Shown here: positions 1 through 64,000 of the stretch, piece after piece
Position numbering within the stretch: position 1 is the stretch's first letter
Layout of the letters: each line of letters starts with the position of its first letter
Assembly: GCA_005881435.1 (NCBI GenBank)
Contig: VBHP01000031.1
Coordinates: 15,242 to 79,241, forward strand
Direction: 5' to 3'
Length of the DNA stretch: 64,000 nucleotides
Origin: Chloroflexota bacterium
GTDB lineage: Bacteria; Chloroflexota; Limnocylindria; P2-11E; CF-107
Notes under the pieces: generated by a model
Seen by the model: the letters and a program-made list of their open reading frames with translations, nothing else
Databases searched by the model: none
What the model was told of the DNA's origin: nothing
Program-made: the position numbers and the translations under genes

Positions 1-1
1 G

Positions 2-400
2 ATGATCAGCGGCGAGGTACCGCCGCCACCGGTCGCGCGGCTGGTCGGCTTCAAGCTCGAATCCATCGAGCCCGGGATCGCCGTCGTGAGTCTCGAAGCC
101 GACGAGCGACGCCACGCGAATCCGATGGGCACGTTGCACGGCGGCATCCTCTGCGACATCACCGACGCGGCCATGGGACTCGCGTTCGCTTCGACGCTCC
201 AGGACGACGAAAGCTTCACCACTCTGGAGCTGAAGATCAGCTTCCTGCGCGCCGTGCGGAACGGCAGGCTCGTCGCCAGCGGCAGGGTGCTGCATCGCGG
301 TAGGAACATCGGCTTCGTCGAGAGCGACGTGGTCGATGAGACCGGCGCGCTGATAGCGCGAGCGACGAGCACCTGCCTCCGGCTTGCGGCTAAGTCCTGA
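2..400 (+). CDS. PaaI/4HBT-family hotdog-fold acyl-CoA thioesterase (may be 5'-truncated by the window edge)
   Basis: ORF 2..400; NPMGTLHGG...D hotdog thioesterase signature; about 130 aa. Confidence 0.7.
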   Translation: MISGEVPPPPVARLVGFKLESIEPGIAVVSLEADERRHANPMGTLHGGILCDITDAAMGLAFASTLQDDESFTTLELKISFLRAVRNGRLVASGRVLHRGRNIGFVESDVVDETGALIARATSTCLRLAAKS

Positions 401-3353
401 TCTCCTCGCGCTCCAGCAGCCAGGTTCCGATCTCGTAGGGCTGGAGCCGCGCCTCGAGCCTGCCGTCCGGCAGCTGCTCCAACGGCGCGGCGGTGCGGAT
501 CACGTCCAGCCCGTTCGCGCCCAGATCGTCCTGGCCCTCGCGCAGATCCGTCGTGCGCAGGATGCGCATCGGGGTCATGAAGCGCGCGCGCGCCGAAGCC
601 TCGGCCGGTGACGGGTTAGCCAGGCGCAGCACCACAGTGTTCGGAGCGTGGCCCGGACGGAGCGCCGAGAGCTCGACAGCGCCGTCGGTCTCGAGCGCGA
701 GGCGCGTGCCGGGCCTGCCGCGCCCCAGGAGCGGCGGCTCGTGAAACTCGCGCGCGCTGCGGGCCGCCGAGGCGAGCGCGGACTCGGACGCGAGCGGGAT
801 CACCGCGTAGCGCATGCTCCAGCGCCCCTGCAATTGCGCCCCTGGCGTCTCCAGCTGCGGTCCGGCATGGCCGCGACGCTCCGGGAGATCGCCGCGCGAG
901 AGAAAGCCGACGCACCGCAGCAGGGTTAGCGCGATCTCCCTACCGTCGCCGAGCACCGCGTACTCCGGCAGGCCATCCGCGGTCACGACGACGCCTCCGA
1001 CGGCGTCCGAGATCGCGACGAAGTCCTGCACGTGCGCGGTGTCCGGCGGCTGCTCGGCCCACCCTGCCTTCGGCGCGATCCGGTTGGGGCGGCGCACCCA
1101 CGCGAATTGCTCGCCGGCGACATGGCTACGCGCGGCACGTCCGGTGGCGAAGATCGCGCGCAGGCGATGGTCGCGCGCACGGTTGTCGATCGTCGTCGTG
1201 ATCTCGACGCGATCGGCGTCGGCGTCCAATCGGATCACCGTCTCGATCCCGAGATCCACGATGCGCTCGTCGCGGGCGCGACGATCCGGGCGCAGCGCGG
1301 CCGGTACCGGAAGCGAGAGTCGCACCGCGACCTCGCCGCGCAGCGGGTGCACGCGCGTCTCACGCTCGCCCCCACGGCCGGCGCTACGGACCGGCGGTCC
1401 GGAATAGGAATAGGTGTATTCGTCGCCGCGGTCTCCCTCGTCGAGCAGCACGTTGTGCGGTCCGGTTCGGCCGCCCGGACCCTCTACATAAAAGGAGCCG
1501 TCCGGCGCGACCTCGACCCGAAGGCGGCCGTTGTCCAGAACGCCCTCCGCCGTCGAACGCACGTCGCTCTCCGGCGCCGCCGCGTCGAGCGCCGCCGCGC
1601 CCAGGCCGTCGAAGCGCGCGAACCGTGGACCCGTGCCGTCAGCGACGACGGCGGCGCGGGGAAAAGCCGTCGACGACCACGCCACCTCGCCGGCGCCGCC
1701 CTCGCCGAGCAGCCTCTCGCGCAGCGCGTCGCCCGTCGACCGCACCGTCGCGAATCGCGCACGCATGTCGATCTCGTGTACGGCGTCGATCGAGCAGCCA
1801 CAGATCGAGTCGTGGGGATGACATTGCAACAGGGTGCGCCACAGCGGCCGGAGCTCCTCGCGCGTCACGCTGCCGGAGAGCGCGGCGAACGGCTCGAGCC
1901 AGCGCAGCAGCAACCGCTCGCAGGCGGCGTTCTCCTGCTTGATCCACATCCGCGTCGAATTCACCGCGCGCAGGATGTGGCGATAGCGGCCCTCGATCAT
2001 CTCCCGCGAGTGCACCGGCAGGGTCATCGGCGGGTACGCCGCGACGGCGTCCTCGAGCGTGCCGATCGTGGTCGCCAGACGCGGGCGCAACTCCTTCGCC
2101 TGGCGCAGCGCCGGCAGGAGCTCGGGTGTGATCGGCGTGTGGTCGGTGCCGACCATCAGCAGCAGCACGTCGCTGTGCGCATAGGGCGTCTCGCGCGCCA
2201 GCAAGCGCGGCAGCTCGCGACGCAGCCGCCGCTGCATCTCCGGATCGGCCTCCTCGACGTGATGACTGTCGCGGATCAGCCACAGCGCGTTGTCGTAGTG
2301 ACCGACGAGGTGTAGCGCCAGCACGCGATCCCCCGACGGGGCTTGCCACTCGAACTCCGAGCCGAGCGCTTCGCCTTCATCGCCGAGACCGCGGGCGAAC
2401 ACGTACGAGCGGTAGCCGAAGCCGCGCAGGATCTGCGGCATCTGCGCCGGATGGCCGAAGGGATCGGCAACGTAGCCGACGCGCATGGCGCGGCCGTGTA
2501 ACGCCGCGAGCCGCAGGCCTTCCTCCATGTTCCGCAGCGTCGATTCGGCGTGCACCAGGATGAGATCGGAGAGCACGTACCAGGGTCCGATGAGCAGTTT
2601 CCCCGCGCGCACCAGCGCGTCGATCCGTGCGGACATGTCCGGCCGATCGCCGAGGTAATCCTCCAGCGCCACGGTTTGGCCGTCGAACGTGAACCGATCG
2701 ACGCCCCCGGGGCGCTCGAGCTCCGCGACGACGCCGTCGACGGCCGCAAGCAGGCGCGGACGGTATCCCGCGACCGTCTCGTACCACTCGCGATCCCAAT
2801 GCGTGTGCGGCACCACGATCGCGCGCCAGGGCACGCGCGTCCGCGCGAAACGAACGAGCTCGACGGCCAGGCGTCCGCAGACGAAACCGATGACCGCGCC
2901 GCCGAGAACGTCGCTCGGATAGTGCACGCCGAAATAGATGCGTTCAATCGCGACGAGTCCGCCGAACCCGTACAGCGGCAGCGACCACCACGGGCGGAAG
3001 GCGGTGAACGCGGCGACGGCCGCGAACGCCCCGGCGACGTCACCGGAGGGGAATGATTTCGTGGACACCGTCGGAATGAGGTACGGCCCGATCTCCGGGA
3101 ACGTCGTGAACGGGCGCGCGCGCGCGAACCCCGGCTTCAGCAGGAAATCGACCAAGACGGTGGCGATGACGAGCGCGGTGATGACGCTCGCGGCGACCCA
3201 CTGGCCGCGTCTGCCGTCGCGCAGCGCGAAGATGGCGAGCGCGATCCAGATCCAATCGAACAGCGTCAGCAGCCAGGTCAGGCCGAAGATGACATCGAAC
3301 GGCAGCGAGCGGAGCGCGATGATCTGGCGCAGGAGCGCTTCGTCGAGGCTCAT
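390..3353 (-). CDS. Fusion protein: N-terminal polytopic PAP2-family phosphatase-like domain + GH38 alpha-mannosidase (MngB / mannosylglycerate-hydrolase-like) domain
   Basis: Start taken at the internal ATG (MSLDEALL) that overlaps the DedA stop (ATGA). PAP2 motifs KPGFARARP, PSGD (variant of PSGH) and ERIYFGVHYPSD, with about 5 TM helices. GH38 signature VPHTHWDREWY and a long GH38 central/C-terminal region follow in the same ORF without a stop. Confidence 0.65.
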   Translation of the reverse strand: MSLDEALLRQIIALRSLPFDVIFGLTWLLTLFDWIWIALAIFALRDGRRGQWVAASVITALVIATVLVDFLLKPGFARARPFTTFPEIGPYLIPTVSTKSFPSGDVAGAFAAVAAFTAFRPWWSLPLYGFGGLVAIERIYFGVHYPSDVLGGAVIGFVCGRLAVELVRFARTRVPWRAIVVPHTHWDREWYETVAGYRPRLLAAVDGVVAELERPGGVDRFTFDGQTVALEDYLGDRPDMSARIDALVRAGKLLIGPWYVLSDLILVHAESTLRNMEEGLRLAALHGRAMRVGYVADPFGHPAQMPQILRGFGYRSYVFARGLGDEGEALGSEFEWQAPSGDRVLALHLVGHYDNALWLIRDSHHVEEADPEMQRRLRRELPRLLARETPYAHSDVLLLMVGTDHTPITPELLPALRQAKELRPRLATTIGTLEDAVAAYPPMTLPVHSREMIEGRYRHILRAVNSTRMWIKQENAACERLLLRWLEPFAALSGSVTREELRPLWRTLLQCHPHDSICGCSIDAVHEIDMRARFATVRSTGDALRERLLGEGGAGEVAWSSTAFPRAAVVADGTGPRFARFDGLGAAALDAAAPESDVRSTAEGVLDNGRLRVEVAPDGSFYVEGPGGRTGPHNVLLDEGDRGDEYTYSYSGPPVRSAGRGGERETRVHPLRGEVAVRLSLPVPAALRPDRRARDERIVDLGIETVIRLDADADRVEITTTIDNRARDHRLRAIFATGRAARSHVAGEQFAWVRRPNRIAPKAGWAEQPPDTAHVQDFVAISDAVGGVVVTADGLPEYAVLGDGREIALTLLRCVGFLSRGDLPERRGHAGPQLETPGAQLQGRWSMRYAVIPLASESALASAARSAREFHEPPLLGRGRPGTRLALETDGAVELSALRPGHAPNTVVLRLANPSPAEASARARFMTPMRILRTTDLREGQDDLGANGLDVIRTAAPLEQLPDGRLEARLQPYEIGTWLLEREEIRT

Positions 3354-3982
3354 CGGCGAACGTGACGCCAGACGAACAGAAGCACGAGGACGAGGATCGC
3401 CGCGGCGATGATGTAATCGAGCCCGCCGAGCGTCTCCCGCACAGCCCGCCAGTTGTCGCCGAGCGCCTTGCCCGCGTACACGAGCGCGATCGTCCACGGC
3501 ACCGCGCCCAGCAGCGAGAAGAGCACGAAGCGCCACAAGGGCATGCGCGCGATCCCGGCCGGGAGCGAAATGAACGTCCGCACCACCGGGAGCAGCCGGG
3601 TGAAGAAGACGGTCGCGTCGCCGTATCGCGCGAACCAGCGCTCGGCCAGCTCGATGTCATGGTGCGAGATCAAGATGTAGCGGCCATAGCGTTCGAGGAG
3701 CGGTCGGCCGCCGGCCGCACCCACGGCGTACGCGATGAGCGATCCGGTGGTGTTGCCTAGCACGCCCGCGACCACGGCGAGCCAGAACTCCCACGGCCCT
3801 CCGGTTAACGGCTCGGGGAGCTGTCGCGCCACGGCCCAGCCGGCAAGCGGGAGCACGAGCTCGCTTGGAAGCGGGATGCAGGCGCTCTCGATGGTCATCG
3901 CCAGCACCAGCCCGGCGTAGCCGATGCTCGTGTACAGCGACTCGAGAAATGGGATGACCAGCGTTTCCAGTGCTTGAAGCAC
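3350..3982 (-). CDS. DedA/VTT-family membrane protein
   Basis: Signature FTRLLPVVRTFISLPAGIARMPLWRFVLFSLLGAVPWT. Stop TGA overlaps the ATG of the downstream PAP2-GH38 gene. Start assigned to GTG 3982; the upstream in-frame extension overlaps the other strand, so the 5' end is uncertain. Confidence 0.8.
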   Translation of the reverse strand: MLQALETLVIPFLESLYTSIGYAGLVLAMTIESACIPLPSELVLPLAGWAVARQLPEPLTGGPWEFWLAVVAGVLGNTTGSLIAYAVGAAGGRPLLERYGRYILISHHDIELAERWFARYGDATVFFTRLLPVVRTFISLPAGIARMPLWRFVLFSLLGAVPWTIALVYAGKALGDNWRAVRETLGGLDYIIAAAILVLVLLFVWRHVRR

Positions 3983-4073
3983 GCGGTCATTCTGGGGCGC
4001 AACCGCAGCGGGTGCGTCGAGGCACGCCACCTGCACGTGCGTTCGGCGATATTTCGCCGATAGGAGTGATGAC

Positions 4074-4340
4074 ATGGATCTCGGGAGCATCATCGGTTTC
4101 ATCATCGTCGGCGCCATCGTCGGCGTGATCGCACGATTCCTGGTGCCTGGACCGGACCCGATGGGCTGGGTCGGCACGATCCTGTTGGGCATCGTCGGCT
4201 CGTTCGTCGGCGGTTTCTTGCTGAATCTGCTGTCCGGCAGCGCCACGATCTCGCCGGCGGGATGGATCGGCTCGATCGTCGGCGCCATCATCGTGTTGCT
4301 CATCTGGCGTCAGATGGGTGGCCGCCGCGCCGCGACGTAG
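4074..4340 (+). CDS. GlsB/YeaQ/YmgE-family transglycosylase-associated stress membrane protein
   Basis: 88 aa with glycine-zipper TM helices (GAIVGVIARFL...GIVGSFVGGFLLNLL); AGGAGTG Shine-Dalgarno 6 nt upstream. Confidence 0.8.
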   Translation: MDLGSIIGFIIVGAIVGVIARFLVPGPDPMGWVGTILLGIVGSFVGGFLLNLLSGSATISPAGWIGSIVGAIIVLLIWRQMGGRRAAT

Positions 4341-4368
4341 CCGGGTGCGCGGCGGAGAGCCTTAAGCG

Positions 4369-6075
4369 ATGACACAAGCCGAGACACGCCCGCGAGCGGC
4401 GCGCGACAGCACGTTGCAGCAGCGCGGGCGTGAGCTCGGCCGCCTGGCCGAGCGCCGGCTCGCACTCGCGCCACGGGATGCGGCCGCCGCCGAGCGGGCG
4501 CGCCGTCTACGCGATCACGCGCTCGGCTACATCGTGCCCCGTGCCACGGACCTCGACGCTCCGCTGCTGATCCTGTTGCTCGGTCCAACCGGCGCGGGCA
4601 AATCGTCGATCCTGAACACCATCGCCGCGGGTCCGGTAAGCGCCACGGGCGTGGTCCGGCCGACCACGCGCGACGCGATCCTGTACGCCACGGCGGCCGA
4701 CGCCGAGCGGCTACTCGAGAGCGGGCAGCTCGGACGGCTTTCGCGCGGCAGCGTCGGACGCGTGCTGGCACCCGGCGACCGGACCGGCGTCGCGATCGTC
4801 GACGCGCCCGATATCGACTCCGTCGAACGTGCGAACCGCGAGCTCGCGGACGCGTTGATCGAGTCCGCCGACCTCTGCGTGTTCGTCACCACGGCGACGC
4901 GGTATGCGGATCTCGTCCCGTTCGAGGTCCTCCGCCGCGTTCGCGAGCGCGGTCTTCCGCTGGTCGTCGTGATCAACCGGCTGCCGCGCGACGAGCACGA
5001 CCGCGAGGTCGTGGTGGCCGACGCGTCGAGACTCCTGGCGCAGGCGGGCGTCCCGACGGAGCGAATGACCATCGCCCTGGTCGGTGAAGGCGAGTTGGAC
5101 CCGACTGTCGATGGTCTCTCGCGCGAGGCGCTTCGACCGGTACTCGAGCGCATCGACCAGCTCGCCGGCGATCGGGACGAGCGGGCCGCGCTGGCGGCAT
5201 CGACGCTCGAGGCCGCGATCCGCGGTCTGGCGCCATTGGCCCACTCCGTGGCCGACGACCTGGAACATGACGCGCTGGACACGGAGACGCTCCGGCGGAT
5301 CGCTGCCACGACGTACGTCGAGGAGCTGGACGACCTCCTGCGTGCATTACGCGAAGGCGGCGTGCTTCGCGAGGAGATTCTCCGTCAGTGGCACGACTTC
5401 GTGGGCGCCGATCAGATCACGCGGCTGTTCGCCACCGGCTTCGGTCGCTTGCGCGGGATGCTGCTGGTCGCGCTGCGCGGACGTCCGAACTCCCCGGCGC
5501 CGCAGGTCGAGGAGGAGGCCGTCACGGTGCTGGCCGCTCAGGTCGGTCGGTACGCCAACGAGGCCGCGCGCCGGACCGCCGGACGTTGGTCCGAACGCGA
5601 GGATGGCGCCGGACTCGTCGCCACCGAGCCAGGGCTGTGGAGCGCGTCGCCGGATCTCGGGAACGCGGTCCGCGGGGACCTGGACGAATGGCTGCGCTCG
5701 ATCGTCGACGATGTCCGCGCCGCGGGAGACCGTAAACGCACGACGGCACAGATCGCGGCGCTCGGCGTCAACGCGGTCGGCGTCGCCGTCATGCTCGCGG
5801 TCTTCGCGCACACCGCGGGTCTGACCGGCGCCGAGCTCGGCATCGCCGGCGGGACCGCGTTCGTGAACCAGAAGCTCTTAGAGACCATCTTCGGCGAGCG
5901 CGTCATGGAGGAGCTGATCGAGCGTGCCCGCTCACGCCTCGACGCGCTGCTGACCGCGCTCTTCGCCCACGAGCGCGATCGCTTCGATCGCGTCGCCGCC
6001 GCTCCGCAGGACCTGCGCGAGATCGCGTCGTCATTGCGGCGCACCGTCGACGCCTTCGCCGCGGAACGGGCATGA
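4369..6075 (+). CDS. Dynamin-like GTPase family protein (first of a pair)
   Basis: P-loop LLGPTGAGKSSILN, G3 VDAPDID, G4-like NRLP, long helical C-terminal region. ATGA overlap with the next, paralogous GTPase. Confidence 0.6.
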   Translation: MTQAETRPRAARDSTLQQRGRELGRLAERRLALAPRDAAAAERARRLRDHALGYIVPRATDLDAPLLILLLGPTGAGKSSILNTIAAGPVSATGVVRPTTRDAILYATAADAERLLESGQLGRLSRGSVGRVLAPGDRTGVAIVDAPDIDSVERANRELADALIESADLCVFVTTATRYADLVPFEVLRRVRERGLPLVVVINRLPRDEHDREVVVADASRLLAQAGVPTERMTIALVGEGELDPTVDGLSREALRPVLERIDQLAGDRDERAALAASTLEAAIRGLAPLAHSVADDLEHDALDTETLRRIAATTYVEELDDLLRALREGGVLREEILRQWHDFVGADQITRLFATGFGRLRGMLLVALRGRPNSPAPQVEEEAVTVLAAQVGRYANEAARRTAGRWSEREDGAGLVATEPGLWSASPDLGNAVRGDLDEWLRSIVDDVRAAGDRKRTTAQIAALGVNAVGVAVMLAVFAHTAGLTGAELGIAGGTAFVNQKLLETIFGERVMEELIERARSRLDALLTALFAHERDRFDRVAAAPQDLREIASSLRRTVDAFAAERA

Positions 6076-7652
6076 ACGTCGCTCGCTGCCTGGAGCGGCT
6101 CGACGAGGCGGTCGACGCAACGCGAGCGCTGGGATTGCCGGTCGACGACGCGACGGCGGTCTCCGAGCGCGCGCGCACGCGGCTCGGGCTGGGCGGGGAC
6201 GCCTACGTCGTCGCGCTCATCGGCGGCACCGGTGTCGGAAAGTCGTCGCTGCTGAACGCGCTCGCAGGCACCGAGGTCGCCGCGGCCGGCGCGAAGCGCC
6301 CGACGACGGATCAGGCCGTGGCCTGGGTCCCGCGACAGCGGCGCGGCGAGCTCACCTCGGTGCTGGAGTGGCTCGGTGTCGATCGCGTGAGCGAACACGC
6401 CGGCAACGGCATGGCGTCGGTCGCGGTGCTCGACCTCCCAGACCTCGACTCGGTCGCGCGCGAGCACCGCGCCCGGGTCGACCAGCTGCTGCCGCGCATC
6501 GACGCGGTCGCGTGGGTCGTCGATCCCGAGAAGTACAAGGACCTCGTGCTCCACGACACCTACCTGCGGGCATGGTCGCGACGGCTGCCACATCAGGTGG
6601 TCGTGCTGAATCGGACCGACCTCCTCCCCGACGGCTCGGCCACGCGCGTACGCGAGGACCTGCGCGCCGAGCTCGACGACGCCGGCTTGCGCGAGGTGCC
6701 GGTGCTGACGACGCAGGCCCGCCGCGGCGGATCCGGCGTCGAAGAGCTCCGTCGCTGGCTCACCGCTGAAAGCGACGACAAGACCGTGGTGGCCGAGCGC
6801 CTTGCCGCTGACATCCGTGAGGCGATCGGCGACCTCGCCCGCCGCGCCGCCGTCACGGACGGCCTCGCGCCGCCGCTGGTGACGGCCGAGCGACGCGAAG
6901 CCGCCCTGCGCGACATTGCCGGCGCGGCGATCGCGCTCGTCGATCCGCGCGGGTTGGAGGCGCAGGCGGTCGCGGCGACGCGCCTCAGCGCTCGACGCCG
7001 CGGGACCGGTCCGCTCGGTGTGCTCACCAGCGCGCTCTACCGCTGGAGCGGCCGCGCACGAGCGTCGGCAAATCCGGCGACGTATCTGCGCCACTGGCGC
7101 GAGCGCGGGAGCCTCGCGCCCGCGTCGGAGCCCATGCGCGCGCTTGTCGCGTCAGCATTGCCCCCATTGCCTTCGACGCTGCGCCCGGCGGTCGCCGCGC
7201 TGGCCGAGCCGGCGAACATCGAACGCGGCCTGGCGGCCGCGATCGATCGAGCCATCGACGACGAGGCGCGCGACCTGCGCGTACCGGCGAGCGTGCTGTG
7301 GTCCGCGATCGGCGCCGGCCAGTTCGTCGTCGCGGCACTGCTGGTGTTCGCCGCGATCTGGTTCGCATCGCTGTTCGTGCTCGACCATCCGGCGGTCGGA
7401 AGCGTGGCGCTGCCGCTGCTCGGGCCGGTGCCGTCGCCGGTCCTCTTTCTCGCCGGGGTCCTGCTGGCCGGATATGTCCTGACGCTGCTGCTCCGGCTGC
7501 ACGCGGGATGGGTGGCGCGACGCTGGGCGCGCCGCGTGGTGTCGCGGATACGATCCGGCGTCGAGTCGCGCATCCGCGGCTCGGTCTTCCTGCCGCTTGA
7601 CGCGATCGAGGCCGCGCGCTCGCGCCTCGCCGCGGCGATGAAGGACTGCTAG
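6072..7652 (+). CDS. Dynamin-like GTPase family protein (second of a pair; membrane-anchoring hydrophobic hairpin near the C-terminus)
   Basis: P-loop LIGGTGVGKSSLLN, DLPDLD, NRTD (NKxD-like); two TM segments (FVVAALLVFAAIWFASLFVL ... VLFLAGVLLAGYVLTLLL). Confidence 0.6.
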   Translation: MNVARCLERLDEAVDATRALGLPVDDATAVSERARTRLGLGGDAYVVALIGGTGVGKSSLLNALAGTEVAAAGAKRPTTDQAVAWVPRQRRGELTSVLEWLGVDRVSEHAGNGMASVAVLDLPDLDSVAREHRARVDQLLPRIDAVAWVVDPEKYKDLVLHDTYLRAWSRRLPHQVVVLNRTDLLPDGSATRVREDLRAELDDAGLREVPVLTTQARRGGSGVEELRRWLTAESDDKTVVAERLAADIREAIGDLARRAAVTDGLAPPLVTAERREAALRDIAGAAIALVDPRGLEAQAVAATRLSARRRGTGPLGVLTSALYRWSGRARASANPATYLRHWRERGSLAPASEPMRALVASALPPLPSTLRPAVAALAEPANIERGLAAAIDRAIDDEARDLRVPASVLWSAIGAGQFVVAALLVFAAIWFASLFVLDHPAVGSVALPLLGPVPSPVLFLAGVLLAGYVLTLLLRLHAGWVARRWARRVVSRIRSGVESRIRGSVFLPLDAIEAARSRLAAAMKDC

Positions 7653-8575
7653 CGGCTGAAGGCGGTTCGCAGCGCTCGCCCGATGTCGTCGATCGCGCGA
7701 TCGGCGCTGTCGACCTCGCCGGCCATAGGGATGAATCCGTGCACCACGCCCTCATAGCGCCGGCACTCGACCGCTACGCCACTGTCGCGTAGACGTCTGG
7801 CGTAGGCCTCGCCTTCGTCACGCAGCGGATCGAACTCCGCGATCACGATCACCGCCGGGGGGACACGGCTCAGATCGTTCGCCCGCAGCGGCGAGGCATA
7901 TGGATTCGCGCCGTCGGCGACGTCGCGCAGGTAATGGCTCCAGAACCATTGCATCTCGTTCCGCGTGAGCCGGTAGCCCTCGGCGTTCTCGGCGTACGAC
8001 GGGGTATCGAAGGCGTAGTTCAGCACCGGCACCAGCAGGACCTGGAACACGAGCCGCGGACCGCCACGGTCGCGCGCGGCCAGCGCCATGGCCGCAGCCA
8101 GGTTGCCACCGGCGCTCTCGCCGCCCACGGCGATGCGACTGGGGTCGACGTCGAGAGACCGAGCATTCTCGGCGAGCCACTTCGTCACCGCGTAGGACGC
8201 TTCGAGCGCGACGGGAAACGGATGTTCCGGCGCGAGTGGGTAGTCGACCGATACGACCACGCAGCGCGCCGCGTTGGCCAAACGCCGGCACAGCGCATCG
8301 GGAGCATCGAGGTCGCCGAGCACCCATCCGCCGCCGTGCAGATAGACGAGCGCCGGCAGATCAGTCCCGCCCGGTGCGTAGATGCGGACGCCAACGTCCC
8401 CCGCCGCAGTCCGTAGGGTGCGCTCGAAGACTCGAGCAACCGCTGCGCTGGGAGGATGGAGCAGCGCACCACGCTCACGCGAGGCGCGTCTTGCTTCGTC
8501 CGGGCTCATGCGGTCGCGGGCGATCTCCGGCAGCCGTTCGAGCACCCGTTCCACCTGCGGATCGAGGCGTGCCAC
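7649..8575 (-). CDS. Alpha/beta-hydrolase esterase/lipase (HSL family)
   Basis: HGGGW oxyanion motif, GESAGG nucleophile elbow, C-terminal DPLRD/HGF. Confidence 0.8.
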   Translation of the reverse strand: MARLDPQVERVLERLPEIARDRMSPDEARRASRERGALLHPPSAAVARVFERTLRTAAGDVGVRIYAPGGTDLPALVYLHGGGWVLGDLDAPDALCRRLANAARCVVVSVDYPLAPEHPFPVALEASYAVTKWLAENARSLDVDPSRIAVGGESAGGNLAAAMALAARDRGGPRLVFQVLLVPVLNYAFDTPSYAENAEGYRLTRNEMQWFWSHYLRDVADGANPYASPLRANDLSRVPPAVIVIAEFDPLRDEGEAYARRLRDSGVAVECRRYEGVVHGFIPMAGEVDSADRAIDDIGRALRTAFSR

Positions 8576-8617
8576 AGCGGGAGCCTACGCCCTCGGCCGG
8601 TAGTATTCGCGCGCGGA

Positions 8618-9838
8618 ATGCCGACCGAAACCGATCGCACGCTCGCCGAGGCGCTCTCGGGTATCGCGCGCGCGGACGTGATCGTCGGGATCCCGTCGTA
8701 CAACAACGCCAAGACCATCGCGCACGTCGTCGACATGGCGCGTCAGGGATTGCGCCACTCGTTCCCCGCGCTGACCGGCGTCGTCGTCAACTCCGACGGG
8801 GGCAGCGAGGACGGCACGCGCGATGTCGTCACGGAACAGGACACGCCCGAGCTGCGCGTCGTCAGCGGCCGCTACACCGGGCCAAGCGGAAAGGGCAGCG
8901 CCCTGCGTGCCGTGTTCGAAGCGGTGAGGCAGCTCGGCGCTCGCGCCGCCTGCGTCGTCGACAGCGACCTCCGCAGCATCGCCCCGGAGTGGATCGAGCG
9001 GCTGCTACGTCCCGGCATCGATGGTCGCGCCGGGTACGTCACGCCGCTGTACATCCGTCACAAGCACGACGGCACCATCACCAACAACGTCATCTATCCG
9101 GTGGTGCGAGCGCTGTACGGCAAGCGCGTGCGACAGCCGATCGGCGGCGACTTCGGGTTCAGCGCCGACATGGCGCGGCGCTGGCTCGCCGAGGACGTCT
9201 GGGAGACGGACGTGGCCCGCTTCGGCATCGACGTGTTCATGACCACGACGGCCCTCGCGTCCGGCGCGACGGTGATGCAGGCCGCGCTCGGCGCGAAGCT
9301 GCACGATCCCAAGGATCCGGCGCGACACCTCGCGCCGATGTTCACGCAGGTCAGTAGCGCCCTGGTCGACCGGCTCCGGGCGCACCGCGCGTTCTGGTCC
9401 CGAGCGGTCGGATCCGAGCCGCTCGAGACCGAAGGACAAGCGCCGGCGATCGAGCCCGACGATGTTCGCGTCGACCTCGCCGGGCTCGATGCCGCGTTCC
9501 GCCTTGCCAACACGCCCGATCGCGAGCGCTGGTCGGAGATCATCTGCGCCGACGAGCTCGCGACGTTCACGGCGGCGGCCGAAGCCGAGGCGCCGTCGGG
9601 ATGGGACACGGAGCGCGCCTGGGCGCGGATCGTCTACGACGTTCTCGGTTCGTCGATGCGCGACGGCGCGCAGACCGCCGCGAACGTGCGGGCGCTGCTG
9701 CCGCTGTACTTCGGTCGCATCGCGATGCACGTCCGCGCCGCCTCGGGGATGCCGAGCAGCGCCGCGGAGGCGCTCGTGGAGCGTCAGGCGGAAGCGTTCG
9801 AGGCGGAGAAGCCGCATCTGCTGAAGTCGGCGCGATGA
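8618..9838 (+). CDS. GT-A glycosyltransferase resembling GT78 mannosylglycerate synthase / MggS (glycosyl-glycerate synthase-like)
   Basis: Start at the internal ATG 8618, because the upstream part overlaps the esterase. IPSYNN, DGGSEDGT, GKG, and the block CVVDSDLRSIAPEWI, which resembles HFYDADITSFGPDWI of Rhodothermus MGS as recalled from memory. Confidence 0.5.
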   Translation: MPTETDRTLAEALSGIARADVIVGIPSYNNAKTIAHVVDMARQGLRHSFPALTGVVVNSDGGSEDGTRDVVTEQDTPELRVVSGRYTGPSGKGSALRAVFEAVRQLGARAACVVDSDLRSIAPEWIERLLRPGIDGRAGYVTPLYIRHKHDGTITNNVIYPVVRALYGKRVRQPIGGDFGFSADMARRWLAEDVWETDVARFGIDVFMTTTALASGATVMQAALGAKLHDPKDPARHLAPMFTQVSSALVDRLRAHRAFWSRAVGSEPLETEGQAPAIEPDDVRVDLAGLDAAFRLANTPDRERWSEIICADELATFTAAAEAEAPSGWDTERAWARIVYDVLGSSMRDGAQTAANVRALLPLYFGRIAMHVRAASGMPSSAAEALVERQAEAFEAEKPHLLKSAR

Positions 9839-11943
9839 CGGTTTCGCTGAAAGAGGGCGAGGTCGTCCTGATCACCCCGGACGACGGCTCGATCCCGGCG
9901 GACGATCCCGGCGCACACGGCCTCTACTACCACGACATGCGCTTCGTCTCGGTGTTCGAGCTGCGGATCAACGGCGAGCCACCGATGCTGCTGTCAGCGA
10001 ACGGCGACGAGAACTACGTCGCGACCTTCCAGCTCATCAACGACCAGGTCGTGCTCGCCGACGGCTCGAGGCTCCAGCCCCAGTCACTGTCGATCCGCCG
10101 CACGCGGTTCGTTGCCGACGGCTGGCGCGAGCGCATCGGGCTGCTGAACTGTTCGGCGCAGACGGTCACGCTGGAGATCGCGCTGATCGTCGACGCCGAT
10201 TTCCAGGATCTGTTCTCCATCCGCGGATACCACGGCATGGACCTGCCGCCGGTCACGCGAGAGATGCGCGAGGGTGGCGTGAACCTGTGGGCGCGCGGGG
10301 CCGACGGGATCGTCCGCACCACCCGCGTCCGTACCATCCCCGATCCCACCGCCGTCGTCGGACGCGAGCTGCGGTTCACTCGCACGCTCGGGCCGCAGGA
10401 GGTCTTCGCCATGGAGGTGCGGCTCATACCGTACGAAGACGACAAGCCGCCGACCGCGGGACTACGCGACTTCGACGAGGCCATCGAGGCGGTCCGCGAG
10501 AGCTACAAGGGCTTCTTGAAGGACAGCACCCGCGTCGCGACCTCGCGTGAGCGGCTCGACCGCGAGCTGCTCGAGCGCTCGGCCCGCGATGTGCGAGCGC
10601 TGCTCGACTTCGAGCCGACCGGGCCGTATCCGACCGCGGGCATCCCGTGGTACGCGACGCCGTTCGGCCGCGACGGGATCATCGCCGGGCTGCAGACGTT
10701 GTGCTTCAACCCCGACGTGGCCGTCGGCACGTTGCGGCTGCTGGCGCGCTACCAAGGTCGAAAGGTCGATCCCTACACCGAGGAGGAGCCGGGAAAGATC
10801 CTCCACGAGCTGCGGCGCGGCGAGCTGGCACGGCTCGGGCGGGTGCCGCATCGCCCTTACTACGGGACCGTCGACGCGACGCCGCTCTTCGTCTCGCTGC
10901 TGGTCGAGACGGTCCGCTGGCTTGGCGACTGGACGCTGTACCGCGAGCTGCTGCCAAGCGCCGATGCGGCCCTGCGCTGGTGCGACACATTCGGCGACAT
11001 CGACGACGACGGCTTCGTGGAGTACGCCAGCAGCGGTTCCAGCGTCGAGCTCCGCAACAAGGGTTGGAAGGACTCGCAGTCGTCGTTGTCATACCGCGAC
11101 GGCTCATACGCCCAGCTGCCCGCCGCGCTCGTCGAAGTCCAAGCGTACGTGTACCACGCCAAGCGCGGCATGGCCGAGCTGGCCGCGCTCGACGGCGACG
11201 CCGAGCGCGCGGCGCGCCTGCACCGCGAGGCCGAAACGCTACGCGAGCACTTCGAAGACGTCTTCTGGATGCCTGCCGAGCGCTGCTACGCGCAGGCGCT
11301 CGACGCGTCGAAGCGACAGATCGAGGCCGTGACGAGCAATGCCGGTCACGCGCTGTGGGCCGGCATAGCCTCGCCCGAACGCGGCGCGCTCGTCGCAGCG
11401 CGGCTGATGGAGCGCGACATGTTCAGCGGCTGGGGCGTGCGCACGCTCTCATCGGGCTATCCGACGTACAACCCCATGAGCTACCACAACGGCTCGGTGT
11501 GGCCACATGACAACTCCATGATCGCCGCGGGTCTGGCGGCATACGGCGAGCACGATCGCGCGAATCAGATCATCAGCGCCATGGTCGACGCCGGCCTCCG
11601 CTTCCCGAACGCGCGGCTGCCGGAGCTCTTCTGCGGGTTCTTCCGCGACCAGCGATTCTCCAACCGTCCGGCCGACTACCTCGTGTCGTGCATCCCGCAA
11701 GCGTGGTCGGCCGCGGCGCCGCTGCTGTTCCTTCAGACCATGCTCGGCCTGCGGCCGGAGCTCGCGACGCGCGAGCTTCACGTCGATCCGGTCCTGCCGC
11801 AATGGCTCGAGCGTGTCGACGTCGTCGGCCTTCGCGCTCTCGGCCGCCGCTATACGTTTCGCGTCCGACGGACGCGCCGCGGTGTCCGCGTCAGCGGAGA
11901 CCTTCGCCGGCCACTGGGCACGCGCGTTGCAGCTACCGCCTGA
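9835..11943 (+). CDS. Glycogen-debranching-enzyme-like (GDE_N_bact + amylo-alpha-1,6-glucosidase / six-hairpin GH) glycoside hydrolase
   Basis: ATGA overlap with the upstream GT; GDE-type motifs PWYATPFGRDGII and GWKDSQ; (alpha/alpha)6-type C-terminal region; 702 aa. Confidence 0.65.
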   Translation: MTVSLKEGEVVLITPDDGSIPADDPGAHGLYYHDMRFVSVFELRINGEPPMLLSANGDENYVATFQLINDQVVLADGSRLQPQSLSIRRTRFVADGWRERIGLLNCSAQTVTLEIALIVDADFQDLFSIRGYHGMDLPPVTREMREGGVNLWARGADGIVRTTRVRTIPDPTAVVGRELRFTRTLGPQEVFAMEVRLIPYEDDKPPTAGLRDFDEAIEAVRESYKGFLKDSTRVATSRERLDRELLERSARDVRALLDFEPTGPYPTAGIPWYATPFGRDGIIAGLQTLCFNPDVAVGTLRLLARYQGRKVDPYTEEEPGKILHELRRGELARLGRVPHRPYYGTVDATPLFVSLLVETVRWLGDWTLYRELLPSADAALRWCDTFGDIDDDGFVEYASSGSSVELRNKGWKDSQSSLSYRDGSYAQLPAALVEVQAYVYHAKRGMAELAALDGDAERAARLHREAETLREHFEDVFWMPAERCYAQALDASKRQIEAVTSNAGHALWAGIASPERGALVAARLMERDMFSGWGVRTLSSGYPTYNPMSYHNGSVWPHDNSMIAAGLAAYGEHDRANQIISAMVDAGLRFPNARLPELFCGFFRDQRFSNRPADYLVSCIPQAWSAAAPLLFLQTMLGLRPELATRELHVDPVLPQWLERVDVVGLRALGRRYTFRVRRTRRGVRVSGDLRRPLGTRVAATA

Positions 11944-12042
11944 GCACGCTCGCCTTCTCGCTCGGTGTCCGTTCGGAGCGTGAGTCCCTCGGCCGCAAAT
12001 GGTGCTGAAATAAGGTCGTTCGGAGGTCGGAGCAGGAGAAGC

Positions 12043-13254
12043 ATGCCGCGCGTACTGCTGCTGCACTACACCTTCCCCGGCATCGTCGGCGGTGTCGAGA
12101 TGGTGCTCGCGCGTCATGCGGCCGCGCTGCGCGATGCCGGCGCCGACGTCGTCATCGCCGCCGCGGGCGTGCGCTCGGCGCGCATCCCGGAGCTGGACTC
12201 GCGCCATCCCATGGTCGAACGCGTCTTCCACGAGCTAGCCGCGGGCGAGGTCAGTGAACGACTCGAGCATCTGCGCGAACGGATCCGCGAACGGCTGGCG
12301 CCGGAGATCCTCCGCAGCGAGCGCGTGGTCGCGCACAACGTCCTCACGCTGCATAAGAATCCCGCGCTCGCGCTGGCGCTCCGCGACCTCGCACGCGGCA
12401 TGACGCCGGGCAAGCTCGTGGTGTGGGTGCACGATCTGGCGTGGACCGACCGGCGCTATGCGCGGCAGCGCCACGACGGGGAACCCTGGGACACGTTCGC
12501 TCGTCCGATCCCTGGCGCCCGCTACGTGGCCGTGTCGGAGGCGCGTCGAGACGAGACCGCGCAGCTGCTCGGCATCCCCGACGATGCCATCGCGATCGTG
12601 CCGAACGGCATCGATCTCGCCGAGGTGCTCCGACTTTCGTCGACGACACGCGCACTCGTCGACCGGCTCGGCCTCGGCGGCGCGACGGTGCTGCTGCTGC
12701 CGGCACGACTGACCCGGCGAAAGCGCGTCGAGGTGGCCATCGACGCCGCGGCGGCGCTGTCGCGTCGTGGCCGCCGCATCCGCTTGCTCGTGACCGGTGG
12801 TCCCGGACCGCACAACGCGGACAACGTCCGGTATCTCGAGGAGCTGCGTGGCCGCGTGACGGCCTCGCGGGGTGCGGCGGTGCTCCTGCACGACGCCGTG
12901 CCCGGACCGCTGTCGCATCGCGCGGTGATGGAGCTGCTGTCGCTGGCCGATGCCCTGGTCTTCCCCTCCGAGCAGGAGGGCTTCGGCATCCCGTTGCTGG
13001 AAGCCGCGGCGCTGCGGGTGCCGATCATCGCAAGCGACATCCCGGCGCATCGCGCGCTCGTCGGCGAGCAGGCGACCTACGTGGCGCCGGATGCCGACGC
13101 GGATCAGCTCGCCGCAGCCATCGAGCACGCGCTCGAAAGCGACGCCGCTGCCCGCCGCCGGGCTGTGGCGCGGGAGCACGAGTGGTCCCGCATCCTGGCC
13201 GATCGGGTCGTGCCGCTGGTCCTCGGCGAACGCTCGGGCACGCGGAGCGCGTGA
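12043..13254 (+). CDS. GT4-family glycosyltransferase (MggA-like candidate)
   Basis: Internal ATG 12043 preceded by AGGAGAAG Shine-Dalgarno. GT4 C-terminal EX7E-type region PSEQEGFGIPLLEAAALRVPIIASD. Confidence 0.75.
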   Translation: MPRVLLLHYTFPGIVGGVEMVLARHAAALRDAGADVVIAAAGVRSARIPELDSRHPMVERVFHELAAGEVSERLEHLRERIRERLAPEILRSERVVAHNVLTLHKNPALALALRDLARGMTPGKLVVWVHDLAWTDRRYARQRHDGEPWDTFARPIPGARYVAVSEARRDETAQLLGIPDDAIAIVPNGIDLAEVLRLSSTTRALVDRLGLGGATVLLLPARLTRRKRVEVAIDAAAALSRRGRRIRLLVTGGPGPHNADNVRYLEELRGRVTASRGAAVLLHDAVPGPLSHRAVMELLSLADALVFPSEQEGFGIPLLEAAALRVPIIASDIPAHRALVGEQATYVAPDADADQLAAAIEHALESDAAARRRAVAREHEWSRILADRVVPLVLGERSGTRSA

Positions 13255-15065
13255 TGCGCGTGCTCGTCGCCATCGGCGACATCGATCGGGACCGCGGCCT
13301 CGTCGACGTGGCGCGGGCGCTCGGCGACGGCGGCGATCTGGTCCTCGCCTCGGTCGTGGAGATACCCGGATCACGATCGCTGGCCTCGGCGCAGCCGCGC
13401 GCCCGAACGCGCCGGCTGCAGCTGCAATCGTTCACCAAACGCGCCGGCATCACCGCGGGCGTGGTGGTGAAGGTCGCGCGCAAGACGCTCGACGCCATCG
13501 CCGAGGCGGTCGAGCACGAGCAGGCCAAGCTTCTGATCATCGGTTGGCCGAGCGCATCACCGAGCGAGGCGCTCAACGAGTTCCTGTCGCATCCACCCTG
13601 CGACGTCGCCGTCGTGGTCGGCGATGTCGGCGGCGCGCGCCGGATCCTCGTGCCGGTGCGCGGCGGACGCTACGCGCAGCTCGCGGTGGCGATCGCCTCG
13701 GCCATCGCCGCGCATAACGACGGCAACGTCACGCTGCTGCACGCGACCGAGCCCGGACGCGATGCCCCACGAACGCGGAGCGCGCTGTATGACGTGCTCG
13801 GCGCGGCGCAGCACTCGCGCATCGGACAGCTTGTCAGCGCCGTCGGTCCGGCCGCGGAAGTGATCCGCTCACAGCTGCCGGACCACGACCTCGTGGTGCT
13901 CGGTGCAACCGCGCGCGACGGCGTGAGCTCCTCGTTCGGACCCATCGCCGAGGCGCTGGCGGCGTCGGGGACGCCGCTCCTGGTGGTGCGCACCCGCACG
14001 CCGGTCGCCTCGCGCATCTTTTCGGCGCGCTCGACGCTGCCGGCTGACCGACGCGAACGCAGCGGTTACATCTCCGAGCTGGTGGACAAGTGGTTCGCCG
14101 AGAACACCTTCGTCTCCTCCGAGTTCGCCGACCTCGAGCGCCTCGTCGATCTCAAGCGCCGCCAGGGCGTGACCATTTCGGTGGGACTGCCGGCATTGAA
14201 CGAAGAGGAGACGATCGGCGACGTGGTGTACACGATGCGCAAGCGGCTGATGGGCCGCTATCAACTGGTCGACGAGATCGTCGTCATCGACTCCGGCTCG
14301 AGCGACCGGACCCGCGAGATCGCGAAGGGCGAAGGCGTGCCCGTCTACGTGCATCAGGAGATCGTGCCCGAACTGGGCGCGAACTCCGGCAAGGGCGAGG
14401 CGCTGTGGAAGAGCCTGTTCGTGCTGCGCGGCGACATCGTCTGTTGGGTCGATACGGACATCCGCAACATCCACCCCAAGTTCGTGTACGGCATCGTCGG
14501 CCCACTTCTGGTCCATCCGCGGCTGCAGTATGTGAAGGCGTTCTATCAGCGACCGCTCAACGTCGGAGAGACGATGCAGGCAACCGGCGGCGGACGAGTG
14601 ACGGAGCTGACCGCGCGGCCGATCCTCAATCTCTTTTTTCCGGAGCTCTCCGGCATGATCCAGCCGCTCTCCGGCGAATACGGTGGGCGGCGCGCGCTGC
14701 TCGAGCAACTGCCGTTCTTCACCGGTTACGGCGTCGAGACCGGCCTGCTCATCGACGTCCTGCAGCGCGGCGGACTCGACGCCATCGCGCAAACGGACAT
14801 GAAGCAGCGGATCCATCGCAACCAGTCGCTGCTGGCGCTGTCGAAGATGTCGTTCGCCCTGCTCCAAGTGGTGCTGAAGCGCGTCGGCGAATCGACCGGT
14901 CGAGCCATCTGGGAAGAAGCGAACTCGTCGCTGAAGCTCATCCGCGGCGACCGCGGTCGCTATCGGCTCGACGTCCAGGAGATCGTCGAGGGCGAGCGGC
15001 CGCCGCTGGTCAGCGTGCCGCAATATCGCATTCGCCGGAATTCCTCGTTGGTCGGGGTCGGTTAG
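13255..15065 (+). CDS. gpgS: Tandem universal-stress-protein (UspA) domains fused to glucosyl-3-phosphoglycerate synthase (GpgS, GT81)
   Basis: ATG immediately follows the GT4 stop. The N-terminal 280 aa carry two USP-like alpha/beta repeats. The C-terminal half matches GpgS motifs: TISVGLPALNEEETI, VIDSGSSDRT, GKGEALWKSL, ATGGGRVTEL, QPLSGEY, IAQTDMKQRIHRNQ. Confidence 0.75.
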
Positions 15066-15153
15066 CGCCGCTCTAATGCATTCGGGCTAGGTAGCGGCCA
15101 CCCATTGGTGTGATGACGCACTCGCTGCCGGCGTCGAGACTGGTCGCACAGCT

Positions 15154-16326
15154 ATGGCCGGGGAGCGGATCCGAGTCCTGATCGTCGACGATCACGACGC
15201 CACGGTGCAGACCGTGACGACGATGCTTCAACTCGACCCCGAGTTCGAAGTGATCGGGGTCGCCGGCGACGGGAAGACCGGCGTCGACCAAGTCGCGGCG
15301 CTGCACCCTGACGTCGTGCTGATGGACATCAACATGCCGGTGATGGACGGCATCAGCGCGACCGAGATCATCGTCCAGCAGCACCCCGGCACCGCGGTGG
15401 TGATGCTGTCGGCGCAGACCGATCACGAATACCTCCGGCGCTCGATGAACGTCGGCGCCAGCTACTTCCTGGCGAAGCCGGTCTCGAGCGATGAGATCTA
15501 TAACGCCATCCGGCGCGCGAACGAGGTCAACCGACTCCGTTCGCAGCGCTACGCCGCTCCGCCCCCGGAGCCCGAGCCGACCGCGCCAGCCGGTACGGCG
15601 ATCGCGTTCTTCTCCCCGAGCGGCGGCGTCGGGCGCACGACGATCGTGACCAACCTCGCCGTCGCGCTGCAGAAGATCGCCCCGACCGCGATCGTCGACC
15701 TGAGCCTCCCGTTCGGCGACATCGCGGTGCTGCTGAACGCGCCGCCGAAAGCGAAGTCCATCGGCGACCTCGTCGGCAAGTTCGCCACGCTTCGCGGGGC
15801 CGACGTCGACCAGGTGCTGTTCACGCATCGCTCTGGCGTTCGCGCGCTGCTCGCGCCGCCCTCGCCGGAGATGGAGGAGCGCATCGGACCCGACGATGTG
15901 CGCAAGCTGCTCACCGTGATCCGGCAACAGTTCCGCTTCGTGATCGTGGACACCTGGGCCTCGTACGGCGAGACGATGCTCGCCGTCCTCGAGAGCGCCG
16001 ACCGCATCGTCCTTCCCTTCACCCTGGAGCTGACGAGCGTCAAGAACGCACGGGTCTTCATCGAGGTAATGCGCAAGGTCGGGCTGGATCCCAAGGTCTC
16101 GCTGCTGGTGAATCGCGTGGATCAGCCCAACGGGCTGAAGCTATCCGAGATCGAAGGCGGGCTCGGCCGCAAGTCGTCGTACCAGCTATCGACGGACGAG
16201 GCGTCGCTGCGTCTGGCCATGAACCGCGGGCTGCCCGTCGTCGACACGCACCCGGACAGCAAGCTCGCCAGAGAGTTCGCCGCCGTCGCCAAGGCAGTCG
16301 CAGCCGAGCCGGCCCTCACGCGTTAG
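15154..16326 (+). CDS. Response-regulator receiver domain fused to a CpaE/TadZ-like (MinD/ParA-fold) ATPase domain
   Basis: Receiver with DD, phospho-acceptor D (LMDINMP) and K (LAKP). Deviant Walker A FFSPSGGVGRTT, typical of TadZ/CpaE. Confidence 0.65.
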   Translation: MAGERIRVLIVDDHDATVQTVTTMLQLDPEFEVIGVAGDGKTGVDQVAALHPDVVLMDINMPVMDGISATEIIVQQHPGTAVVMLSAQTDHEYLRRSMNVGASYFLAKPVSSDEIYNAIRRANEVNRLRSQRYAAPPPEPEPTAPAGTAIAFFSPSGGVGRTTIVTNLAVALQKIAPTAIVDLSLPFGDIAVLLNAPPKAKSIGDLVGKFATLRGADVDQVLFTHRSGVRALLAPPSPEMEERIGPDDVRKLLTVIRQQFRFVIVDTWASYGETMLAVLESADRIVLPFTLELTSVKNARVFIEVMRKVGLDPKVSLLVNRVDQPNGLKLSEIEGGLGRKSSYQLSTDEASLRLAMNRGLPVVDTHPDSKLAREFAAVAKAVAAEPALTR

Positions 16327-16330
16327 CGAA

Positions 16331-17539
16331 TCACTCCAGCTTCCGGATCGCCGGCAGCGCCAGGCCGGCCAGCCCGAACAGCGCGATGACCGCGCCTCCC
16401 GCGACGAAGACCGGCGATGCTCCGAACGCGGCAATCATCGCGCCGCCCACGACCGGGGCGATCGGCGCCAGCAGCGAGCCGCCGAACATATCGACGCTCG
16501 AGACTCGTCCGAGGTACTCGCGCGGCACATAGCGCTGCAGCGCGTTGACCCACGGCACCTCGAAGCCGATGAGACAGGTGCCGCTAAGCGCGGCGAAGGC
16601 CAGCGCGACGAGCAGGTTCGGCGACACACCGATCCCCGCCAGCGCCAGCCCGAACAGCGCCGTATACAGGTACAGCACCACGCCGACGCGGCGGTAACGG
16701 AACTGGCCGACGATGAACGCACCGAGGAGCTCGCCGAACCCCGTCGCGCCCGTCACCAGGCCGAAGACCGTGGCATCTCCCGCGAACGTGTCGCGCACCA
16801 GGATCGGCAGTCCGGTCCAGGCCGCGATGTAGGCGGCGACGACGAAGGCGAATCCGAAGATCGTCACCCACAGCCACGTGAGCGAGAACGTGAACCGTAG
16901 GCCCGCGCCGATCTGCGACAGGATCGATCCGCTCACCTGGCCGGCCGTCGTCGTCGTCGCGCGCATGGCGTAGACCGCGCCGAAGCTGACGAAGAACGTC
17001 AGCGCGTTGAACGCGAACGCGGCCGCGGGTCCGGCGGTGCCGATGAGCAGGCCGGCGAAGACGGGACCGACGAGCAGACCAGCCTGCCGCGAGAACGAGC
17101 GCAGCACGTTCCCTTGCAGCAGGACCGCCGCCGGTACGACCTCGGGGATGATCGCCTGCATCGCCGGAAAGAAGAAAGAGAAGGTCGCGCCGTTGATGGC
17201 CGCGGCGACGTAGAGATGCTCGACGCGCAGCAGGCCGGCGGCGGAAAGCCCCGCGACTGCGGTGAAGACGGCGCCGTTCGCGATGTCGCTGGCCAGGATC
17301 ACGCGGCGTCGCGGCAGCCGGTCGACCACCGCGCCGCCGAGCAACAGGAAGATCAGGCCCGCGGCGGCCAGGATTCCCGAGACGATGCCGATCTGGACCG
17401 GCGAGTTCGTCAGCAGCAGCACCTGCCACGGCAGCGCGATCTGGTTCACGAAGTTGCCGACGGCGGAGAAGGTCTGCCCGCTCCACAGCAGCGCGAAATC
17501 GCGGTTGCGCAGCGGCTCGACCAGACGCGGGACCCGCAC
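16331..17539 (-). CDS. MFS transporter (EntS/YbdA-like efflux family)
   Basis: 12 predicted TM helices. The upstream Arg-rich in-frame extension is rejected; start assigned to a GTG that overlaps the HAD stop (TAGTG). Confidence 0.7.
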   Translation of the reverse strand: MRVPRLVEPLRNRDFALLWSGQTFSAVGNFVNQIALPWQVLLLTNSPVQIGIVSGILAAAGLIFLLLGGAVVDRLPRRRVILASDIANGAVFTAVAGLSAAGLLRVEHLYVAAAINGATFSFFFPAMQAIIPEVVPAAVLLQGNVLRSFSRQAGLLVGPVFAGLLIGTAGPAAAFAFNALTFFVSFGAVYAMRATTTTAGQVSGSILSQIGAGLRFTFSLTWLWVTIFGFAFVVAAYIAAWTGLPILVRDTFAGDATVFGLVTGATGFGELLGAFIVGQFRYRRVGVVLYLYTALFGLALAGIGVSPNLLVALAFAALSGTCLIGFEVPWVNALQRYVPREYLGRVSSVDMFGGSLLAPIAPVVGGAMIAAFGASPVFVAGGAVIALFGLAGLALPAIRKLE

Positions 17540-18294
17540 TACGCCGCGGCGAGCTCGGCGATGACGTCGGGGAGCGCGGCCAGATCGCGGAGCACGCGCG
17601 TCGGCCGAACGCTGTCCAGCGGCTCGCCGTGCCGGTTCACGAACACCGTCCGATAGCCGAGCGCCGTCGCTGGGACGACGTCGTGGTAGAGCGATGCGCC
17701 GACGTGAACGGTGCGCTCCGGCGACGCGCCGCTGCGGCGCTGAAAGACTTGCCAGTGGCCGTGGGCCGGCTTGTAGCTGCCGGCGTCCTCGGCGGTGATG
17801 GCCAGATCGGGCGCGATGCCGAGCTGAGCGATCGAGGTGGCGAGCAGATCGCGATCGACGTTGGAGAGGATCGCCACGCGCGGTCCGCCGGCGCGAAGAC
17901 GGCGCAGCGCCGCCGGCACCTCCGGGAAGGGCCGCCACGATGGCAATGAGGCCGGCACCGGCGAGGGCTTCGTTTCGGGCAGGGGCCGCCCGAGTCGTTC
18001 GAGGAGCAGCCGGCTCGCGCGGTTGAGCACCTCGCGGTACTTGAGGTACTGGCCGCGCTCCACCTCGGCCTCGACGGCGATGTACAGCTGGCCCAGCTCG
18101 TCGCGATCGATCCCGCGCGGCAGCAGCGGCGCGAGCGCGGCGTAGATTCCGCCCTCCCAGTCGATGAGCGTTCCGTAGCAATCGAACGTGACCCAATCCA
18201 CCGCGGACACGGCGCAAGTATTACGAACCGCGTGCACGAACTCGTAGCCCAACTCTGTCGCGGCGACGGAGCCTCCGGCTGACCATTCGAGCAT
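17539..18294 (-). CDS. HAD-superfamily hydrolase (haloacid-dehalogenase type II-like)
   Basis: Motif I FDCYGTLID, motif III K, motif IV D; ATG at 18294..18292 chosen as start. Confidence 0.7.
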   Translation of the reverse strand: MLEWSAGGSVAATELGYEFVHAVRNTCAVSAVDWVTFDCYGTLIDWEGGIYAALAPLLPRGIDRDELGQLYIAVEAEVERGQYLKYREVLNRASRLLLERLGRPLPETKPSPVPASLPSWRPFPEVPAALRRLRAGGPRVAILSNVDRDLLATSIAQLGIAPDLAITAEDAGSYKPAHGHWQVFQRRSGASPERTVHVGASLYHDVVPATALGYRTVFVNRHGEPLDSVRPTRVLRDLAALPDVIAELAAA

Positions 18295-18376
18295 GCGACC
18301 CACGGCTGATTCCGTCTGGTGTGGCGTGCGAGCGCCGCGTGATGCCGTGACGTTCCAGCGACTCTGCGCGATCGCG

Positions 18377-19405
18377 ATGGCACTCGTGGCGGTCGCCTGC
18401 GGCACGCGCGCGCCGACCGGCGACGCTCTCGGCGGTGGCGCCGCGCCGACGATCGCTGCTACGCCCATACCGTGGGCCCCCCGGGCCGCGCCCTCGTGGA
18501 CGCCCCGGCCGCCGGCGGTACCCACTCCGCTCGGGGTGCGGTTCTGTGCCCCGGCCGACCTGGCCGTCTACGCACAGTGGGACGCTGGTATGACCCACTG
18601 GTACACAACGATGCTGATCGCGAACACCAGTGCCACGTCGTGCCAATTAACCGGCACACCGAATGTGCGTGCGCTCGACGCCAACGGTAAAACCACGGTG
18701 CGCACCGTCGCCGACGCTCGCAGCGAGATCGACTACGCGCCGGTGCTCCTCGACCCGGGCCACCCCCTACCGACCGACCGCTCATGGCTCGTCTCCGGCC
18801 TCGCGGTCCTGCCGGTGGAATGGACGCCGTGGTGCGGGGACGCGGTGCGAGTGCGCACCCTCGCGCTCGAGCTTCCCGCGGGCACGCTCTCGATCCCGCT
18901 ACCAGAGGTGGTCAAAGGAAGCAACGAGGTCACGCTCGAACAACGTTGCCTTGTGGCGGGGCTTGCCAGAACTCCGAGCCTCAGGCCCGCGCCGTTCTTC
19001 GCGACGATCCTTCGCGAGCCACCGCCGCCGCTGGTGCTGTCGGCGGTCATCGACGCGCCGGCCACGGTCGCGGCCGACGGCGTGCTCCGCTACACCGTCA
19101 CGCTCACGAACGTAACGCCAACGACATACGTCTTCACCGAGTGCCCGATCTTCAGCGAGCAGTTCGTCAAGAACATGCGGCGGTACTACCTCTCGTGCGA
19201 GACCACACCATCGCTCGCACCCGGCCAATCCGCGACGTTCGCGATGGAGCTATCCCTAGAGCCGCCGCTGACGCCTCGGGAGGACTGGGATCTCCGCTGG
19301 GAGCTAGAGCCCAGTCCGAACAGCGCCAGCGCAACGGCGCGCATCCGCGTCACGCCGCCGTCGTCGGCGCCGAGCATCGCGCCGGCGCCGAAGCGAACGC
19401 CCTAG
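18377..19405 (+). CDS. Secreted/lipoprotein-like protein with two Cys-containing repeats (DUF4232-like)
   Basis: Signal peptide MALVAVACG; Cys-containing repeat modules; start is uncertain, as an ATG at 18293 is also in frame. Confidence 0.4.
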   Translation: MALVAVACGTRAPTGDALGGGAAPTIAATPIPWAPRAAPSWTPRPPAVPTPLGVRFCAPADLAVYAQWDAGMTHWYTTMLIANTSATSCQLTGTPNVRALDANGKTTVRTVADARSEIDYAPVLLDPGHPLPTDRSWLVSGLAVLPVEWTPWCGDAVRVRTLALELPAGTLSIPLPEVVKGSNEVTLEQRCLVAGLARTPSLRPAPFFATILREPPPPLVLSAVIDAPATVAADGVLRYTVTLTNVTPTTYVFTECPIFSEQFVKNMRRYYLSCETTPSLAPGQSATFAMELSLEPPLTPREDWDLRWELEPSPNSASATARIRVTPPSSAPSIAPAPKRTP

Positions 19406-20592
19406 CGGCCGATCCGTGCGGCGATGATCGCGACGAGATGCGTCGCCGCCTCAGTCTTCGACATCGGAGCCATTCGTTCGACACCGTCCGGCGAGACGAT
19501 CGCGATCTCGGTCTGATCGCCGCCGAAGCCGACGGCGACGTCGTTGGCCACCACGAGGTCGGGCTTCTTGTCTCGCAGGAGCTGCTCCGCCGCCCGGATC
19601 GGATCGCCGGTCTCGGCTTTGAAACCGATGATCAGCGCGCCCTGCTTTCGGCGCCGGCCCACCTCGCTCAGGATGTCGGCGTTCTCTTCGAGCCGCAGGT
19701 CCACCGCGCGTCCCAGCTTCTTGATCTTCTGCCCGCTCGGGTTCGCGACGCGGTAGTCCGCTACCGCCGCGGCCATCACCACCGCGTCGGCGTCGGGCAG
19801 CGTCGCGAGGACGGCATCGCGCATCTCCGCGGCAGTGCTCACCGAGACGAACGAAACGCCGAGCACCGGAAGGAGTGCCGTCGGACCGGAGATCAGGGTC
19901 ACGCGCGCGCCGGCGCGTCGCGCCGCGTCGGCGATGGCGTAGCCGAACTTTCCTGATGAGCGATTCGCGATATAGCGGACCGGATCGATCGCCTCGTGCG
20001 TCGGCCCGGCGGTCACGACCACATGCCGGCCCTCGAGCGACTCACTACGAGCGAGCACGTCGCGGATCGCGGCCTCGATCCGCTCGATCGGCGCCAGCCG
20101 CCCCGGACCGACCGCGCCCGAGGCGAGCGCGCCCTCCTCCGGGTCGACGACGTGCACGCCGCGCCGCCGCAGCACCGCGAGGTTGTCCTGAGTGGCCAGG
20201 TTCGCGTACATGTACCGGTTCATCGCCGGCGCGACGATGACCGGCGCGCGCGTGGCGAGCACGGTCGTGCCGATGACATCGTCGGCCTCGCCGTGCGCCA
20301 GCTTTGCGATCGTGTGCGCCGTCGCGGGCGCGACGACCACGACATCCGCCCGTTCACCGAGCGCGACGTGGCCCGCCGCGTTCTCCTCGAGGCCGAACAT
20401 GTTCGTGATGACGGGCCGGTAGGTCAGCGCCTGGAAGGTGAGCGGTGTGACGAACTCCTGCGCGCTCTGCGTCATGACCACTTCGACCGCGGCGCCCTGC
20501 TGCGTCAGCCGCCGCGCGAGCTCGACCACCTTGTACGCCGCGATGCTGCCGGTGACGGCGAGGACGACGGTCTTGCCGGCGACGTCGCTCAT
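19402..20592 (-). CDS. coaBC: Bifunctional phosphopantothenoylcysteine decarboxylase / phosphopantothenate-cysteine ligase
   Basis: Flavoprotein N-domain GKTVVLAVTGSIAAYK plus the CoaB domain; ATGA overlap with coaX. Confidence 0.85.
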   Translation of the reverse strand: MSDVAGKTVVLAVTGSIAAYKVVELARRLTQQGAAVEVVMTQSAQEFVTPLTFQALTYRPVITNMFGLEENAAGHVALGERADVVVVAPATAHTIAKLAHGEADDVIGTTVLATRAPVIVAPAMNRYMYANLATQDNLAVLRRRGVHVVDPEEGALASGAVGPGRLAPIERIEAAIRDVLARSESLEGRHVVVTAGPTHEAIDPVRYIANRSSGKFGYAIADAARRAGARVTLISGPTALLPVLGVSFVSVSTAAEMRDAVLATLPDADAVVMAAAVADYRVANPSGQKIKKLGRAVDLRLEENADILSEVGRRRKQGALIIGFKAETGDPIRAAEQLLRDKKPDLVVANDVAVGFGGDQTEIAIVSPDGVERMAPMSKTEAATHLVAIIAARIGR

Positions 20593-21353
20593 CGATTGAG
20601 CTCCCATAGCAGGCGCAGACCCTGGAGCGTGAGCGCGTCGTCGAGCGTGTCCAGGCTCTTGGTCAGCGGCGCCATGGTCGACGCGAGCCCGCCGGTGGCG
20701 ATCGTTTTCGCCCCCGGAAGCTCCTGCCGCAGCCGCGTCACCAGGCCTTCGACCAGACCGACGTAGCCGAACACCAGGCCGGACTGCAGGCACGCCGCGG
20801 TGTTCTTGCCGATGGCCTCCTTCGGCGCGGTGAGCGGCACGCGGAAGAGCCGCGCCGCACGCGCGAAGAGGGCCTCGCTGGCGAGTTCCAGCCCGGGCGC
20901 AAAGGACCCGCCGACGAAGTCGCCGTCGGCGGACACGCAGTCGAAGTTCGTGGTCGTCCCGAAGTCGACGACGATCGCGGGGCCGCCGTAGAGGCGGTGG
21001 GCCGCCAGCGTGTTGGCGATGCGGTCGGCGCCGACCTCGCTGGGATTGTCCACGCGCAGCTTCACGCCGGTCTTGATGCCCGGCGCGATGAAGAAAGGCG
21101 GCTTGGCCAGGTATTTCTTGCCGAGGCGCTGCAGCGCCGTCGTCAGCGGCGGGACGACGCTGCCGATCACGACCGCGTCGACGGTGCGGAGCGAGATGTC
21201 GTCGCGCGACAGGAACCCGTCCAGGAACACCGCGAGCTCGTCCTCGGTGCGGTCATGTTCCGTCGCCGCGCGCCACGTGGCCGCTAACGTCGAGTCGCGG
21301 AAGACGCCGAGCGAGATCTGCGTGTTGCCGACGTCGATCGCGAGCAGCAGCAT
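20589..21353 (-). CDS. coaX: Type III pantothenate kinase
   Basis: LLAIDVGNT ... ASKHD-fold motifs; 254 aa. Confidence 0.85.
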   Translation of the reverse strand: MLLLAIDVGNTQISLGVFRDSTLAATWRAATEHDRTEDELAVFLDGFLSRDDISLRTVDAVVIGSVVPPLTTALQRLGKKYLAKPPFFIAPGIKTGVKLRVDNPSEVGADRIANTLAAHRLYGGPAIVVDFGTTTNFDCVSADGDFVGGSFAPGLELASEALFARAARLFRVPLTAPKEAIGKNTAACLQSGLVFGYVGLVEGLVTRLRQELPGAKTIATGGLASTMAPLTKSLDTLDDALTLQGLRLLWELNR

Positions 21354-21880
21354 CAGTCGTTACCTTCGATCGCTCCGGTGCGCTGCCCCTTTCGCGCCGG
21401 GATCTTCTTCAGGCGTTTCAGCACCTGCGGCGGCACCAGCGGCGAGACGTCGGCCCCGAACGCGTGGAGCTCCTTGACCCGGGAGGCGGAGACGAACAGG
21501 TACTCCGGCGAGGTCATCAGAAAGACCATCTCGACCTCGGGCGCGAGCAGCCCGTTCATGTTCGCCATCTCGAATTCGAATTCGAAGTCCGAGAGGGCGC
21601 GGATACCGCGGATGATGAACTTGGCCTGGTGCTTTCGCGCGAACTCGACCTGCAGTCCGTCGAACGGCTCGACGCGAACGTTGTCGCAATCCGCGGTCGA
21701 CTCGCGCATCATCGCGACGCGCTCGTCCGCGGAGAACATCGTCTTCTTGGCGAGGTTCACGCCGACGCCGACGATGACCTCATCGAAGAGGCTCGCGGCC
21801 CTTCGCACGATGTCGACGTGTCCGTTTGTGGGTGGGTCGAACGAACCCGGGTAGATGCCGATGCGCTTTTGCACGGTCAC
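21353..21880 (-). CDS. coaD: Phosphopantetheine adenylyltransferase
   Basis: GIYPGSFDPPTNGH nucleotidyltransferase motif. Confidence 0.85.
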   Translation of the reverse strand: MTVQKRIGIYPGSFDPPTNGHVDIVRRAASLFDEVIVGVGVNLAKKTMFSADERVAMMRESTADCDNVRVEPFDGLQVEFARKHQAKFIIRGIRALSDFEFEFEMANMNGLLAPEVEMVFLMTSPEYLFVSASRVKELHAFGADVSPLVPPQVLKRLKKIPARKGQRTGAIEGND

Positions 21881-21895
21881 CTCTCAGCCGGCAGT

Positions 21896-23107
21896 CTACC
21901 CCGCGACGCGGCGGCCGGCGGCGTACACCTCTCGTATCAATCGCGCGCCGACGCGGTAGGCCAGGTCGCGCTCATCGTCGGTGTCCAGGACGACGAGATC
22001 GGCGCGCTTGCCGATCCGCAGCGATCCCGACACGCGCTCGCGTCCGAGCGCGGCCGCGGCATTGCGCGTCGCAGCTGTCAGCGCTTCGTCGGGCCTCATG
22101 CCGCAGAGGTTCACGCCGAGGGCGATGGCCGTCGGCATGCCCTCCAGTGGCGAGGTCCCGGGGTTCTGATCCGTCGCCAGCGCCATGCGCACACCTGCTT
22201 TCCGGAAGCGCGTCGCATCGGGTGGCGTGTAGCCGACGATGAGCGCGCTCCCGGGCAGGAGCACGGCGACGGTGCCGGCCCCGGCCATCGCGGCAAGGCC
22301 GCGATCGCTTGCCGCGGCGAGATGGTCGGCGGAGAGCGCGTGCGAACGCGCGGCAAGCGCGGCGCCGCCGGTGTCGTTGAATTGATCCGCATGGAGGACC
22401 ACAGCGAGACCGGCACGTCGCGCGGCGCGGAACACGACGCCGGCGTCGGACACGGAGAACACGGCTTCGTCGACGAACGCGTCGACACGCTCGGCGAGCT
22501 TCTCGCGCGCGACGGTCGCGACCGCGCGTCCGGCCGCGGCCACGAAAGCTGCCCGATCCGCACCGACCGGCAACGCGTGCAGCGCCAGATACGTCGTCAC
22601 GATGTCGATAGGGGCCTCAGCGCGTACGCGGTCGATGATGCGTAGCTGCCGCAGTTCCTCCTCCACGGCGAGCCCATAGCCGGATTTGATCTCGAGCGTC
22701 GTTGTGCCCTGAGCGGCCGCGCGCGCGATGCGCTCACGAAGCAGCCTCGCGAGCGCGGCGTCGGACGCGGCACGCGTTTGCGCCACGGTGCGGTGGATGC
22801 CGCCACCGCGTTTGAGGATCTCCAGGTACGGCGTGCCGGCGCGGCGTTCGACGAACTCCTCGTACCGCCGGCCCGCGTACAGCAGGTGGGTGTGCGGATC
22901 CACCAGGCCCGGGATCACCACACGGCCACGGACGCGACGCTCCACGGCGCGAGCGCTGCCGCGCACCCGCGGCTCGCCCGTTCCAAGCCCGACGATCCGT
23001 CCAGCCCGAGCCGCGATCCAGCCGCGCTCGATCACCCCGCTGCGCGGCTCCTGCGTCACCACGCGCGCATCGCGAAGGATGAGGTCGGCCAGCGGGCGCT
23101 CGGGCAC
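21896..23107 (-). CDS. hutI: Imidazolonepropionase
   Basis: Amidohydrolase with PGLVDPHTHL; GTG start overlaps the upstream gene's stop (TAGTG). Confidence 0.85.
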   Translation of the reverse strand: MPERPLADLILRDARVVTQEPRSGVIERGWIAARAGRIVGLGTGEPRVRGSARAVERRVRGRVVIPGLVDPHTHLLYAGRRYEEFVERRAGTPYLEILKRGGGIHRTVAQTRAASDAALARLLRERIARAAAQGTTTLEIKSGYGLAVEEELRQLRIIDRVRAEAPIDIVTTYLALHALPVGADRAAFVAAAGRAVATVAREKLAERVDAFVDEAVFSVSDAGVVFRAARRAGLAVVLHADQFNDTGGAALAARSHALSADHLAAASDRGLAAMAGAGTVAVLLPGSALIVGYTPPDATRFRKAGVRMALATDQNPGTSPLEGMPTAIALGVNLCGMRPDEALTAATRNAAAALGRERVSGSLRIGKRADLVVLDTDDERDLAYRVGARLIREVYAAGRRVAG

Positions 23108-23994
23108 TACTCCAGGAAGTGCCCCTCGATCACACGCGTGCGCTCCAACTGACGAAGTCGAAGCTTCGATCCGGCGACTTCGAGGGCGGCGTCGAGTGGC
23201 ATCAGGCCGATGAGCTCGCCTTCGTCGACCTCCACGCCGGCGGCCCTCGCGCGCGACTCGACCGCATCCCACAGGACCGAGAGCGGCGTGACGGTGTAGT
23301 CGAGCAGATTCATGCTCACCTGCGCGCGTCCATCGCCGAGCTGCACCCCCATCGCCTGGACCGCCGGCATGCCACCCGACGACTCGCGGATCTCTTTGGC
23401 GATTCGCCGGGCGAGCGCGAGATCGTTCGATCGCAAGTTCATGTTGAACGCGATCAGCGGCGGACGAGCGCCGACGACGATCGCTCCGGCCCTCGGATGG
23501 ACCAGCGAAGGACCGAAGTCGGGTTTCCAGTCGCCTTCGATCAGCGCGGCGAGACCTTCGTACTGCGGCTTGCGGATGTCGGGAAGCCGCACGCGTTCGG
23601 GTCGCGACGCGGCCTTGGCGTAGAGATAGACGGGGAGCTTGTGCTTCCGCGCCAGCGCCTGCGCCACCTTTTTGGCCAGCGACACGCAGTCGGCCATCGA
23701 GACCCCGGAGATGGGTACGAACGGGATCACATCGACCGCGCCGATGCGCGGATGAGCGCCCTGGTGCGAACGCATGTCGATGCGTGCGATGGACGCGTCG
23801 GCAAGTGCGATCGCGGCGCGCGCTACGGCCGCGGGCGGTCCGGCAAAGGTGAAGACGCTGCGGTTGTGGTCCACGTCGCTGGAGTAGTCGAGGAGGCGGA
23901 CGCCCTTGGTCCGCTCCACCGCTCTCGCGATCTCGCGCACGATGCGCGGCCGTCGTCCTTCACTGATGTTGGGGACGCACTCGACGATGGCCAT
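23107..23994 (-). CDS. Glutamate formimidoyltransferase (FTCD_N-type formiminotransferase)
   Basis: N-terminus MAIVECVPNISEGR, characteristic of the formiminotransferase domain. Confidence 0.8.
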   Translation of the reverse strand: MAIVECVPNISEGRRPRIVREIARAVERTKGVRLLDYSSDVDHNRSVFTFAGPPAAVARAAIALADASIARIDMRSHQGAHPRIGAVDVIPFVPISGVSMADCVSLAKKVAQALARKHKLPVYLYAKAASRPERVRLPDIRKPQYEGLAALIEGDWKPDFGPSLVHPRAGAIVVGARPPLIAFNMNLRSNDLALARRIAKEIRESSGGMPAVQAMGVQLGDGRAQVSMNLLDYTVTPLSVLWDAVESRARAAGVEVDEGELIGLMPLDAALEVAGSKLRLRQLERTRVIEGHFLE

Positions 23995-24021
23995 CGACTG
24001 ACTCTATGTGAACCGCGTGTG

Positions 24022-24480
24022 CTAATGCCGCATCGCCTCGGTCGCCTGACGTTCCGCGTTGCGCAGCCGCTTGGTGAGCACGGGCAGGATGGCGAGCGCG
24101 ATCTGCGGATGGCTCTCGAGGATGCCTCGGAAATGCCAGCGCGTGAGCCCAAGACAAGTGGTCGGTTCGATCGCGCGCACCGTCGCCGAGCGCGGAAACT
24201 CATCCAGTAGCGCCATCTCGCCGAAGAAGTCGCCCGGCCCGAGCTCGCCGAGGCGGACCTGCTCCCCGCCGCGCCGCTGCAGGACCTCGCAGCGGCCGGA
24301 GCGAATGATGAAGGCGCCGACGCCGGTGTCGCCCTCACGGACGATCTCCTGTCCCGGCGCGTAGCTCTGCTCCACGACGGCATTCACGATCGCGGTCAAC
24401 GATCGATCGTCGAGCTCTTCGAAGAGCGGAACCTTGCGGATGAATTCGGCGACCTGCTGCACGGCGTAGGAGCTTAGCAT
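24022..24480 (-). CDS. Stand-alone cyclic-nucleotide-binding (CAP-effector) domain protein
   Basis: cNMP-binding signature GDFFGEMALL...RSATVRA; no DNA-binding domain. Confidence 0.7.
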   Translation of the reverse strand: MLSSYAVQQVAEFIRKVPLFEELDDRSLTAIVNAVVEQSYAPGQEIVREGDTGVGAFIIRSGRCEVLQRRGGEQVRLGELGPGDFFGEMALLDEFPRSATVRAIEPTTCLGLTRWHFRGILESHPQIALAILPVLTKRLRNAERQATEAMRH

Positions 24481-24488
24481 CGGGCGTA

Positions 24489-25331
24489 GTGGACTACCGG
24501 ATCGAGGTGCGGACAGACCTCGCCGCGTGCGACGCCGCGGTGCAGCTCCAGCGAGAGACGTGGGGCGATGCCGTGACGGTCCCGTCGAACATGCTCTTCG
24601 CGACCGTCCACGTCGGCGCCTTTCTCGCGCTCGGTCTCGTCGCGGACGATGCGGTCGGATTCGTGTACTCGTTCTACGGCGTCAAGGGCTGGCGCTTCGT
24701 GCATCACTCCCACATGCTCGCGGTGCTCCCGCCGTTTCGCGCCACCAGCCTGGCGCGGGATCTGAAATCGGTGCAGCGCGATTACTGCCTCGAGCGCGGG
24801 CTCGAGGTGGTCACCTGGACGATGGATCCGCTGCAGTCGCGGAACGCGAGGTTCAATCTGGCAAAGCTCGGCGCGTACGCGGCCGAGTACCACGAGGACT
24901 TCTATGGCGAGATGCCGGACAAGCTGAACGCGGGCATGCCCTCCGATCGATTCGTGATGGAGTGGCCGATCGCGACCGATCGCGTCGACCGCCGGCTCCG
25001 CGGCGAGGATCCGATCGCCACACTCGCGGATGCCGAGCGCGAAATTCCCTTCTTGCTGAAGGCCGAGGGCGAACGTCCGGGCGCGGAAGGGAAGCTCGAT
25101 GGCTCGCATCTCCTGGTGGCGACGCCTTGGGACATCGACGCCATCAAGACGAAGGACCTCGCACTCGCGCGCTCATGGCGCGAAGCGCATCGCCGGACGC
25201 TCGGCGCGGCGCTGCATGCCGGCTACGGCGCGGTGGAATATCTCATCGACGAAGGGCGTGGTGCGTATCTACTCGTGAAACGGCCGCCGCTCGTCGAGGC
25301 TCGACCGCGGGTCGAAGAGTCGAGCCGCTAG
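24489..25331 (+). CDS. Hypothetical protein, possibly a GNAT-fold acyltransferase partnering the downstream NSAR/OSBS enzyme
   Basis: ORF of 280 aa, co-directional and tightly linked to the enolase-superfamily gene; the fold assignment is weak. Confidence 0.35.
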   Translation: MDYRIEVRTDLAACDAAVQLQRETWGDAVTVPSNMLFATVHVGAFLALGLVADDAVGFVYSFYGVKGWRFVHHSHMLAVLPPFRATSLARDLKSVQRDYCLERGLEVVTWTMDPLQSRNARFNLAKLGAYAAEYHEDFYGEMPDKLNAGMPSDRFVMEWPIATDRVDRRLRGEDPIATLADAEREIPFLLKAEGERPGAEGKLDGSHLLVATPWDIDAIKTKDLALARSWREAHRRTLGAALHAGYGAVEYLIDEGRGAYLLVKRPPLVEARPRVEESSR

Positions 25332-25666
25332 TGCGGTCGTTCGTTGCCTCTCCCGCAAGCGGATTCCGCGGCAAATTCACGCCGAAATCTCTTGGCCGTG
25401 AAATCGATGTCATCTCGACCCTGGATGGAGACGTCCTCGACCCCGACGATCCGCCGGTTCCGGGCGCGAAGACGTTGGCGGAGCACAAGGCGACCTTCTG
25501 GGACCCGACCACCTCGTCGCTGAAATTCCCGCACGGACGTGACGCGTTCACCATCGGGCCGGAGATCCTGCGCGACGTTCCCGATACGGCCGTCATCGTC
25601 CTGCGCTTCAAGTTCGTTCCGGCAGAAATTGTCTCGCGACCCGATGCCAAAAAGGGCAGCGGATGA
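25331..25666 (+). CDS. Small hypothetical protein (about 111 aa), translationally coupled on both sides
   Basis: GTG overlaps the upstream TAG (TAGTG) and its TGA overlaps the ATG of the downstream OSBS/NSAR gene (ATGA); the sequence is protein-like and non-repetitive. Confidence 0.35.
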   Translation: MRSFVASPASGFRGKFTPKSLGREIDVISTLDGDVLDPDDPPVPGAKTLAEHKATFWDPTTSSLKFPHGRDAFTIGPEILRDVPDTAVIVLRFKFVPAEIVSRPDAKKGSG

Positions 25667-26772
25667 GGGTCCAGCGCGTCGAGCTGTTCCTGCTCCGCTT
25701 GCCGCTGAAGAACCCGTTTGAGACGTCGTTCGGGGTGGAGACGCACCGCACACCGATCCTCTGTCGCGTCGAGGACGACGGTGCGGTCGGCTGGAGCGAG
25801 TGCGTCGCCCAGGAGCTTCCGGCGTATTCCGAGGAGACGGTCGAGACGTGCTGGCACGCGCTGGCCGACTTCCTGATCCCGCGCGTTCTCGGCGCGTCGC
25901 TGTCCGGCCCGCAGTACGTGGCGGACCGATTCGCCGGTATCCGGCGTCACAACATGGCCAAGGCGACGCTCGAGATGGCGGCCTGGGACCTCGCGGCGAA
26001 GCAGCGCGATGCGCCGCTGTCGAAGCTCCTCGGCGGCACACGCGATCGCATCCTGTCCGGTGTCTCCATCGGCCTGCAGCCGTCGCTCGACAAACTGGTG
26101 GAGACGGTGCGGCGGGAGCGCGCCGCGGGCTACCTGCGCATCAAGCTGAAGATCAAGCCCGGTATGGACGCGCAGATCGCGGAACGGATCCGCAGTGAAT
26201 TTCCCGATCTCGACTTCATGCTCGATGCCAACTCCGCGTACACGCTGGAGGACACGCCCCTGTTTCAGCGCATCGACGCCACACGCCCGATGATGATCGA
26301 GCAGCCGCTGGCGCACGACGACATCATCGACCACGCCACGCTGCAGCGAGCCATCCGCACTCCGATCTGCCTCGACGAGTCGATCCACTCCGCCGAAGAC
26401 GCGCGCAAGGCCATCGACATCGGCGCCACGCGGATCATCAACATCAAGGCCGGACGCGTCGGCGGCCATCGCGAAGCCAAACGCGTGCACGACGTCTGCG
26501 CCGCGGGCAACGTGCCGGTGTGGTGTGGCGGCATGCTCGAGACCGGGATCGGCCGAGCGCACAACGTGCATCTGGCGTCACTCCCGAATTTCCGCCTGCC
26601 GGGGGACGTCTCCGCGTCGGACCGCTACTTCGAGACGGAGCTTATCGGCGAACCGTTCCGGGTCGCGGCGGATGGCACGATCGCCGTCCCGCTCAAGCCG
26701 GGTATCGGCGTGACCGTCCTCGAGGATCGCGTGCGCGGGCTCGCGGTGCGCGCCGCCAAATGGCCCGCCTAA
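25663..26772 (+). CDS. Enolase-superfamily o-succinylbenzoate synthase / N-succinyl (N-acyl) amino-acid racemase family enzyme
   Basis: KxK motif (IKLKIKPG), metal ligands D...E...D, catalytic K in NIKAGRVGG. Confidence 0.8.
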   Translation: MRVQRVELFLLRLPLKNPFETSFGVETHRTPILCRVEDDGAVGWSECVAQELPAYSEETVETCWHALADFLIPRVLGASLSGPQYVADRFAGIRRHNMAKATLEMAAWDLAAKQRDAPLSKLLGGTRDRILSGVSIGLQPSLDKLVETVRRERAAGYLRIKLKIKPGMDAQIAERIRSEFPDLDFMLDANSAYTLEDTPLFQRIDATRPMMIEQPLAHDDIIDHATLQRAIRTPICLDESIHSAEDARKAIDIGATRIINIKAGRVGGHREAKRVHDVCAAGNVPVWCGGMLETGIGRAHNVHLASLPNFRLPGDVSASDRYFETELIGEPFRVAADGTIAVPLKPGIGVTVLEDRVRGLAVRAAKWPA

Positions 26773-26776
26773 CGCG

Positions 26777-27271
26777 CTAGGCCGTCTTCTCCGCTTTTGC
26801 GGGCTCCGCGGCCTTTGGCGCGGCGATGACGATCACCTCATCGATCACGGCGCCAAAAGCCTCGACCAGCCGCAGATAGTCGCCCGGGACATAGCGGACG
26901 CGCGCGCCGGCGAGGGGACCCGCGGCGTAGACATGCTTGCGGCCCGGAACGAGGTCGTCGGGCTCGGGATGCGTCGCGGCGCGCACCCGCGAACCGGAAT
27001 GGACGCGGTAGATCTCGCCGGCTCGCACGAAGGCCGGCGAGCCGAACGTGTACACGAACTCCCACGCGATCGGACGCGCGATGTCCTCGGTCCACTTCGG
27101 CCGTAGCTGCATCAGGCGCCAATTCGCGAGATCGCCGTCCTCTGTGGCCATGAGCTCCACCCACTCCAGATTCGCGTGCTCTGGCGGGATCTCGATCGAG
27201 ACGGACCTGATGGTGAGGATCTGCGCCTTGCGGCCCTCACTGGGTCTGAAGTCGGTCATGGCTTCCACCAT
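26777..27271 (-). CDS. Hypothetical protein with a lamin-tail-domain-like (LTD) segment
   Basis: NLEWVELMATEDGDLANWRL resembles the LTD EWVEL...N..L.GW motif; weak. Confidence 0.3.
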   Translation of the reverse strand: MVEAMTDFRPSEGRKAQILTIRSVSIEIPPEHANLEWVELMATEDGDLANWRLMQLRPKWTEDIARPIAWEFVYTFGSPAFVRAGEIYRVHSGSRVRAATHPEPDDLVPGRKHVYAAGPLAGARVRYVPGDYLRLVEAFGAVIDEVIVIAAPKAAEPAKAEKTA

Positions 27272-27282
27272 AATGACGCGTC

Positions 27283-27978
27283 GTGACGGCGACGACGCGC
27301 TCGCTCCTCGCGGAGTTCGTCGGCACGTTCTTCTTCTTCAGCATCGGCGCCGGCGCGATCATCGCCAACGACGTTTCCGGTGGTCAGGTCGGATTGATCG
27401 GCGTCGCGCTCGCACATGGCCTCGCCCTCGCGGTCGTGGTGTCGATGTTCGGTCCGACATCGGGCGGACACTTCAATCCTGCGGTCTCGTTCGCGCTCGC
27501 GGTCGGCGGCGCGTTCCCCTGGCCGCGGGTACTGCCCTACTGGATCGCACAGCTCGCGGGCGGCATCCTCGCCGGCCTGTTCGCGCTGGCGGTGTATCCG
27601 GAGAAGTCGCGGATCGCGACGCATCTCGGCACACCGGCGGTGGCTGCGGGAGTGAGCGATGCGGCCGCGATCCTGCTCGAAGCCGGTCTCACCCTGTTCC
27701 TCGTGCTCGCGGTCTTCGGCACCGCCGTGTCGCCGTCAGCGCCGCGGATCGCGGGCTTCGGCATCGGCCTCACGGTGCTCGTCGACATCCTTGCCGGCGG
27801 TCCGCTGACGGGCGCCGCGATGAACCCGGCGCGCTATTTCGGCACGGGCATTCCCGCGCTCTTCTTCGAGCGGTGGTGGGTATACGTCGTCGGGCCGCTC
27901 GGCGGTGGTCTCCTCGGCGGACTGCTGTGGCGCTATGTCTTCGCGCCAGTGGTCCCGGCGGTGAGCACGCAACGCTGA
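27283..27978 (+). CDS. Aquaporin/MIP-family channel
   Basis: Two NPA boxes (HFNPAVS, AMNPARY) and six TM helices. Confidence 0.85.
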   Translation: MTATTRSLLAEFVGTFFFFSIGAGAIIANDVSGGQVGLIGVALAHGLALAVVVSMFGPTSGGHFNPAVSFALAVGGAFPWPRVLPYWIAQLAGGILAGLFALAVYPEKSRIATHLGTPAVAAGVSDAAAILLEAGLTLFLVLAVFGTAVSPSAPRIAGFGIGLTVLVDILAGGPLTGAAMNPARYFGTGIPALFFERWWVYVVGPLGGGLLGGLLWRYVFAPVVPAVSTQR

Positions 27979-28117
27979 CGGCGCGGCGTTCGCTTCAGCT
28001 GGCGATAGCGCTGGTGGTGGTCGGACTGGTGCTGATCGTGTTCGTCTCGGACTCCCTGGCCGCGGTGGTCATCGGGATCCTGGCGATCACCGCCGCGGCA
28101 TTCCTGGCTATGCGGAG

Positions 28118-28573
28118 CTAAAACCCCGCCGGGGTGAGCGCCAGCACCTCGACCGTGTCGCCGACGCGGATTGGTCCGGCCGCGCGCACCACGGTGCAGA
28201 GCGCACCACGCCTGCCCCGCAGTGAGGCGCGGAAGGCGTCCGGATCTTCGACCGCGAGCATGCCGCCGATGTGCGTACAGGGCTCGCACTCGCCATTGAC
28301 TCGTAAGGTGAGGGCGCCGGCGCGCAGCAGCGTGCCGGGAACAAGGGCCGATACGCCCGGCAGTCCCTCGATCGTGATCTGCTCGCGAAGATCGCCCGGC
28401 CGGAGAGCGTGGGCGTCCAGCGTCGTGCGGTCGACCACGAGCAGCGCCCGGGTCTGCTTCTCGGCGTGCGAATCGCCGATGAGCCCGCCGCCCACGACCG
28501 CCCCCGCTTCATCGACCGAACGCGGCTGGACGCAGCGCTGTTCGTGGAGTTGGAGCGCGATGACCCGAGCCAT
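28118..28573 (-). CDS. MOSC-domain protein
   Basis: GDSHAEK..RALLVVD and a conserved Cys (CEPCTHIG), typical of MOSC. Confidence 0.75.
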   Translation of the reverse strand: MARVIALQLHEQRCVQPRSVDEAGAVVGGGLIGDSHAEKQTRALLVVDRTTLDAHALRPGDLREQITIEGLPGVSALVPGTLLRAGALTLRVNGECEPCTHIGGMLAVEDPDAFRASLRGRRGALCTVVRAAGPIRVGDTVEVLALTPAGF

Positions 28574-28590
28574 CCGGGAACGAGCGTAGA

Positions 28591-28620
28591 GGAATGGCGC
28601 CCGCTCGCGCGAGCGCCATT
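28591..28620 (-). terminator. GC-rich hairpin between yceI and the MOSC gene (possible terminator/attenuator)
   Basis: GAATGGCGC ... GCGCCATTC inverted repeat with an inner CGCTCG/CGAGCG pairing; weak U-tract. Confidence 0.3.
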
Positions 28621-28633
28621 CGTGGTCAGCTGA

Positions 28634-29173
28634 TCAGGCCGCGACGGCCGCGGCTACCTGGACCGCGGTGATCTCGAGCTCGAGCTTGATGCGCTCGCTG
28701 ACGAGCACGCCCCCCGCCTCGAGCGACTGGTTCCACCGCAGGCCGAAGGCGGTCCGATCGATGGAGCCGGTGGCGCTGATGCCGAGGCGCGTTCCGCGCT
28801 TCGAGTCGACCATCAGATCGCTGATCTCCGCCTCGAGCGACACCGGTTTGGTGACGTCACGGATGGTCAGGTCGCCGTCGACGCGGAATCGGTCCGGTCC
28901 GAGGCGATGCACTCCGCTGACGCGGTAGGTCAGATGCGGGTACTTCTCCGCCTCGAAGAAGTCCGCCGAGCGGAGATGGTTGTCCCGCATCGGCATGCCC
29001 GTTTCGACGCTGGCGGCATCGATCACGACCTCCGCTGTTGCCTTCTCCGGCTCCGCCGGATCGAGTTCGATTTCGCCACGAACGCCGCCGAAGCGGCCAC
29101 GTACGGTCGAGACCATCAGATGCTTTGCCGCGAACCCGATCGACGAATGTATCGGGTCAATCTCCCATTTCAT
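28634..29173 (-). CDS. YceI-family protein
   Basis: About 179 aa, N-terminus MKWEIDPIHSSIGF, YceI-like lipid/polyisoprenoid-binding beta-barrel. Confidence 0.85.
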   Translation of the reverse strand: MKWEIDPIHSSIGFAAKHLMVSTVRGRFGGVRGEIELDPAEPEKATAEVVIDAASVETGMPMRDNHLRSADFFEAEKYPHLTYRVSGVHRLGPDRFRVDGDLTIRDVTKPVSLEAEISDLMVDSKRGTRLGISATGSIDRTAFGLRWNQSLEAGGVLVSERIKLELEITAVQVAAAVAA

Positions 29174-29202
29174 ATCGAATACACACTCCTTTGCTGAGAC
29201 AT

Positions 29203-29232
29203 CTGTTGACGCAACAGCGAAGCCGGTACAAT
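29203..29232 (+). promoter_or_regulatory. Divergent yceI/hxlR control region: perfect palindrome CTGTTGACGCAACAG overlapping a TTGACG(-35)/TACAAT(-10) promoter-like pair
   Basis: Read directly in the sequence: 15-nt inverted repeat at 29203-29217, TTGACG at 29206-29211, TACAAT at 29227-29232, then a GAGGGG Shine-Dalgarno and the GTG start of hxlR. Confidence 0.4.
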
Positions 29233-29281
29233 ACTTCCCGATAGAAACTAGTTACCAAAAAGTGCGTAAGAGGGGTGCGGA

Positions 29282-29635
29282 GTGACCACCATTGGGGCGC
29301 CCGAGCTACGGCGCGTCGCAGCGAAGCACGTCTGCCCGGTCGAACGAACGCTCGCCATCGTCGGCGCGAAGTGGACGCTCCTCATCCTCCATAACCTGAT
29401 GGATGGCCCGCGGCGGTTCGGAGAGCTCGAGCGCCTCATCGCTGGCGCCAGCCCGAAGATGCTCACCGCGCGCCTTCGCGAGCTGGAGCAGCTCGGGCTC
29501 GTGTCCCGCACCGTGTTCGCAGAAGTGCCGCCGCGCGTGGAGTACGAGCTGACCGACGCCGGGACGAGTCTGAAGCCGATCATCGACTCACTCGCCGACT
29601 GGGGCGAGCGTCTCAAGCCAGCTCGTCCGCGATAG
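29282..29635 (+). CDS. HxlR-family transcriptional regulator
   Basis: HxlR wHTH signature CPVERTLAIVGAKWTLLILHNL...RFGEL. Confidence 0.85.
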   Translation: MTTIGAPELRRVAAKHVCPVERTLAIVGAKWTLLILHNLMDGPRRFGELERLIAGASPKMLTARLRELEQLGLVSRTVFAEVPPRVEYELTDAGTSLKPIIDSLADWGERLKPARPR

Positions 29636-29644
29636 GCCGGCGGC

Positions 29645-30010
29645 ATGCCGCGGCGCCGCGAGTTCGCCTACCTGACGACCACAGGCCGCCGCACCGGCCG
29701 CGAGCACACCGTCGAGCTCTGTTGCGGCGTCCGCGGCGACACGCTCTATTTCCTCTCCGGGGGCGGTGAGCGCGCCGACTGGATCCGCAACGCAAACGCC
29801 GATCCCCGTGTACGCGTGCGCCTCGGCCGCGAGACGGTCCAGGGCTCGGCCCGGTCGATCACCGATCCTGATGAAGAGCTCGCCGCGCGACGCGCGCTGG
29901 CCGCGAAGTACGAGGACTGGAGCGCCGGCAAACGACTCTCATCGTGGGCGCGCAGCGCGCTGCCGCTAGCGGTCGACATGCCGCCTGGTGCGATCGCCGA
30001 CGAGCGCTAG
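29645..30010 (+). CDS. Deazaflavin (F420)-dependent nitroreductase-family protein (Ddn/DUF385-like)
   Basis: About 120 aa; LTTTGRRTGREHTVEL...ADWIRNANADPRVRV resembles the Ddn-family split-barrel. Confidence 0.65.
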   Translation: MPRRREFAYLTTTGRRTGREHTVELCCGVRGDTLYFLSGGGERADWIRNANADPRVRVRLGRETVQGSARSITDPDEELAARRALAAKYEDWSAGKRLSSWARSALPLAVDMPPGAIADER

Positions 30011-30016
30011 GCGCCG

Positions 30017-31057
30017 ATGATCAGAGCCGAAGCACACGGCCGCGTGAACCTCATGGGCGAGCACACCGACTACAACCTCGGGCTCGTGCTGCCGACGCCG
30101 ATCCCGCAGCGCACCGTCGTGCAGCTCGAACCGCGCGCCGACGACACAATCCGGATCCGCGCTCGCGGCTTCGGGGAGGTCTCCTACCGCCTCGGCGCCG
30201 AAAAGCCGGCGCACGACTGGTCCGACTACGCGAAGGCCTGCACCGCAACGCTCCAGAGCTCCGGCGTCGGATTGCGTGGGTTCGACGCCGAGGTCACCAG
30301 CGACGTACCGGTGGGCGCGGGTGTGTCCTCTAGCGCGGCGTTCCTCGTCGCGCTGTTGCGTGCGATCCGCGACGCCTTCGCCCTGCAGTTCGACGACACC
30401 ACCTTGGCCTTGCTCGCGCAGCGCGCGGAGGTCGAGTTCGTCGGCGCGCGGGTCGGGATCATGGATCAGCTCGCGGCCAGTCGCGGTCACCTCGGCGAAG
30501 CGTTGCTCATCGACACCGCCGACCTCTCCGTCGACCGCGTCGAGCTGCCCCTGTCGATCGCGCTCGTGGTGATCGATTCCGGAGTGCGACACGCGCACGC
30601 CGGCGGCGGCTACAACACCAGACGCGCCGAGTGCGAGGAGGCGGCGCGCGCGCTCGGCCTACCGTCACTGCGGAACGTGCGCGACCTCGACGCGCTGGAG
30701 CGGCTCCCACCACTGCTTGCGCGTCGTGTCCGGCACGTCGTCAGCGAGAACGAGCGCGTGCAGGAAGCCGCGGCTGCGCTGTCCGGCGGGGACGTCGGTC
30801 GCCTGGGCCAGCTCTTCGACGCCTCGCACGCCTCGCAGCGCGACGACTTCGACGTCTCCATCCCTGAGGTGGACGCGCTCGCCGCTGCGCTCCGTCACGC
30901 CGGCGCGCTGGGTGCGCGCCTCACCGGCGGCGGTTTTGGCGGTTCCGTCGTGGCCGTCGCCGCTTTGGGGACGGAGCGGGAGGTCGCGAAGGCGGCGCGC
31001 CTCGCATACGAGCGACAGAGCGGTCGTAAGGCCTCGGTCATCCTGCCGCCGCCATGA
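30017..31057 (+). CDS. galK: Galactokinase
   Basis: GHMP kinase with RVNLMGEHTDYN galactokinase signature and PVGAGVSSSAA. Confidence 0.85.
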   Translation: MIRAEAHGRVNLMGEHTDYNLGLVLPTPIPQRTVVQLEPRADDTIRIRARGFGEVSYRLGAEKPAHDWSDYAKACTATLQSSGVGLRGFDAEVTSDVPVGAGVSSSAAFLVALLRAIRDAFALQFDDTTLALLAQRAEVEFVGARVGIMDQLAASRGHLGEALLIDTADLSVDRVELPLSIALVVIDSGVRHAHAGGGYNTRRAECEEAARALGLPSLRNVRDLDALERLPPLLARRVRHVVSENERVQEAAAALSGGDVGRLGQLFDASHASQRDDFDVSIPEVDALAAALRHAGALGARLTGGGFGGSVVAVAALGTEREVAKAARLAYERQSGRKASVILPPP

Positions 31058-31090
31058 GAGGTGGCGTCCGGCTTGCACCGTCGCCAGGCC

Positions 31091-31909
31091 ATGCCTCGCT
31101 CGATCTGGAAAGGTGTCATCAGCTTCGGTCTGGTGGCCATTCCGATCCGCGTGTATCTCGCCACCGAGAGCAAGTCCATCCACTTCCGCCTGCTCTGCCC
31201 GAAACACAAAGAACCGATCAAGATGCGCCGCTGGTGCGTCGAGGGCGAGCACGAAGTCGCATGGAACGAGGCGCTCCGCGGTTTCGAGATCTCAAAGGGA
31301 CGCTACGTGATCCTCGACGAGAAAGACCTGGAGAAGATCCCGCTGCCGACGACCAAGGCGATCGAGATCTCGCGCTTCGTCACCGAAGAGGAAGTGCAGG
31401 GCGAGCTGTACTTCCAGAGCGCCTACTACCTCGAGCCCGAGAAGGCCGCCGCCAAGCCGTACGCGCTGCTGCGCAAGGCGCTCGATGAATCGAAGCGCCT
31501 GGCCATCGCGAAAGTCGCGTTCCGCGATCGCGAGCACCTCTGCGCGCTGCGACCGGTGGACGAGGTGCTCCTGATGAACACGCTGTACTGGCCCGACGAG
31601 ATCCGCTCCTATCAGGACCTGGACCTTCCGGAGCGCGTGACCGTCAACGCGCGAGAGCTGCAGATGGCGAAGAGCCTCATCGACGCCATGACCGCCGAGT
31701 TCGATCCGTCCGAATTCAAGGATGAGTACCGCGAGGCGCTGCTCGAGCTGATCAAGGCCAAACAGAAGGGCAAGGAAGAGATCGTCGAGGTCGAAGAGCC
31801 AGAGCCGACGGCCGTCGCGGATCTCATGGACGCGCTGAAACGCTCGGTCGAGGCCACCAAGAAGGGCGAGCGCGCGCGAAAGGCCGGCCGCAAGCCGCGC
31901 GCGGCATAG
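31091..31909 (+). CDS. ku: Ku protein (non-homologous end-joining DNA-end-binding protein)
   Basis: MPRSIWKGVISFGLVAIPIRVY Ku core; lysine-rich C-terminal tail; slightly lower GC than the surroundings. Confidence 0.85.
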   Translation: MPRSIWKGVISFGLVAIPIRVYLATESKSIHFRLLCPKHKEPIKMRRWCVEGEHEVAWNEALRGFEISKGRYVILDEKDLEKIPLPTTKAIEISRFVTEEEVQGELYFQSAYYLEPEKAAAKPYALLRKALDESKRLAIAKVAFRDREHLCALRPVDEVLLMNTLYWPDEIRSYQDLDLPERVTVNARELQMAKSLIDAMTAEFDPSEFKDEYREALLELIKAKQKGKEEIVEVEEPEPTAVADLMDALKRSVEATKKGERARKAGRKPRAA

Positions 31910-31924
31910 CGCGCGGACCGCACC

Positions 31925-32822
31925 TCAGCTCGCCAGCGACAGGCGCATCTGCTCCGGTCCACGTTCGGGCTCGCCGCGGGGGTCGTCGCCGAAGCGATAC
32001 CGCAGCTTGAGCCGCTCGATGCGTCGATCGATATCAGCTGCGTAGCGGGGATCGGCATGCTGTCCTCTGGTATAGAGCGCGCGCTGGCTCTCCAGCAGGG
32101 CCGGGAACTCCGCGAGCAGGAAGGCGAAGTAGTAGTCCTTGACGTGCGGGTCGAGCTTCAGCAGCCGGGGATGCAGAAAGCACGCGTCGTTCGCCGCGGC
32201 GGCGAGGATCACGGCTTCGAGGGACTCTTCGGAGTCAGACAGGCCGGGCAGGATCGGCGCGACCAGTACGCCGGCGCTGACGCCGGCCTGGCGCAGCCGG
32301 CGCAGGCCCTCGAGTCGCTTCGCCGGCGGCGGCGCCAGCGGCTCGACGCGGCGCGCGAGATCAGGGTCAACGCTGCCGATGCTGAAGTAGACGCGGACCG
32401 ACGTCCGCGCCGCGAGGCGAGCGAGCAGGTCCGCGTCGCGGACGATCATCGCGGACTTGGTGACGATCGAGAGCGGCATGGGATGCTCGACCAACGCTTC
32501 GAGTGACTTCCTGGTCAATCGATACCGCCCCTCCGCGGCCTGGTACGGATCCGTCGCCGTCCCGAGCGCGATGCTGCCGCTGCGTTTCGGGCCCGACAGC
32601 TCGGCGCGCAGCACCTCCGCGAAGTTGAGCTTGACCTCGATCTGGCTGTCGAAACCGCGTCCGAGGTCGCGCCGCATCTTGGCGTGGTACTCGCGCGCGT
32701 AGCAGTAGGTGCAGCCGGCGGTGCAGCCCCGGTACGGATTGAGGCTCCAGTCGAACGGCATCCCCTGGACCCGCGTCATCGCGGTCTTGCACGTGATCGG
32801 CGTGTAACTCGCGAAAGCCATC
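31925..32822 (-). CDS. Radical-SAM protein, Rv2578c/SplB-like DNA-repair photolyase family
   Basis: CxxxCxxC as CTAGCTYCY near the N-terminus; ATG 32822 preceded by GGGGAG; the long upstream extension is rejected. Confidence 0.7.
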
Positions 32823-32849
32823 CGCGCTCCCCACGAACCGGTTATCGAC

Positions 32850-32868
32850 ACTATAGAACATTTGTTCT
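32850..32868. promoter_or_regulatory. LexA (Cheo/SOS) box aGAACatttGTTCt abutting a TATAGT -10 element on the minus strand
   Basis: Palindrome GAAC-N4-GTTC at 32856-32867, matching the Gram-positive/actinobacterial LexA consensus; minus-strand TATAGT at 32855..32850, about 31 nt upstream of the radical-SAM ATG. Confidence 0.5.
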
Positions 32869-32933
32869 CAATGCGGCGTGGCACCCCTAGTGCAGCCCCG
32901 GCGCAATCAACACCTGCGCGTGGAGGGAATGTC

Positions 32934-33758
32934 ATGCCTGCTACGCCGATCACCGACTGGGGCACGGCCTTCATGACCTCGATGGCCGCGGCGCTCGCGC
33001 TCCTGCTCGGTGGTATCCCCAAGCTCATCGCCTTCGCGCTCATCCTCATCGTCGGCTGGATCATCGCCAGCATCGTCGGCGGCGCCGTCAGCCGGCTGCT
33101 GCAGACGATCCAATTCGAACGGTTCGCCGAACGCTCCGGCCTGCGTGGGTTTGTGCGCCAGATGGGCGTGCAACTCGGCGCGTCCCAGCTCGTCGGCGAG
33201 CTGGCGAAATGGCTGATCCGCGTCGTCACGCTCGTCGTCGCCTTTGACGCGCTCGGCCTTCCGGCGGTGTCCCAAGCCCTGCAGAGCCTGCTGCTGTGGC
33301 TGCCGAACCTCGTTGTCGCGATCGTCGTGCTCGTGCTCGGCGGTCTCGCGGCGACAGCACTCTCGCGCCTGGTGCGAGGCGCGACTGCGGAGGCCGGCTT
33401 CAGCAATCCCGGTCTTCTGGCCACGATCACCAGCGTCGCGGTCTTGGCCTTTGCGGTCCTGATCGCGGTGAACCAGATCGGCGTGGCTGCGAACATCGTG
33501 AACATCCTCTTCACTGGCATCGTCGCGGCAGCCGCGTTAGCCTTCGGCCTCGCGTTCGGGCTTGGCGGCCGTGACGTCGCCAACGGCATCCTGACCAGTT
33601 GGTATCAGGGCGGCGCGAACGTCGGAGCTCGTACGAACCGCGTCGTCGCCGCCGCGCGCGAGCAGGCTGCGGCCACCGAGCCCGGCGCCACACGCCGCAT
33701 GACCGAGCCTGCGGAGAACGGCGATCTCGTCCCACCCGCGGAGCGCACGCGCCGCTAA
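32934..33758 (+). CDS. Membrane protein with conserved TM-helix repeats (MscS-associated 'TM helix' repeat-like)
   Basis: GGAGGG Shine-Dalgarno 7 nt upstream of the ATG; repeated amphipathic TM modules; Gly/Ala-rich. Confidence 0.5.
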   Translation: MPATPITDWGTAFMTSMAAALALLLGGIPKLIAFALILIVGWIIASIVGGAVSRLLQTIQFERFAERSGLRGFVRQMGVQLGASQLVGELAKWLIRVVTLVVAFDALGLPAVSQALQSLLLWLPNLVVAIVVLVLGGLAATALSRLVRGATAEAGFSNPGLLATITSVAVLAFAVLIAVNQIGVAANIVNILFTGIVAAAALAFGLAFGLGGRDVANGILTSWYQGGANVGARTNRVVAAAREQAAATEPGATRRMTEPAENGDLVPPAERTRR

Positions 33759-33767
33759 TCCCGCGCG

Positions 33768-33809
33768 CGCCAACAAAAGAAGCGGCGGCTCATCAAAATG
33801 GCCGCCGCT
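33768..33809 (-). terminator. Rho-independent terminator (bidirectional hairpin between convergent genes)
   Basis: AGCGGCGGC-N11-GCCGCCGCT perfect 9-bp stem, followed on the minus strand by GCTTCTTTTGTTG. Confidence 0.55.
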
Positions 33810-33832
33810 TCGTCACGTTGTGAGGCGGAGTC

Positions 33833-33913
33833 TTAGTGGCCGACGCCGAGCAGGAACAGCAGGATGATCAGGCCGAGGGGAACACCCAGCAGCCACAGCA
33901 GGATGAGGATCAT
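33833..33913 (-). CDS. 26-aa hydrophobic micropeptide (MILILLWLLGVPLGLIILLFLLGVGH)
   Basis: Strong GGAGGT Shine-Dalgarno 8 nt upstream of the ATG; single TM helix; lies between the membrane-protein gene and the terminator. Confidence 0.4.
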   Translation of the reverse strand: MILILLWLLGVPLGLIILLFLLGVGH

Positions 33914-33928
33914 CTTTGGTTACCTCCG

Positions 33929-34540
33929 TTAGCGCACGCCGATACGACGCGCGTCGGTCTCGTGCGTGACGAGATCGCGGCGCCGCTCGAGCGCGAGCGT
34001 CATAGGCTCGCCCGACGCCATCCAGCCACCGATCACAGAACCGATGAGGCCGATGAGCAAGCCGGCGACGGCGAATCGCGCCGCGTTTTCGGCCGCTGCA
34101 GCCGGGATGTTCTGCACCGCGGGCTGTCCGAGCGGGACGGCAAGGCCGGAGAACCAGCCACCGAGATAGGAAGCGCCGCCAAGTGCGATCGCAATCAGCA
34201 GGATCGGGATCCCCGACAGCCACACCAGAGCGCCGTGCAGTAGCGCCGGCTCGGCACGGGTGAAGCCGGCGATCTTTCCGGCGACCCACCCGCCGACGAC
34301 GCCCGAGAAGAACGCGCCGACGACGGCGAACAGCGCTCCGAGGAGCGTGACGTCGCCGTAGCGATTGATGGGCGCGGGCGCGCCGGTCTGATGCGCGCCG
34401 ACGGCGATACCGGTGAGACCGATGACCACGGCGACTGCCAACCCAGCGAGCACACCGACCCAGACTGCGCTCCAGTACACGGGCCAGGCACGCCAGGGCT
34501 CGCCGCGCCGAACGACAGTGACGTCCGCGTCGCTACGCAT
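33929..34540 (-). CDS. Hypothetical 4-TM membrane protein with GxxxG glycine-zipper helices
   Basis: VVGGWVAGKIAG and SVIGGWMASG motifs; co-directional with the AAA gene and the micropeptide. Confidence 0.5.
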   Translation of the reverse strand: MRSDADVTVVRRGEPWRAWPVYWSAVWVGVLAGLAVAVVIGLTGIAVGAHQTGAPAPINRYGDVTLLGALFAVVGAFFSGVVGGWVAGKIAGFTRAEPALLHGALVWLSGIPILLIAIALGGASYLGGWFSGLAVPLGQPAVQNIPAAAAENAARFAVAGLLIGLIGSVIGGWMASGEPMTLALERRRDLVTHETDARRIGVR

Positions 34541-34655
34541 AAAGCCCTCCTCGCGATAGATGCAGGCAGCAAATGCAGCCGCTGTGCCAGTGGCACCTTT
34601 GAAGAAGGGCTCGCTTCGGTGAGGATCGGTCAGGCGTGCGGAGGTCGCGGGTGAG

Positions 34656-35975
34656 TTACGCCGAAGCGGACGCCTGCACGAAGTAGCTTTCGCACGCCAA
34701 CGTCAGCAGCTCCGGTGAGAACGCGGGAGGCTCCTCGCGGTACGCCGCCATGTCGACGAGCTGCTCGACGATGTCGCGCGGATGACACGAGCGCGGGATG
34801 ATGCGCCGCTCGGCGCAATACGACAAGACCGTCGCGACCGCCTGCGGTTGGAAGGCGACGCCGGCGCGCTCGCAGACGCGGCGGAAGATTTCGGCGTACT
34901 CCTCCGGCGTGGGCGAATCGATGCGCAGCTTGTACCGAATGCGCCGCAGGAACGCCTCGTCGACAAGATCCGCCGGTGCGAGGTTCGTGGCGAAGACGAG
35001 CAGAAGCTCGAACGGAAGCTCGACCTTGGCGCCGTTGTGCAGCGTGTAGTAATCGACGCCGCGATCGAGCGGGACGATCCAGCGGTTCAGCAGCTCGGCC
35101 GGCGGCACCCGTTGCCTGCCGAAGTCGTCGATCAGCAAGATGCCGCCAGTCGCTTTCAACTGCAGCGACGCGTGATGGATTCGCGAGCTGGCCTGATATC
35201 CGAGATCGAGCAGCTCGAGGGTGAGCTCGCCGCCGGCGACGACGAGCGGGCGCGCGACCGCGATCCAGCGCGCGTCCATGCGCGTCCCGTCCGGAACGGG
35301 GAGCGGACGGTGATGCACCGGGTCGTAGACGCGCACGATCTGATCGTCGACCAGCACCGCGTGCGGCATCAGCACGGCTCCGGGTTGTGCCTTTCCAAGT
35401 ACTTCGGCGATCGTGGTCTTGCCGTTGCCAGGAGGGCCGAAGATGAACAGCGAGCGACCGCGGTTGAATGCCGGTCCGAGCGCATCGAGGACGCGTCGCG
35501 GCAGCACCAGATTCGCGAACGCTCGCTCGAAATCGGCGCGCCGCAGACGCGAGCGCACGCCGGCTTGGGCGCGAATGCTGGCGATGTAGTCGGTGACCGG
35601 CACCGGCGCGGGTCCGAGGTATTCGTTGCGCTCGAGCGCCTCGCGCGCCCGCATCTCGCCGGCTTCGGAGAGCCCGTATTCGAATGTCGAGGACGCGACG
35701 GCGGCGCTGCGACGGACTTCGGCCAGCCGCTCCGCCTTCAAGAATTCGAGGACGTTGTCGACGACGTGTCGCAACGGCAGTCCCAGGATCTGCGCCACGT
35801 CCGTGGCTGTGACCTGTCCGCGGCGGTAGAGCGCTTTCAGGACGAGGTCGACGAGAACGATGAAAGGAAGGCCGGTCTCGGCGATGGAGGCCGGTTCCCG
35901 CGGGACGGCTGGCGCCGCCGGAGCTGAAGCCGGGGCAGCCCTCGGGGCGCTCAGGACTTCGGTCGCCGTCTTCAC
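34656..35975 (-). CDS. AAA+ ATPase with an N-terminal winged-helix-like region
   Basis: Walker A IFGPPGNGKTTIA, Walker B LLIDDFG, sensor/arginine-finger region; GGAGGA Shine-Dalgarno before the start. Confidence 0.7.
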   Translation of the reverse strand: MKTATEVLSAPRAAPASAPAAPAVPREPASIAETGLPFIVLVDLVLKALYRRGQVTATDVAQILGLPLRHVVDNVLEFLKAERLAEVRRSAAVASSTFEYGLSEAGEMRAREALERNEYLGPAPVPVTDYIASIRAQAGVRSRLRRADFERAFANLVLPRRVLDALGPAFNRGRSLFIFGPPGNGKTTIAEVLGKAQPGAVLMPHAVLVDDQIVRVYDPVHHRPLPVPDGTRMDARWIAVARPLVVAGGELTLELLDLGYQASSRIHHASLQLKATGGILLIDDFGRQRVPPAELLNRWIVPLDRGVDYYTLHNGAKVELPFELLLVFATNLAPADLVDEAFLRRIRYKLRIDSPTPEEYAEIFRRVCERAGVAFQPQAVATVLSYCAERRIIPRSCHPRDIVEQLVDMAAYREEPPAFSPELLTLACESYFVQASASA

Positions 35976-36343
35976 AGGTCCTCCGTTTTCGGTCGCCGCG
36001 GGGCCGGGGTCCCATCCAGCCCTGGCGCGCGATCGTAAGGGCGACGGTCTGCAAAAGTCATCACTCCCCCGGTGGTACTAGGCATGGCGGCGGGGGACGT
36101 GGCAGTGGCGAGGTGGTGCGCGTGACCGCGCGGAGGTCAAAAGCGCGAAAAGGAGCGGTGAGACCGTCTAACGGGTGGCTCGTTCGGAGTGTTAGGACAG
36201 AGTCGTAGCTGCAAGGTCGCTCGGCGCGATGAACACTTGAGGCACAAGCGAGCGGCGCCGATTCAGCAGCGTTCGCGAGCAGCCGCGTCCCCCGCGCGCA
36301 CGTCATGATCCTGTCGTCCACCGTCGATGCGAGAATTGAGTCG

Positions 36344-36417
36344 GGGCCGCTAGCTCAACGGCAGAGCAGGAGACTTTTAATCTCTTGGTTCCGGGTTCGA
36401 GTCCCGGGCGGCTCACC
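36344..36417 (+). tRNA. tRNA-Lys (anticodon UUU)
   Basis: Manual cloverleaf: acceptor GGGCCGC/GCGGCUC with one G-U pair, D-arm GCUC-AACGGCA-GAGC, anticodon stem GGAGA/UCUCU with loop CUUUUAA, T-arm CCGGG-UUCGAGU-CCCGG, discriminator A, genomically encoded CC. Confidence 0.85.
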
Positions 36418-36467
36418 GCAGACCGGCAATCAGTCAAGTCATCGGCGCCGCGCTACGCTTCGACTGG

Positions 36468-37487
36468 ATGCCAACGAAAAAAGGAACGGTCAAGGCCACA
36501 AAGGACACCGGCAAAAAGGCGCCGGCGCGCCGCTCGCGCAAGCCCCAGGAACCTCGCGGCCCGGAGCCGCACGAAAGTCTGATCGACTCCGGCGGTACGG
36601 ACATGGCGATGCTGTCCGCCCAGGTCGAGCAGGCCGGTGGGGCGGTCCTCGGCGCATATCGCGATCCGTACGCCGGGGCGCCGCTGCTGCTGGCTTCACT
36701 GCCGCTGCGCAAAGTGGAGCCGACGCCGTTCCAACGCGACCTGTCGAAGACGCATGCTGACCGCCTGATGGAAGCCATCGGCGCCGCCGGCCTGTTCCTC
36801 GATCCGGTCATCGCCTCACCGGCGGACGGCGGCTACTGGACCCCCAACGGCAGGCATCGTCTCGAGGCCGCGCGCCGGTTGGGGATGCGCGCGATCACCG
36901 CGCTCATCGTTCCGGACGAAAAGATCGCCTACCGCATCCTGGCGCTGAACACCGAGAAGGCGCACAACCTGCGCGATCGCTCCATGGAGGTCATCCGCAT
37001 GGCGCAGCGGCTGGCGAAAGAACAACCGAAGACGAAGGAAGCCGACCACGCGGTCACCTTCGAGTCGCCGGCGTTCCTCACGCTCGGCTCGGTCTACGAG
37101 CAGCGGACGCGCTTTGCCGGCTCGTCGTACCAATCGATGCTCCGACGGGTCGACCGTTTCCTCGATCAACCGCTCCCGAAAGCGCTGCGGCAGCGTGAGC
37201 AATGGGCGGTCCGCCTGATGGATATCGACGATCGCGTCGCGGCGCACGTGAAGACGATGCAGGAGCTGGGCTTCAAGAGCCCGTACCTGCGCGCGCTCAT
37301 CGTCGCGCGGTGCAATCCGGTGCGGTGGGTGCGCTTATCGACGAAGAAGGACGCGCCGCCGCCGATGTCGATGGCCGAGGCGCTGACGCGCATGGCCGCG
37401 AACGTCAGGAAGTTCGATCCCAAGAGCGTGAAACCGGGCGACCTCGCTCTCGTCGCCGCGATGTCGGGGTCGGCAGCGGAGGAGTAG
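36468..37487 (+). CDS. ParB/sulfiredoxin-fold nuclease-like domain protein with a lysine-rich (histone-H1-like) N-terminal tail
   Basis: ParB-type core DPVIASPADGGYWTPNGRHRLEAARRLG; N-terminus MPTKKGTVKATKDTGKKAPARRSRKPQ. Confidence 0.55.
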   Translation: MPTKKGTVKATKDTGKKAPARRSRKPQEPRGPEPHESLIDSGGTDMAMLSAQVEQAGGAVLGAYRDPYAGAPLLLASLPLRKVEPTPFQRDLSKTHADRLMEAIGAAGLFLDPVIASPADGGYWTPNGRHRLEAARRLGMRAITALIVPDEKIAYRILALNTEKAHNLRDRSMEVIRMAQRLAKEQPKTKEADHAVTFESPAFLTLGSVYEQRTRFAGSSYQSMLRRVDRFLDQPLPKALRQREQWAVRLMDIDDRVAAHVKTMQELGFKSPYLRALIVARCNPVRWVRLSTKKDAPPPMSMAEALTRMAANVRKFDPKSVKPGDLALVAAMSGSAAEE

Positions 37488-37490
37488 CGG

Positions 37491-38102
37491 CTAGCGGAGC
37501 CCTTCCGCCACGAATGCGGCGATGAGCTCCAGGACCTCTTCTCCGTACTTGGCTTTGAACATCGCCTTCGAATGCTCTCGCCCGGGAAACAGGCGCAGCG
37601 TCTTCGGCTCCTCGGCATCGGTGAAGGCCTGCGTCACCGCGGCCGCCGCGCCGAGCGAGTCGCGCTCGGCGCAGACGAAAAGCTTGCGCCCGAGGATCCG
37701 TTTCGCGTCGCCGTCAGAGAGCGCCCGGACCGGCGCGCTGATGGCGACGACGGATTCGGGCGACACGGCGGCGGAAGCCATCAGCACCGCATGCCCGCCC
37801 ATCGACGCTCCGACCAACGCGACTTCACGCGCGCCGCTGGAGCGAAGCCAGGCCGCGGCATTCCGCACATCGACGGGCGCGCTGTTGCGGTTCGTCCTGC
37901 CGCTCGAGCCGTCATAGCCGCGAAAGTTCAGGGCCAGGACGGCGAGGCCGCGCTTGGTGAAGCGGCCGGGGATTTCGCCCCAGCCCGAGGCATCCCAGTT
38001 CGCGCCGTGACACAGCAGCGCGGCACGTGAGGACGGCAACTCGCCGTGGAGCGCGGCGACCAGCGTCGCGCCCTCCGATTCGAGCCGGACCTCACGCGCC
38101 AC
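37491..38102 (-). CDS. Alpha/beta hydrolase (dienelactone-hydrolase-like)
   Basis: Nucleophile elbow GASMGG, about 200 aa. Confidence 0.7.
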   Translation of the reverse strand: MAREVRLESEGATLVAALHGELPSSRAALLCHGANWDASGWGEIPGRFTKRGLAVLALNFRGYDGSSGRTNRNSAPVDVRNAAAWLRSSGAREVALVGASMGGHAVLMASAAVSPESVVAISAPVRALSDGDAKRILGRKLFVCAERDSLGAAAAVTQAFTDAEEPKTLRLFPGREHSKAMFKAKYGEEVLELIAAFVAEGLR

Positions 38103-38136
38103 ATGGAGAGCATCGCACGCGAGGACGTGTCGCGGG

Positions 38137-38598
38137 CTAGGCCTCGCCTCGAGCGCCGGCTCGCCACAACATCAGACCGCTGGCCGTCAGCATCGTCAGC
38201 AGCATCGCGACGGGAATCGCGGCCGCGAGATCGAGTCCGAGGGCCATGTAGGGCGTGTACTGCGCGAGTCCGAGCGCGTCCCGATCGACCGCGCGTGCCG
38301 CGACGACGACGAGGACGACGAACGCCAGCACGAGCACGATCAGCGAAAAGAATCGAGTCGGGATCTGCGGCAGCTTCGCACCGCGGGGCAGGCTCAGCAG
38401 CAGACCGGCGAGGAGCAGTGCGCCGCAGGTCGGCAGATAGACCGTGCCGAGCAGCTCGAGCAGCCAGTAGAACGTCGAACCGTCGCCGGTCGCGCGCAGG
38501 TGTTCGAATGCGACGGCGAGGTCGAAGGCCCGGGCGATCGACAGCCCGAGCGCGACGAGACCAGCGAGGGCCAACAGTTGCGCAAGGGTGTGCTTCAT
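38137..38598 (-). CDS. Hypothetical membrane protein
   Basis: Start at the internal ATG (MKHTLAQLLALAG); 4 predicted TM helices. Confidence 0.4.
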   Translation of the reverse strand: MKHTLAQLLALAGLVALGLSIARAFDLAVAFEHLRATGDGSTFYWLLELLGTVYLPTCGALLLAGLLLSLPRGAKLPQIPTRFFSLIVLVLAFVVLVVVAARAVDRDALGLAQYTPYMALGLDLAAAIPVAMLLTMLTASGLMLWRAGARGEA

Positions 38599-38647
38599 GG
38601 CGACACGCTCGCCCAAAAGTGCGGTTGGGCGCAATCCGTGATCGGTA

Positions 38648-41035
38648 CTAGCCCGATCGTCCTCCCGCGCCGTCATGTCGCGACGCCGCATCGGCGGCCT
38701 GGCGCAGCTTGGCCAGCCGCTGCGGGCGCTCGCGGGCAAAGCGCTCGACGCCGGCAAGGAGATGTTCGGGATCAAGATGGGCCTCGGCGATGACCTCGTC
38801 GACCGTCCCGCCGGTGCGCCAGCGCGCGTCCCAGTCGGACGTCAGCGAATACTCCGCGACGACGTCGTTCTTGATCCAGTCACGCATCGTGCGCAACGCG
38901 CGATTGGTGATCGTCATGGCGTCGTGCCAGTCGGCGAGCGAGACAGTCCGTTCGCGGTATGCGGCGTCCTGCAGCGCGAAGAGCTGCGGGCTGATCGCGG
39001 CCACGATCTTGACGTTCAGCCCCCTCTCGTCGAGCTTCGGGAGCAGCTTCACCAGGTTCGCCGTCGTCATCGTGCCCTGCACGAAGATCGCGCCGTGACG
39101 CTCGCCGGGCTTGAACTCACGCATCACGTACGCGCCGCGCGCGGCGGCGAAGTGCGACGGCATGCCGAGCGCGGCGCGATCGGGGATCTCGATCGCCGGA
39201 CGCGTCAGGTGCAGGGCGACGATCGGGGCGTTCTCGCGAAAGGCCGCCGCCAGCACGACGGGGACCTCGTTGTGCTCCCACGGATGCACGTCGATGACGT
39301 GTCCATCGGGGAAAAGCTGCGTCACGCCGGTCTCGAAGATGCCGAAGTGCGTCCGCGAGTCCTCCGCGGTCTCCGGGCCGGAGTGGCCCGCTACCCACAG
39401 CACCTTGCCCACTTTTAGCTCGCAGTCCTGCGCCAGTTGGCTGAACAGCCGCATCTCGCCGTACTTCAAATAGGAGAAGGAGCCGTACGTCGAGCACGCG
39501 CCGTAGAAGCCGTCGAACTCGCTGAACGGGTCCGCGCCCAGGTTGACCGAGGCGATGCCGCAGGCGACGCCGGCGTTGGTGAACTCGGTGATCTGCTGCG
39601 GCAGCAGCGTGCCGCGCGGATTGCGCTCGCGCTCGTACCAGCCCCAGCCCTCGACGTCGTCGAAGCCCTTCATGAAGCCGGCGATGTTCGTCGACTCGGC
39701 CAAGTCCGCCGACATCGCGATGAAGAGCGGACGGCCGTATTCCTTCCTCGCGAAGGAGTTGATCCACGAGCCCCAGGTCGAGAACGCCGCGCGGTTCGCC
39801 TTCTTCTCGCCGGGTTTGGCCCACACCGAGTCCGGATAGCGCTCGAAGTCGTACAGGCGCTCGTCGGCGAAGATCCGCTGGGCCCTGCCACCGAGATTGA
39901 AGCTCGGCAGACGCTCCGGGACTTCGGACGCGACCTCCGCCAGCCGGTCGCTCAGGTACTCCACCAGCAGGGCGTCGTCACGCATGACGCCGATCGCGAC
40001 CTCGAAGTTGCGGCGGGCCTGGCGCTTCAGCTCCGCCGGGTCCTTGGGCGGCGGCTGATCGACGCCTTCGTACGCGACACCGTATTTCGCCATGAACTGC
40101 TTGCGCACCGCCCAGAAGGGTTCGCTGTTCATCGGATGCGGCGTGCCGTGCGACTTGTAGTCGTACTTGCCGTAGCCGCGGCCCTTGCGCGTCTTGAACC
40201 ATGCCATGCTCGGCGTCTTCGAGGGGTTGTCACCCCGCGCCAGCTCGAGCACCGTGCGCGTGACCTCGTCCCACTCCGAGCCGTGCTCCGTGCCCATCAC
40301 GCGCCAGCCGTACGGCGCGAACCAGTCCTCCGGCACGCCGTGCACGACCGAGGACAGCGCGTTCTCGTCGATGCCGAAGTCGTTCCAGTCGACCAGGAAG
40401 GCGAGGTTCGACAGGCCCAGTCCCCACGCCGAGTTCTTGCTCTCGTGTGCCGCGCCGGGCGTGAGTCCGCCCTCGCCCTCGAAGACGAAGACCTTGACCT
40501 CTTCGGCGCCGGCGAGACGGAGCGCGACCGCCTGCCCGACCGACGGCGGCATGCCGTGCCCCGACGGTCCGGTGTTGGCCTTCAGAAAGAGGGTCTTGCC
40601 GGCGAACTCGGCATGCCCCGGCAATCCCTGATTGCGGCGGAGGAGGAGCAGGTCCTCCCAGGTGAGCGCGAACCTGCCGTCGAAGGGGAAGGCGAACGCC
40701 GGATCGCCGTCGCTGGCCCGGCGTGCGCGCATGGCCTCGTTCAGCACGGCCAGGGTGGCGTAGACCAACGGCACGGTATGACCGGCGGAGAGCACAAAGC
40801 GGTCGGCGAAGGGGCGCCACGGCTGCAGCACGTCCCAGCGCATCGCGCCCGACAGCATCAGCGACAGCAGCATGTGGACTTTGGACCGCGAGCCACCGGG
40901 ATGCCCGGACTGCCGGTAATTCAGCGCGAGGTCGATCATCTCGTCGACCAGGTCCTTGGTCTTCTCCCAGTGTGCGAACGCGCGCTCGGCGCGCGCGTAC
41001 AGGGCCGGAACCGTGCGTTCCTGGAGCGTCGCCAC
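38648..41035 (-). CDS. Transketolase-family thiamine-diphosphate-dependent enzyme (unusually long, 795 aa)
   Basis: TK N-terminal motifs SGHPGGS, DRFVLSAGH, TGPSGHG(M)P; long insertions relative to the canonical transketolase of about 660 aa. Confidence 0.65.
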   Translation of the reverse strand: MATLQERTVPALYARAERAFAHWEKTKDLVDEMIDLALNYRQSGHPGGSRSKVHMLLSLMLSGAMRWDVLQPWRPFADRFVLSAGHTVPLVYATLAVLNEAMRARRASDGDPAFAFPFDGRFALTWEDLLLLRRNQGLPGHAEFAGKTLFLKANTGPSGHGMPPSVGQAVALRLAGAEEVKVFVFEGEGGLTPGAAHESKNSAWGLGLSNLAFLVDWNDFGIDENALSSVVHGVPEDWFAPYGWRVMGTEHGSEWDEVTRTVLELARGDNPSKTPSMAWFKTRKGRGYGKYDYKSHGTPHPMNSEPFWAVRKQFMAKYGVAYEGVDQPPPKDPAELKRQARRNFEVAIGVMRDDALLVEYLSDRLAEVASEVPERLPSFNLGGRAQRIFADERLYDFERYPDSVWAKPGEKKANRAAFSTWGSWINSFARKEYGRPLFIAMSADLAESTNIAGFMKGFDDVEGWGWYERERNPRGTLLPQQITEFTNAGVACGIASVNLGADPFSEFDGFYGACSTYGSFSYLKYGEMRLFSQLAQDCELKVGKVLWVAGHSGPETAEDSRTHFGIFETGVTQLFPDGHVIDVHPWEHNEVPVVLAAAFRENAPIVALHLTRPAIEIPDRAALGMPSHFAAARGAYVMREFKPGERHGAIFVQGTMTTANLVKLLPKLDERGLNVKIVAAISPQLFALQDAAYRERTVSLADWHDAMTITNRALRTMRDWIKNDVVAEYSLTSDWDARWRTGGTVDEVIAEAHLDPEHLLAGVERFARERPQRLAKLRQAADAASRHDGAGGRSG

Positions 41036-41083
41036 GGGTAAAGACTAAACGGACGAGCGACGCCACACATACAGTGGCGTGCC

Positions 41084-41893
41084 GTGAAACGCGACCGTGT
41101 CGTCGAGCACAACCGACGCATGTGGGATCGACTCGCGAAGGCCGGCATTCCGTACACGCGGCCGCTCGGCCGGCCGCCGCGTTCGCGCGAGGGCATGCGG
41201 CGCTTCATCGATCCGCGCGGCCGGCTTCGCGCCGTGACGCTCGCGGGCGCTCGCGTCCTGGCGCTCGCGGCCGGAGGCGGCTGGGACCCGGTGGTGTTCG
41301 CCAAGCTCGGCGCCGCCGTAACGCTGCTCGACATCTCCACGCGCCAGCTTCGAACGGTGCGCGAGCTGGCGAAGCGCGAGGGCGTGCGGATGCGATTCGT
41401 GCAGGGCGACATGCGGGACCTGTCGCGGTTCGAGGCCGGGTCTTTCGATCTGGTCTGGCACTGCCACTCGCTCGTCTTCGTGCGCCAGGCGGCGCGAGTG
41501 ATCCGCGAGGTCGCCCGGGTCCTTGCTCCCGGCGGCATCTACGTGCTGTCGACGATGCATCCGACGACGCTCCGGCTGTACGGCACCTATCGCGACGGCG
41601 GCTGGCGGCCCCGGACCTCGTACTTCGACGACAGCGCCGTCCCCCACTACACGGTGGAGGACGCGACCTGGGATTTCGGGGAGACGAAGGTGTACGCGCC
41701 GACGATCGAATTCGGTCATACGTTCGAAACGATCATCAACGCCTTGTCCGGCGCGGACCTCGTGACCGAGGGCCTCTGGGAGTTCTCGCCGAATCCGCCC
41801 GATCCCGAGGCGGCTCCGGGCAGCGACGACCACCTGGAAACACTCTTCCCGGCCTTCATCGAGGTCCGCGCCCGGAAGAACAAGCGGCCCTAG
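41084..41893 (+). CDS. Class I SAM-dependent methyltransferase
   Basis: Motif I VLALAAGGG and motif post-I LLDIS. Confidence 0.75.
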   Translation: MKRDRVVEHNRRMWDRLAKAGIPYTRPLGRPPRSREGMRRFIDPRGRLRAVTLAGARVLALAAGGGWDPVVFAKLGAAVTLLDISTRQLRTVRELAKREGVRMRFVQGDMRDLSRFEAGSFDLVWHCHSLVFVRQAARVIREVARVLAPGGIYVLSTMHPTTLRLYGTYRDGGWRPRTSYFDDSAVPHYTVEDATWDFGETKVYAPTIEFGHTFETIINALSGADLVTEGLWEFSPNPPDPEAAPGSDDHLETLFPAFIEVRARKNKRP

Positions 41894-41924
41894 CGCGTCT
41901 GTCGGGCTAACATGCGAGGTCCTC

Positions 41925-43376
41925 GTGGGGAGCTTCCGGGTGCCGCGCCTATCCGCGGTCGTTGCCGCCTGCGCTGCCGGTGCCGTGTCGATCGTCGCCG
42001 TCGCCGTCGTCGTCATCGCGATCCAGTTCACGCGAACAATCGTCAGCGTTTCGAGTGATCCATTGCGCGATCTCGACGTGCGCGTGGTGCCGTCGCAGAC
42101 ACCGTCGAGCGGAGTCACAGGAATGATCGCGCGCGGCGAGCGGATCAATGTGCTGCTGCTCGGATATGGCGGCGCGGGTCATGACGGCGCGTTCCTGACC
42201 GACAGCCTGATGATCGCGTCGATCGAGCCACAGACGGCGGCGGTCACGTTGTTCTCGATCCCAAGGGACCTGTGGGTGACGATCTCGAAGAGCAAGTACT
42301 CGGGAACGTTCGAGGCCAAGATCAACGAAGCATTCTCGGTCGGAGCCAGCGCCGGCGACAGGGACGAAGGCATCCGCGTCGCCGTCGCCACGATCGAAAG
42401 CGTGCTCGGCATCCCGATCGATCGCACCATCGCGTTGGACTTCCGCGCCTTCCGCACGGTCGTCGACGCGATCGGCGGCATCGACGTCACCGTCGATCGC
42501 TCCTTCGTCTCGATGTACCCGAAGAACGACGACCCGAGCGTCGACGCTTCGTGGATCGAGATCTCGTTCGCCGCCGGGGCGCAGCACATGGACGGCGAGA
42601 CGGCGCTCCGTTACGCCCGTGCCCGATACAGCGACGGCCCGGAAGGCTCCGACTTCGCGCGCGCGAAGCGGCAGCAGAAGGTGATCCTCGGGGCGAAGGA
42701 CCGGATCGTGTCCGCCGACGTCTTCACCAAGCTCTTCGGCCTGACGGAAGCATTGCGCGACAACGTGCGGACCGACCTCTCGCTCTCGGACATCCAGGCG
42801 CTGGCGTCGTTCGCGCGAGCCTACGACGACGAGCGGACGGTCAAGGCCGCCCTCTCCACCGACAACGTCTTGCAGAACGGCTACAGCAAGCAAACCGGCT
42901 ACGCGTTGTGGCCGAAGGTTGAGGGCTGGCGCGAGGTGCACGCGTACGCGGAGCGCGCGATCGGATTCTCGGCGAGCCTGTCAGAGAACCCGCAGATCGT
43001 CGTGCTCGTGTCCGGGGAGCGCGTGGCGATCGGAGCGCAAGCCGCGCGGCGCCTCACCGACCTCGGCCTGCGGGCTCGTGTCGATGCCACCGACAGCGAA
43101 GCGCCGGCGGGGACGACGATCAGCGAGGCCATCAGCGTCGCCGACTCGACGGCGCAGTTCCTGTCGGACTACTTCACCGACTCGCTGATCGCGACCGCGA
43201 GCGCTCCGGGGCTGATCGTGATCAGGCTCGGCCTGGACTGGGCGCCACCGCTCGAGTTTGCCGCGCCGAATGAGGCGCCCACGCCGACGCCCGGGGCGAC
43301 GCCTGAGCCGGAACGGATCGCGGTGCCGACGCTACGGGCAAATGCTCCGCCGACCCGGCCGACGCCGAAGCGCTAG
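41925..43376 (+). CDS. LCP-family (LytR-CpsA-Psr) cell-envelope glycopolymer transferase
   Basis: N-terminal TM anchor, LCP core LLLGYGGAGHDGAFLTDSLM, LytR_C domain, Pro-rich C-terminal tail. Confidence 0.8.
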   Translation: MGSFRVPRLSAVVAACAAGAVSIVAVAVVVIAIQFTRTIVSVSSDPLRDLDVRVVPSQTPSSGVTGMIARGERINVLLLGYGGAGHDGAFLTDSLMIASIEPQTAAVTLFSIPRDLWVTISKSKYSGTFEAKINEAFSVGASAGDRDEGIRVAVATIESVLGIPIDRTIALDFRAFRTVVDAIGGIDVTVDRSFVSMYPKNDDPSVDASWIEISFAAGAQHMDGETALRYARARYSDGPEGSDFARAKRQQKVILGAKDRIVSADVFTKLFGLTEALRDNVRTDLSLSDIQALASFARAYDDERTVKAALSTDNVLQNGYSKQTGYALWPKVEGWREVHAYAERAIGFSASLSENPQIVVLVSGERVAIGAQAARRLTDLGLRARVDATDSEAPAGTTISEAISVADSTAQFLSDYFTDSLIATASAPGLIVIRLGLDWAPPLEFAAPNEAPTPTPGATPEPERIAVPTLRANAPPTRPTPKR

Positions 43377-43708
43377 GCCGACGCCTGTGGCGGCCGCAGC
43401 CGCTCCGCCGCCTCGCGGCTGGCCTCGGCGTACTGCTGCGCCATCTCCATCAGCTTGCGGCCGGCGGTCGGGATGTTGATCGCCCAGCCGACCCCGACCA
43501 CATGCTCGCTGAACACCCGATCCGAGTCCGGATTCCAGTACGCCTTTCGGATCTTCGCCAGCGTCGGAACGCGGAAGTCATACGGCACCATGCCGGCGAC
43601 CCTTCCGTGCCAGGTGCGCAGGGTCGGGGGCTTCTTCAGCTCCTGGTATACCGCCGCGGCGACGGTCGCCCAGAACAGCAATCGCGCGGCCTTGAACAGA
43701 TCACGCAC
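43373..43708 (-). CDS. Small hypothetical protein (one TM helix; YWNPDSDR...VGWAINIP motif)
   Basis: GTG start with GGGAGGAG Shine-Dalgarno 6 nt upstream; overlaps the upstream gene's stop by 8 nt. Confidence 0.35.
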   Translation of the reverse strand: MRDLFKAARLLFWATVAAAVYQELKKPPTLRTWHGRVAGMVPYDFRVPTLAKIRKAYWNPDSDRVFSEHVVGVGWAINIPTAGRKLMEMAQQYAEASREAAERLRPPQASA

Positions 43709-44312
43709 TTCGTGCTCCTCCCTTTGTACCGAACACGCCCGCAGGCGTCGTGCCAGGCTTGACCGCGGCGATGCCGCGGTCGCAGAGCGGACATGCGGCG
43801 GGGTCGAACGTTTCGATCGTCGTCGTCCACAGCGCGAGCAAGGGCACGCCGCCAAGATCCGCACCGCCGGAGCGATCTACGAGCACGGCCACTTGCGCCG
43901 CCTTCCCACCGGATCGACGGACCGCGTCGAGCGTCTCGCTGACCGAGCCTCCGGTCGAAAGGATGTCGTCCACTACCAGCACTCGGTCCGACGTCGTGAT
44001 CGTTTGGCCACGGCGGAAGGCGCGACCGGCACGTCCGTCCTCGCGCTCCGCGAACAGCGCGCGGCTGCCGATCTGGCGGCCCACTTCGTGCGCGAGAATC
44101 ATGCCGCCCGTGGTCGGACCGACGACGACGTCGATCGGATCGCGCAATCGCTCGACGATCGCGGCACACAGACGCTCGGTCAGTCGCGGGTGTTCGAAGA
44201 TGCGGAACTTCTCCAGGTATCGGGCCGAATGCCTCCCGGAGGAGAGCACGAAATGGCCTTCGAGCAAGGCTCCGGCTTCGCGAAAGATGCGCTCGACTTC
44301 GTCCGGCGTCAT
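43701..44312 (-). CDS. Type I phosphoribosyltransferase (orotate-PRTase-like)
   Basis: PRPP-binding motif VLVVDDILSTGGS. Confidence 0.7.
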   Translation of the reverse strand: MTPDEVERIFREAGALLEGHFVLSSGRHSARYLEKFRIFEHPRLTERLCAAIVERLRDPIDVVVGPTTGGMILAHEVGRQIGSRALFAEREDGRAGRAFRRGQTITTSDRVLVVDDILSTGGSVSETLDAVRRSGGKAAQVAVLVDRSGGADLGGVPLLALWTTTIETFDPAACPLCDRGIAAVKPGTTPAGVFGTKGGARSA

Positions 44313-44350
44313 CGCGCGAATGATGTCATCCTCTTCGCGCACGAGCGCGC

Positions 44351-44992
44351 GTGAAGATCATCGACGTCACTCTGACGCTGCGACCTGACATGCCGACGTG
44401 GCCGGGACAACCCGCGCCGTCGTTGACGCCGCACTCGCGCATCGCGCAGGGCGGCTCCTCGAATGTCTCGATCCTCAGCCTTGGCGACCACACCGGCACG
44501 CACGTCGATCCGCCGCTGCACATGCTCGAGGGCGGATACGCCGCCGAGCGGCTGCCGCTGCCGCCGATGTTCGGTCTGTGCCGCGTGCTGCGCTACGACG
44601 GTGATGGACACATCGGTGCCGCCTGGCTCGAGCGGCAGTCACTGCCATCGTCGGTGTCGCGCGTGCTTTTTCGCACCAGAAACAGCGAGCACTGGCGGCG
44701 TGGTGACAATGAGTTCGACAAGACCTTCACCGCCCTGGATCCAACCGCGGGCGCGTGGCTTGCCGCTCGCGACATCGTCCTCGTCGGCGTCGACTATCTC
44801 TCGATCGAGCCATTCGGCTCGAGCCCGATCGGCCATCCGGTGCACAAAGCGTTGCTCGGCAAAGGCGTGATCGTCGTCGAAGGCCTGGACCTCCACGAGG
44901 TCGATCCGGGCGACTACGACATCGCCTGCCTGCCCTTGAAGATCCTGGCTGGAGACGGCGCGCCCGCCCGCGTCGTGCTGATGCGCCGATGA
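44351..44992 (+). CDS. Cyclase-family protein (kynurenine formamidase / arylformamidase-like)
   Basis: HTGTHVDPPLH metal-binding motif. Confidence 0.75.
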   Translation: MKIIDVTLTLRPDMPTWPGQPAPSLTPHSRIAQGGSSNVSILSLGDHTGTHVDPPLHMLEGGYAAERLPLPPMFGLCRVLRYDGDGHIGAAWLERQSLPSSVSRVLFRTRNSEHWRRGDNEFDKTFTALDPTAGAWLAARDIVLVGVDYLSIEPFGSSPIGHPVHKALLGKGVIVVEGLDLHEVDPGDYDIACLPLKILAGDGAPARVVLMRR

Positions 44993-46161
44993 GCGACGCC
45001 TACACGCCGCGACGCGATGATCGTTTCACCTGCGGACTGTGGTGCACGGCGTACGGCGGCCGCGAGGTGTTCGGCCGCGAGGTGCGACCGGCACTGGATC
45101 CGATCGAGAACATCCGCGGGCTCGCGAAGGTCGGCTGCTACGGCTTCAACTTCCACGATGACGACCTCGTGCCATTCGGAGCGCCACTCTCGGAGCGCGA
45201 CGAGATCGTCAAGCGTGCGAAGGCGGCAATGCGCGACGAAGGCATCGTCAACGCCATGGTCACCTGCAACATGTTCGAGCACCCGGTGTTCAAGGATGGC
45301 GCGCTGACCTCGAACGACGTGCGTATCCGGGCCTACGCGCTGCAGAAAGCGATGCGGGCGATCGATCTCGGCGCCGAGCTCGGCGCGAAGGTGTACGTGA
45401 TGTGGGGTGGCCGCGAGGGCCTCGAGGTCGAGGCGTCGAAGGATCCGCGGGAGTCCATCAAGCGCTACCGCGAAGGCGTGGAGTTCCTGGGGCACTACAT
45501 TCTCGAGAACAACTACGGCATGCGCGTGGCCATGGAACCGAAGCCGAACGAGCCGCGCGGCGACATCTTCCTGGCGAGCGTCGGCCACATCCTCGGCTTC
45601 ATCGCCACGCTCGACCGCACGGTGCAGCCGATCGTCGGCGTGAATCCCGAGATACAGCACTCGCGCATGGCCGGCCTGAACACGGTGCACGAGCTGGGAC
45701 AGGCCCTCGAGGCGGGAAAGCTTTTCCACCTCGATTTGGGCGCGCAGAAGCCGACCCGTTACGACCAGGACCTGCGCTTCGGGTCGGAAGACATGAAGGA
45801 GACGTTCTTCATCGTGCATCTGCTCGAGTCGACCTGGTGGGACGGCACGCGGGCGTTCGACGTGAAACCGTACCGACAGGATTCGGCCGACGAGGTCTGG
45901 GATCTCGTACGCGGCTGCATCCGCAGCTACCTCATCCTGCGCGAGCGCGCCAAGCGGTTCGACGCCGATGCCGAGATCCAGCAGCTGCTGCAGGCCCTTC
46001 AGGTGACCGATGGGGAGCTCGGCGCGCTCCTGAAGTGGTCGCCCCAGAACGCGAAGGCGCTCAAGGAGCGCCGCTTCGATCCCGACGATCTGGCGCGGCG
46101 CCGGCTGAACTACCAGCGCCTGGACCAGCTCGTGTTCGAGCTGCTTGCGGGCGTGCGCTGA
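44989..46161 (+). CDS. xylA: Xylose isomerase (actinobacterial type)
   Basis: DRFTCGLW N-terminus and MEPKPNEPRGDI signature; ATGA overlap with the upstream cyclase gene. Confidence 0.9.
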   Translation: MSDAYTPRRDDRFTCGLWCTAYGGREVFGREVRPALDPIENIRGLAKVGCYGFNFHDDDLVPFGAPLSERDEIVKRAKAAMRDEGIVNAMVTCNMFEHPVFKDGALTSNDVRIRAYALQKAMRAIDLGAELGAKVYVMWGGREGLEVEASKDPRESIKRYREGVEFLGHYILENNYGMRVAMEPKPNEPRGDIFLASVGHILGFIATLDRTVQPIVGVNPEIQHSRMAGLNTVHELGQALEAGKLFHLDLGAQKPTRYDQDLRFGSEDMKETFFIVHLLESTWWDGTRAFDVKPYRQDSADEVWDLVRGCIRSYLILRERAKRFDADAEIQQLLQALQVTDGELGALLKWSPQNAKALKERRFDPDDLARRRLNYQRLDQLVFELLAGVR

Positions 46162-47222
46162 CGAGTCGAAGCGACAGCGTCAGACGGAAGGTCGCGCTGC
46201 TGCGCGAGGTGCTCGAGCGGCGCGGGTTCGCCTCGGCCGCGCTGACGACGCGACGGAACTTCGCCTGGCTGACCGACGGCGGCGACGCGCACGTCGCCGG
46301 TGCGACGGATGAAAGCGTCGCCGCGATCGTGGTGACCGCGCGGGAAGTCCATGTCGTCACGACCGTGATCGAGGCCGGCCGACTCGCGGACGAGGAGCTC
46401 GCGGACACGGACCTAGCAGTCGAGTCCGTGCCGTGGCCGGATGGTCTGCAGACGCACCTGCGCGACCTGTCGGCGCCGGTGGCGCACGATGCCGACATCG
46501 AGGCCGAGCTACGGCACGTTCGCGCGCGCCTTACCGCCGAAGAGGAGGAGCGTCTGGTCTGGCTCGGAGCTCGCGCCGCGCGCGCCGTTACGGATGCCTT
46601 CCTGGCGACGCGTCCGGGCGATCTCGAGACCGTCGTTGCCGAACGCATGGCGCTGCGGCTCGCGGACGACGGCGTGAACGCGCCGGTGCTGCTGGTGGCG
46701 AGCGACGAGCGGATTGCGCGATACCGCCATCCATTGCCGAAGCCGAAGCGTGTCGAGCGCACGCTGCTGCTGGTCCTCTGCGCCGAGTGGCGCGGTCTGT
46801 ACGCGGCGCTCACGCGTCAGGGTGCGCTCCGCGGGAGCTTCGACGCGGACACGCGACGGCGCTTCGCGGCAGCGCGGCAGATCGAGGTCGCGTTCAACGA
46901 CGCGACCATTCCCGGGCGGACGCTGGGCGAGGTGTTCGCGATCGGCATCGAGGCCTATCGCACTGCTGGGTACGCGGATGAATGGCGGCTGCATCATCAG
47001 GGCGGCACGATCGCCTACCGCGGGCGAGAGATCCTGGGCACACCAGATGAGCGCGAGGGCGTCGATCCCGGGATGGCGTTCGCGTGGAACCCGTCGTTGA
47101 CCGGCGCCAAGGTGGAAGACACGCTGCTGTTGCGACGCGACGGCCCTCGCGCGTTCGTCACGCGCGACGAATCATGGCCGCTCGATGCGAGCGGCGGCCC
47201 GGCGCTGTGGGACGATCGGTAG
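46158..47222 (+). CDS. M24-family metallopeptidase (creatinase/Xaa-Pro aminopeptidase-like)
   Basis: Creatinase_N-like N-terminus and a pita-bread domain with HHQGGTIAY...E; no ATG/GTG near the expected N-terminus, so the start is uncertain (CTG 46158 or GTG 46209). Confidence 0.55.
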   Translation: MTSRSDSVRRKVALLREVLERRGFASAALTTRRNFAWLTDGGDAHVAGATDESVAAIVVTAREVHVVTTVIEAGRLADEELADTDLAVESVPWPDGLQTHLRDLSAPVAHDADIEAELRHVRARLTAEEEERLVWLGARAARAVTDAFLATRPGDLETVVAERMALRLADDGVNAPVLLVASDERIARYRHPLPKPKRVERTLLLVLCAEWRGLYAALTRQGALRGSFDADTRRRFAAARQIEVAFNDATIPGRTLGEVFAIGIEAYRTAGYADEWRLHHQGGTIAYRGREILGTPDEREGVDPGMAFAWNPSLTGAKVEDTLLLRRDGPRAFVTRDESWPLDASGGPALWDDR

Positions 47223-47226
47223 TGAG

Positions 47227-47493
47227 CTAGCGCCGGCCGTAGACGGAGCCCGAGCCGGCCCGGCCGATCGCGTACGAACCAACGCGGACTTTTTCAGCGA
47301 GCTCCGCGGTGAGCGGCAGCTTGACGGTCTCGGTGCGGCAGCGGATCACGAGCTTCTGACCGGAGTTGAAGAAGCCCGACTTCTCCACGCGCACTTCGAG
47401 GACATCGCTCCACGGAATTCGCTTGACGCCGGACACGTCGCGGATCCAGATGGCTTCGTCGGCCACCAAGACCTTCTTCGAAAACATCGCCAT
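47227..47493 (-). CDS. Small hypothetical protein (possibly a bacterial PH-like domain)
   Basis: AGGGAGG Shine-Dalgarno immediately before ATG 47493; 88 aa. Confidence 0.4.
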   Translation of the reverse strand: MAMFSKKVLVADEAIWIRDVSGVKRIPWSDVLEVRVEKSGFFNSGQKLVIRCRTETVKLPLTAELAEKVRVGSYAIGRAGSGSVYGRR

Positions 47494-47599
47494 CCTCCCT
47501 GCCCCCTGACTTTCCCTACGCCCTGCTGCATATGCAACGCGGCGCGACAACCGCGGTAAATGGGTCGAAAGTCACCCGGTACCCATTACCATCCCGCAC

Positions 47600-48277
47600 G
47601 TGGCCGTAATCCCACGGAACCTGGTCCGGCGCGCGGAGCAATTGCGTATCTTCGGGGAGGATCGCCTCGTCGCGGTCATCCGCACGGCCATAACGGAGGA
47701 TGCGCTGGTCACGGCCCGCGCCGTCGCTTCGGCCGGCGTGCGGCTGATCGAGATCACCATGACGATCCCGGATGCCGACGAGGCCATCGCCGCGCTGAGC
47801 GAGGAGCTGCCGGATCGGGTCATCGGCGCCGGCACGGTGCTGTCACGCGCGCAGGCCGAGGCCGCGATGCTCGCTGGCGCGCGGTTCCTGGTGAGCCCCT
47901 GCATGTTGCCCGAGCTCGTCGAGGTCGCCCGCGCGCACGATGGGATGAGCATGCTCGGCACGCTGACTCCCACCGAGATCGTGCAGGCTGCGCGTGCGGG
48001 CTCGGACTTTATCAAGATCTTTCCGGTGCAGCCCGTCGGCGGTCCGGCGTACGTCCGCGGCATCACGCGTGCGTTGCGAGACCTGCCGCTCGTCGCCACC
48101 GGCAACATCGAGCTCAGCGAGATCCGCGCGTACTTCGACGCCGGCTGCGTCGGTTTCGGGATTAGCACGCCGATGACGCGGCCCGACCTCATCGCCACCG
48201 GCGACGTCGACGGTGTGACGCGTGTCGCGAGCGCGTTCTTGAGCGCCACGCGACGCGCTGGCGCCGCCGGCAACTAG
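47600..48277 (+). CDS. eda: KDPG / KHG aldolase (Eda family)
   Basis: TIM-barrel aldolase motifs VIRT..., GAGTVL, FKIFP. Confidence 0.8.
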   Translation: MAVIPRNLVRRAEQLRIFGEDRLVAVIRTAITEDALVTARAVASAGVRLIEITMTIPDADEAIAALSEELPDRVIGAGTVLSRAQAEAAMLAGARFLVSPCMLPELVEVARAHDGMSMLGTLTPTEIVQAARAGSDFIKIFPVQPVGGPAYVRGITRALRDLPLVATGNIELSEIRAYFDAGCVGFGISTPMTRPDLIATGDVDGVTRVASAFLSATRRAGAAGN

Positions 48278-48345
48278 GCCGACGGTCTCATCGCGTTCTT
48301 AGCTTTCGCATAGCGTTCGGCACGGCGCGGCCGATATGCTCGGGT

Positions 48346-49359
48346 GTGATGCGTGTCGTGCGACAGCCGCTCGCGCTCGCGGGGGCGGCCATCGTCGTGG
48401 CCGTCGCGCTCGTGGTCGTGGTCGCGAAAGGGTTGAGCACTGGGTCGCCGGGCCCGAGCCCCACACCGGTCACGTCAAAGGCACCGCCGAACTACAACTT
48501 CATCCTGGCCACGCCCGCGGGCATGCTCGCGCTCGACTCGAAGGGCGCGGTGATCGGCCAGGTGACGACGCTGCCGAAGGACTCGGCGCCGTCCTATCCG
48601 TCGTTGATGCCGGATCGGAAGACGCTCGTATTCGGCATCACCCTCAGCGACGCCAGCAACTTCGGCTCGGATGTGTGGTCGGTCAGCATCGATGGCACGA
48701 ATCTGAAAACGTTGATCCAGCACGATCGCGAGAACGTCTTCTACGACACGCCGCTGATCGATCCCACCGGAAAGGTGATGTACGTGCACCGGCGCGCGGC
48801 CATCGTCCAGAACAACACCTACGTCGGCAACGACGACTCGCTCGAGCGTGTCGACCTCGCGACCGGAAAGATGACACGGGTGGTGAGCGACGCCGCGGAT
48901 CCGACCCTGTCTCCGGACGGCAAGCTCCTGGTCTACGTGCGCTACGACAACGGGGCCCCCAAGGGACTGTGGCGGGTCGCGACGGACGGGACTGACAACC
49001 GGCTGTTCTTTTCCATTCCCGATTCGTGGTGGTGGATGCAGTCTCCGCGGTTCGCGCCCGACGGCAACACGATCGCCTTCTCCGCCGCGGGACACAATGC
49101 GCAATCGCTGGCGCCCGGAGTGAAGCTCGCGCACCTCGGCATCCCGAGCGAGCTATTCATTGCGCCCCTGGACGGGAAGAGCGTGAAGTCGATCATTCAG
49201 ACCAACGACGACACGAACCCGGCCTGGTCACCGGACGGCACGAAGATCATCTTCATCTCCGGCGGCGCGCTCTCGATCCTGACCGTCGCCGACGGCAAAG
49301 TGCAGCAGCTGCAACGCGGCGACAACTTCTTCTTCGGCGACCTGGTGTGGCTGCGATAG
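48346..49359 (+). CDS. Secreted TolB-like beta-propeller protein (PD40/WD40-like repeats)
   Basis: N-terminal signal anchor; repeats LSPDGKLLVY, FAPDGNTIAF, WSPDGTKIIF. Confidence 0.7.
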   Translation: MMRVVRQPLALAGAAIVVAVALVVVVAKGLSTGSPGPSPTPVTSKAPPNYNFILATPAGMLALDSKGAVIGQVTTLPKDSAPSYPSLMPDRKTLVFGITLSDASNFGSDVWSVSIDGTNLKTLIQHDRENVFYDTPLIDPTGKVMYVHRRAAIVQNNTYVGNDDSLERVDLATGKMTRVVSDAADPTLSPDGKLLVYVRYDNGAPKGLWRVATDGTDNRLFFSIPDSWWWMQSPRFAPDGNTIAFSAAGHNAQSLAPGVKLAHLGIPSELFIAPLDGKSVKSIIQTNDDTNPAWSPDGTKIIFISGGALSILTVADGKVQQLQRGDNFFFGDLVWLR

Positions 49360-49363
49360 GACG

Positions 49364-50155
49364 CTAGCCGCCGCCCCGCTCGCCCTCGAGCTTCGCGGTG
49401 CGCTCGGCGCGGCGGATGCGCGTAAAGAGGGCGGTAATGAAGACGCCGAAGATCAGGCCGAACCCGAGCCAGCCGAGCAACGTGATCGTGCCCGACGGCG
49501 CCTCGATCGGCGGGTCGCTGACCGCGATCGTCGGGGCGGCCGTGCGCGTGACCGCGGTCGCCGACGGTGCTGGCCCGGATGGTTTCGGTGTGGTCGCGTT
49601 CGTCGGTGCGGGCGATACGACGCCGCCCGCCGCTACCGGGGCGCAGACGCGCGAGCCGTCGACGCCAGGCGCGCTGCCACAAACCGACTGCAGCGCTGAC
49701 AACCACGCGCTGCCGTCGTTGGCCGTGCGCGAGAGCGACACCAGGACGAAGGGATAGCGAGCGCCGGCAGGAGCGCCACAGGTGCCGTCCTGCCAACCGA
49801 GATTCAAGTTAACGGTACCGGCGCTCACGCTCGACGACCCCACCGACGTGATGCAGCGATTGCCGACGTCCGCACCGCGCGCATAGAGGGCCAGGATGTC
49901 GTGTCCGAAGTTCGAGAACAGGGCGCTCGACGGCGGGAAGATGTCGGCGTCGCCGAGTCCCTTGTGGAAGGCGTCGTACTCAGCGGCACTGTTGAACAGA
50001 CGCAGCGACGGCGCCGTGCCGAGATCGGGCAGGTGCCCGCGCAGCTGGACCTGGGTCGAAACGGCCGTGGCTGCCGCCTGCGGCGCGGCCGTGGCATCGC
50101 CCATCGCGGCGAGCGTGAGGGCGAGCACCGCCGCGGCGACGTACGGTCGCTTCAC
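49364..50155 (-). CDS. Secreted Cys-containing domain protein with Pro/Thr/Ser linker and C-terminal TM anchor (paralog A)
   Basis: Signal peptide, conserved block QLRGHLPDLG...CGAPA..YPFVL.SLSRTA.DGS.WL...APGVDGSR.CAP, C-terminal TM plus basic tail. Confidence 0.5.
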   Translation of the reverse strand: MKRPYVAAAVLALTLAAMGDATAAPQAAATAVSTQVQLRGHLPDLGTAPSLRLFNSAAEYDAFHKGLGDADIFPPSSALFSNFGHDILALYARGADVGNRCITSVGSSSVSAGTVNLNLGWQDGTCGAPAGARYPFVLVSLSRTANDGSAWLSALQSVCGSAPGVDGSRVCAPVAAGGVVSPAPTNATTPKPSGPAPSATAVTRTAAPTIAVSDPPIEAPSGTITLLGWLGFGLIFGVFITALFTRIRRAERTAKLEGERGGG

Positions 50156-50218
50156 TTCAGCGGGAACGGTCCCACCACGGGACCGTGACGTGCTCGCCTC
50201 TTCGGGGGAACCCGGGCG

Positions 50219-51121
50219 CTAGAGACGATAGACGCGTGGCCGCATCACCAGCGCGGTCACGAACACACCGACGATGAGACCGACGGCCAGCCATCCCGCG
50301 ACGTCGAGCAGTCCCGAGCCGCCTCCGCTCGACGTGCCGGCGACGACGGCGGTGCCGGTCGGAGAGGGCGAGCTCGTACGCGCGCTGGTCGGCACGGCCG
50401 ATGCCGTCCGCGTCGGCGCGGGCGTCGCCGTTTGCGCCGCCGAAGAAGTTGCCGTCGGGAACGGCGTCGGCGACGAGGTTGGGAGCGGTGTGGCGCTGGG
50501 CGCCGGCGTCGGCGTCGCCGATGGTGCCGGGGAGGCCGAGCCGCCCGACGCCGGCGCGCAGGCGCGCGAACCGTCGACGCCCGGCGCCGCGGCGCAGACC
50601 TGTCGACCGGCGAGCCAACTGCTGCCGTCGTCGGCCGTGCGCGACAGCGAGGTGAGCACGAATGGGTAGTGCGCGCTCGCCGGTGCGCCGCAGCTCGATG
50701 CATCCCAGGAGAGGTCGAGGATCACGGTCGTGCCGACAAGACCCGAGACCGGACCGGCGCGGAGACAGCGTCCACCGGTGTCATCGCCACGCGTGTACAC
50801 CGCGAGGATCTCTTTGTCGAAGGTCATGAACAGCGAATCGGAATCCGGAAACACATCGGCGATGTCCTGCTGCACGCGGAAGGAGTCGTACGACGCGGCG
50901 GTCGTGAAGACCCACATCGCGGGCGCCTCCCCCAAGTCGGGGAGATGACCGCGCAGCTGCAGCTTCGTCGCGACCGAGGTCGGAGCGGCGAGGACCGTTC
51001 CGGCCGCGAGCGCGAGCATCGCGACGACGAGCGGGGCCAGCGCGAGGAGCCGCCTCACGCTAGCCGAACGAGCGAGCGGGGACGGCGTGACGTCACGACA
51101 CACGCCTGACCTGGCAGCCAT
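50219..51121 (-). CDS. Paralog B of the preceding secreted/anchored protein
   Basis: About 55% identity by eye to paralog A across the globular domain; longer PT/S-rich linker; start at ATG 51121, with GTG 51058 an alternative. Confidence 0.5.
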   Translation of the reverse strand: MAARSGVCRDVTPSPLARSASVRRLLALAPLVVAMLALAAGTVLAAPTSVATKLQLRGHLPDLGEAPAMWVFTTAASYDSFRVQQDIADVFPDSDSLFMTFDKEILAVYTRGDDTGGRCLRAGPVSGLVGTTVILDLSWDASSCGAPASAHYPFVLTSLSRTADDGSSWLAGRQVCAAAPGVDGSRACAPASGGSASPAPSATPTPAPSATPLPTSSPTPFPTATSSAAQTATPAPTRTASAVPTSARTSSPSPTGTAVVAGTSSGGGSGLLDVAGWLAVGLIVGVFVTALVMRPRVYRL

Positions 51122-51161
51122 CTGGCAGTACCGACCGCAACGACGCGACGAGGAGTACGAG

Positions 51162-52061
51162 ATGGCGAAGCAGGTTGGCGGCAACGGCAGCGTGGCGCAG
51201 GATCCGCGCGAGGCCGGACCGAAGCCGCCGTTCCCGAAGCAATCGCAGGAGACGCCCGGCACGGAACAGGCGATGCGGCCGAAGCCCGATCACGGCGAGG
51301 ACAGCTATCGCGGCAACGGCAAGCTGACCGGCCGCGCGGCGCTCATCACCGGTGCCGACAGCGGGATCGGGCGCGCCGTCGCGCTGGCCTTCGCGCGCGA
51401 AGGCGCGGACATCGTGCTGTCGTACCTGCCCGCGGAAGAAGATGACGCTCGCGAATCCGCGTCGTGGATCGAGAAGGCGGGTCGGCGCGCGATACGCGCG
51501 CCAGGCGACATCCAGGATCAACGGCACTGCCGCGAGCTCGTGGAACGGACCGTCGCCGAGCTTGGTCGCATCGACATTCTGGTGAACAACGCCGCATACC
51601 AGAAGGCGCACGACGACTTCACCACGATCCCTGCGGAAGACATCGAGCGAACCTTCCGCACCAACATCATCGCCATGTTCTTCCTGGCGCAGGCCGCGGT
51701 CCCGCGGATGAAGGCCGGCAGCTCGATCATCAACACCGCGTCGATCCAGGCCCGCAAGCCGACGCCTCCGATCCTGGCCTACGCCACGACGAAGGGCGCG
51801 ATCGTGACCTTCACCATGGGCCTGGCGGAAACGCTCATCGAGCGCGGCATCCGCGTGAACGCCGTCGCGCCCGGACCGGTCTGGACACCGCTGATCCCGC
51901 AGACGCCGATGGACACCGAGGACTTTGGCGAGTCATCGCCGATCAAGCGACCGGCACAGCCCGCCGAGCTGGCGCCGGTGTACGTATTCCTGGCCTCCGA
52001 CGACGCGCGTTATGTGAACGGCGGCGTCTATCCGGTCACGGGCGGAATGCCGATGGAGTAG
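51162..52061 (+). CDS. SDR-family oxidoreductase (YghA / general-stress-protein-39-like)
   Basis: TGADSGIGRA cofactor motif and YxxxK; GAGGAG Shine-Dalgarno before ATG 51162. Confidence 0.85.
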   Translation: MAKQVGGNGSVAQDPREAGPKPPFPKQSQETPGTEQAMRPKPDHGEDSYRGNGKLTGRAALITGADSGIGRAVALAFAREGADIVLSYLPAEEDDARESASWIEKAGRRAIRAPGDIQDQRHCRELVERTVAELGRIDILVNNAAYQKAHDDFTTIPAEDIERTFRTNIIAMFFLAQAAVPRMKAGSSIINTASIQARKPTPPILAYATTKGAIVTFTMGLAETLIERGIRVNAVAPGPVWTPLIPQTPMDTEDFGESSPIKRPAQPAELAPVYVFLASDDARYVNGGVYPVTGGMPME

Positions 52062-52671
52062 CGCGCCGTTTCGCTCCGGCGCGTGGCGGTCCCGCGACCA
52101 CGACGTACGCGGCATGCGCGATGACCGTGGGCCACAGCGATTGTGAGAGGCCGGCGACCATGCCGGCGGCGACGTTCGTGCCGAACACGACGGCGAGCGA
52201 GCGCGGATCCCGATCGCGATAGGTGACCGCGCGCCAGACCACGTAGGCGATGGCTGAGCCGACGCTCGCGAGCAGCGTGATGAGCGGCGTGCCGGCGGCG
52301 ACGAGCACGAAGGCGCCGCGGAAGATGAGCTCTTCGACGACGGACACGATGAAGGCGAGGTAGGTGGCCTGCACGAGCATCGCGGGATCGCTCGCGGCCA
52401 GCGTCGCGAGGTCGCGCCGTCGGACGATCGCAATGAGCGCTGTCAACGCGACGCCGATCAGCACGCCTGTCGCAGCAGTCGCGGTGAGCCATCGCAGCGG
52501 ATCGATGCCGGCGAAAGCGAAGTACACGGCCGCGAGCGCTCCTCGTGCGAGGTACGCGAACATCGGATGGCGGACCGGCGACAGCGCCGGCGATCGACGA
52601 AGGCGTTCGAACAGCAAGAGAACGACGAAGAGAACGACGGCGGCGAGGTGCTGGGCGGCGAGGCCGCTCAC
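52036..52671 (-). CDS. CPBP-family (CAAX) intramembrane metalloprotease
   Basis: EELIFRG motif and a second His motif; GTG start overlapping the pyrD stop (GTGA). Confidence 0.65.
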   Translation of the reverse strand: MSGLAAQHLAAVVLFVVLLLFERLRRSPALSPVRHPMFAYLARGALAAVYFAFAGIDPLRWLTATAATGVLIGVALTALIAIVRRRDLATLAASDPAMLVQATYLAFIVSVVEELIFRGAFVLVAAGTPLITLLASVGSAIAYVVWRAVTYRDRDPRSLAVVFGTNVAAGMVAGLSQSLWPTVIAHAAYVVVAGPPRAGAKRRATPSAFRP

Positions 52672-53954
52672 TCGGCGCGATATTCCGTGTCGGGCTCGGA
52701 GCTCGGTTTCGGCGGCAGCGCGACGCCGATGACCTCGCGGATCGATGCCAGCCGCGCGTCGCGGACATGCGCCGCCAGACCCTCGAGACAGCGCACCGGC
52801 GCCAGCGGATCGGCGAACGTGGCAGTGCCGATCTGCACCGCGGAGGCGCCGGCCATCAAGAACTCGAGCGCATCCTCGGTCGACGTCACGCCACCGGCCC
52901 CGATGATCGGGATCGAAACGCGCTGCGCCACCTGATACGTCAGGTGGACGGCGATGGGTCGGACTGCCGGACCGGAGAGACCGCCGGACCGCGTCCCGAG
53001 GATCGGCCTGCGCCTCCGCACATCGATGCGCATGCCGAGCATGGTGTTGATGCAGGTCAGCGCGTCGGCGCCGGCGCTCTCGATGGCCATTGCCACCGCG
53101 ACGACGTCGGGCGCGTTCGGCGTCAGCTTCACGATCACTGGCAGATCCGTCTCGGCTTTGACCGCCTCGGTGACCTGCGCCGCGAGCAACGGATCTGTCC
53201 CGAAGAGCATGCCGCCGTCGACATTGGGACACGAGATGTTTAGCTCGAAGGCGGCCACGCCCGGGACGTCCGCGAGCGTGCGGACCACGAAGACGTAGTC
53301 CTCGATGCTGTAGCCGGCGACGTTGACGATGACCGGCGCGCCGATGTCCCGCCACTGCTTCGCGTACGAGCGCGCGACGCCTTCCGCGCCGGGATTCTCC
53401 AGACCGATCGAGTTCAGGATGCCCGACGGTGTTTCGGCGATGCGGTACTGCGGATTGCCGGGCCGCTTCTTCGGCGTCGTCCCCTTGGTGACGATGGCGC
53501 CGAGCAGCGCCGGATCGAACAGCTCGGCGTAGTCCAACCCCCAGCCGAAGCAGCCGCTCGCGGGCATGACCGGATTGCGCAGCTCCAGCGATCCGATGCG
53601 CACGCGGAGATCGACGTCGTCGATCGCGAGCGACCCGATCGGATAGCGCGAGGTTGGGCGTGCTGCGATCTCCGGCCGCGGCGCTCGGGCGCGCCGCGCC
53701 TTCGGCGTCGCCGTCGTCTCGCTCGGCAGATCGACGCCTTTGAGCGCCTGCGCCAACGGCAGCGCCAGCGACGACTCGGCAGTACCGGTGGGCTCGCCGA
53801 GCGCGACCTCGTCCAGCGAGGCGCCCTCGAGCGCCGCGAGCTCGACCGCGTCACTCGCCTCGTCGTCCTCGGCTGCCTCCTCGATGCGCTCCTCGGGCGA
53901 ACTACGCACCAGCCCGCCGCGCTCCACGCGCTTACGCGGACGGCGCCACGGCAT
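52668..53954 (-). CDS. pyrD: Dihydroorotate dehydrogenase catalytic subunit (class 1B) with an acidic N-terminal extension of about 120 aa
   Basis: Core LELRNPVMPASGCFGWG...; ATG overlaps the pyrK stop; the extension is unusual and the true start may lie downstream. Confidence 0.75.
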   Translation of the reverse strand: MPWRRPRKRVERGGLVRSSPEERIEEAAEDDEASDAVELAALEGASLDEVALGEPTGTAESSLALPLAQALKGVDLPSETTATPKARRARAPRPEIAARPTSRYPIGSLAIDDVDLRVRIGSLELRNPVMPASGCFGWGLDYAELFDPALLGAIVTKGTTPKKRPGNPQYRIAETPSGILNSIGLENPGAEGVARSYAKQWRDIGAPVIVNVAGYSIEDYVFVVRTLADVPGVAAFELNISCPNVDGGMLFGTDPLLAAQVTEAVKAETDLPVIVKLTPNAPDVVAVAMAIESAGADALTCINTMLGMRIDVRRRRPILGTRSGGLSGPAVRPIAVHLTYQVAQRVSIPIIGAGGVTSTEDALEFLMAGASAVQIGTATFADPLAPVRCLEGLAAHVRDARLASIREVIGVALPPKPSSEPDTEYRAE

Positions 53955-54784
53955 CAGCGGTCCAGTCCGACCGTCGCCGGCTCGCCGCGCTCGAACCGCA
54001 CGTCGCCGAGCCCGAAGACCGGTCCTTCGCGGCAGACGCGCTCGTTGCCGCGCTCGGTGACGATGACGCACGCTCGGCACACGCCCATGGCGCAGCCCAT
54101 GTGCTGCTCCACCGCGATCTGGGCGTCGAGCAGCGCGTTGCGGCCGACGCGCGTCGCGGGCCCACGGCGCAGGTCTTCGCGCAGACGCGACAGCGCCGCC
54201 AGCATCGGCCACGGCCCGCAGGCGATGATCTGATCGGCCCACGGCATCAGCTCCGCGAGGACGTCGGTCACGCGCCCGCGCGTTCCGAACGAGCCGTCCT
54301 CCGTCGTGGTGACGTACTCGACGGCGGCGGGGAGTCGGTCCGAGGGCCAGAGGTGCCGGATGGTGCGACCGCCCATCAGTAGGGTCACGCTCCGACGGTC
54401 GCCCTCCTGCTCGGCGAGAACGCGCATCGGCGCGATGCCGGTGCCGCCGGCGACGAGCAGCAGGTTACGCGTGTCGCGCTGCACCACGAAAGACGTGCCC
54501 AGCGGTCCGAGCAGGTCGAGGGCGTCACCGGGCCGGCGCGTGGCGATCCACTCGCCCCCGCTGCCGAGTGCCTTCACGATCAGCTCGATCTCGCCGCCGT
54601 CGCGGTCGATGCGGCAGAACGAATAGGGTCGTCGGAGCAGCGGATCCCATCCCGTTCCCGGCCGCACGTGCGCGAACTGGCCCGGCCGGGCGCGCGAGGC
54701 GATGTCCGGCGCGCGGATCGCAAGGAGCGTTCCGAGCTCACCAATGTCGCTCGCCTGCACGACGCGACCGGTCTCGAGGACCAT
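53954..54784 (-). CDS. pyrK: Dihydroorotate dehydrogenase electron-transfer subunit
   Basis: FAD/NAD-binding RPYS, GGTGIAP, C-terminal 2Fe-2S Cys cluster CAMGVCRAC. Confidence 0.8.
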   Translation of the reverse strand: MVLETGRVVQASDIGELGTLLAIRAPDIASRARPGQFAHVRPGTGWDPLLRRPYSFCRIDRDGGEIELIVKALGSGGEWIATRRPGDALDLLGPLGTSFVVQRDTRNLLLVAGGTGIAPMRVLAEQEGDRRSVTLLMGGRTIRHLWPSDRLPAAVEYVTTTEDGSFGTRGRVTDVLAELMPWADQIIACGPWPMLAALSRLREDLRRGPATRVGRNALLDAQIAVEQHMGCAMGVCRACVIVTERGNERVCREGPVFGLGDVRFERGEPATVGLDR

Positions 54785-54825
54785 GACGTCGAGTTTGGCA
54801 GACGGAGCCAGGGAAGTGGCGAGAC

Positions 54826-56739
54826 CTATCTGGCCATCTTGAATACGTCACGTTGGAGCGCGACGCCGGTGTTCATCCGGATGATCTCAGCCAGCGTGTG
54901 CTGGTAGGTGATGCCGTACCGCTGCGCGATCGCCGGCAGGGCGGAGTCGTTCCGATAGAAGAACCGGTCGCCGGCTCGGAGAGCCTCGAATTGCCGCTTC
55001 CAGATCGCGAGCTGCAGCTCTCCGAATTCGGTTCCCACCACGTGGCGCTCCGAGATCATGCCGACAAACGCATCGAGCTTACCGACGTCGCCGTAGACGG
55101 CCTTCAGCCGCGCCGCGAGCGTCGTGCGTCGAACCCCGACCACGGCATCCTCCTCAGCCGCCGGGTCATCGAGTGCGATCACCGCCCCGTTCGCGTCGCG
55201 TAGCTCCACGAAGTCGAGGATGTTCGGATCATCGATCGGATCGAAACGATCGATCTGCCGGTCGTGTGGGAAGACTTGGGTCCGCTCACCGGTGATCGCA
55301 GCGAAGGTGTGCTTCGGCGCCAAACCGTAGGCCCGCCTCAGCTCGTTGTACGAGGGCATGCCGTGATCTCGTCCGCGCTGGATGTCGATCGCGCCAAGAT
55401 CGCTGACGCCACTGAAGCAGTCCGGATTCACCACCGGCTGGCCGCACACGGTCGGATCAGCGATCCCGGGCTTAGGGACCTGGAACAGGACGCTCCGCAG
55501 CGTGTTGTCGATCTGCTCGTCGTTCTTGTATTGGCGCTCGGAGGCGAGGCTCCGGAGGACCGCACCAAGACCGAGCTGGCGGACAAGATCCGGGTTGCCG
55601 AAAGCGACGTTCAACGGGATCACGAGGGTCACGTCGCTTGCGGTTCGTTCGATGCCGATGCCCTGGGCGGCAAAGGCCGCGAGGCGCGCTTCGGAATATC
55701 GGCCTGGCGCGGACGTCACGTCGAACTCGCCGTGGATCATGCTGTGCGCCCGATAGCCCACGACGGCGAACTCGTTAGACAGCCCCGCATTCACGGTCGG
55801 GTCGTAGCCGGAGTAGCTGTTGAGCCGAACGCCGAGCGCCGGCAGGAACTGCGTAAACGTCACGTATTGGATCTCGGCGCCGACCACGCGGCGCGCGATC
55901 TCGAACTTTTCCTCGTCGCTGAGAGAGGACGGCAGCGCGGCCACGATGCGGTTGTGCTCACGAGCGAACAAGGTATGAACAGCCGTGAGCGCGATGTTCT
56001 CGTTCGCGCGCACGTCGCCCGCCACGATCGCGCGCCCGGGCGTCGCGAGGAGTGCACCCATGAGGTCCATCGCCGGGGCGGCCGCGGCGTCCCCGCGCGC
56101 GTTGACGCGGGGCAGGAAGCCGTCGGCCAGAAGCAGTCGCGCCCCATTGTCCGCGAGGTTGCCATCGATCGGGCCCTCGCGCAGCCACTCCAGCCGCGCG
56201 GCGCTGACGCCGTAGACGCCGGAGCCATCGATATAGCTGCTGATCGTGTTCAGCTGTTGCCGCGGCGAAGTCTGGCCCGTGCCGGGGGCCGCGGGCGTGC
56301 GGAAAAAAGCGATAGAGCCGAGGTCGTCGCGGAACGCCTCGAGCGCGTCGTTGGGATCGAACGCGATGGCGGCGTTCTCCGCGGCGGTCTCGACGCGCAG
56401 ACCGAAGTCATGATCCAGGAACTGTCCCCACGTCCAGGCCCACTGCGTGAGGCCGTTCTCGGAAAAAAGATTCTGACCGACGTCGTTGAAGACCCGATTG
56501 CTCACGTACCGCGCGGCGGGTCCACCGACCATCGCGCTCGTGCCGTCCGCGTACCGCGGCACAGCGACCCGCAGGTACTGCGTGTTCGCGCTTCCCCATT
56601 GCGGATTGCGGAGGTTGTTACCAGTGCCGTCGAGCGTGCGACCCGTGAGGACAGCCGCAGCGGGCGTCGCCGGCAGCGCCATGAGCAGCACGGTCGACAG
56701 GAACACCAAGACAGTCGTAGACAGCCGGATCTTGCGCAC
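54826..56739 (-). CDS. Secreted haem peroxidase of the peroxidase-cyclooxygenase ('animal haem peroxidase') superfamily
   Basis: Signal peptide; WGQFLDHD distal-His motif; RANENIALTAVHTLFAREHNR proximal-His region. Confidence 0.75.
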   Translation of the reverse strand: MRKIRLSTTVLVFLSTVLLMALPATPAAAVLTGRTLDGTGNNLRNPQWGSANTQYLRVAVPRYADGTSAMVGGPAARYVSNRVFNDVGQNLFSENGLTQWAWTWGQFLDHDFGLRVETAAENAAIAFDPNDALEAFRDDLGSIAFFRTPAAPGTGQTSPRQQLNTISSYIDGSGVYGVSAARLEWLREGPIDGNLADNGARLLLADGFLPRVNARGDAAAAPAMDLMGALLATPGRAIVAGDVRANENIALTAVHTLFAREHNRIVAALPSSLSDEEKFEIARRVVGAEIQYVTFTQFLPALGVRLNSYSGYDPTVNAGLSNEFAVVGYRAHSMIHGEFDVTSAPGRYSEARLAAFAAQGIGIERTASDVTLVIPLNVAFGNPDLVRQLGLGAVLRSLASERQYKNDEQIDNTLRSVLFQVPKPGIADPTVCGQPVVNPDCFSGVSDLGAIDIQRGRDHGMPSYNELRRAYGLAPKHTFAAITGERTQVFPHDRQIDRFDPIDDPNILDFVELRDANGAVIALDDPAAEEDAVVGVRRTTLAARLKAVYGDVGKLDAFVGMISERHVVGTEFGELQLAIWKRQFEALRAGDRFFYRNDSALPAIAQRYGITYQHTLAEIIRMNTGVALQRDVFKMAR

Positions 56740-56957
56740 CGGAGCGCCTCCCCTGGCGACGGCCGACGGCCTTTCCGTCCCACCACCTCGCGCGCGCTAC
56801 GTGCCGGCGGCACCAGCGCCCCTGCCCCATTCAGACCCGGTGATCGCTCGCCACTGCATCAACGCCCCCGCGCGAAAGAGGCGTTACGAGCGTGCCGATA
56901 GGAAAGTCGTTCGACTGAAACGAATCGTGGGCGTAGGCAAGCGTGTCGAAAAACGGG

Positions 56958-57509
56958 TCATCGCGGCCACACCCGAGTGAACCCGTGCGGATACTCGACC
57001 ACGAGGCCGTCGGCGTCGAGCACGATGTCCGAGCGGAACGTGCCCGACTCGAAACGGTGCATCGTGCCATCGTCGCGCCGGACCAGGCAGGTGTAGCGCT
57101 GGCGTGAGATGCCGACGCGCAGATCGGGAACGTCGACGTACGCGACGCTCAGCTCCTGCGACGCCAGTGGCGCGAGGTCGAGCCGCCGCACCGGCAGGGT
57201 GTTCGTGAACGGCGTCACCGACAGATCGACGTCGATGCAGCCGTCGAGCGCCGCGATCGCTCGGCCCTCGGCGGTGCGCCAGTTGCCTTCGCCGTCGGCA
57301 AGAAGCACAACGCTCTTTGCGGCATCGAGCAGATCGACGTGCAGCGAGCGCGTCCGCCAGCGCTCATCCCATTCGACGGCGTAGCGTGTGCGGAAGGGTT
57401 GATCGCCGCGGATGCCGATGACCATCCCATCCGCCACTCGCCCCGTGACGCGACAGTGCTCGAACCCGGGTCCGCGCACCGGCGTCCACATCACCTCGCG
57501 CGGCTTCAC
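56958..57509 (-). CDS. Hypothetical protein (possibly glycolipid-binding DUF1089-like), translationally coupled to carB
   Basis: GTG overlaps the carB stop (GTGA); an internal ATG at 57491 is an alternative start; the upstream extension is antisense to carB and was discarded. Confidence 0.4.
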   Translation of the reverse strand: MKPREVMWTPVRGPGFEHCRVTGRVADGMVIGIRGDQPFRTRYAVEWDERWRTRSLHVDLLDAAKSVVLLADGEGNWRTAEGRAIAALDGCIDVDLSVTPFTNTLPVRRLDLAPLASQELSVAYVDVPDLRVGISRQRYTCLVRRDDGTMHRFESGTFRSDIVLDADGLVVEYPHGFTRVWPR

Positions 57510-60500
57510 CTGCTCGCCGCCAGCACCCGTTGCTCGCGGTACTCGCGCAGCGGCGCGACGCTGTAGCCCGCGCCTGCTCCCTGCAGCGCGGTGACGACGG
57601 CGCCGGCGGTGTCGAGCGAGGTCAGGCACGGCACACGACTCTCGACCGCGGCGCGCCGGATCAGAAAACCGTCGCGCTGCACCGATCGTCCCAGCGTCGG
57701 CGTGTTCAGCACCGCGGCGCAGGTGCCGGAGCGGATGAACTGGATGATCGCGTTCGAGCCCTCGTCGAGCTTCTTGATCTCGCGCACCGGCAGACCGAGC
57801 TTGCGGATCGCGTCGGCCGTGCCGCTGGTGGCGACGAGCTCGTATCCGAGCCAGTGGAAGCCCTCGATGATCGGCAACGCCTCGGCCTTGTCCTTGTCCG
57901 CGACGGTGACGAGGACGGCGCCCTCGTGCGGCGGGGCCATCCCCGCCGCGACCAGCGCCTTCCACAGCGCCGGAGCGAACGAGCGATCCACGCCCATGAC
58001 CTCACCGGTGCTCTTCATCTCGGGGCCGAGATGGGTGTCGACGTCGAGCAGCTTGGCCATGGAGAAGACCGGCGCCTTCACCGCCACGAGGTCGCCGGAG
58101 GGATGCAGCCCGGGCACGTACCCCAAATCGGACAGCGTCTTCCCCTGTGCGATCTCGACGGCGAGGCGCACCAGGGGCACGCCGGTGACCTTGCTCAGGA
58201 ACGGGACCGTGCGCGAGGCGCGCGGATTGACCTCGAGGACGTAGACCACGCCGCCCTGGACGATGAACTGGATGTTGAGCAGACCCTTTACCGGAAGGGC
58301 CGCGGCGATGCGGCGGGTGTGTTCGACGAGCTGGCGCTCCTCGTCCGCCAGCAGGTTTCGGGCGGGGTACACCGCGAACGAATCGCCGGAGTGCACGCCC
58401 GCGCGCTCGATGTGCTCCATCACGCCGGCGATGAGCGTGTCCCGGCCGTCGGCGACGGCATCGACCTCGACCTCGCGGCCCTCGACGTACTTGTCGACGA
58501 GCACCCGGCCGGTGCCGGCTTTCAGCGCGGCGTCGAAGTAGCGCGCCAGATCCTCGTCGGCATAGACGATCTCCATGCCGCGGCCGCCGAGGACATAAGA
58601 AGGACGCACCAGCACCGGGAAGCCGACGTCGTGAGCGATGGCCTGGGCGTCCTTGAGATCGTCGGCGGTGCCGCCCGGCGGCTGCGCGATGCCGAGGTCG
58701 TCGCACAGCTGGTGGAACGTGCGCCGGTCCTCGGCCACGGCGATCGCGGCGGCGGACGTCCCGGCGATGGTCCCGCCGATGCCGGCCAGGCGCTCGGCGA
58801 TGTTCAGCGCCGTCTGCCCGCCGAATTGCACCAGCACCGGCAGCGGATCGTCCGCCGTGGCGCCTTCGTTCGCCAGCACCCCGGCGATGGATTCGTCGTC
58901 CAGCGGCTCGAAGTACAGCCGCGCGCTGGCGTCGAAGTCGGTGGAGACCGTCTCCGGATTCGAGTTGATCATGATCGAGCGGATGCCGGACGCGTCCAGC
59001 GCGGCCGCGCCCTGCACGCAGCAGCAATCGAACTCGATGCCCTGCGCGATGCGGATCGGGCCGGCGCCGAGCACGATCGTCTTCGGAGCGGGAAGTGGAA
59101 CGGCTTCGTTCTCCTGCTCGTAGGTGGAGTAGAAATAGGGCGTCTGTGCGGCGAACTCGGCGGCGCAGGTGTCGACCATCTTGTAGACCGGCGCGATGCG
59201 CCATTGCGCGCGCAGTCCGCGGATATCCGAGACGAGCACTCCCGCGAGCCGCGCCACATCGGTGTCGGGGAAGCCGAGGCGCTTGGCGCGGCGCAGCAGC
59301 GCCGGCGTCGGCGTCTTGCCCTGCAGCTCATCCTCCGCGAATCGCACCAGGCGCTGCATCTTGCGCAAGAACCACGGGTCCACGCCGGTCTGCGCGCGCA
59401 GCTCATCGATCGCCGCGCCGCGGCGGAGCGCGGCCAGGAGCGCCCAAAGCCGGTCGTCGCGCGGCCGATCCAGGAAACGGTATGCGAATTCGTGCGCGTC
59501 GCTGACGGCGACCCATTCCGGATCCTCCCACAGCAGGCCGCGCCCTTTGAGCTCGAGCGAGCGCAACGCCTTCTGCAGGGCGGCTTCGAAGGTGCGATCG
59601 ATGGCCATGACCTCGCCGGTCGCCTTCATCTGCGTACCGAGCGTGCGATCGGCCGTGGCGAACTTGTCGAACGGCCAGCGCGGGATCTTGACCACGACGT
59701 AGTCGAGGGCCGGCTCGAAGGCCGCCGTGGTCTTGCCGGTGACGGAATTCGCGATCTCGTGCAGCCGCTTCCCGACGGCGATCTTGGTCGCGACGCGGGC
59801 GATCGGATAGCCGGTGGCCTTCGACGCCAGCGCCGACGAACGCGACACCCGCGGGTTGACCTCGATGACGTAGTACGGTGCCCGGGCGTTCGGCTCGCTC
59901 GACGGCTCGAACGACGGATCGAGGCCGAACTGGATGTTGCAACCGCCCTCGATGCCCAGCGCACGAATGATCCGGATCGCGGCGCTGCGAAGCTCCTGAT
60001 ACTCCTTGTCCGTCAGCGTCTGCGACGGTGCGATGACGATCGAATCGCCCGTGTGCACGCCCATGGGATCGAAGTTCTCCATGTTGCAGATGGTGATGCA
60101 GGTGTCGTTGGCGTCGCGCATCACCTCGTACTCGATCTCCTTCCATCCCACGAGGGACCGCTCCACCAGGACCTGGCCGATCGGCGAGGCGCGGATGCCG
60201 GCGTGCACGCGTTCGACGAGCTCGCCCGGGTCGCGGGCGAAACCGCCGCCGGTGCCGCCGAGGGTGTAAGCGGGACGGACCACCAGCGGGAAGCCGATGC
60301 GGCGCGCGAAGCTCTCAGCCTGTTCGACGCCGGTCACCGTCATCGATTCCGGCACCGGCTCCCCGATGCTGATCAGCAGCTGCTTGAACTTCTCGCGGTC
60401 CTCGGCCGCACGGATGGCCTCGAGCGGGGTCCCGAGGAGTCGAACGCCGTAGCGATCGAGCACGCCGGCGTCGGCCAGCGCCACGGCGAGATTCAGACCG

Positions 60501-60760
60501 GTCTGGCCGCCCAGCGTCGGGAGTAGCCCGCCCGGCCGCTCTTTCGCGATCACGCGCTCGAGCACTTCGACCGTGAGCGGCTCGACGTACGTGATATCCG
60601 CGACGCCGGGGTCGGTCATGATCGTGGCCGGGTTCGAGTTGACGAGCACCGTCTCGATGCCTTCCTCCCGCAGCGCGCGGCACGCCTGCGTCCCGGCGTA
60701 GTCGAACTCGGCGGCTTGGCCGATGACGATCGGCCCGGAGCCGATGATCAAAACCTTCAT
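57506..60760 (-). CDS. carB: Carbamoyl-phosphate synthase large subunit
   Basis: 1084 aa with two ATP-grasp halves, oligomerisation domain and MGS-like domain. Confidence 0.95.
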   Translation of the reverse strand: MKVLIIGSGPIVIGQAAEFDYAGTQACRALREEGIETVLVNSNPATIMTDPGVADITYVEPLTVEVLERVIAKERPGGLLPTLGGQTGLNLAVALADAGVLDRYGVRLLGTPLEAIRAAEDREKFKQLLISIGEPVPESMTVTGVEQAESFARRIGFPLVVRPAYTLGGTGGGFARDPGELVERVHAGIRASPIGQVLVERSLVGWKEIEYEVMRDANDTCITICNMENFDPMGVHTGDSIVIAPSQTLTDKEYQELRSAAIRIIRALGIEGGCNIQFGLDPSFEPSSEPNARAPYYVIEVNPRVSRSSALASKATGYPIARVATKIAVGKRLHEIANSVTGKTTAAFEPALDYVVVKIPRWPFDKFATADRTLGTQMKATGEVMAIDRTFEAALQKALRSLELKGRGLLWEDPEWVAVSDAHEFAYRFLDRPRDDRLWALLAALRRGAAIDELRAQTGVDPWFLRKMQRLVRFAEDELQGKTPTPALLRRAKRLGFPDTDVARLAGVLVSDIRGLRAQWRIAPVYKMVDTCAAEFAAQTPYFYSTYEQENEAVPLPAPKTIVLGAGPIRIAQGIEFDCCCVQGAAALDASGIRSIMINSNPETVSTDFDASARLYFEPLDDESIAGVLANEGATADDPLPVLVQFGGQTALNIAERLAGIGGTIAGTSAAAIAVAEDRRTFHQLCDDLGIAQPPGGTADDLKDAQAIAHDVGFPVLVRPSYVLGGRGMEIVYADEDLARYFDAALKAGTGRVLVDKYVEGREVEVDAVADGRDTLIAGVMEHIERAGVHSGDSFAVYPARNLLADEERQLVEHTRRIAAALPVKGLLNIQFIVQGGVVYVLEVNPRASRTVPFLSKVTGVPLVRLAVEIAQGKTLSDLGYVPGLHPSGDLVAVKAPVFSMAKLLDVDTHLGPEMKSTGEVMGVDRSFAPALWKALVAAGMAPPHEGAVLVTVADKDKAEALPIIEGFHWLGYELVATSGTADAIRKLGLPVREIKKLDEGSNAIIQFIRSGTCAAVLNTPTLGRSVQRDGFLIRRAAVESRVPCLTSLDTAGAVVTALQGAGAGYSVAPLREYREQRVLAASR

Positions 60761-60776
60761 CGGATGCCGTCGTGGC

Positions 60777-61907
60777 TCATGCGCCGCTCCGGCACAGCGC
60801 GATGAAATCGGCGAACGCGGACTGATTGTCTTCCGGGCCCGGAGCCGCTTCGGGATGGAACTGCAGTGTCCGGATCGGTAGCGTCTTGTGCGCCAGTCCC
60901 TCGACGCTGCCGTCGTTCAGGTTGCGGTGGCTGACGTAGAAGCCGCTCTCCGCGGCGAGCGATTTCTCATCGACCTGGAACTCGTGGTTCTGCGAGGTGA
61001 TCGCGACGCGCCCGGTGCGCACGTCCTGGACCGGATGGTTCGCGCCGTGATGTCCGAAGGGCAGACGCGAGGTCGTCGCTCCGATCGCGCGCGCGAGCAG
61101 CTGATGACCGAGGCAGATGCCGAAGATCGGCAGTGGATGACCGTTGCCGCGGGTGGTCGAGGCGTCGAGCAGAAGACGGGTGGTCTGGACCGCGGCGTCG
61201 AGGCTCGCCGGATCGCCGGGGCCGTTGGATAGGAGGATGCCGTCGGGCCGCCAGCCCAGGATCTCGGAGGCCTTCGCCGCCGCCGGAAAGAGCCGCACCG
61301 TCGCCCCGTATGCGGAAAGCAGCCGGAGCTGTTGCTCCTTCACGCCCGTATCCAGCAGCGCGATCCGCGGACCTCCCGACCGACCGTCCTGCTGGCGGAG
61401 GGCGCCGCTGACCTCGGCCACGACGGGACGATCAGCGAGGCGCGGGACGGCGCGGGCCTTGGCGATCGCCTCCTGTGCCGCCGCGACAGCCCCCGCTTCT
61501 TCCGGACGCACCTGCAGCAGGTAGCCGCGCATCGTGCCCTTCGATCGCAGCCGGCGCACCAAGGCCCTGGTGTCGATGCCGGCGAGCCCCGGAACGCCGT
61601 ACGAGCGCAGGTATTCGTGGAACGATGCGACGCCGCCTCGCGTGGGCTCGTTCAGCTCGCGGACGACGATCGCCTCGGCCCACGGCCGCCGCGATTCAGC
61701 GGCGCGCGCAAAAGTGCCGTAGTTCCCGATCAGCGGATAGGTGAAGACGACGATCTGTCCGCGATACGACGCGTCCGTCGCCACCTCCTGGTATCCGGTC
61801 ATCGCGGTGTTGAAGACGACTTCGGCGCCGACGCTGACGGCGTCGCCGAAGGCTTCGCCCCAGAACGTCGATCCGTCTTCCAGCGCCAGGACGGTGGCTC
61901 GTTGCAT
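60777..61907 (-). CDS. carA: Carbamoyl-phosphate synthase small subunit
   Basis: Start at the internal ATG (MQRATVLALEDGS); glutamine amidotransferase GICLGHQ, HE. Confidence 0.9.
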   Translation of the reverse strand: MQRATVLALEDGSTFWGEAFGDAVSVGAEVVFNTAMTGYQEVATDASYRGQIVVFTYPLIGNYGTFARAAESRRPWAEAIVVRELNEPTRGGVASFHEYLRSYGVPGLAGIDTRALVRRLRSKGTMRGYLLQVRPEEAGAVAAAQEAIAKARAVPRLADRPVVAEVSGALRQQDGRSGGPRIALLDTGVKEQQLRLLSAYGATVRLFPAAAKASEILGWRPDGILLSNGPGDPASLDAAVQTTRLLLDASTTRGNGHPLPIFGICLGHQLLARAIGATTSRLPFGHHGANHPVQDVRTGRVAITSQNHEFQVDEKSLAAESGFYVSHRNLNDGSVEGLAHKTLPIRTLQFHPEAAPGPEDNQSAFADFIALCRSGA

Positions 61908-61987
61908 CGGTGAATAACTATACGGATGGTCTGCATAAAGATTCAATTGCCATTCGGTCAGTCGCTGTCCGTTCGTCCTCGCCTGTC

Positions 61988-63250
61988 TCACTCGAGGCGC
62001 TGCTCTCCCTCGACGAAGGCGGCCACGACCCGACCGCCCATGCGCCGCCCCAGCAACGGCGTGTTCTTGCCGCGCGAGATGAGCGCGTCGATGGCCACCG
62101 TCCATTCGGCGTCCGGATCGATGAGCACGACGTCGCGAGCGAGCGATGGCGCGTCCAGCCCGAAGCACCGCGCCGGTCCCACGGTGAGGCGTTCGATCAG
62201 CACTCCCAGGTCGATCCATCCCGCGCCCGCGGCGTCGAGCAAGACGGACAGCGCAGTCTCGAGTCCGCTGATGCCGAACGCGGCCTGGTCGTACTCGACG
62301 TCCTTGTAGGTTGAGGCGTGCGGGGCGTGGTCGGTCGCGATCGCGTCGATCGTGCCGTCGCGAAGGCCCTGCCACAGCGCCTCGATGTCGGCGCGAGGAC
62401 GCAGCGGCGGGTTCACTTTCGTGGCCGTGTCGTATGGCGCGGCCGCGGCGCTGCCGTTCCGGCGATCCCAGGCGAAGGTGCGATCGCCCGCGACCCAGTC
62501 GTCGGTCAACGCCAGATGGTGCGGCGTGACCTCACAGGTCACCGGCACCCCTTCGCGTTTGGCCGCTCGCACCAGCGCCACGCCGCGTGCGGTCGACACG
62601 TGCGCGATGTGCACACGCCCGCCGGTGAGCCGCGCCAGCGCGAGGTCGCGTGCGATGGCCGTCTCCTCCGCGGCGCTCGGAATGCCGGGCAGGCCGAGGA
62701 GCGCGCTGGCCTCGCCTTCATGCATCACCCCGTTCGCCGCCAGCACCGCGTCCTGAGCGTGGTCGGCGATCACGCGCCCGGTGGCGCGGGCGTACTCCAG
62801 CGCGTAGCGCATCAGTCGCGCGTCCTGCAGTGGCGCGCCGTCGTCGGAGAACGCGACCGCGCCGGCATCGGCAAGCTCCGCCATATCCGACAGCGCCACG
62901 CCCTTGCGGGCGCGCGTGATCGACCCGATCGGCAGCACGCGCGCCGCCTTCGCCGCCGCGGCGCGCTCGCGGACCTCCTCCAGCAAGCCGGGCGCGTCGA
63001 GGACCGGCTCGGTGTTGGGCATGCAGCACACCGTGGTGAACCCGCCGCGAAGCGCGGCGCGCGCACCATCGGCGATCGTCTCGCTCTCTTCGAAGCCGGG
63101 CTCGCGGAGGTGCGTGTGGAGGTCGATGAAGCCAGGAGTCGCGATGAGCCCGGCTGCGTCGATCGTGCCGGCGCGATCGCCGATCGACAGCTCGCGGATC
63201 TCGTCGGTCCCGCTAGTGGGGTCGATGACTCGCGCGCCGACGATCCTCAA
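61988..63250 (-). CDS. pyrC: Dihydroorotase
   Basis: FIDLHTHLREPG...; TTG start overlapping the pyrB stop (TTGA). Confidence 0.8.
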   Translation of the reverse strand: MRIVGARVIDPTSGTDEIRELSIGDRAGTIDAAGLIATPGFIDLHTHLREPGFEESETIADGARAALRGGFTTVCCMPNTEPVLDAPGLLEEVRERAAAAKAARVLPIGSITRARKGVALSDMAELADAGAVAFSDDGAPLQDARLMRYALEYARATGRVIADHAQDAVLAANGVMHEGEASALLGLPGIPSAAEETAIARDLALARLTGGRVHIAHVSTARGVALVRAAKREGVPVTCEVTPHHLALTDDWVAGDRTFAWDRRNGSAAAAPYDTATKVNPPLRPRADIEALWQGLRDGTIDAIATDHAPHASTYKDVEYDQAAFGISGLETALSVLLDAAGAGWIDLGVLIERLTVGPARCFGLDAPSLARDVVLIDPDAEWTVAIDALISRGKNTPLLGRRMGGRVVAAFVEGEQRLE

Positions 63251-64000
63251 TCCGGCACCTCCGTCCCGGCGAGCAGGTACAGCAGCGCCATGCGCACGGC
63301 CACGCCGTTCGTCACCTGCTCCTCGATCACCGCGCGCGGTCCGCGGGCCACCGCGGCCGCGATCTCCACGCCTTCGTTCAGCGGCCCCGGATGGAGGACC
63401 GGCGCGCCCGGCTTCGTCACCGCGAGACGCGCTTCGGTGATTCCCCAGACGCGGGCGTATTCGCGGGTCGAGGGAAGAAGTCCGGCGCTCATCCGCTCCT
63501 TCTGTAGCCGCAATGCCATCACCGCGTCGACACCTTCCAGTGCTCGTCCGAGGTCCGTCTCGACGCGCACGCCGGCTGGCGCGTGGCCGCAGCGCCACGC
63601 CGCCGGCAGCAACGTCGGCGGCCCGCATAGGACGACCTCGGCTCCGAGCGCGCGAAGGGCGTGCACGTTCGAACGCGCCACGCGCGAGTGCAGGACGTCG
63701 CCGACGATCGCGACGGTCTTGTTCGAGAGCGTCCCCAGGCGCGCGCGCAGGGTGAACGCGTCGAGCAGCGCTTGAGACGGATGCGCGTGCCAGCCGTCGC
63801 CGGCGTTCACCACCGACGCCTCGACACGGTCCGCTACGAAGTAGGGCGCTCCGGACGAGCCGTGGCGCAGCACGATGACGTCGCCGCCGAGCGCTTGCAG
63901 CGTCCGCACGCTGTCCAGCAGCGACTCCCCCTTCTCCACGCTCGAGCCGGAGCTGGTGATGTTGACGACGTCGGCGGAGAGCGCCTTCGCCGCAAGCTCG
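63247..64000 (-). CDS. pyrB: Aspartate carbamoyltransferase catalytic subunit (C-terminal part; the gene continues beyond the window end)
   Basis: HPSQALLD and the C-terminal ATCase region; no start codon inside the window. Confidence 0.85.
   Translation of the reverse strand, partial: ELAAKALSADVVNITSSGSSVEKGESLLDSVRTLQALGGDVIVLRHGSSGAPYFVADRVEASVVNAGDGWHAHPSQALLDAFTLRARLGTLSNKTVAIVGDVLHSRVARSNVHALRALGAEVVLCGPPTLLPAAWRCGHAPAGVRVETDLGRALEGVDAVMALRLQKERMSAGLLPSTREYARVWGITEARLAVTKPGAPVLHPGPLNEGVEIAAAVARGPRAVIEEQVTNGVAVRMALLYLLAGTEVPD

Follow-up and report, generated by a model that had tools for sequence, protein, structure and literature searches.

A LexA-type operator very probably abuts the -10 element of an SplB-like radical-SAM gene in a probable member of the Dormibacterota

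LexA, the repressor of the SOS response, recognizes the motif GAAC-N4-GTTC in Firmicutes and Actinobacteria, and variants of this motif occur in Chloroflexi. In Mycobacterium tuberculosis, LexA ChIP-seq yielded a peak at Rv2578c/Rv2579, where induction is RecA-dependent (Smollett, 2012; PMC3381160), and the SOS-box promoter of Rv2578c/Rv2579 was assigned to the LexA regulon by Davis (2002), according to the passage of PMC4951493 that refers to this work. LexA regulation of splB/COG1533 genes has been described in Actinobacteria, in Alpha-, Beta- and Gammaproteobacteria and in Verrucomicrobia, in the last case by EMSA (PMC4951493), as well as in Bacteroidetes (PMC8565304). [quoted passage not shown] The locus described here resembles these systems in its central feature: as in M. 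tuberculosis, a gene of the same broad radical-SAM family lies behind a GAAC-N4-GTTC site in a divergent intergenic region, and as in the splB cases of the two comparative studies (PMC4951493; PMC8565304), a putative LexA operator is placed on a stand-alone radical-SAM gene of the COG1533 group. It differs from Rv2578c in that the encoded protein is shorter, lacking the first ~40 profile positions and scoring 268 bits vs. 430, and in that the divergently oriented gene encodes an Msc-like membrane protein, in the place of dhaA. Moreover, LexA binding in vivo and RecA-dependent induction are established in M. tuberculosis, whereas the present locus is known from its sequence alone. Neither Dormibacterota nor the loci of Chloroflexota, Gaiellales and Thermoleophilia included in the present survey appear in these comparative studies.

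The stretch of DNA that was analysed (64 kb, referred to as the window) contains, apart from the locus itself, ordinary chromosomal genes, such as a pyr operon, coaBC, coaX, coaD, glycosidases and transporters. Its best protein matches are labelled Candidatus Dormibacterota, which is evidence at the level of labels. The features of the locus are listed in Table 1. For comparison, 80 homologous loci were listed from species-representative genomes, all of them relatives with at most 56% identity, and 34 further loci were obtained by looking up exact protein matches and by scanning metagenomes. The latter comprise 28 more distant loci and six close relatives, in which the radical-SAM protein is 99% (L085), 86% (L081, L086) or 78% (L082-L084) identical to that of the window. 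Counts of operator-like boxes cover those 110 loci whose upstream sequence was long enough, 78 of which are genome loci.

Table 1. Coordinates of genes and putative regulatory elements at the radical-SAM locus, in positions of the window.
Feature	Position	Strand	Basis or remark
Galactokinase gene galK	30017-31057	+	galactokinase HMMs; 33-bp gap to Ku, same strand
Bacterial Ku gene, 272 aa	31091-31909	+	TIGR02772, 301.2 bits, cut-off 150, full-length profile
Radical-SAM gene, 298 aa, SplB-like (COG1533; Rv2578c/PA0069 relatives)	31925-32821	-	
Divergent intergenic region, 112 bp	32822-32933		59.8% GC vs. 68.7% in the window
Shine-Dalgarno sequence GGGGAG (putative)	32827-32832	-	5 nt before ATG (32821)
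-10 hexamer TATAGT (putative)	32850-32855	-	abuts the operator directly
LexA/SOS-type operator GAAC-N4-GTTC (putative)	32856-32867	strand-neutral	only exact match within 64 kb
Sigma-54-type -24/-12 promoter-like site TGGCACCCCTAGTGCA, TGGCAC-N5-GTGCA	32879-32894	+	
Membrane protein gene with MscS-type conserved TM-helix repeats (Msc-like)	32934-33758	+	PF05552
Second sigma-54-like site	34574-34589	-	before a 203-aa membrane ORF

The product of the radical-SAM gene belongs to the radical SAM superfamily, with a PF04055 score of 57.7 bits (cut-off 29.5) and a CxxxCxxC motif at C33, C37 and C40 that is invariant among 24 homologs. Its start is backed by homologs of the same length, 298 aa, that align with 100% coverage. 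The best NCBIfam match is NF038135, the Rv2578c family, at 267.7 bits and over profile positions 41-315 of 317, followed by NF033668, the PA0069 family, at 211.9 bits; both scores fall below the respective cut-offs of 430 and 360. The protein is thus a relative of the Rv2578c and PA0069 families, but a curated member of neither. A literature search for PA0069 together with radical SAM returned no paper. In JGI annotations, the homologs carry the label "DNA repair photolyase", which is the name of COG1533. The exact protein sequence had no match in the assembly index.

An AF2 model of the protein (pLDDT 80.7, pTM 0.82) finds its best PDB matches in spore photoproduct lyase (SPL; 4FHC/4FHG, TM 0.66, E 1e-7). 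All of the top six fold matches are SPL structures (TMq 0.64-0.66), while no other radical-SAM enzyme exceeds 0.51. The likeness to SplB of Bacillus/Geobacillus (4FHC) extends over 296 columns of the predicted fold and includes the CxxxCxxC motif and a weakly shared block of sequence: in a profile search of the PDB, SPL was the sole sequence relative, at E 0.014 and over an alignment of 60 residues, and phmmer of the protein against PDB sequences gave no match. In contrast to this similarity in fold, the two proteins share 17% identity, and the SPL equivalog model TIGR04070 scores 20.5 bits (E 1.9e-4), far below its cut-off of 400. The protein is therefore not an SPL, but SPL-like at the level of the fold, and to this extent the label "SPL-like" of the preliminary description is borne out. 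To our knowledge, the organism is not known as a spore former. Fold and family suggest a radical-SAM lyase of DNA lesions, an enzyme that presumably reverses a DNA lesion via a 5'-deoxyadenosyl radical.

The promoter region of the gene is compact. Written on the plus strand, the GAAC-N4-GTTC box is GAACATTTGTTC, and its minus-strand sequence is GAACAAATGTTC; it is enclosed in the 14-bp palindrome AGAACATTTGTTCT at 32855-32868. In the direction of the radical-SAM gene, the spacer reads ...GAGAACAAATGTTCTATAGTGTCGATAACCGGTTCGTGGGGAGCGCGGATG, with box, TATAGT, GGGGAG and ATG in that order. Both the palindrome lying flush against TATAGT and its setting in an AT-richer divergent region, as noted in the preliminary description, could be confirmed from the sequence; that description had also located the -10 element upstream of the radical-SAM start, correctly, but at about 31 nt, while the distance from the -10 element to the ATG is 28 nt. 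The GGGGAG sequence is also found in L081 and L082. The inverted-repeat finder overlooked the 5-bp arms of the palindrome. A scan for consensus promoters and terminators between 30900 and 33900 returned the -10 hexamer, but no -35/-10 pair and no intrinsic terminator; with no -35 element recognised, the promoter is called from the -10 element and its conservation. The element as a whole is an inverted repeat with an AT-rich spacer, it abuts a core promoter element, and it leaves a footprint upstream of orthologous genes.

This footprint is broad. Among the matches listed, 64 of the 110 loci have an exact GAAC-N4-GTTC box in the 250 nt that precede the radical-SAM gene, and about 25 more carry a box with one mismatch in the same place, at -23 to -36. 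The exact boxes come from three phyla, namely Chloroflexota, Dormibacterota and Actinomycetota, and are found within the same distance in 46 of the 78 genome loci listed. All 24 Actinomycetota loci among the matches listed (Gaiellaceae, Thermoleophilia and others) have the exact box. The five Dormibacterota genome loci listed divide into two with the exact box and three with one mismatch (CGAACAAATGTTTG). Chloroflexota are mixed, with several Dehalococcoidia lacking any box; the roughly 20 of 110 loci without a box are mostly Dehalococcoidia and untyped metagenome contigs. Altogether, the 822,768 bp of the loci contain 75 exact boxes, about 64 of which lie upstream of the radical-SAM gene, corresponding to a roughly 200-fold enrichment. 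In 57 distinct contexts, the hexamer immediately downstream of the box has the consensus T (.75), A (.79), T (.77), N, N, T (.77), whereas no such TATnnT-like signal is seen at the mirror-image positions on its upstream side. The one-sidedness of this signal implies a promoter -10 element fused to the operator, rather than an extension of the palindrome. In the alignment of the close relatives (99%, 86% and 78%), box and -10 element are invariant, while the surrounding spacer has diverged and changed in length. The conservation of the box tracks the radical-SAM gene, not the divergent Msc-like neighbour.

Based on these comparisons, the palindrome can with high probability be regarded as an SOS operator of the LexA type that abuts the -10 element of the radical-SAM gene, and its type is the GAAC-N4-GTTC kind of Firmicutes, Actinobacteria and Chloroflexi. 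A chance palindrome without regulatory role in an AT-richer spacer would be the simplest alternative, and the statistics of the window leave some room for it: for the 8-base core, 0.78 matches are expected per window and one was found, and 50 of 100 shuffles contained at least one. Taken alone, a bare GAAC-N4-GTTC match is not significant and proves nothing. The 14-bp version is expected only 0.02 times per window, for an extension to 14 bp that was chosen post hoc. The real support for the operator thus comes from its conservation in relatives and not from window statistics; the recurrence of the box with an adjoining TATnnT in three phyla, and its invariance between diverged flanks, refute a chance origin, the probability of which is practically negligible. 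Across the window, boxes with one mismatch are about as frequent as expected by chance (23 compared to 22), which gives no ground for proposing a second SOS site. A single site in the window gives no outline of a regulon, and binding of the conserved operator by a different regulator in place of LexA, e.g., another HTH repressor, is conceivable and would put the gene outside the SOS response in this lineage. However, the motif is the experimentally defined LexA motif of neighbouring phyla, LexA occupies the homologous promoter of M. tuberculosis in vivo, and the radical-SAM family is LexA-controlled even in phyla with a different LexA motif, which implies that the regulatory link follows LexA and not a particular sequence. 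A different regulator is therefore unlikely. LexA as the binding protein is suggested by the identity of the motif; tblastn searches with LexA of E. coli and B. subtilis and RecA of E. coli, which are approximate queries, gave nothing credible for lexA or recA in the window and in loci L001-L084. Overall, a GAAC-N4-GTTC SOS operator on the -10 element of the promoter of an SplB-like radical-SAM gene is the best explanation and a likely one, and the LexA-type operator proposed in the preliminary description is backed by conservation in three phyla and by the published regulation of the family.

If the SOS operator functions as in the homologs described in the literature, a LexA dimer on the box would occlude the -10 element in undamaged cells, and RecA-stimulated self-cleavage of LexA upon DNA damage would free the promoter. 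Derepression would then produce an mRNA with a short leader of ~22 nt, with GGGGAG serving as the Shine-Dalgarno sequence. The putative SOS unit would consist of the operator, the promoter and the radical-SAM gene, and nothing else: Ku would belong to the transcription unit on the galK side, and the divergent membrane protein gene to its own sigma-54-like promoter.

For Ku, the closest described arrangements are the Ku-LigD operons of bacterial non-homologous end joining (NHEJ), e.g., Rv0937c-Rv0938 in M. tuberculosis and ykoVU in B. subtilis, in which an ATP-dependent ligase or LigD gene lies beside ku. As in these operons, the window encodes a bona fide bacterial Ku, which also matches PF02735 (148.5 bits) and has a basic C-terminal tail. 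Unlike in these operons, Ku follows galK, its other neighbour is the radical-SAM gene, and its presence varies among close relatives. The preliminary description had noted the lack of an adjacent LigD, and indeed a domain scan found no LigD, ligase or primase-polymerase next to Ku or elsewhere among ~55 ORFs of the 64 kb, a set chosen by GC3 from which a small gene may be missing. Apart from Ku and the radical-SAM gene, no other repair genes were found among the ~55 ORFs scanned.

It had further been proposed that Ku joins the radical-SAM gene in a single repair module, inducible by DNA damage and perhaps gained by horizontal transfer, through which the SOS response would reach Ku and NHEJ. 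Several observations are in line with this proposal: the two genes are only 15 bp apart, the same arrangement is present in the 78% relatives (L082-L084) and the 99% copy (L085), the GC content of Ku is lower than that of the window (63% vs. 69%), and ImuB-C proteins have been linked to Ku-ligase on the one hand and to SplB-like genes on the other (PMC3765255). However, the two genes are convergent, tail to tail, which precludes a shared promoter, so that the operator cannot drive Ku, and the motif scan of the window found no box before Ku or galK. Neither the 80 genome loci listed (searched within 4 kb of the radical-SAM gene) nor the 28 more distant metagenome loci have Ku beside the radical-SAM gene. 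The order galK-Ku-radical-SAM gene is restricted to the window, L085 and L082-L084, while in L081 and L086 (86%) and in the P0008 contig (66%) galK lies directly beside the radical-SAM gene and Ku is absent. Thus, galK adjoins the radical-SAM side with or without Ku and is the conserved neighbour in close relatives. In L081, the 95-bp spacer between galK and the radical-SAM gene still keeps the last eleven Ku codons in frame (ARKAGRKSRVA* compared to ARKAGRKPRAA* in the window; 29 of 36 bases identical). This remnant of the Ku 3' end indicates that Ku was ancestral in this lineage and was then deleted, with operator, radical-SAM gene and galK left in place; among the 86% relatives, both L081 and L086 have lost Ku and kept the other three elements.

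The suspicion of foreign origin does not hold either. A lower GC content had been ascribed to the whole Ku-radical-SAM segment, which is true for Ku (63.1% vs. 68.7% in the window), but not for the radical-SAM gene, which at 68.3% equals the window. Moreover, the GC3 of Ku is 0.87, the same as in galK, the radical-SAM gene and the Msc-like gene, and the deficit resides in codon positions 1 and 2 (0.65 and 0.38), as results from a Lys/Glu-rich protein. A foreign origin of Ku, as suggested by its lower GC content, was therefore rejected, and the 86% identity between Ku of the window and of L082 fits vertical descent. Considering this evidence together, a common repair module is very improbable, and the comparison of loci instead portrays Ku as an ancestral but dispensable neighbour in one sub-clade of Dormibacterota. 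A different connection between the genes is conceivable, since the tail-to-tail ends are so close and no terminator was detected: SOS-induced transcription of the radical-SAM gene could read through into antisense Ku. If true, this would lower NHEJ while the SOS response is on, creating a reciprocal switch specific to the Dormibacterota sub-clade, but such read-through is considered a long shot.

On the other side of the operator, the pairing of the Msc-like gene with the radical-SAM gene is confined, among the loci compared, to the close relatives L081-L086. From the sigma-54-like site in the divergent spacer, the distance is 40 nt to the Msc-like gene downstream and 11 nt to the operator; the site forms a conserved island in the alignment of the close relatives. 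Two sites of this kind were found in the window compared to 0.06 expected, and both recur with unchanged positions in each of the six close relatives, while they are absent in the other 108 loci. The conservation of the site suggests that the divergent Msc-like gene has a promoter of its own, and the gene is probably outside the SOS unit.

LexA sites on the promoters of SplB-like radical-SAM genes have been described before, in other phyla, and the locus reveals no new system. LexA control of COG1533 genes is published, while our literature search returned no paper on LexA in Dormibacterota, so that the locus represents a known link in a new lineage: the connection between LexA and SplB-like COG1533 genes would be extended to an uncultured soil phylum, probably Dormibacterota. 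The unit of operator and -10 element is preserved near base-for-base across Chloroflexota, Dormibacterota and deep Actinomycetota, and such deep conservation lends support to the view, already published, that the gene has long been among the core members of the SOS response. In these three groups, the box may also serve as an anchor site for defining the LexA regulon.

Gene callers repeatedly place the start of the SplB-like radical-SAM gene at an ATG lying within the predicted LexA operator itself, as in the homologous proteins P0001, P0011 and P0014; in the window, this ATG and the radical-SAM gene are in different reading frames. The N-terminal extensions of these three proteins are false. 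In many actinomycetotal and chloroflexotal loci (homologous loci L021, L025, L041, L046, L048, L051, L057, L065 and others), only 21-24 nt separate the start of the box from the extrapolated first codon. With the TATnnT element there finishing a few bases short of where coding begins, these short-spacing loci suggest leaderless radical-SAM mRNAs; the window gene, by contrast, has a leader of ~22 nt with a Shine-Dalgarno sequence.

One lineage (L093, L094 and L109, at 48-55% radical-SAM identity) has its GAAC-N4-GTTC-TAT box at a distance of 1268 nt upstream of the radical-SAM gene, and the gap is filled by a large serine recombinase of ~420 aa (Resolvase, Recombinase and Zn_ribbon_recom domains), whose gene abuts the radical-SAM start. 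This arrangement looks like either an SOS-box-driven recombinase-radical-SAM operon or the insertion of a mobile element.

Coordinates of the features discussed (window positions unless a locus is named)
Feature	Position	Strand	Remarks
ATG inside operator	32859-32861	-	ATGTTCTAT, read as 'MFY...'
Sigma-54-type -24/-12 promoter-like site	32879-32894	+	TGGCAC-N5-NTGCA; 40 nt upstream of Msc-like gene
Sigma-54-type -24/-12 promoter-like site	34574-34589	-	TGGCAC-N5-NTGCA; 34 nt upstream of 203-aa ORF
Msc-like membrane-protein gene	32934-33758	+	
203-aa membrane-protein ORF	34540-33929	-	
26-aa hydrophobic ORF	33913-33836		next after 203-aa ORF
656-aa ORF	54829-56796	-	animal haem peroxidase family PF03098, 348 bits
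Ku 3' remnant	L081 6878-6913		same spacer in L086; matches window 31873-31908
Trypsin-like S1 protease gene (PF13365)	L004 4937-5860		also L093 and L094 (divergent from box there)
Stretches with the recombinase arrangement	L093 1984-4136; L094 858-2890; L109 411-2158		

The Msc-like gene and the 203-aa ORF are convergent, each behind one sigma-54-type site; the pattern matches twice in the window, against 0.06 matches expected, and both sites are kept at equivalent places only in the close relatives L081-L086. Two of these, L081 and L086, lack Ku; in them the spacer that separates galK from the radical-SAM gene still carries the last eleven Ku codons with the stop, in frame, a trace left by recent deletion of Ku. 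Elsewhere in the window, the ORF with the strong haem peroxidase match is flanked by pyrimidine-biosynthesis genes.

In some Chloroflexota-type loci, the radical-SAM gene is adjoined by the S1 protease gene, which stands directly behind a GAAC-N4-GTTC-TAT box, either its own or shared. The protease gene is a possible further member of the SOS regulon.

Follow-up and report, generated by a model that had tools for sequence, protein, structure and literature searches.

Does a tRNA-Lys gene that stands between a stretch of non-coding DNA and a gene for a ParB-like protein mark something out of the ordinary, such as a structured RNA, an integration site or a defence-related factor, or is it simply a piece of core chromosome? 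The question was raised by a preliminary description of the locus, which lies in a stretch of 64,000 nucleotides of bacterial DNA analysed as a whole and called the window throughout. The sequence features in that description proved to be mostly real, and in that respect it was partly confirmed, while most of its more interesting readings found no support. The spacer is not conserved except at its ends, the ParB-like gene is core, syntenic and chromosomal, and no compositional anomaly was found at the locus, which is largely the picture of an ordinary housekeeping region. We consider it probable that the locus is ordinary core chromosome of a Dormibacterota soil bacterium (of the 'Chloroflexi bacterium 13_1_40CM' type), consisting of a housekeeping tRNA-Lys(UUU) gene, a composite spacer with promoters, an orphan gene of the ParB/sulfiredoxin (Srx) fold that is not part of a ParABS system, and an empty variable interval. 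This account is built on the gene models, fold, conservation and distribution, together with the variable interval itself. The locus is thus of little importance in its own right, being a normal tRNA gene with adjacent promoters and a conserved hypothetical gene; it is the family to which that gene belongs that merits attention.

The tRNA-Lys(UUU) gene and its putative promoter

The tRNA-Lys(UUU) call of the preliminary description (36344-36417, + strand) was upheld by both ARAGORN, as Lys(ttt), and Rfam, as a member of RF00005 at 66.3 bits (E 4e-14, gathering score 29). The gene encodes the 3' CC but not the terminal A. The gene is 100% identical in the relative L081, its orthologues carry compensatory changes in the stems, and it is a functional housekeeping tRNA gene.

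Seven nucleotides upstream of the tRNA 5' end is an extended -10-like element, TGCGAGAAT (36328-36336, + strand). The pattern TGCGAnAAT occurs at this same position before the tRNA in the window, in L081 and in L090, with TACAAT there in L091, and comparison of the tRNA-upstream regions showed that the sequence around the element is not conserved. A generic sigma-70 scan returned no promoter before the tRNA or elsewhere in the scanned region. Promoter assignments at this locus are based on 3-5 sequences; judged from these, TGCGAGAAT probably drives tRNA-Lys transcription as its own extended -10 promoter, and the final ~16 nt of the spacer look like that promoter.

Domain organization of the ParB-like protein

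After a gap of 50 nt downstream of the tRNA, and in agreement with the preliminary description, an ORF of 339 aa begins with MPTKKGTVKATKDTGKKAPARRSRKPQ (36468-37487, + strand). Its product has three parts. The first is a basic N-terminal tail, residues 1-30 (36468-36557, + strand), which is predicted to be disordered, residues 1-22 having pLDDT values under 50. In the window the tail measures 29 aa; across the family the median is 26 aa, with 36% K/R and a net charge of +9, followed by the invariant G31. It had been called histone-H1-like, and the basic, predicted-disordered character that this implies is present. Bacterial tails of the histone H1-like or AKKA-repeat type, however, are repetitive, Lys/Ala/Pro-rich and tens to hundreds of residues in length, and that reading was rejected for a tail of only ~29 aa without internal repeats; an AT-hook reading was likewise discarded because there is no RGRP core.

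The second part, residues ~44-165 (36597-36962, + strand), comprises a helix and beta-hairpin extension and a putative nucleotide-binding domain of the ParB/Srx fold, marked by the motifs PTPFQRDLS, FLDPVIA (Box I-like), NGRHR (the GxxR phosphate motif) and LNTEKAHNL. Residues 128-139 are GRHRLEAARRLG, in which the GxxR, or Box II, motif is G128-R-H-R131; NG-x-HR is found in 258 of 273 family members. Invariant in the family are Q89, R90, D91, H96, H130, E163, K164, H166 and N167. The earlier assignment to the ParB/sulfiredoxin fold is right. Foldseek comparison with canonical chromosomal ParB, Noc and KorB gave E ~3e-6 over ~190-210 columns, and sulfiredoxin is the best PDB sequence match (E 3.8e-4), with SerK also listed; a sequence-profile search against the PDB brought nothing beyond these two. 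Membership in the ParB N-terminal-domain fold is mainly a matter of predicted structure, since Pfam PF02195 (ParB_N) scores 13.2 bits, below its gathering threshold of 26.3, and even at E<=0.1 matches 13 of 71 members. Surveys using ParB_N would probably under-sample the family for this reason, most of its members being below threshold.

The third part is an all-helical C-terminal half, residues ~166-339 (36963-37487, + strand), with an acidic tip (..AAEE). It was described beforehand as uncharacterised, and indeed no Pfam model or solved structure matched it. Neither an HTH-type DNA-binding domain nor a C-terminal dimerisation domain was detected in this half, and the idea that it is a ParB-type HTH domain found no support; the helix pair 191-212, at the position of the ParB HTH, reads as hydrophobic, unlike a recognition helix.

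From this organization a division of labour can be suggested, in which the Box I and GxxR (G128-R-H-R131) motifs that have been retained would enable the ParB/Srx domain to bind a nucleoside triphosphate, the basic tail would give non-specific nucleic-acid affinity or dock a partner, and the novel helical half would supply the family-specific function. A nucleoid-associated role, as put forward in the preliminary description, is a possibility that only the basic tail suggests.

Distribution and genomic context of the family

The protein has more than 8000 homologues, and at E<=1e-30 the family is represented by 160 clusters. Identities of 43-57% extend across Dormibacterota, Myxococcota, Acidobacteriota, Gemmatimonadota and Burkholderiales, and also Planctomycetota, Spirochaetota, Opitutales, Armatimonadota and Fibrobacteraceae; Labilithrix luteola DSM 27648 is a cultured carrier. 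Between the window and L081, 110 of the 136 nucleotide differences in the gene fall at codon position 3. Searches of 72,556 plasmids and 50,697 phage records turned up no homologue.

In the window the gene lies between the divergent AAA+ gene discussed below and a convergent alpha/beta-hydrolase gene (37491-38102, - strand; Pfam Abhydrolase_6, E 5e-12), so that the earlier remark that no parA is adjacent holds; nor does a parA lie nearby in ~90 related loci. No neighbour recurred in 68 loci, and in other phyla the gene sits among housekeeping genes, for instance GlnS, TypA, GcvT and adenine deaminase. In the close relatives L081, L082, L084, L085, L090 and L091 the alpha/beta-hydrolase gene is kept downstream. 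Since the downstream neighbours are thus constant while the upstream cargo changes, the ParB-like gene belongs to the backbone. It is a core, syntenic gene, strictly chromosomal in the collections searched, and represents a strongly conserved orphan family.

Beyond these observations we offer, as speculation with a good deal less than an even chance of being right, the proposal that the family is an unstudied, slow-evolving and strictly chromosomal branch of the ParB/Srx fold, spread over about ten phyla of mostly soil organisms, with a conserved nucleotide-dependent housekeeping function. In this proposal, members combine a basic tail and a beta-hairpin extension with a GRHR nucleotide pocket, and add to these a new all-helical domain ending in an acidic tip; the function might be exerted on the nucleoid, for example, or on a nucleic-acid or protein substrate, and would be distinct from partition, nucleoid occlusion and the activities of Srx and SerK.

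Enzyme or partition protein?

Among the alternatives, the one that survives best takes the protein for an ATP-dependent enzyme like Srx, SerK and SbnI, a phosphotransferase with a protein or a small molecule as its substrate, and not for a nucleotide-gated, DNA-associated switch or scaffold. The order of the PDB sequence matches, sulfiredoxin first and SerK among those listed, favours it, as does the phosphate motif, which has the G-x-H-R form of Srx and SerK as opposed to the G-E-R-R of ParB, with the position of the ParB catalytic Glu being variable. The large number of invariant His, Asp, Glu, Lys and Asn residues suggests an active site, the hydrophobic helix pair 191-212 does not resemble a DNA-reading element, and in the survey of PMC12704722 both SerK and Srx fall among uncharacterised orphans. 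Against this, the catalytic Cys of Srx is absent, its position being occupied by R in 232 of 273 members; the NCBIfam model for SerK (NF053625) scores 15.5 with a cut-off of 380; no metabolic gene is consistently linked; and the basic tail, which is family-wide, better suits the binding of nucleic acid or a partner than small-molecule catalysis. On balance we regard such an enzyme as possible and somewhat unlikely.

A second alternative is a divergent centromere-binding or partition-related ParB, whose ParA-type ATPase would be encoded elsewhere, in the manner of a PadC-like adaptor. The ParA-binding motif LG[KR]GL, defined as (L/F/I)G(K/R)G(L/F/I) after PMC12704722, is missing from the first 60 residues of all 273 full-length members. 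With no such motif, no HTH-type domain detected and no parA neighbour, we conclude that the protein does not act as a ParABS centromere clamp. TIGR00180 scores 16.3 bits with a cut-off of 58.45, TIGR04285 is far below its own cut-off, and the preliminary view that this is not a partition protein is borne out. The lack of the ParA motif, of parA in the related loci and of a detected HTH or dimerisation domain, together with the TIGR00180 score, also makes a PadC-like adaptor improbable.

A small gene-flux spot downstream of the tRNA

The 50-nt gap between the tRNA and the ParB-like gene (36418-36467, + strand) represents a small variable site in its empty form. When the tRNA flank is compared among relatives, the gene content of this interval varies, with 0-3 unrelated accessory genes (0-2.7 kb): an ICMT/PEMT-like gene in L081, L082, L083 and L086; in L090 an ECF sigma factor with a gene of 132 aa; and in L091 a gene of 285 aa together with PIN and DUF1326 genes. 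L084 has the tRNA inverted. The interval is therefore a small gene-flux spot, and the window carries its empty state.

Because tRNA-Lys genes are frequent integration hotspots, the preliminary description had raised that prospect here, while noting that neither an integrase nor an att repeat was visible. Both absences hold. The adjacent genes include no integrase in either the window or the relatives; no second copy of the 25-nt tRNA 3' end with up to 3 mismatches was found in the 64 kb; and the search for att-like repeats returned chance-level GC-rich repeats alone. A search of 36062-36343 and 36418-36467 for traces of the cargo genes seen in relatives, or for homology of any other kind, gave nothing beyond the leader matches to L081, L086 and L084. 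The hotspot idea accordingly stands in a weak form, as accessory-gene variation with no integrase or att site. The interval gains and loses small accessory genes in close relatives without signatures of site-specific integration, and it shows accessory-gene turnover in Dormibacterota without the classical integration machinery.

The same evidence bears on the idea that the ParB-like gene belongs to a defence system, or to a mobile element that inserted at tRNA-Lys, which we consider highly improbable. Its position 50 nt from the tRNA, the accessory and toxin-antitoxin-type genes (PIN, AbiEi_2) in the upstream interval of relatives and the weak IetA-like matches of the adjacent AAA+ protein could be taken in its favour, but the PADLOC 2.0 defence models gave 0 families at E<=1 for the ParB-like protein, the plasmid and phage collections hold no homologue, integrase, att repeat and compositional anomaly were all not found, the gene stays with its downstream neighbours as a backbone gene would, its neighbours in other phyla are housekeeping genes, and the IetA match reaches 27.7 bits where the cut-off is 510.

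The spacer between the AAA+ gene and the tRNA

The ORF map confirmed that the stretch upstream of the tRNA is non-coding, with nothing coding-like from the AAA+ start (GTG at 35975) to the tRNA, and the C5/G5 runs reported in it are present (CCCCC at 36066-36070, GGGGG at 36091-36095). Three further attributes given to it were not confirmed. It is not GC-rich, at 62-65% against 68.7% for the window, i.e., slightly lower; its rank as the longest intergenic region is doubtful, as in a rough map based on GC3 no coding-like ORF covers at least 56740-57505 (766 nt) and part of 16327-17538; and it is not detectably structured, with minimum free energy (MFE) z-scores of -1.17 on the + strand and -1.01 on the - strand relative to dinucleotide shuffles.

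Conservation divides the spacer into distinct segments. At the AAA+ end, the block 36019-36096 (- strand) holds a GGGGGAG immediately before the ATG of the candidate upstream ORF (uORF) described below, and a CCCCCG/CGGGGG inverted repeat at 36066-36095. The block is 91% identical to L081 and 81% to L084, whereas the coding sequence beside it reaches 87% and 80%, so that the block equals or exceeds it in both. Next follows a fast-evolving segment, 36097-36323 (no strand assigned), in which identity over 36097-36196 falls to 75% with L081 and 52% with L084, and 36197-36323 is specific to the window's lineage, neither L081 nor L086 having a counterpart; it is missing in a relative with 86% identity. 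Conservation is thus confined to ~35-135 nt beside the AAA+ gene and ~16 nt before the tRNA.

The preliminary description had offered a leader, an ncRNA or the promoter region of the divergent AAA+ operon as alternatives. An Rfam covariance-model scan of 36060-36343 matched no family; on 35800-36600, even at a permissive E<=10, Rfam 15 gave only the tRNA and chance snoRNA-type matches at the spacer edge, and at gathering thresholds the whole 64-kb window gave the tRNA only. With no Rfam family, no excess folding and conservation only at the spacer ends, the promoter/leader reading is favoured and the ncRNA is not. A structured ncRNA or riboswitch-like leader of ~280 nt, suggested by the long non-coding gap with complementary C5/G5 runs, by the conservation of the first ~35 nt and by the MFE pairing of 36088-36098 with 36279-36290, can be given very little credence, for the latter partner lies in the segment missing from L081 and L086, 36097-36196 is only 52% identical in L084, the z-scores are near -1 on both strands, Rfam is silent, and the local CCCCCG/CGGGGG hairpin, predicted in all three relatives, is no more stable than shuffles (z -0.3 to -1.2). 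A lineage-specific small RNA may be present in the spacer.

A terminator scan yielded one terminator-like site, which is on the wrong strand, falls inside the ParB-like coding sequence and does not exceed chance expectation. The spacer is best read as a composite and not as an RNA gene, in which 36019-36096 would serve as conserved promoter and 5' leader of the AAA+ gene, the middle, 36097-36323, would evolve freely and in part be lineage-specific, and the terminal ~16 nt would be the tRNA promoter.

The divergent AAA+ gene and a candidate uORF

The gene divergent to the tRNA (34656-35975, - strand) encodes an AAA+ ATPase of 439 aa from a GTG start with GGAGG ahead of it. The protein has an N-terminal winged-helix-like region and a Walker A motif, GPPGNGKT, shows weak matches to AAA/AAA_16 as well as IetA/TRIP13-like lid matches, and matches the NSF/Sec18 P-loop. 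The gene is 87% identical to that of L081 at the nucleotide level, and 141 of 163 differences fall at codon position 3.

Directly upstream is a candidate uORF of 29 codons, MTFADRRPYDRAPGLDGTPAPRRPKTEDL (35972-36061, - strand), whose stop overlaps the AAA+ start codon (GTGA). ORFs of the same length with this overlap are found in the window, L081 and L084 (GTGA, GTGA and TTGA, respectively), and the length is retained in the three lineages despite compensating internal indels. Similarity is limited to the N-terminal 13 residues, substitutions show no synonymous bias, and the spacing from the Shine-Dalgarno sequence to the ATG is very short. A metagenome scan with the AAA+ protein yielded four loci, two near-identical to sequences already compared and the distant ones without the uORF. 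These features are no more than suggestive of translation as a short ORF upstream of the AAA+ gene, in which case the uORF may be translationally coupled to the AAA+ start.

Comparison with known systems

The locus resembles tRNA-linked genomic islands in that the gene content just 3' of the tRNA differs among related genomes; unlike such islands it has neither an integrase nor a direct repeat of the tRNA 3' end, its cargo is limited to 0-3 genes, and in one relative the tRNA is inverted and not flanked.

The ParB-like protein can be set beside several characterised relatives of its fold. Sulfiredoxin is a single-domain protein of ~100 aa with its catalytic Cys in G-C-H-R; the ParB-like protein, besides having no such Cys, is three times that size. 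It is also without the C-terminal domain of SerK and SbnI, as the NF053625 score indicates, and only the ~75-residue fold core aligns. To the ATP-binding enzymes of the Srx/SerK/SbnI group it adds the basic tail and the novel helical half. Like the CTP-dependent clamps ParB, Noc and KorB, it has the fold at the N-terminal side, a Box I-like FLDPxIA, the QR of 'PxQPR' and GxxR; unlike them, the family has no parA neighbour, ParA-binding motif, conserved catalytic Glu of GERR, or detected HTH or dimerisation domain. PadC of Myxococcus xanthus binds CTP and, equipped with a ParA-binding motif, brings ParA to the bactofilin cytoskeleton (PMC12704722). Compared with its ParB-like domain (PDB 6ryk), the present family lacks the ParA motif, has the fold in the N-terminal half and carries a different helical partner domain.

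A further comparison is with the recognised class of bacterial orphan ParB-CTPase-fold proteins, of at least 300 aa and with extra non-Pfam domains (Kaljevic et al. 2025, PMC12704722), whose nucleotide specificity is not predictable from sequence; of the 28 ParB-fold proteins purified in that survey, 17 did not bind any NTP in vitro, and the orphans were frequently on mobile elements and fast-diverging (PMC12704722). The protein described here is like these orphans in length and in its additional domains. Most of its family, however, falls below the PF02195 threshold used in that survey, and in contrast to the surveyed orphans the family is strictly chromosomal in the collections searched and slow-evolving, with 43-57% identity retained between phyla. 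The family thereby contradicts the picture of orphan ParB-fold proteins as fast-evolving passengers of mobile elements, and knowledge of its nucleotide specificity and partners would extend work on the CTP, ATP and GTP switches that are built on this fold.

Organization of the locus

The only element of wider interest at this otherwise ordinary locus is a large, conserved, chromosomal family of orphan proteins with the ParB/sulfiredoxin (Srx) fold. Its member here is the 339-aa product of an ORF at 36468-37487 (+), which starts 50 nt past tRNA-Lys(UUU) (36344-36417, +) and has a convergent alpha/beta-hydrolase gene downstream; across a spacer on the other side of the tRNA lies the divergent gene of a 439-aa AAA+ ATPase (34656-35975, -), with GGAGG ahead of its GTG start. 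The tRNA is the sole one called by ARAGORN in the 64 kb and, at 66.3 bits, the only match of the whole window at the Rfam gathering threshold. The coordinates and sequence quotations of the preliminary description proved correct, the ORF, the tRNA, the N-terminal start MPTKKGTVKATKDTGKKAPARRSRKPQ and the internal GRHRLEAARRLG all being re-found. GC of the window is 68.7%, composition around the locus is flat, with no anomaly, and the nearest public proteins belong to 'Chloroflexi bacterium 13_1_40CM' and to metagenome bins of Candidatus Dormibacteraeota, which identifies the host as one of the soil Dormibacterota.

A 203-aa membrane-protein ORF (33929-34540, -) lies downstream of the AAA+ gene. 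The ~640-nt segment 33934-34572 has no counterpart in the related loci L081 and L086, where the AAA+ gene stands alone, so an AAA+ operon is not conserved. The AAA+ protein has a winged-helix-like N-terminal region (weak TFIIE/SufR/MkoB matches, residues 40-110) and a lid domain with weak matches, all far under cut-offs, to the anti-phage ATPase IetA/IteA and to TRIP13; a 40% identical homologue (L088) has an unrelated gene context. Elsewhere in the window, a Ku gene (31061-31909, +; Pfam Ku, E 3e-43) separates GHMP-kinase and radical-SAM genes that are directly adjacent in L081 and L084, so that Ku was either gained by the lineage of the window or lost from the relatives. The ParB-like gene of L092 is arranged divergently with LigD Prim-Pol and DNA-ligase genes; a link to NHEJ is probably coincidence.

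The spacer between the AAA+ and tRNA genes

This spacer had been described as a GC-rich, structured, non-coding stretch. No ORF carrying the codon signature of the genome was found in it, and to this extent it is non-coding. Its GC of 62-65% is slightly below that of the surrounding DNA, and the label "structured" has to be dropped, since the MFE of both strands lies within ~1 SD of dinucleotide shuffles (z -1.17 and -1.01) and an Rfam scan returned no match even at a permissive E<=10. The CCCCCGG...CGGGGG pair (36066-36095) is real and kept in relatives, with its register shifted in L084, but is no more stable than shuffles; the pairing would occlude a GGGGGAG stretch.

The most informative test of the spacer is its comparison with relatives, L081 and L086 being ~86% and L084 ~80% identical to the window DNA. 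In L081 and L086 homology extends past the AAA+ gene as far as 36196 and resumes ~20 nt before the tRNA, so that 36197-36323 has no counterpart; in L084 it ends near 36096. Identity to L081 and L084, respectively, is 87% and 80-82% in coding sequence, 91% and 81% at 36019-36096, and 75% and 52% at 36097-36196; the tRNA is 100% identical to that of L081. Judged by these alignments, constraint is limited to ~80 nt straddling the 5' end of the AAA+ transcription unit.

The conserved block reads ...TAGTACCACCGGGGGAGTGATGACTTTT... on the minus strand. A 29-codon upstream ORF (MTFADRRPYDRAP...; 35972-36061, -) opens with ATG at 36061, and its TGA overlaps the AAA+ GTG start. This uORF has equal length in the window, L081 and L084, with stop/start overlaps of GTGA, GTGA and TTGA; each lineage carries compensating indels inside it, and similarity is confined to the first 13 residues. 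The uORF may serve translational coupling or encode a leader peptide, and what is conserved suggests that selection acts on translation across the leader, not on the peptide itself, a reading taken as a lead, with three lineages, a very short GGAG-to-ATG spacing and substitutions free of synonymous bias. At the other end, TGCGAnAAT stands 7 nt ahead of tRNA-Lys in the window, L081 and L090, amid unconserved neighbouring sequence; L091 carries TACAAT in its place. The motif fits an extended -10 promoter of the tRNA, which we infer, since a generic promoter scan found no full sigma-70 site. The spacer is best read in three parts, with a putative promoter and leader of the AAA+ gene at one end, a probable tRNA promoter at the other and drifting filler between them; of the alternatives first proposed for it, a promoter or leader is preferred and an ncRNA disfavoured.

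A metagenome contig (L087, Ga0066709_100007935), 99.5% identical to window 33000-35935, stops inside the AAA+ gene, in its N-terminal part and just short of the variable spacer, where strain-level variation may break assemblies. Two further regions, 56740-57505 (766 nt) and up to ~1.2 kb at 16327-17538, lack ORFs of the genome's GC3 signature on a crude map and may be intergenic regions longer than the ~280-nt spacer, which the preliminary description had ranked as the longest of the window; Rfam at the gathering threshold found nothing in either.

Gene flux upstream of the ParB-like gene

Each relative examined differs in what it carries between tRNA-Lys(UUU) and the ParB-like gene. This interval is 50 nt and gene-free in the window, and holds a 188-aa ICMT/PEMT-like membrane methyltransferase gene in L081, L082, L083 and L086, an ECF sigma factor and a 132-aa gene in L090, and a 285-aa gene, a PIN-domain gene and a DUF1326 gene in L091. 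In L084 an inverted tRNA adjoins the ParB-like gene, and the tRNA's AAA+-facing side is occupied by a SAM methyltransferase gene; in L085, L092 and L093 the site is without a tRNA and the upstream genes are AbiEi_2, LigD or glyoxalase. The ParB-like gene keeps its downstream company (alpha/beta hydrolase, 153-aa gene, transketolase-like gene) and hence belongs to the backbone; a small spot of gene flux marks its upstream boundary, and the window represents the empty configuration. No integrase was found at the locus, the tRNA 3' end has no second copy in the 64 kb, in keeping with the preliminary description, and repeats near the tRNA are at chance level only. The notion of a tRNA hotspot survives in a weak form, as variable interval content, but without integrase or tRNA 3'-end repeat.

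More distant Dormibacterota have tRNA-Tyr and tRNA-Thr close to the ParB-like gene; in L002, L004 and L005 this pair, in either orientation, adjoins it in place of tRNA-Lys. A tRNA stands beside the gene repeatedly in Dormibacterota, whereas in other phyla none is adjacent. An ArsM/UbiE-like SAM methyltransferase gene of L084 (4088-4873 of that locus, +) contains an in-frame TGA (ELWSG*IAGAL), at a position that we take to be a conserved Cys in ArsM-type enzymes. Its ORF runs 57 codons further, and a 7-bp hairpin, no more stable than shuffles, begins 12 nt past the TGA, which could be a selenocysteine codon; alternatively, the gene could be a pseudogene.

The ParB-like family

The original fold call holds. 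Sequence matches to the ParB/Srx fold across residues ~75-190 are weak but mutually consistent: Pfam ParB_N (13.2 bits, cut-off 26.3), TIGR00180 (16.3 against 58.45), PDB entries searched by sequence (sulfiredoxin, E 3.8e-4; H. pylori ParB, 5e-3; SerK, about 1) and ParB-like families of PHROGs (E about 1e-5). The protein has >8000 homologues, and 185 stretches encode a relative in one-genome-per-species data. The best 80 of these 185 are 43-57% identical over the full length and come from Dormibacterota, Myxococcota (including the cultured Labilithrix luteola), Acidobacteriota, Gemmatimonadota, Burkholderiales, Planctomycetota, Spirochaetota, Opitutales, Armatimonadota and Fibrobacteraceae. 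Only about 160 clusters (50% identity) among 1.84 billion representatives are reached at E<=1e-30, which marks the family as compact and slowly evolving.

Invariant motifs are PTPFQRDLS..H..RL, the Box I-like FLDPxIA, WTPNG-x-HR (the GxxR phosphate motif, with x = R in 232 of 273 members), LNTEKAHNL, SPYL and NPxR. The N-terminal tail (median 26 aa, 36% K/R, net charge +9) is disordered by prediction and followed by an invariant Gly; it is basic throughout the family, but too short and non-repetitive for the term "histone-H1-like". The C-terminus is an acidic tip. Between the window and L081, third codon positions account for 110 of the 136 nucleotide differences in the gene, and half of the 24 amino acid changes fall within the first 48 residues.

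Proposed role and comparison with known systems

Our leading reading, drawn from sequence features, is that the protein would be a nucleotide-binding, nucleic-acid- or partner-associated housekeeping factor rather than a clamp. Nucleotide binding, presumably through the retained Box I and GxxR elements, is the best guess because both are kept, and the basic tail, present throughout the family, may bind nucleic acid non-specifically or dock a partner. Both the G-x-H-R form and the top-scoring sequence matches lean towards the ATP-binding Srx/SerK branch. An ATP-dependent Srx/SerK-like enzyme is a serious though less likely alternative. The protein is not itself a sulfiredoxin, whose catalytic Cys it lacks, nor, by its NCBIfam model score and family motif comparison, a SerK equivalog. 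A defence-related function, suggested earlier, or membership of a mobile element is disfavoured, with no match in PADLOC, nor by tblastn among 72,556 plasmids and 50,697 phage records, and with housekeeping neighbours in other phyla. These we take to include glutaminyl-tRNA synthetase, TypA, glycine-cleavage T protein, adenine deaminase and branched-chain keto-acid dehydrogenase; no neighbour is conserved across phyla. A ParABS partition protein, already doubted at first reading, can be dismissed: neither the window nor about 90 related loci have parA next to the gene, the ParA-binding motif LG[KR]GL is found in 0 of 273 members, and the Glu of the ParB motif GERR is unconserved.

According to a survey of ParB-CTPase-fold proteins, the fold acts as switch, enzyme or scaffold depending on the family, and nucleotide specificity is not predictable from sequence (PMC12704722).

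Follow-up and report, generated by a model that had tools for sequence, protein, structure and literature searches.

The question raised by this locus is why a gene for a haem peroxidase carrying a signal-peptide-like N-terminus lies in the middle of a cluster of pyrimidine biosynthesis genes, and whether the dihydroorotate dehydrogenase (PyrD) encoded behind it really carries a long N-terminal extension. We consider it likely that the peroxidase gene was inserted, neutrally or opportunistically, at a permissive junction of the Limnocylindria version of a Bacillus-type pyr cluster. The PyrD extension is genuine. The lineage of soil Chloroflexota, class Limnocylindria, that carries the insertion is young.

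Gene content and junctions of the block

The window, by which we mean the complete 64,000-nt stretch of DNA and not the studied feature alone, encodes the nine genes on the minus strand that a sequence-only reading had proposed, and their order and identities are borne out by Pfam and, for PyrD, by NCBIfam (Table 1). PyrK stays under the NCBIfam equivalog cut-offs, yet its best matches are all PyrK models. The CPBP gene overlaps the convergent short-chain dehydrogenase gene by 26 bp at its 3' end. The same reading had start/stop overlaps running through the whole block and had concluded that it forms one translationally coupled unit, which does not hold. Overlaps are found at four junctions (pyrB/pyrC TTGA, carB/PF06475 GTGA, pyrK/pyrD TGATG, and pyrD/CPBP GTGA), but the other four are gaps of 80 bp (pyrC/carA), 16 bp (carA/carB), 218 bp (PF06475/peroxidase), and 41 bp (peroxidase/pyrK). 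Because of the latter two noncoding spacers translation of the peroxidase is coupled to neither neighbour, and the gene has a Shine-Dalgarno sequence of its own. The GTGA overlap of the PF06475 gene, the "DUF gene" of that reading, with the carB stop exists if translation starts at GTG 57509, but it is uncertain because ATG 57491 agrees with the starts annotated in relatives and is the more likely start. A scan of 12.5 kb (51500..64000) revealed no sigma70-like match besides the one in the pyrC-carA gap.

Table 1. Features of the pyrimidine block and its surroundings in window coordinates
Feature	Position	Strand	Remarks
pyrB (aspartate carbamoyltransferase)	63247..>64000	-	partial, cut by window end; Pfam OTCace_N + OTCace
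pyrC (dihydroorotase)	61988..63250	-	TTG start; Pfam Amidohydro_1 + DHOase
sigma70-like promoter match TTGAAT-18-TATAGT	61917..61946	-	in pyrC-carA gap; consensus match only
carA (carbamoyl-phosphate synthase small chain)	60777..61907	-	ATG 61907; Pfam CPSase_sm_chain + GATase
carB (carbamoyl-phosphate synthase large chain)	57506..60760	-	1084 aa; Pfam CPSase_L_D1, D2, D3, MGS
PF06475 'Glycolipid_bind' (putative glycolipid-binding)	56958..57509 or 57491	-	Pfam 183 bits
Inserted peroxidase cassette (5' spacer, ORF, 3' spacer)	54788..56961	-	~2174 bp
Spacer upstream of peroxidase	56740..56957	-	218 bp; GGGGAGG Shine-Dalgarno 6 nt before GTG
An_peroxidase	54826..56739	-	637 aa; PF03098 348.5 bits
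Spacer peroxidase-pyrK	54785..54825	-	41 bp; right arm only of the sister's (L001) hairpin, by alignment
pyrK (class 1B DHODH electron-transfer subunit)	53954..54784	-	276 aa; Pfam DHODB_Fe-S_bind, NAD_binding_1, FAD_binding_6
pyrD (class 1B DHODH catalytic subunit)	52668..53954	-	428 aa; NCBIfam NF005574; ATG shares one base with pyrK stop
PyrD N-terminal extension (aa 1-116)	53607..53954	-	basic tip, acidic helix region, variable linker
CPBP/Rce1-like membrane protein	52036..52671	-	211 aa; PF02517 37.4 bits (cut-off 22.4)
Short-chain dehydrogenase (SDR), convergent	51087..52061	+	Pfam adh_short_C2 198.7 bits; downstream end of block

The insertion in the light of related loci

Gene order was compared with relatives to date the insertion, as the sequence-only reading had proposed. 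The 36 GTDB Limnocylindria species compared share the order pyrB-pyrC-carA-[0-1.2 kb]-carB-[0-5.4 kb]-pyrK-pyrD, and their carA/carB and carB/pyrK junctions hold varied same-strand genes (Pfam: PhzF, VOC (Glyoxalase), MFS, Hcp (T6SS_HCP), methyltransferase, PNPOx), which are functionally unrelated to one another. Because both junctions take unrelated same-strand genes in many Limnocylindria, the peroxidase is an example of something more general. A PF06475 gene between carB and pyrK is restricted to the window's subclade (L001, L084, L085, L086, and L091) and absent from the 36 GTDB species loci, and a CPBP gene behind pyrD is shared by L001, L084, L085, and L091 but missing from L086 and from the GTDB species loci. 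In L084, L085, L086, and L091, which have no peroxidase here, the PF06475 stop overlaps the pyrK start (ATGA or GTGA), and the bounds of the cassette were taken from this uninterrupted overlap. The peroxidase is thus indeed an intruder, and the part of the earlier claim that called it anomalous in a biosynthetic operon stands; a functional link to pyrimidine synthesis is not supported.

The cassette is found at this overlap only in the window species and in one sister species (L001), which is diverged, was recovered from a different sample, and shares the gene order; its peroxidase and pyrC gene are 89% and 86% identical to those of the window. Judged by the carB identity matrix these two form a clade, with L084 and L091 as outgroups (94.6% between window and sister, compared to 88-89% for L084 and L091; close relatives without peroxidase are in general at 86-88%). 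At 4-fold sites the peroxidase has diverged about as much (0.316) as the genes next to it (0.36-0.385), which means that it has co-diverged with them since the split of the two species. The cassette ends have neither flanking repeats nor terminal inverted repeats, and no mobile-element genes or repeats were found around the insertion.

In the scenario that we prefer, the Limnocylindria block would be a version of the Bacillus-type cluster, (pyrR-)pyrB-pyrC-carA-carB-pyrK-pyrD, whose carA/carB and carB/pyrK junctions tolerate same-strand insertions. In an older step the carB/pyrK junction would have received the PF06475 gene, whose stop overlapped the start of pyrK, and the CPBP-family gene would have settled behind pyrD. 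The ancestor shared by the window species and the sister would recently have taken up a self-contained cassette of ~2.17 kb, which entered a few bases ahead of pyrK and broke the PF06475/pyrK overlap. This cassette has a 5' region and a Shine-Dalgarno sequence of its own in front of the signal-peptide ORF and, in the sister, also a 3' hairpin. The peroxidase itself would be this lineage's copy of a class-wide gene, mainly expressed from its own constrained upstream region and exported by Sec. It would work extracellularly, oxidising (pseudo)halides or organic substrates with H2O2, and would have no role in pyrimidine synthesis, and pyrK-pyrD-CPBP would now depend for their expression on read-through over the cassette or on a promoter within it.

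Expression of the peroxidase and of the genes behind it

The 218-bp spacer differs between window and sister by 14.9%, compared to 32-38% at the 4-fold sites of the flanking genes, and has thus evolved about 2.3 times slower in this comparison of two sequences. Such slow evolution suggests that the peroxidase has its own regulatory region, and the spacer is probably its promoter or 5' UTR. It shows no excess RNA structure (z +2.3) and no match in Rfam, nor is it homologous to the sequences that precede the peroxidase at the usual locus. Behind the peroxidase the sister has a strong hairpin (13-bp stem, z -3.3), while the 41-bp spacer of the window is without structure (z 0.0); the absence of the left arm fits read-through into pyrK. 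The hairpin was either lost in the window or gained in the sister. There is no recognisable promoter or terminator in either spacer, so that all genes may be co-transcribed from an upstream pyr promoter.

One could go further and suppose that the peroxidase is not only co-transcribed but also co-regulated with the pyr genes, linking its expression adaptively to pyrimidine or growth status. The peroxidase lies on the strand of the pyr genes, no terminator-like structure follows PF06475 or, in the window, the peroxidase, and the arrangement has persisted since the split of window species and sister. In addition, the same-strand accessory genes that other Limnocylindria keep at the junction could mean that the cluster is used as a platform for expression. 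However, those genes have no functional relation to each other, the peroxidase is not translationally coupled, and its upstream spacer is constrained as expected of a regulatory region of its own. The sister separates it from pyrK by the hairpin, wherever else its surroundings were examined the gene stands alone with a hairpin behind it, and nothing is known that would link a secreted haem peroxidase biochemically to the making of pyrimidines. Such a functional integration is therefore unlikely, although it is the strongest of the alternatives.

The N-terminal extension of PyrD

PyrD matches NF005574 with 404 bits (cut-off 269) over aa 115-412, its DHO_dh core begins at about aa 116, and the active-site segment NISCPN is invariant. 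The extension in front consists of a tip with a net charge of +6, a helix region of -14, and a Pro/Arg/Ala-rich linker. Its first ~55 aa form a conserved module, and the motif MPWRRPRK..VER....RS.EE.LE.A.E.EE..DAVELA.LDGAS..EAA.GEP is present in 22 of 22 aligned homologues, with M, P, and W invariant at positions 1-3. The extension has no match in Pfam and NCBIfam and has been seen only on PyrD. Its pLDDT of 34-63 suggests a mostly disordered appendage, with predicted helices at 21-43, 48-53, and 65-72.

It could be argued that PyrD starts near its core, for example at GTG 53603, and that the upstream 350 bp are a noncoding pyrK-pyrD spacer. The extension is of low complexity and predicted to be largely disordered, an in-frame GTG is present at aa 119, and some gene callers took downstream starts (413 aa in L001; 299 aa in the database entries P0139 and P0143). 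However, about 36 species and more than 100 database proteins (97-100% of the query covered), among them an identical 428-aa protein (P0121), keep this frame open and conserved all the way from the ATG at the pyrK stop. The substitutions are biased to the third codon position (18/12/39 against L001, and 26/15/52), the in-frame GC3 is 0.86, and no Shine-Dalgarno sequence precedes the internal GTG. An annotation artefact is thus very improbable, and on these coding signatures the start is the ATG overlapping the pyrK stop; the extension of about 115 aa is genuine, as had been proposed, and the objection of a downstream start is answered. It is present in all Limnocylindria sampled, and other taxa are without it. 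The long PyrD is therefore a trait of the whole class, unlike the peroxidase insertion, which is a gene-order curiosity. We can only guess that the extension helps PyrD to dock onto, or assemble with, PyrK or some other partner.

Origin of the peroxidase gene

A recent horizontal acquisition from a donor outside the Limnocylindria, such as a cyanobacterium or an actinobacterium, would be in line with the patchy bacterial distribution of peroxidase-cyclooxygenase genes (PMC4420034) and with an overall GC content (65.8%) slightly under the 68-72% of the neighbouring genes. However, the GC3 of 0.834 is within 0.3 sd of the window genes (0.845+-0.039), so that the composition appears native. The best 120 homologues are of similar length and 65-89% identical, and the few with a named source are labelled as Limnocylindria or Chloroflexota. 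Furthermore, the window and sister peroxidases fall inside the tree of this clade with normal root-to-tip length and share its specific Asp (D452) at the position of the proximal-His partner Asn (119 of 120 members). Such a transfer is very improbable. Of four loci examined outside the window lineage, three have tRNA-Arg(TCT) next to the gene. Among peroxidases away from pyr genes the nearest reaches only 72-74% identity, and the window does not contain the usual locus. The cassette may stem from relocation, from duplication, or from transfer out of a Limnocylindria lineage that has not been sampled. Mis-assembly of metagenome data, conceivable for an uncultured, metagenome-type lineage with mis-binned contigs among its relatives (L034 and L044 with non-Chloroflexota labels), is effectively refuted because the order recurs both in a second, independent assembly of this strain from ENA (L090; 13.3 kb at 99.9% identity) and in the diverged sister, with which both junction sequences can be aligned.

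Comparison with known systems

[quoted passage not shown] With the peroxidockerin-like Family 6 (PMC4420034) and Dictyostelium DdPoxA (6ERC; PMC5787809) it has in common the secreted single-domain architecture, the PF03098 domain, the distal G-Q-x-x-D-H-D with the ester-forming Asp (GQFLDHD, 105), the R-x-x-E with the ester-forming Glu (GDVRANE, 241), and the proximal His and Arg (YRAH, 329; D452-x-x-R455). It differs in D452, where myeloperoxidase (MPO Asn421) and DdPoxA (Asn-403) have Asn as partner of the proximal His. The best solved relatives are 8s6c_A (E 4.5e-67), compared to which the window enzyme has ~55 extra residues (aa 485 to 542), and 6erc_A (E 3.5e-41); it may belong to Family 5 or Family 6.

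The CPBP protein shares with the CPBP/type II CAAX prenyl endopeptidase family (PF02517) a Pfam match above the gathering score, the EExxxR motif (EELIFR), and a multi-pass hydrophobic character. If the motifs are defined as we presume, it lacks the His of the second, FxxxH (the segment reads AYVVWR), and the Asn or Asp of the third (H-A-A-Y), and it may not be an active protease.

With the class 1B enzymes of Lactococcus and Bacillus, which are PyrD/PyrK heterotetramers, the window PyrD shares the core equivalog match, NISCPN, and an adjacent pyrK with FAD, NAD, and 2Fe-2S domains, but the extension is unique to Limnocylindria. N-terminal extensions of class 2 dihydroorotate dehydrogenases are membrane anchors; for class 1B we found no description of one in the literature.

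The Bacillus-type operon (pyrR-pyrP-pyrB-pyrC-carA(pyrAA)-carB(pyrAB)-pyrK-pyrD-pyrF-pyrE) has the core order pyrB-pyrC-carA-carB-pyrK-pyrD on one strand and start/stop overlaps at several junctions in common with the window block, which is without pyrP, pyrF, and pyrE. Relatives have a PRTase-family gene upstream at the pyrR position, and Rfam detected no PyrR-binding RNA in their leader regions. Compared to the Bacillus-type operon, the Limnocylindria clusters are distinguished by the extended PyrD and by embedded accessory genes: PF06475, peroxidase, and CPBP in the window, and PhzF, VOC, MFS, Hcp, and others in its relatives.

Gene content and junctions of the pyrimidine block

The sequence-only reading had described a pyrimidine block with all genes on one strand that is interrupted by a haem peroxidase gene (POX). 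Gene identities, gene order and the minus-strand orientation are confirmed by Pfam and NCBIfam matches for every named gene. The GC content in the region of the block is about 69%.

Genes of the pyrimidine block and of its downstream flank
Gene	Position	Strand	Remarks
pyrB	63247..>64000	-	truncated by window end; Pfam/NCBIfam
pyrC	61988..63250	-	Pfam/NCBIfam
carA	60777..61907	-	Pfam/NCBIfam
carB	57506..60760	-	Pfam/NCBIfam
PF06475 (putative glycolipid-binding)	56958..57509	-	start possibly 57491
POX (An_peroxidase)	54826..56739	-	637 aa, 348.5 bits
pyrK	53954..54784	-	Pfam/NCBIfam
pyrD	52668..53954	-	428 aa
Rce1-like/CPBP	52036..52671	-	Pfam
short-chain dehydrogenase	51087..52061	+	convergent; overlaps CPBP 3' end by 26 bp

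The claim that start/stop overlaps run through the whole block does not hold. Read directly, the junctions pyrB/pyrC (TTGA), carB/PF06475 (GTGA), pyrK/pyrD (TGATG), and pyrD/CPBP (GTGA) overlap, but gaps of 80, 16, 218, and 41 bp separate pyrC from carA, carA from carB, PF06475 from POX, and POX from pyrK, respectively. The alternative ATG start of the PF06475 gene agrees with the gene starts annotated in relatives. A strong Shine-Dalgarno sequence (GGGGAGG) of its own precedes the GTG start of POX by 6 nt, and POX shows translational coupling to neither neighbour. Over the 12.5 kb scanned, a sigma70-like match occurs just once (61917..61946, minus strand), in the AT-richer gap between pyrC and carA. 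This gap is of similar length (about 83 bp) in the sister species (L001) and in the more distant relative L085, and the match may represent an internal carAB promoter. Searching the whole window and the loci of four relatives against Rfam revealed a tRNA only; none of the spacers matched a riboswitch, a PyrR element, or any other RNA family.

Only in the subclade of the window does the CPBP gene directly follow pyrD, which it overlaps by 4 nt. Its product matches PF02517 with 37.4 bits (gathering score 22.4). The catalytic motifs of CPBP proteins are EExxxR, FxxxH, and HxxxN/D. The first is kept as EELIFR, which is invariant in all four homologues; with positions placed by eye, the histidine of the second appears to be absent (AYVVWR), and the third seems to retain the histidine but not the Asn/Asp (AHAAY). 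Both CPBP and PF06475 look like lineage-specific passengers. Two tandem paralogous ORFs on the minus strand (49364..50155 and 50219..51262) both encode a signal-peptide-like N-terminus, a linker rich in Pro/Thr/Ser/Ala, a hydrophobic anchor at the C-terminus, and a common conserved domain (QLRGHLPDLG...FPxSxSLF...YxRGxDxGxRC). The pair was also called in L090, an independent assembly of the same strain, with 300 and 263 aa and without Pfam match.

Timing and boundaries of the peroxidase gain

The arrangement is not a mis-assembly, because the order PF06475-POX-pyrK-pyrD-CPBP is present both in L090, an ENA assembly with unchanged gene order and 99.9% identity to window positions 46668..59954, and in the diverged sister species L001 from another sample (carB 94.6%, POX 89% identical).

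Four closer relatives lacking POX at this junction were obtained via their PyrD homologues. L084 (carB 88.5% identical) encodes pyrR-pyrB-pyrC-carA-carB-PF06475-pyrK-pyrD-CPBP, and L091 (carB 88.1%) has the same core order. L085 (carB 86.3%) carries a methyltransferase gene between carB and PF06475-pyrK-pyrD-CPBP, and L086 (PyrD 70%) shows PF06475-pyrK-pyrD. Each of the four has an ATGA or GTGA overlap between the PF06475 stop and the pyrK start. The carB identity matrix groups the window with L001 and leaves L084 and L091 outside this clade. A single gain of POX in the ancestor of the window and L001 explains this distribution. The gene-order comparison with relatives, which had been proposed as a means to date the insertion, thus places it in this ancestor. 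At 4-fold degenerate sites, POX of the window and L001 differ by 0.316, which is near the values for carB, pyrK, and pyrD (0.364-0.385). POX has therefore been in place since the two lineages split.

Compared to the uninterrupted PF06475/pyrK junctions of the relatives, the insert comprises 2174 bp (about 54788..56961). It starts within the last codons of PF06475, for which it supplies today's TGA, and stops 3 nt upstream of the pyrK ATG. A repeat search around the insert revealed neither terminal inverted repeats nor mobile-element genes, and the only candidate for a target-site duplication was a trivial ATG(A/G).

In the 218-bp spacer upstream of POX, the divergence of the window from L001 amounts to 14.9%, compared to 32-38% at the flanking 4-fold sites, and blocks of 22-25 nt are perfectly conserved. 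Because of this low divergence and these blocks, the comparison of the two sequences suggests a constrained regulatory region. A structured leader was rejected because the spacer folds into less structure than shuffled sequences (z +2.3). A consensus scan for sigma70 promoters and terminators gave no match in either spacer flanking POX. Between POX and pyrK, L001 contains a hairpin with a perfect 13-bp stem (L001 11772..11806; the 91-nt fold has -43.9 kcal/mol, z -3.3). The corresponding spacer of the window is shorter (41 versus 84 bp) and retains only the right arm of the hairpin (about 54794..54808; z 0.0).

Origin of the peroxidase gene

POX homologues number in the thousands, and the best 120 are 65-89% identical. 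Homologues of POX and PyrD with source names belong to Candidatus Limnocylindria or Chloroflexota. In all four other contigs examined (L002, L087/L088, L089, and L003), POX is a stand-alone gene with a GC-rich hairpin directly downstream of its stop codon. Except for L003, where the context is different, these loci share a neighbourhood of a Pyr_redox_2 flavoprotein gene, sometimes Glyoxalase_3, a tRNA-Arg(TCT), and then POX. In L002 and L087, POX is convergent with a gene for a protein of 400-431 aa, beyond which lie RidA and a TenA/haem-oxygenase-like gene; the genes directly downstream of POX are different in L089, although the TenA-like gene is retained there. The tRNA-Arg(TCT) is found directly upstream of POX in either orientation (L002 9119..9191, L087 2724..2797, L088 134..207, L089 7796..7870). 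Transfer RNA genes are frequent sites of recombination, and this adjacency might be linked to the mobility of POX.

None of the neighbours at the usual locus (Pyr_redox_2, Glyoxalase_3, RidA, TenA-like, and luciferase-like genes) has a tblastn match in the window, whose sole tRNA is a tRNA-Lys. The usual POX locus is accordingly not part of the window, and because its neighbours and the tRNA-Arg are absent, relocation and duplication look alike here. The 218-bp spacer showed no homology to the upstream regions of POX genes at other loci (blastn-short) and hence gives no support to a joint move of POX and its ancestral promoter. A comparison of base composition with the neighbouring genes had also been suggested; here POX does not deviate, its GC3 being 0.834 compared to 0.845±0.039 for 46 genes of the window, and its composition is native. 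In a neighbour-joining tree the POX sequences of the window and L001 form a separate deep branch of normal root-to-tip length. Because of the native composition and this normal length, the data fit an origin within the Limnocylindria, with which relocation, duplication, and transfer within the class would all be compatible.

Accessory genes in the pyr clusters of Limnocylindria

A scan of GTDB species genomes, onto which the window proteins were mapped by tblastn, yielded 36 Limnocylindria loci. All have the order pyrB-pyrC-carA-[gap]-carB-[gap]-pyrK-pyrD, with gaps of 14 to 1200 bp between carA and carB and of 23 to 5438 bp between carB and pyrK. Nearly all ORFs in these gaps are co-oriented with the pyr genes, and they belong to recurrent yet mutually unrelated families. 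PhzF occupies the carA|carB gap of 12 Limnocylindria loci, namely L001 (4964..5806) and 11 GTDB species loci (e.g. L004 5084..5932), but not in the window, L084, and L085. Gaps of 12 loci contain a glyoxalase/VOC protein of about 143 aa, and those of 11 loci an MFS protein of about 395 aa. Further ORFs encode a methyltransferase, a PNPOx-like protein, several unknowns, and a protein with a weak dirigent-like match under the Pfam cut-off. Hcp homologues (T6SS_HCP, E 5e-33) are present between carB and pyrK in L037 (7509..9108), L010 (8549..9094), L014 (8585..9103), and L006 (5960..6445). Their neighbours are a methyltransferase gene and a gene for a small protein whose dirigent-like match is weak and sub-threshold, and a single copy has a C-terminal extension of about 230 aa. 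Type VI-like Hcp genes inside pyr clusters of Chloroflexota are unexpected. Neither POX nor PF06475 was found at these gaps in any of the 36 species loci.

The peroxidase protein

The match to PF03098 is far above the cut-off (25 bits) and covers residues 34-485 and a C-terminal stretch. Among solved structures, the nearest chain is 8s6c_A, which comprises 528 aa and was deposited as 'Lactoperoxidase' (E 4.5e-67); Dictyostelium DdPoxA (6erc, E 3.5e-41) comes next, ahead of MPO, LPO, and EPO. The distal signature of the superfamily, X-G-Q-X-X-D-H-D-X, provides the halide-binding Gln, an ester-forming Asp, the catalytic His, and a Ca-binding Asp, and X-R-X-X-E-X contains the catalytic Arg and the ester-forming Glu (PMC4420034). 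POX has W-G-Q-F-L-D-H-D-F at residues 104-112 (conserved in 117 of the 120 closest homologues) and G-D-V-R-A-N-E at residues 241-247 (in all 120). The proximal His is H332 (Y-R-A-H-S, from 329), whose counterparts in the alignment are the His residues of Y-R-V-G-H-T (8s6c_A) and F-R-F-G-H-S (6erc_A), and the R-G-R-D-H-G helix is present.

In this superfamily the proximal His is normally hydrogen-bonded to an Asn (Asn421 in MPO; Asn-403, with Arg-406, in DdPoxA) (PMC4420034, PMC3533774, PMC5787809). POX instead has an Asp, D452 (codon 55384..55386), as seen from AIDIQRGRDHG compared to SLNIQRGRDHG in 8s6c and SRNLQRNRDHG in 6erc. This Asp is found in 119 of the 120 closest homologues, and the Arg three residues on (R455) is kept. 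The Asn-to-Asp change is a substitution within the family and no ground for excluding POX from the peroxidase-cyclooxygenase superfamily. A comparable His-Asp pair is present in plant and fungal peroxidases. With MRKIR, a hydrophobic core, and PATPAAA before a V, the N-terminus resembles a Sec signal peptide, and equivalent N-termini are found throughout the clade. LspPOX and DdPoxA oxidise bromide, iodide, and thiocyanate (PMC5787809). By analogy, we infer that POX is a putative extracytoplasmic H2O2-dependent oxidase of (pseudo)halides or organic substrates. Across the clade POX is 65-74% identical, a conservation similar to that of PyrK and PyrD. A literature search found no paper joining Limnocylindria with peroxidase.

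The N-terminal extension of PyrD

The PyrD core (residues 115-412) is of class 1B type (NF005574, 404 bits, cut-off 269; TIGR01037, 348 bits, cut-off 270). The adjacent PyrK matches the Pfam domains DHODB_Fe-S_bind, NAD_binding_1, and FAD_binding_6 and has four Cys in its C-terminal segment; NCBIfam PyrK equivalogs are its best matches but stay under the cut-off (148 versus 314 bits). The PyrD start ATG shares one base with the pyrK stop, and an identical 428-aa protein exists in the database. Over 100 homologues with lengths of 400-467 aa align to 97-100% of the query. In every Limnocylindria genome the match begins at residue 1, in contrast to Thermomicrobiales, Dehalococcoidia, Chloroflexia, Dormibacterota, and Firmicutes, where it begins only at about residue 83-125. 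Across 22 diverse sequences, conservation extends over about 55 residues from the N-terminus (MPWRRPRKxVERxGxVRRSxEExLExAAExEExxDAVELAxLDGASxxEAATGEP; M, P, and W are invariant), and the subsequent linker is very variable in length and sequence. Substitutions in the extension are distributed over the codon positions as 18/12/39 compared to L001 and 26/15/52 compared to L084. Because of this third-position bias and an in-frame GC3 of 0.86, the extension appears to be translated and under moderate constraint. The extension noticed earlier is therefore supported by the class-wide match from residue 1, the conserved module, and the substitution pattern.

AlphaFold2, based on the 22 sequences, assigns low confidence to the extension (pLDDT 34-63; helices predicted at 21-43, 48-53, and 65-72), which is thus not predicted to form a folded domain. 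Its charge is +6 over residues 1-19 and -14 over residues 20-60. The extension alone has no match in Pfam (E up to 10) or NCBIfam. A phmmer search with residues 1-75 against 1.84 billion representatives gave 18 matches. The five inspected are all truncated or mis-started PyrD fragments, on which basis a module common to other enzyme families was rejected; P0242, a protein of 2372 aa with six matched stretches of 32% identity, is among the 18 but outside these five. The literature searched contains no description of an N-terminal extension on a class 1B DHODH. The extension is a Limnocylindria-specific appendage, and one might guess that it docks to PyrK or another partner. The loci L034 and L044 are labelled Gemmatimonadaceae and Saccharimonadales yet encode a Limnocylindria-type PyrD (71-75% identity), and the database protein P0204 has the Limnocylindria-specific extension. 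Their sources are probably mis-binned contigs in public MAGs.

Conclusions

A far-reaching interpretation would be that the Limnocylindria pyr cluster is a housekeeping expression platform that repeatedly recruits accessory genes (secreted peroxidase, Hcp-like, MFS, VOC, PhzF) for which co-transcription is advantageous, that POX is under pyr control, and that the PyrD module provides class 1B enzymes with a novel means of docking or regulation, e.g. a tether to PyrK or a metabolon. We consider this unlikely. No functional tie of POX to pyrimidine synthesis was found in the sequence and the comparative contexts, and a position inside an operon-like block says little about shared function. What the compared loci support best is that an autonomous POX cassette was inserted recently, and specifically in this lineage, into a pyr junction that seems permissive class-wide. 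Comparative contexts can date and explain gene-order anomalies in uncultured soil phyla. Of possible interest to specialists are the strongly conserved, probably secreted LPO/MPO-type haem peroxidase of Limnocylindria with its clade-wide Asn-to-Asp change, and a class 1B PyrD with a class-specific N-terminal appendage, although neither alters a major question.

The order pyrB-pyrC-carA-carB-pyrK-pyrD on one strand in the window and the 36 species loci is that of the Bacillus-type pyr operon. Limnocylindria relatives have a Pribosyltran-family gene at the pyrR position; Rfam found no PyrR-binding element at gathering score in the loci of four relatives, and the window's own leader lies outside the window. 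Altogether, the findings represent a variant of known systems, in which the PyrD appendage and the peroxidase clade with Asp in place of Asn deserve some further attention.
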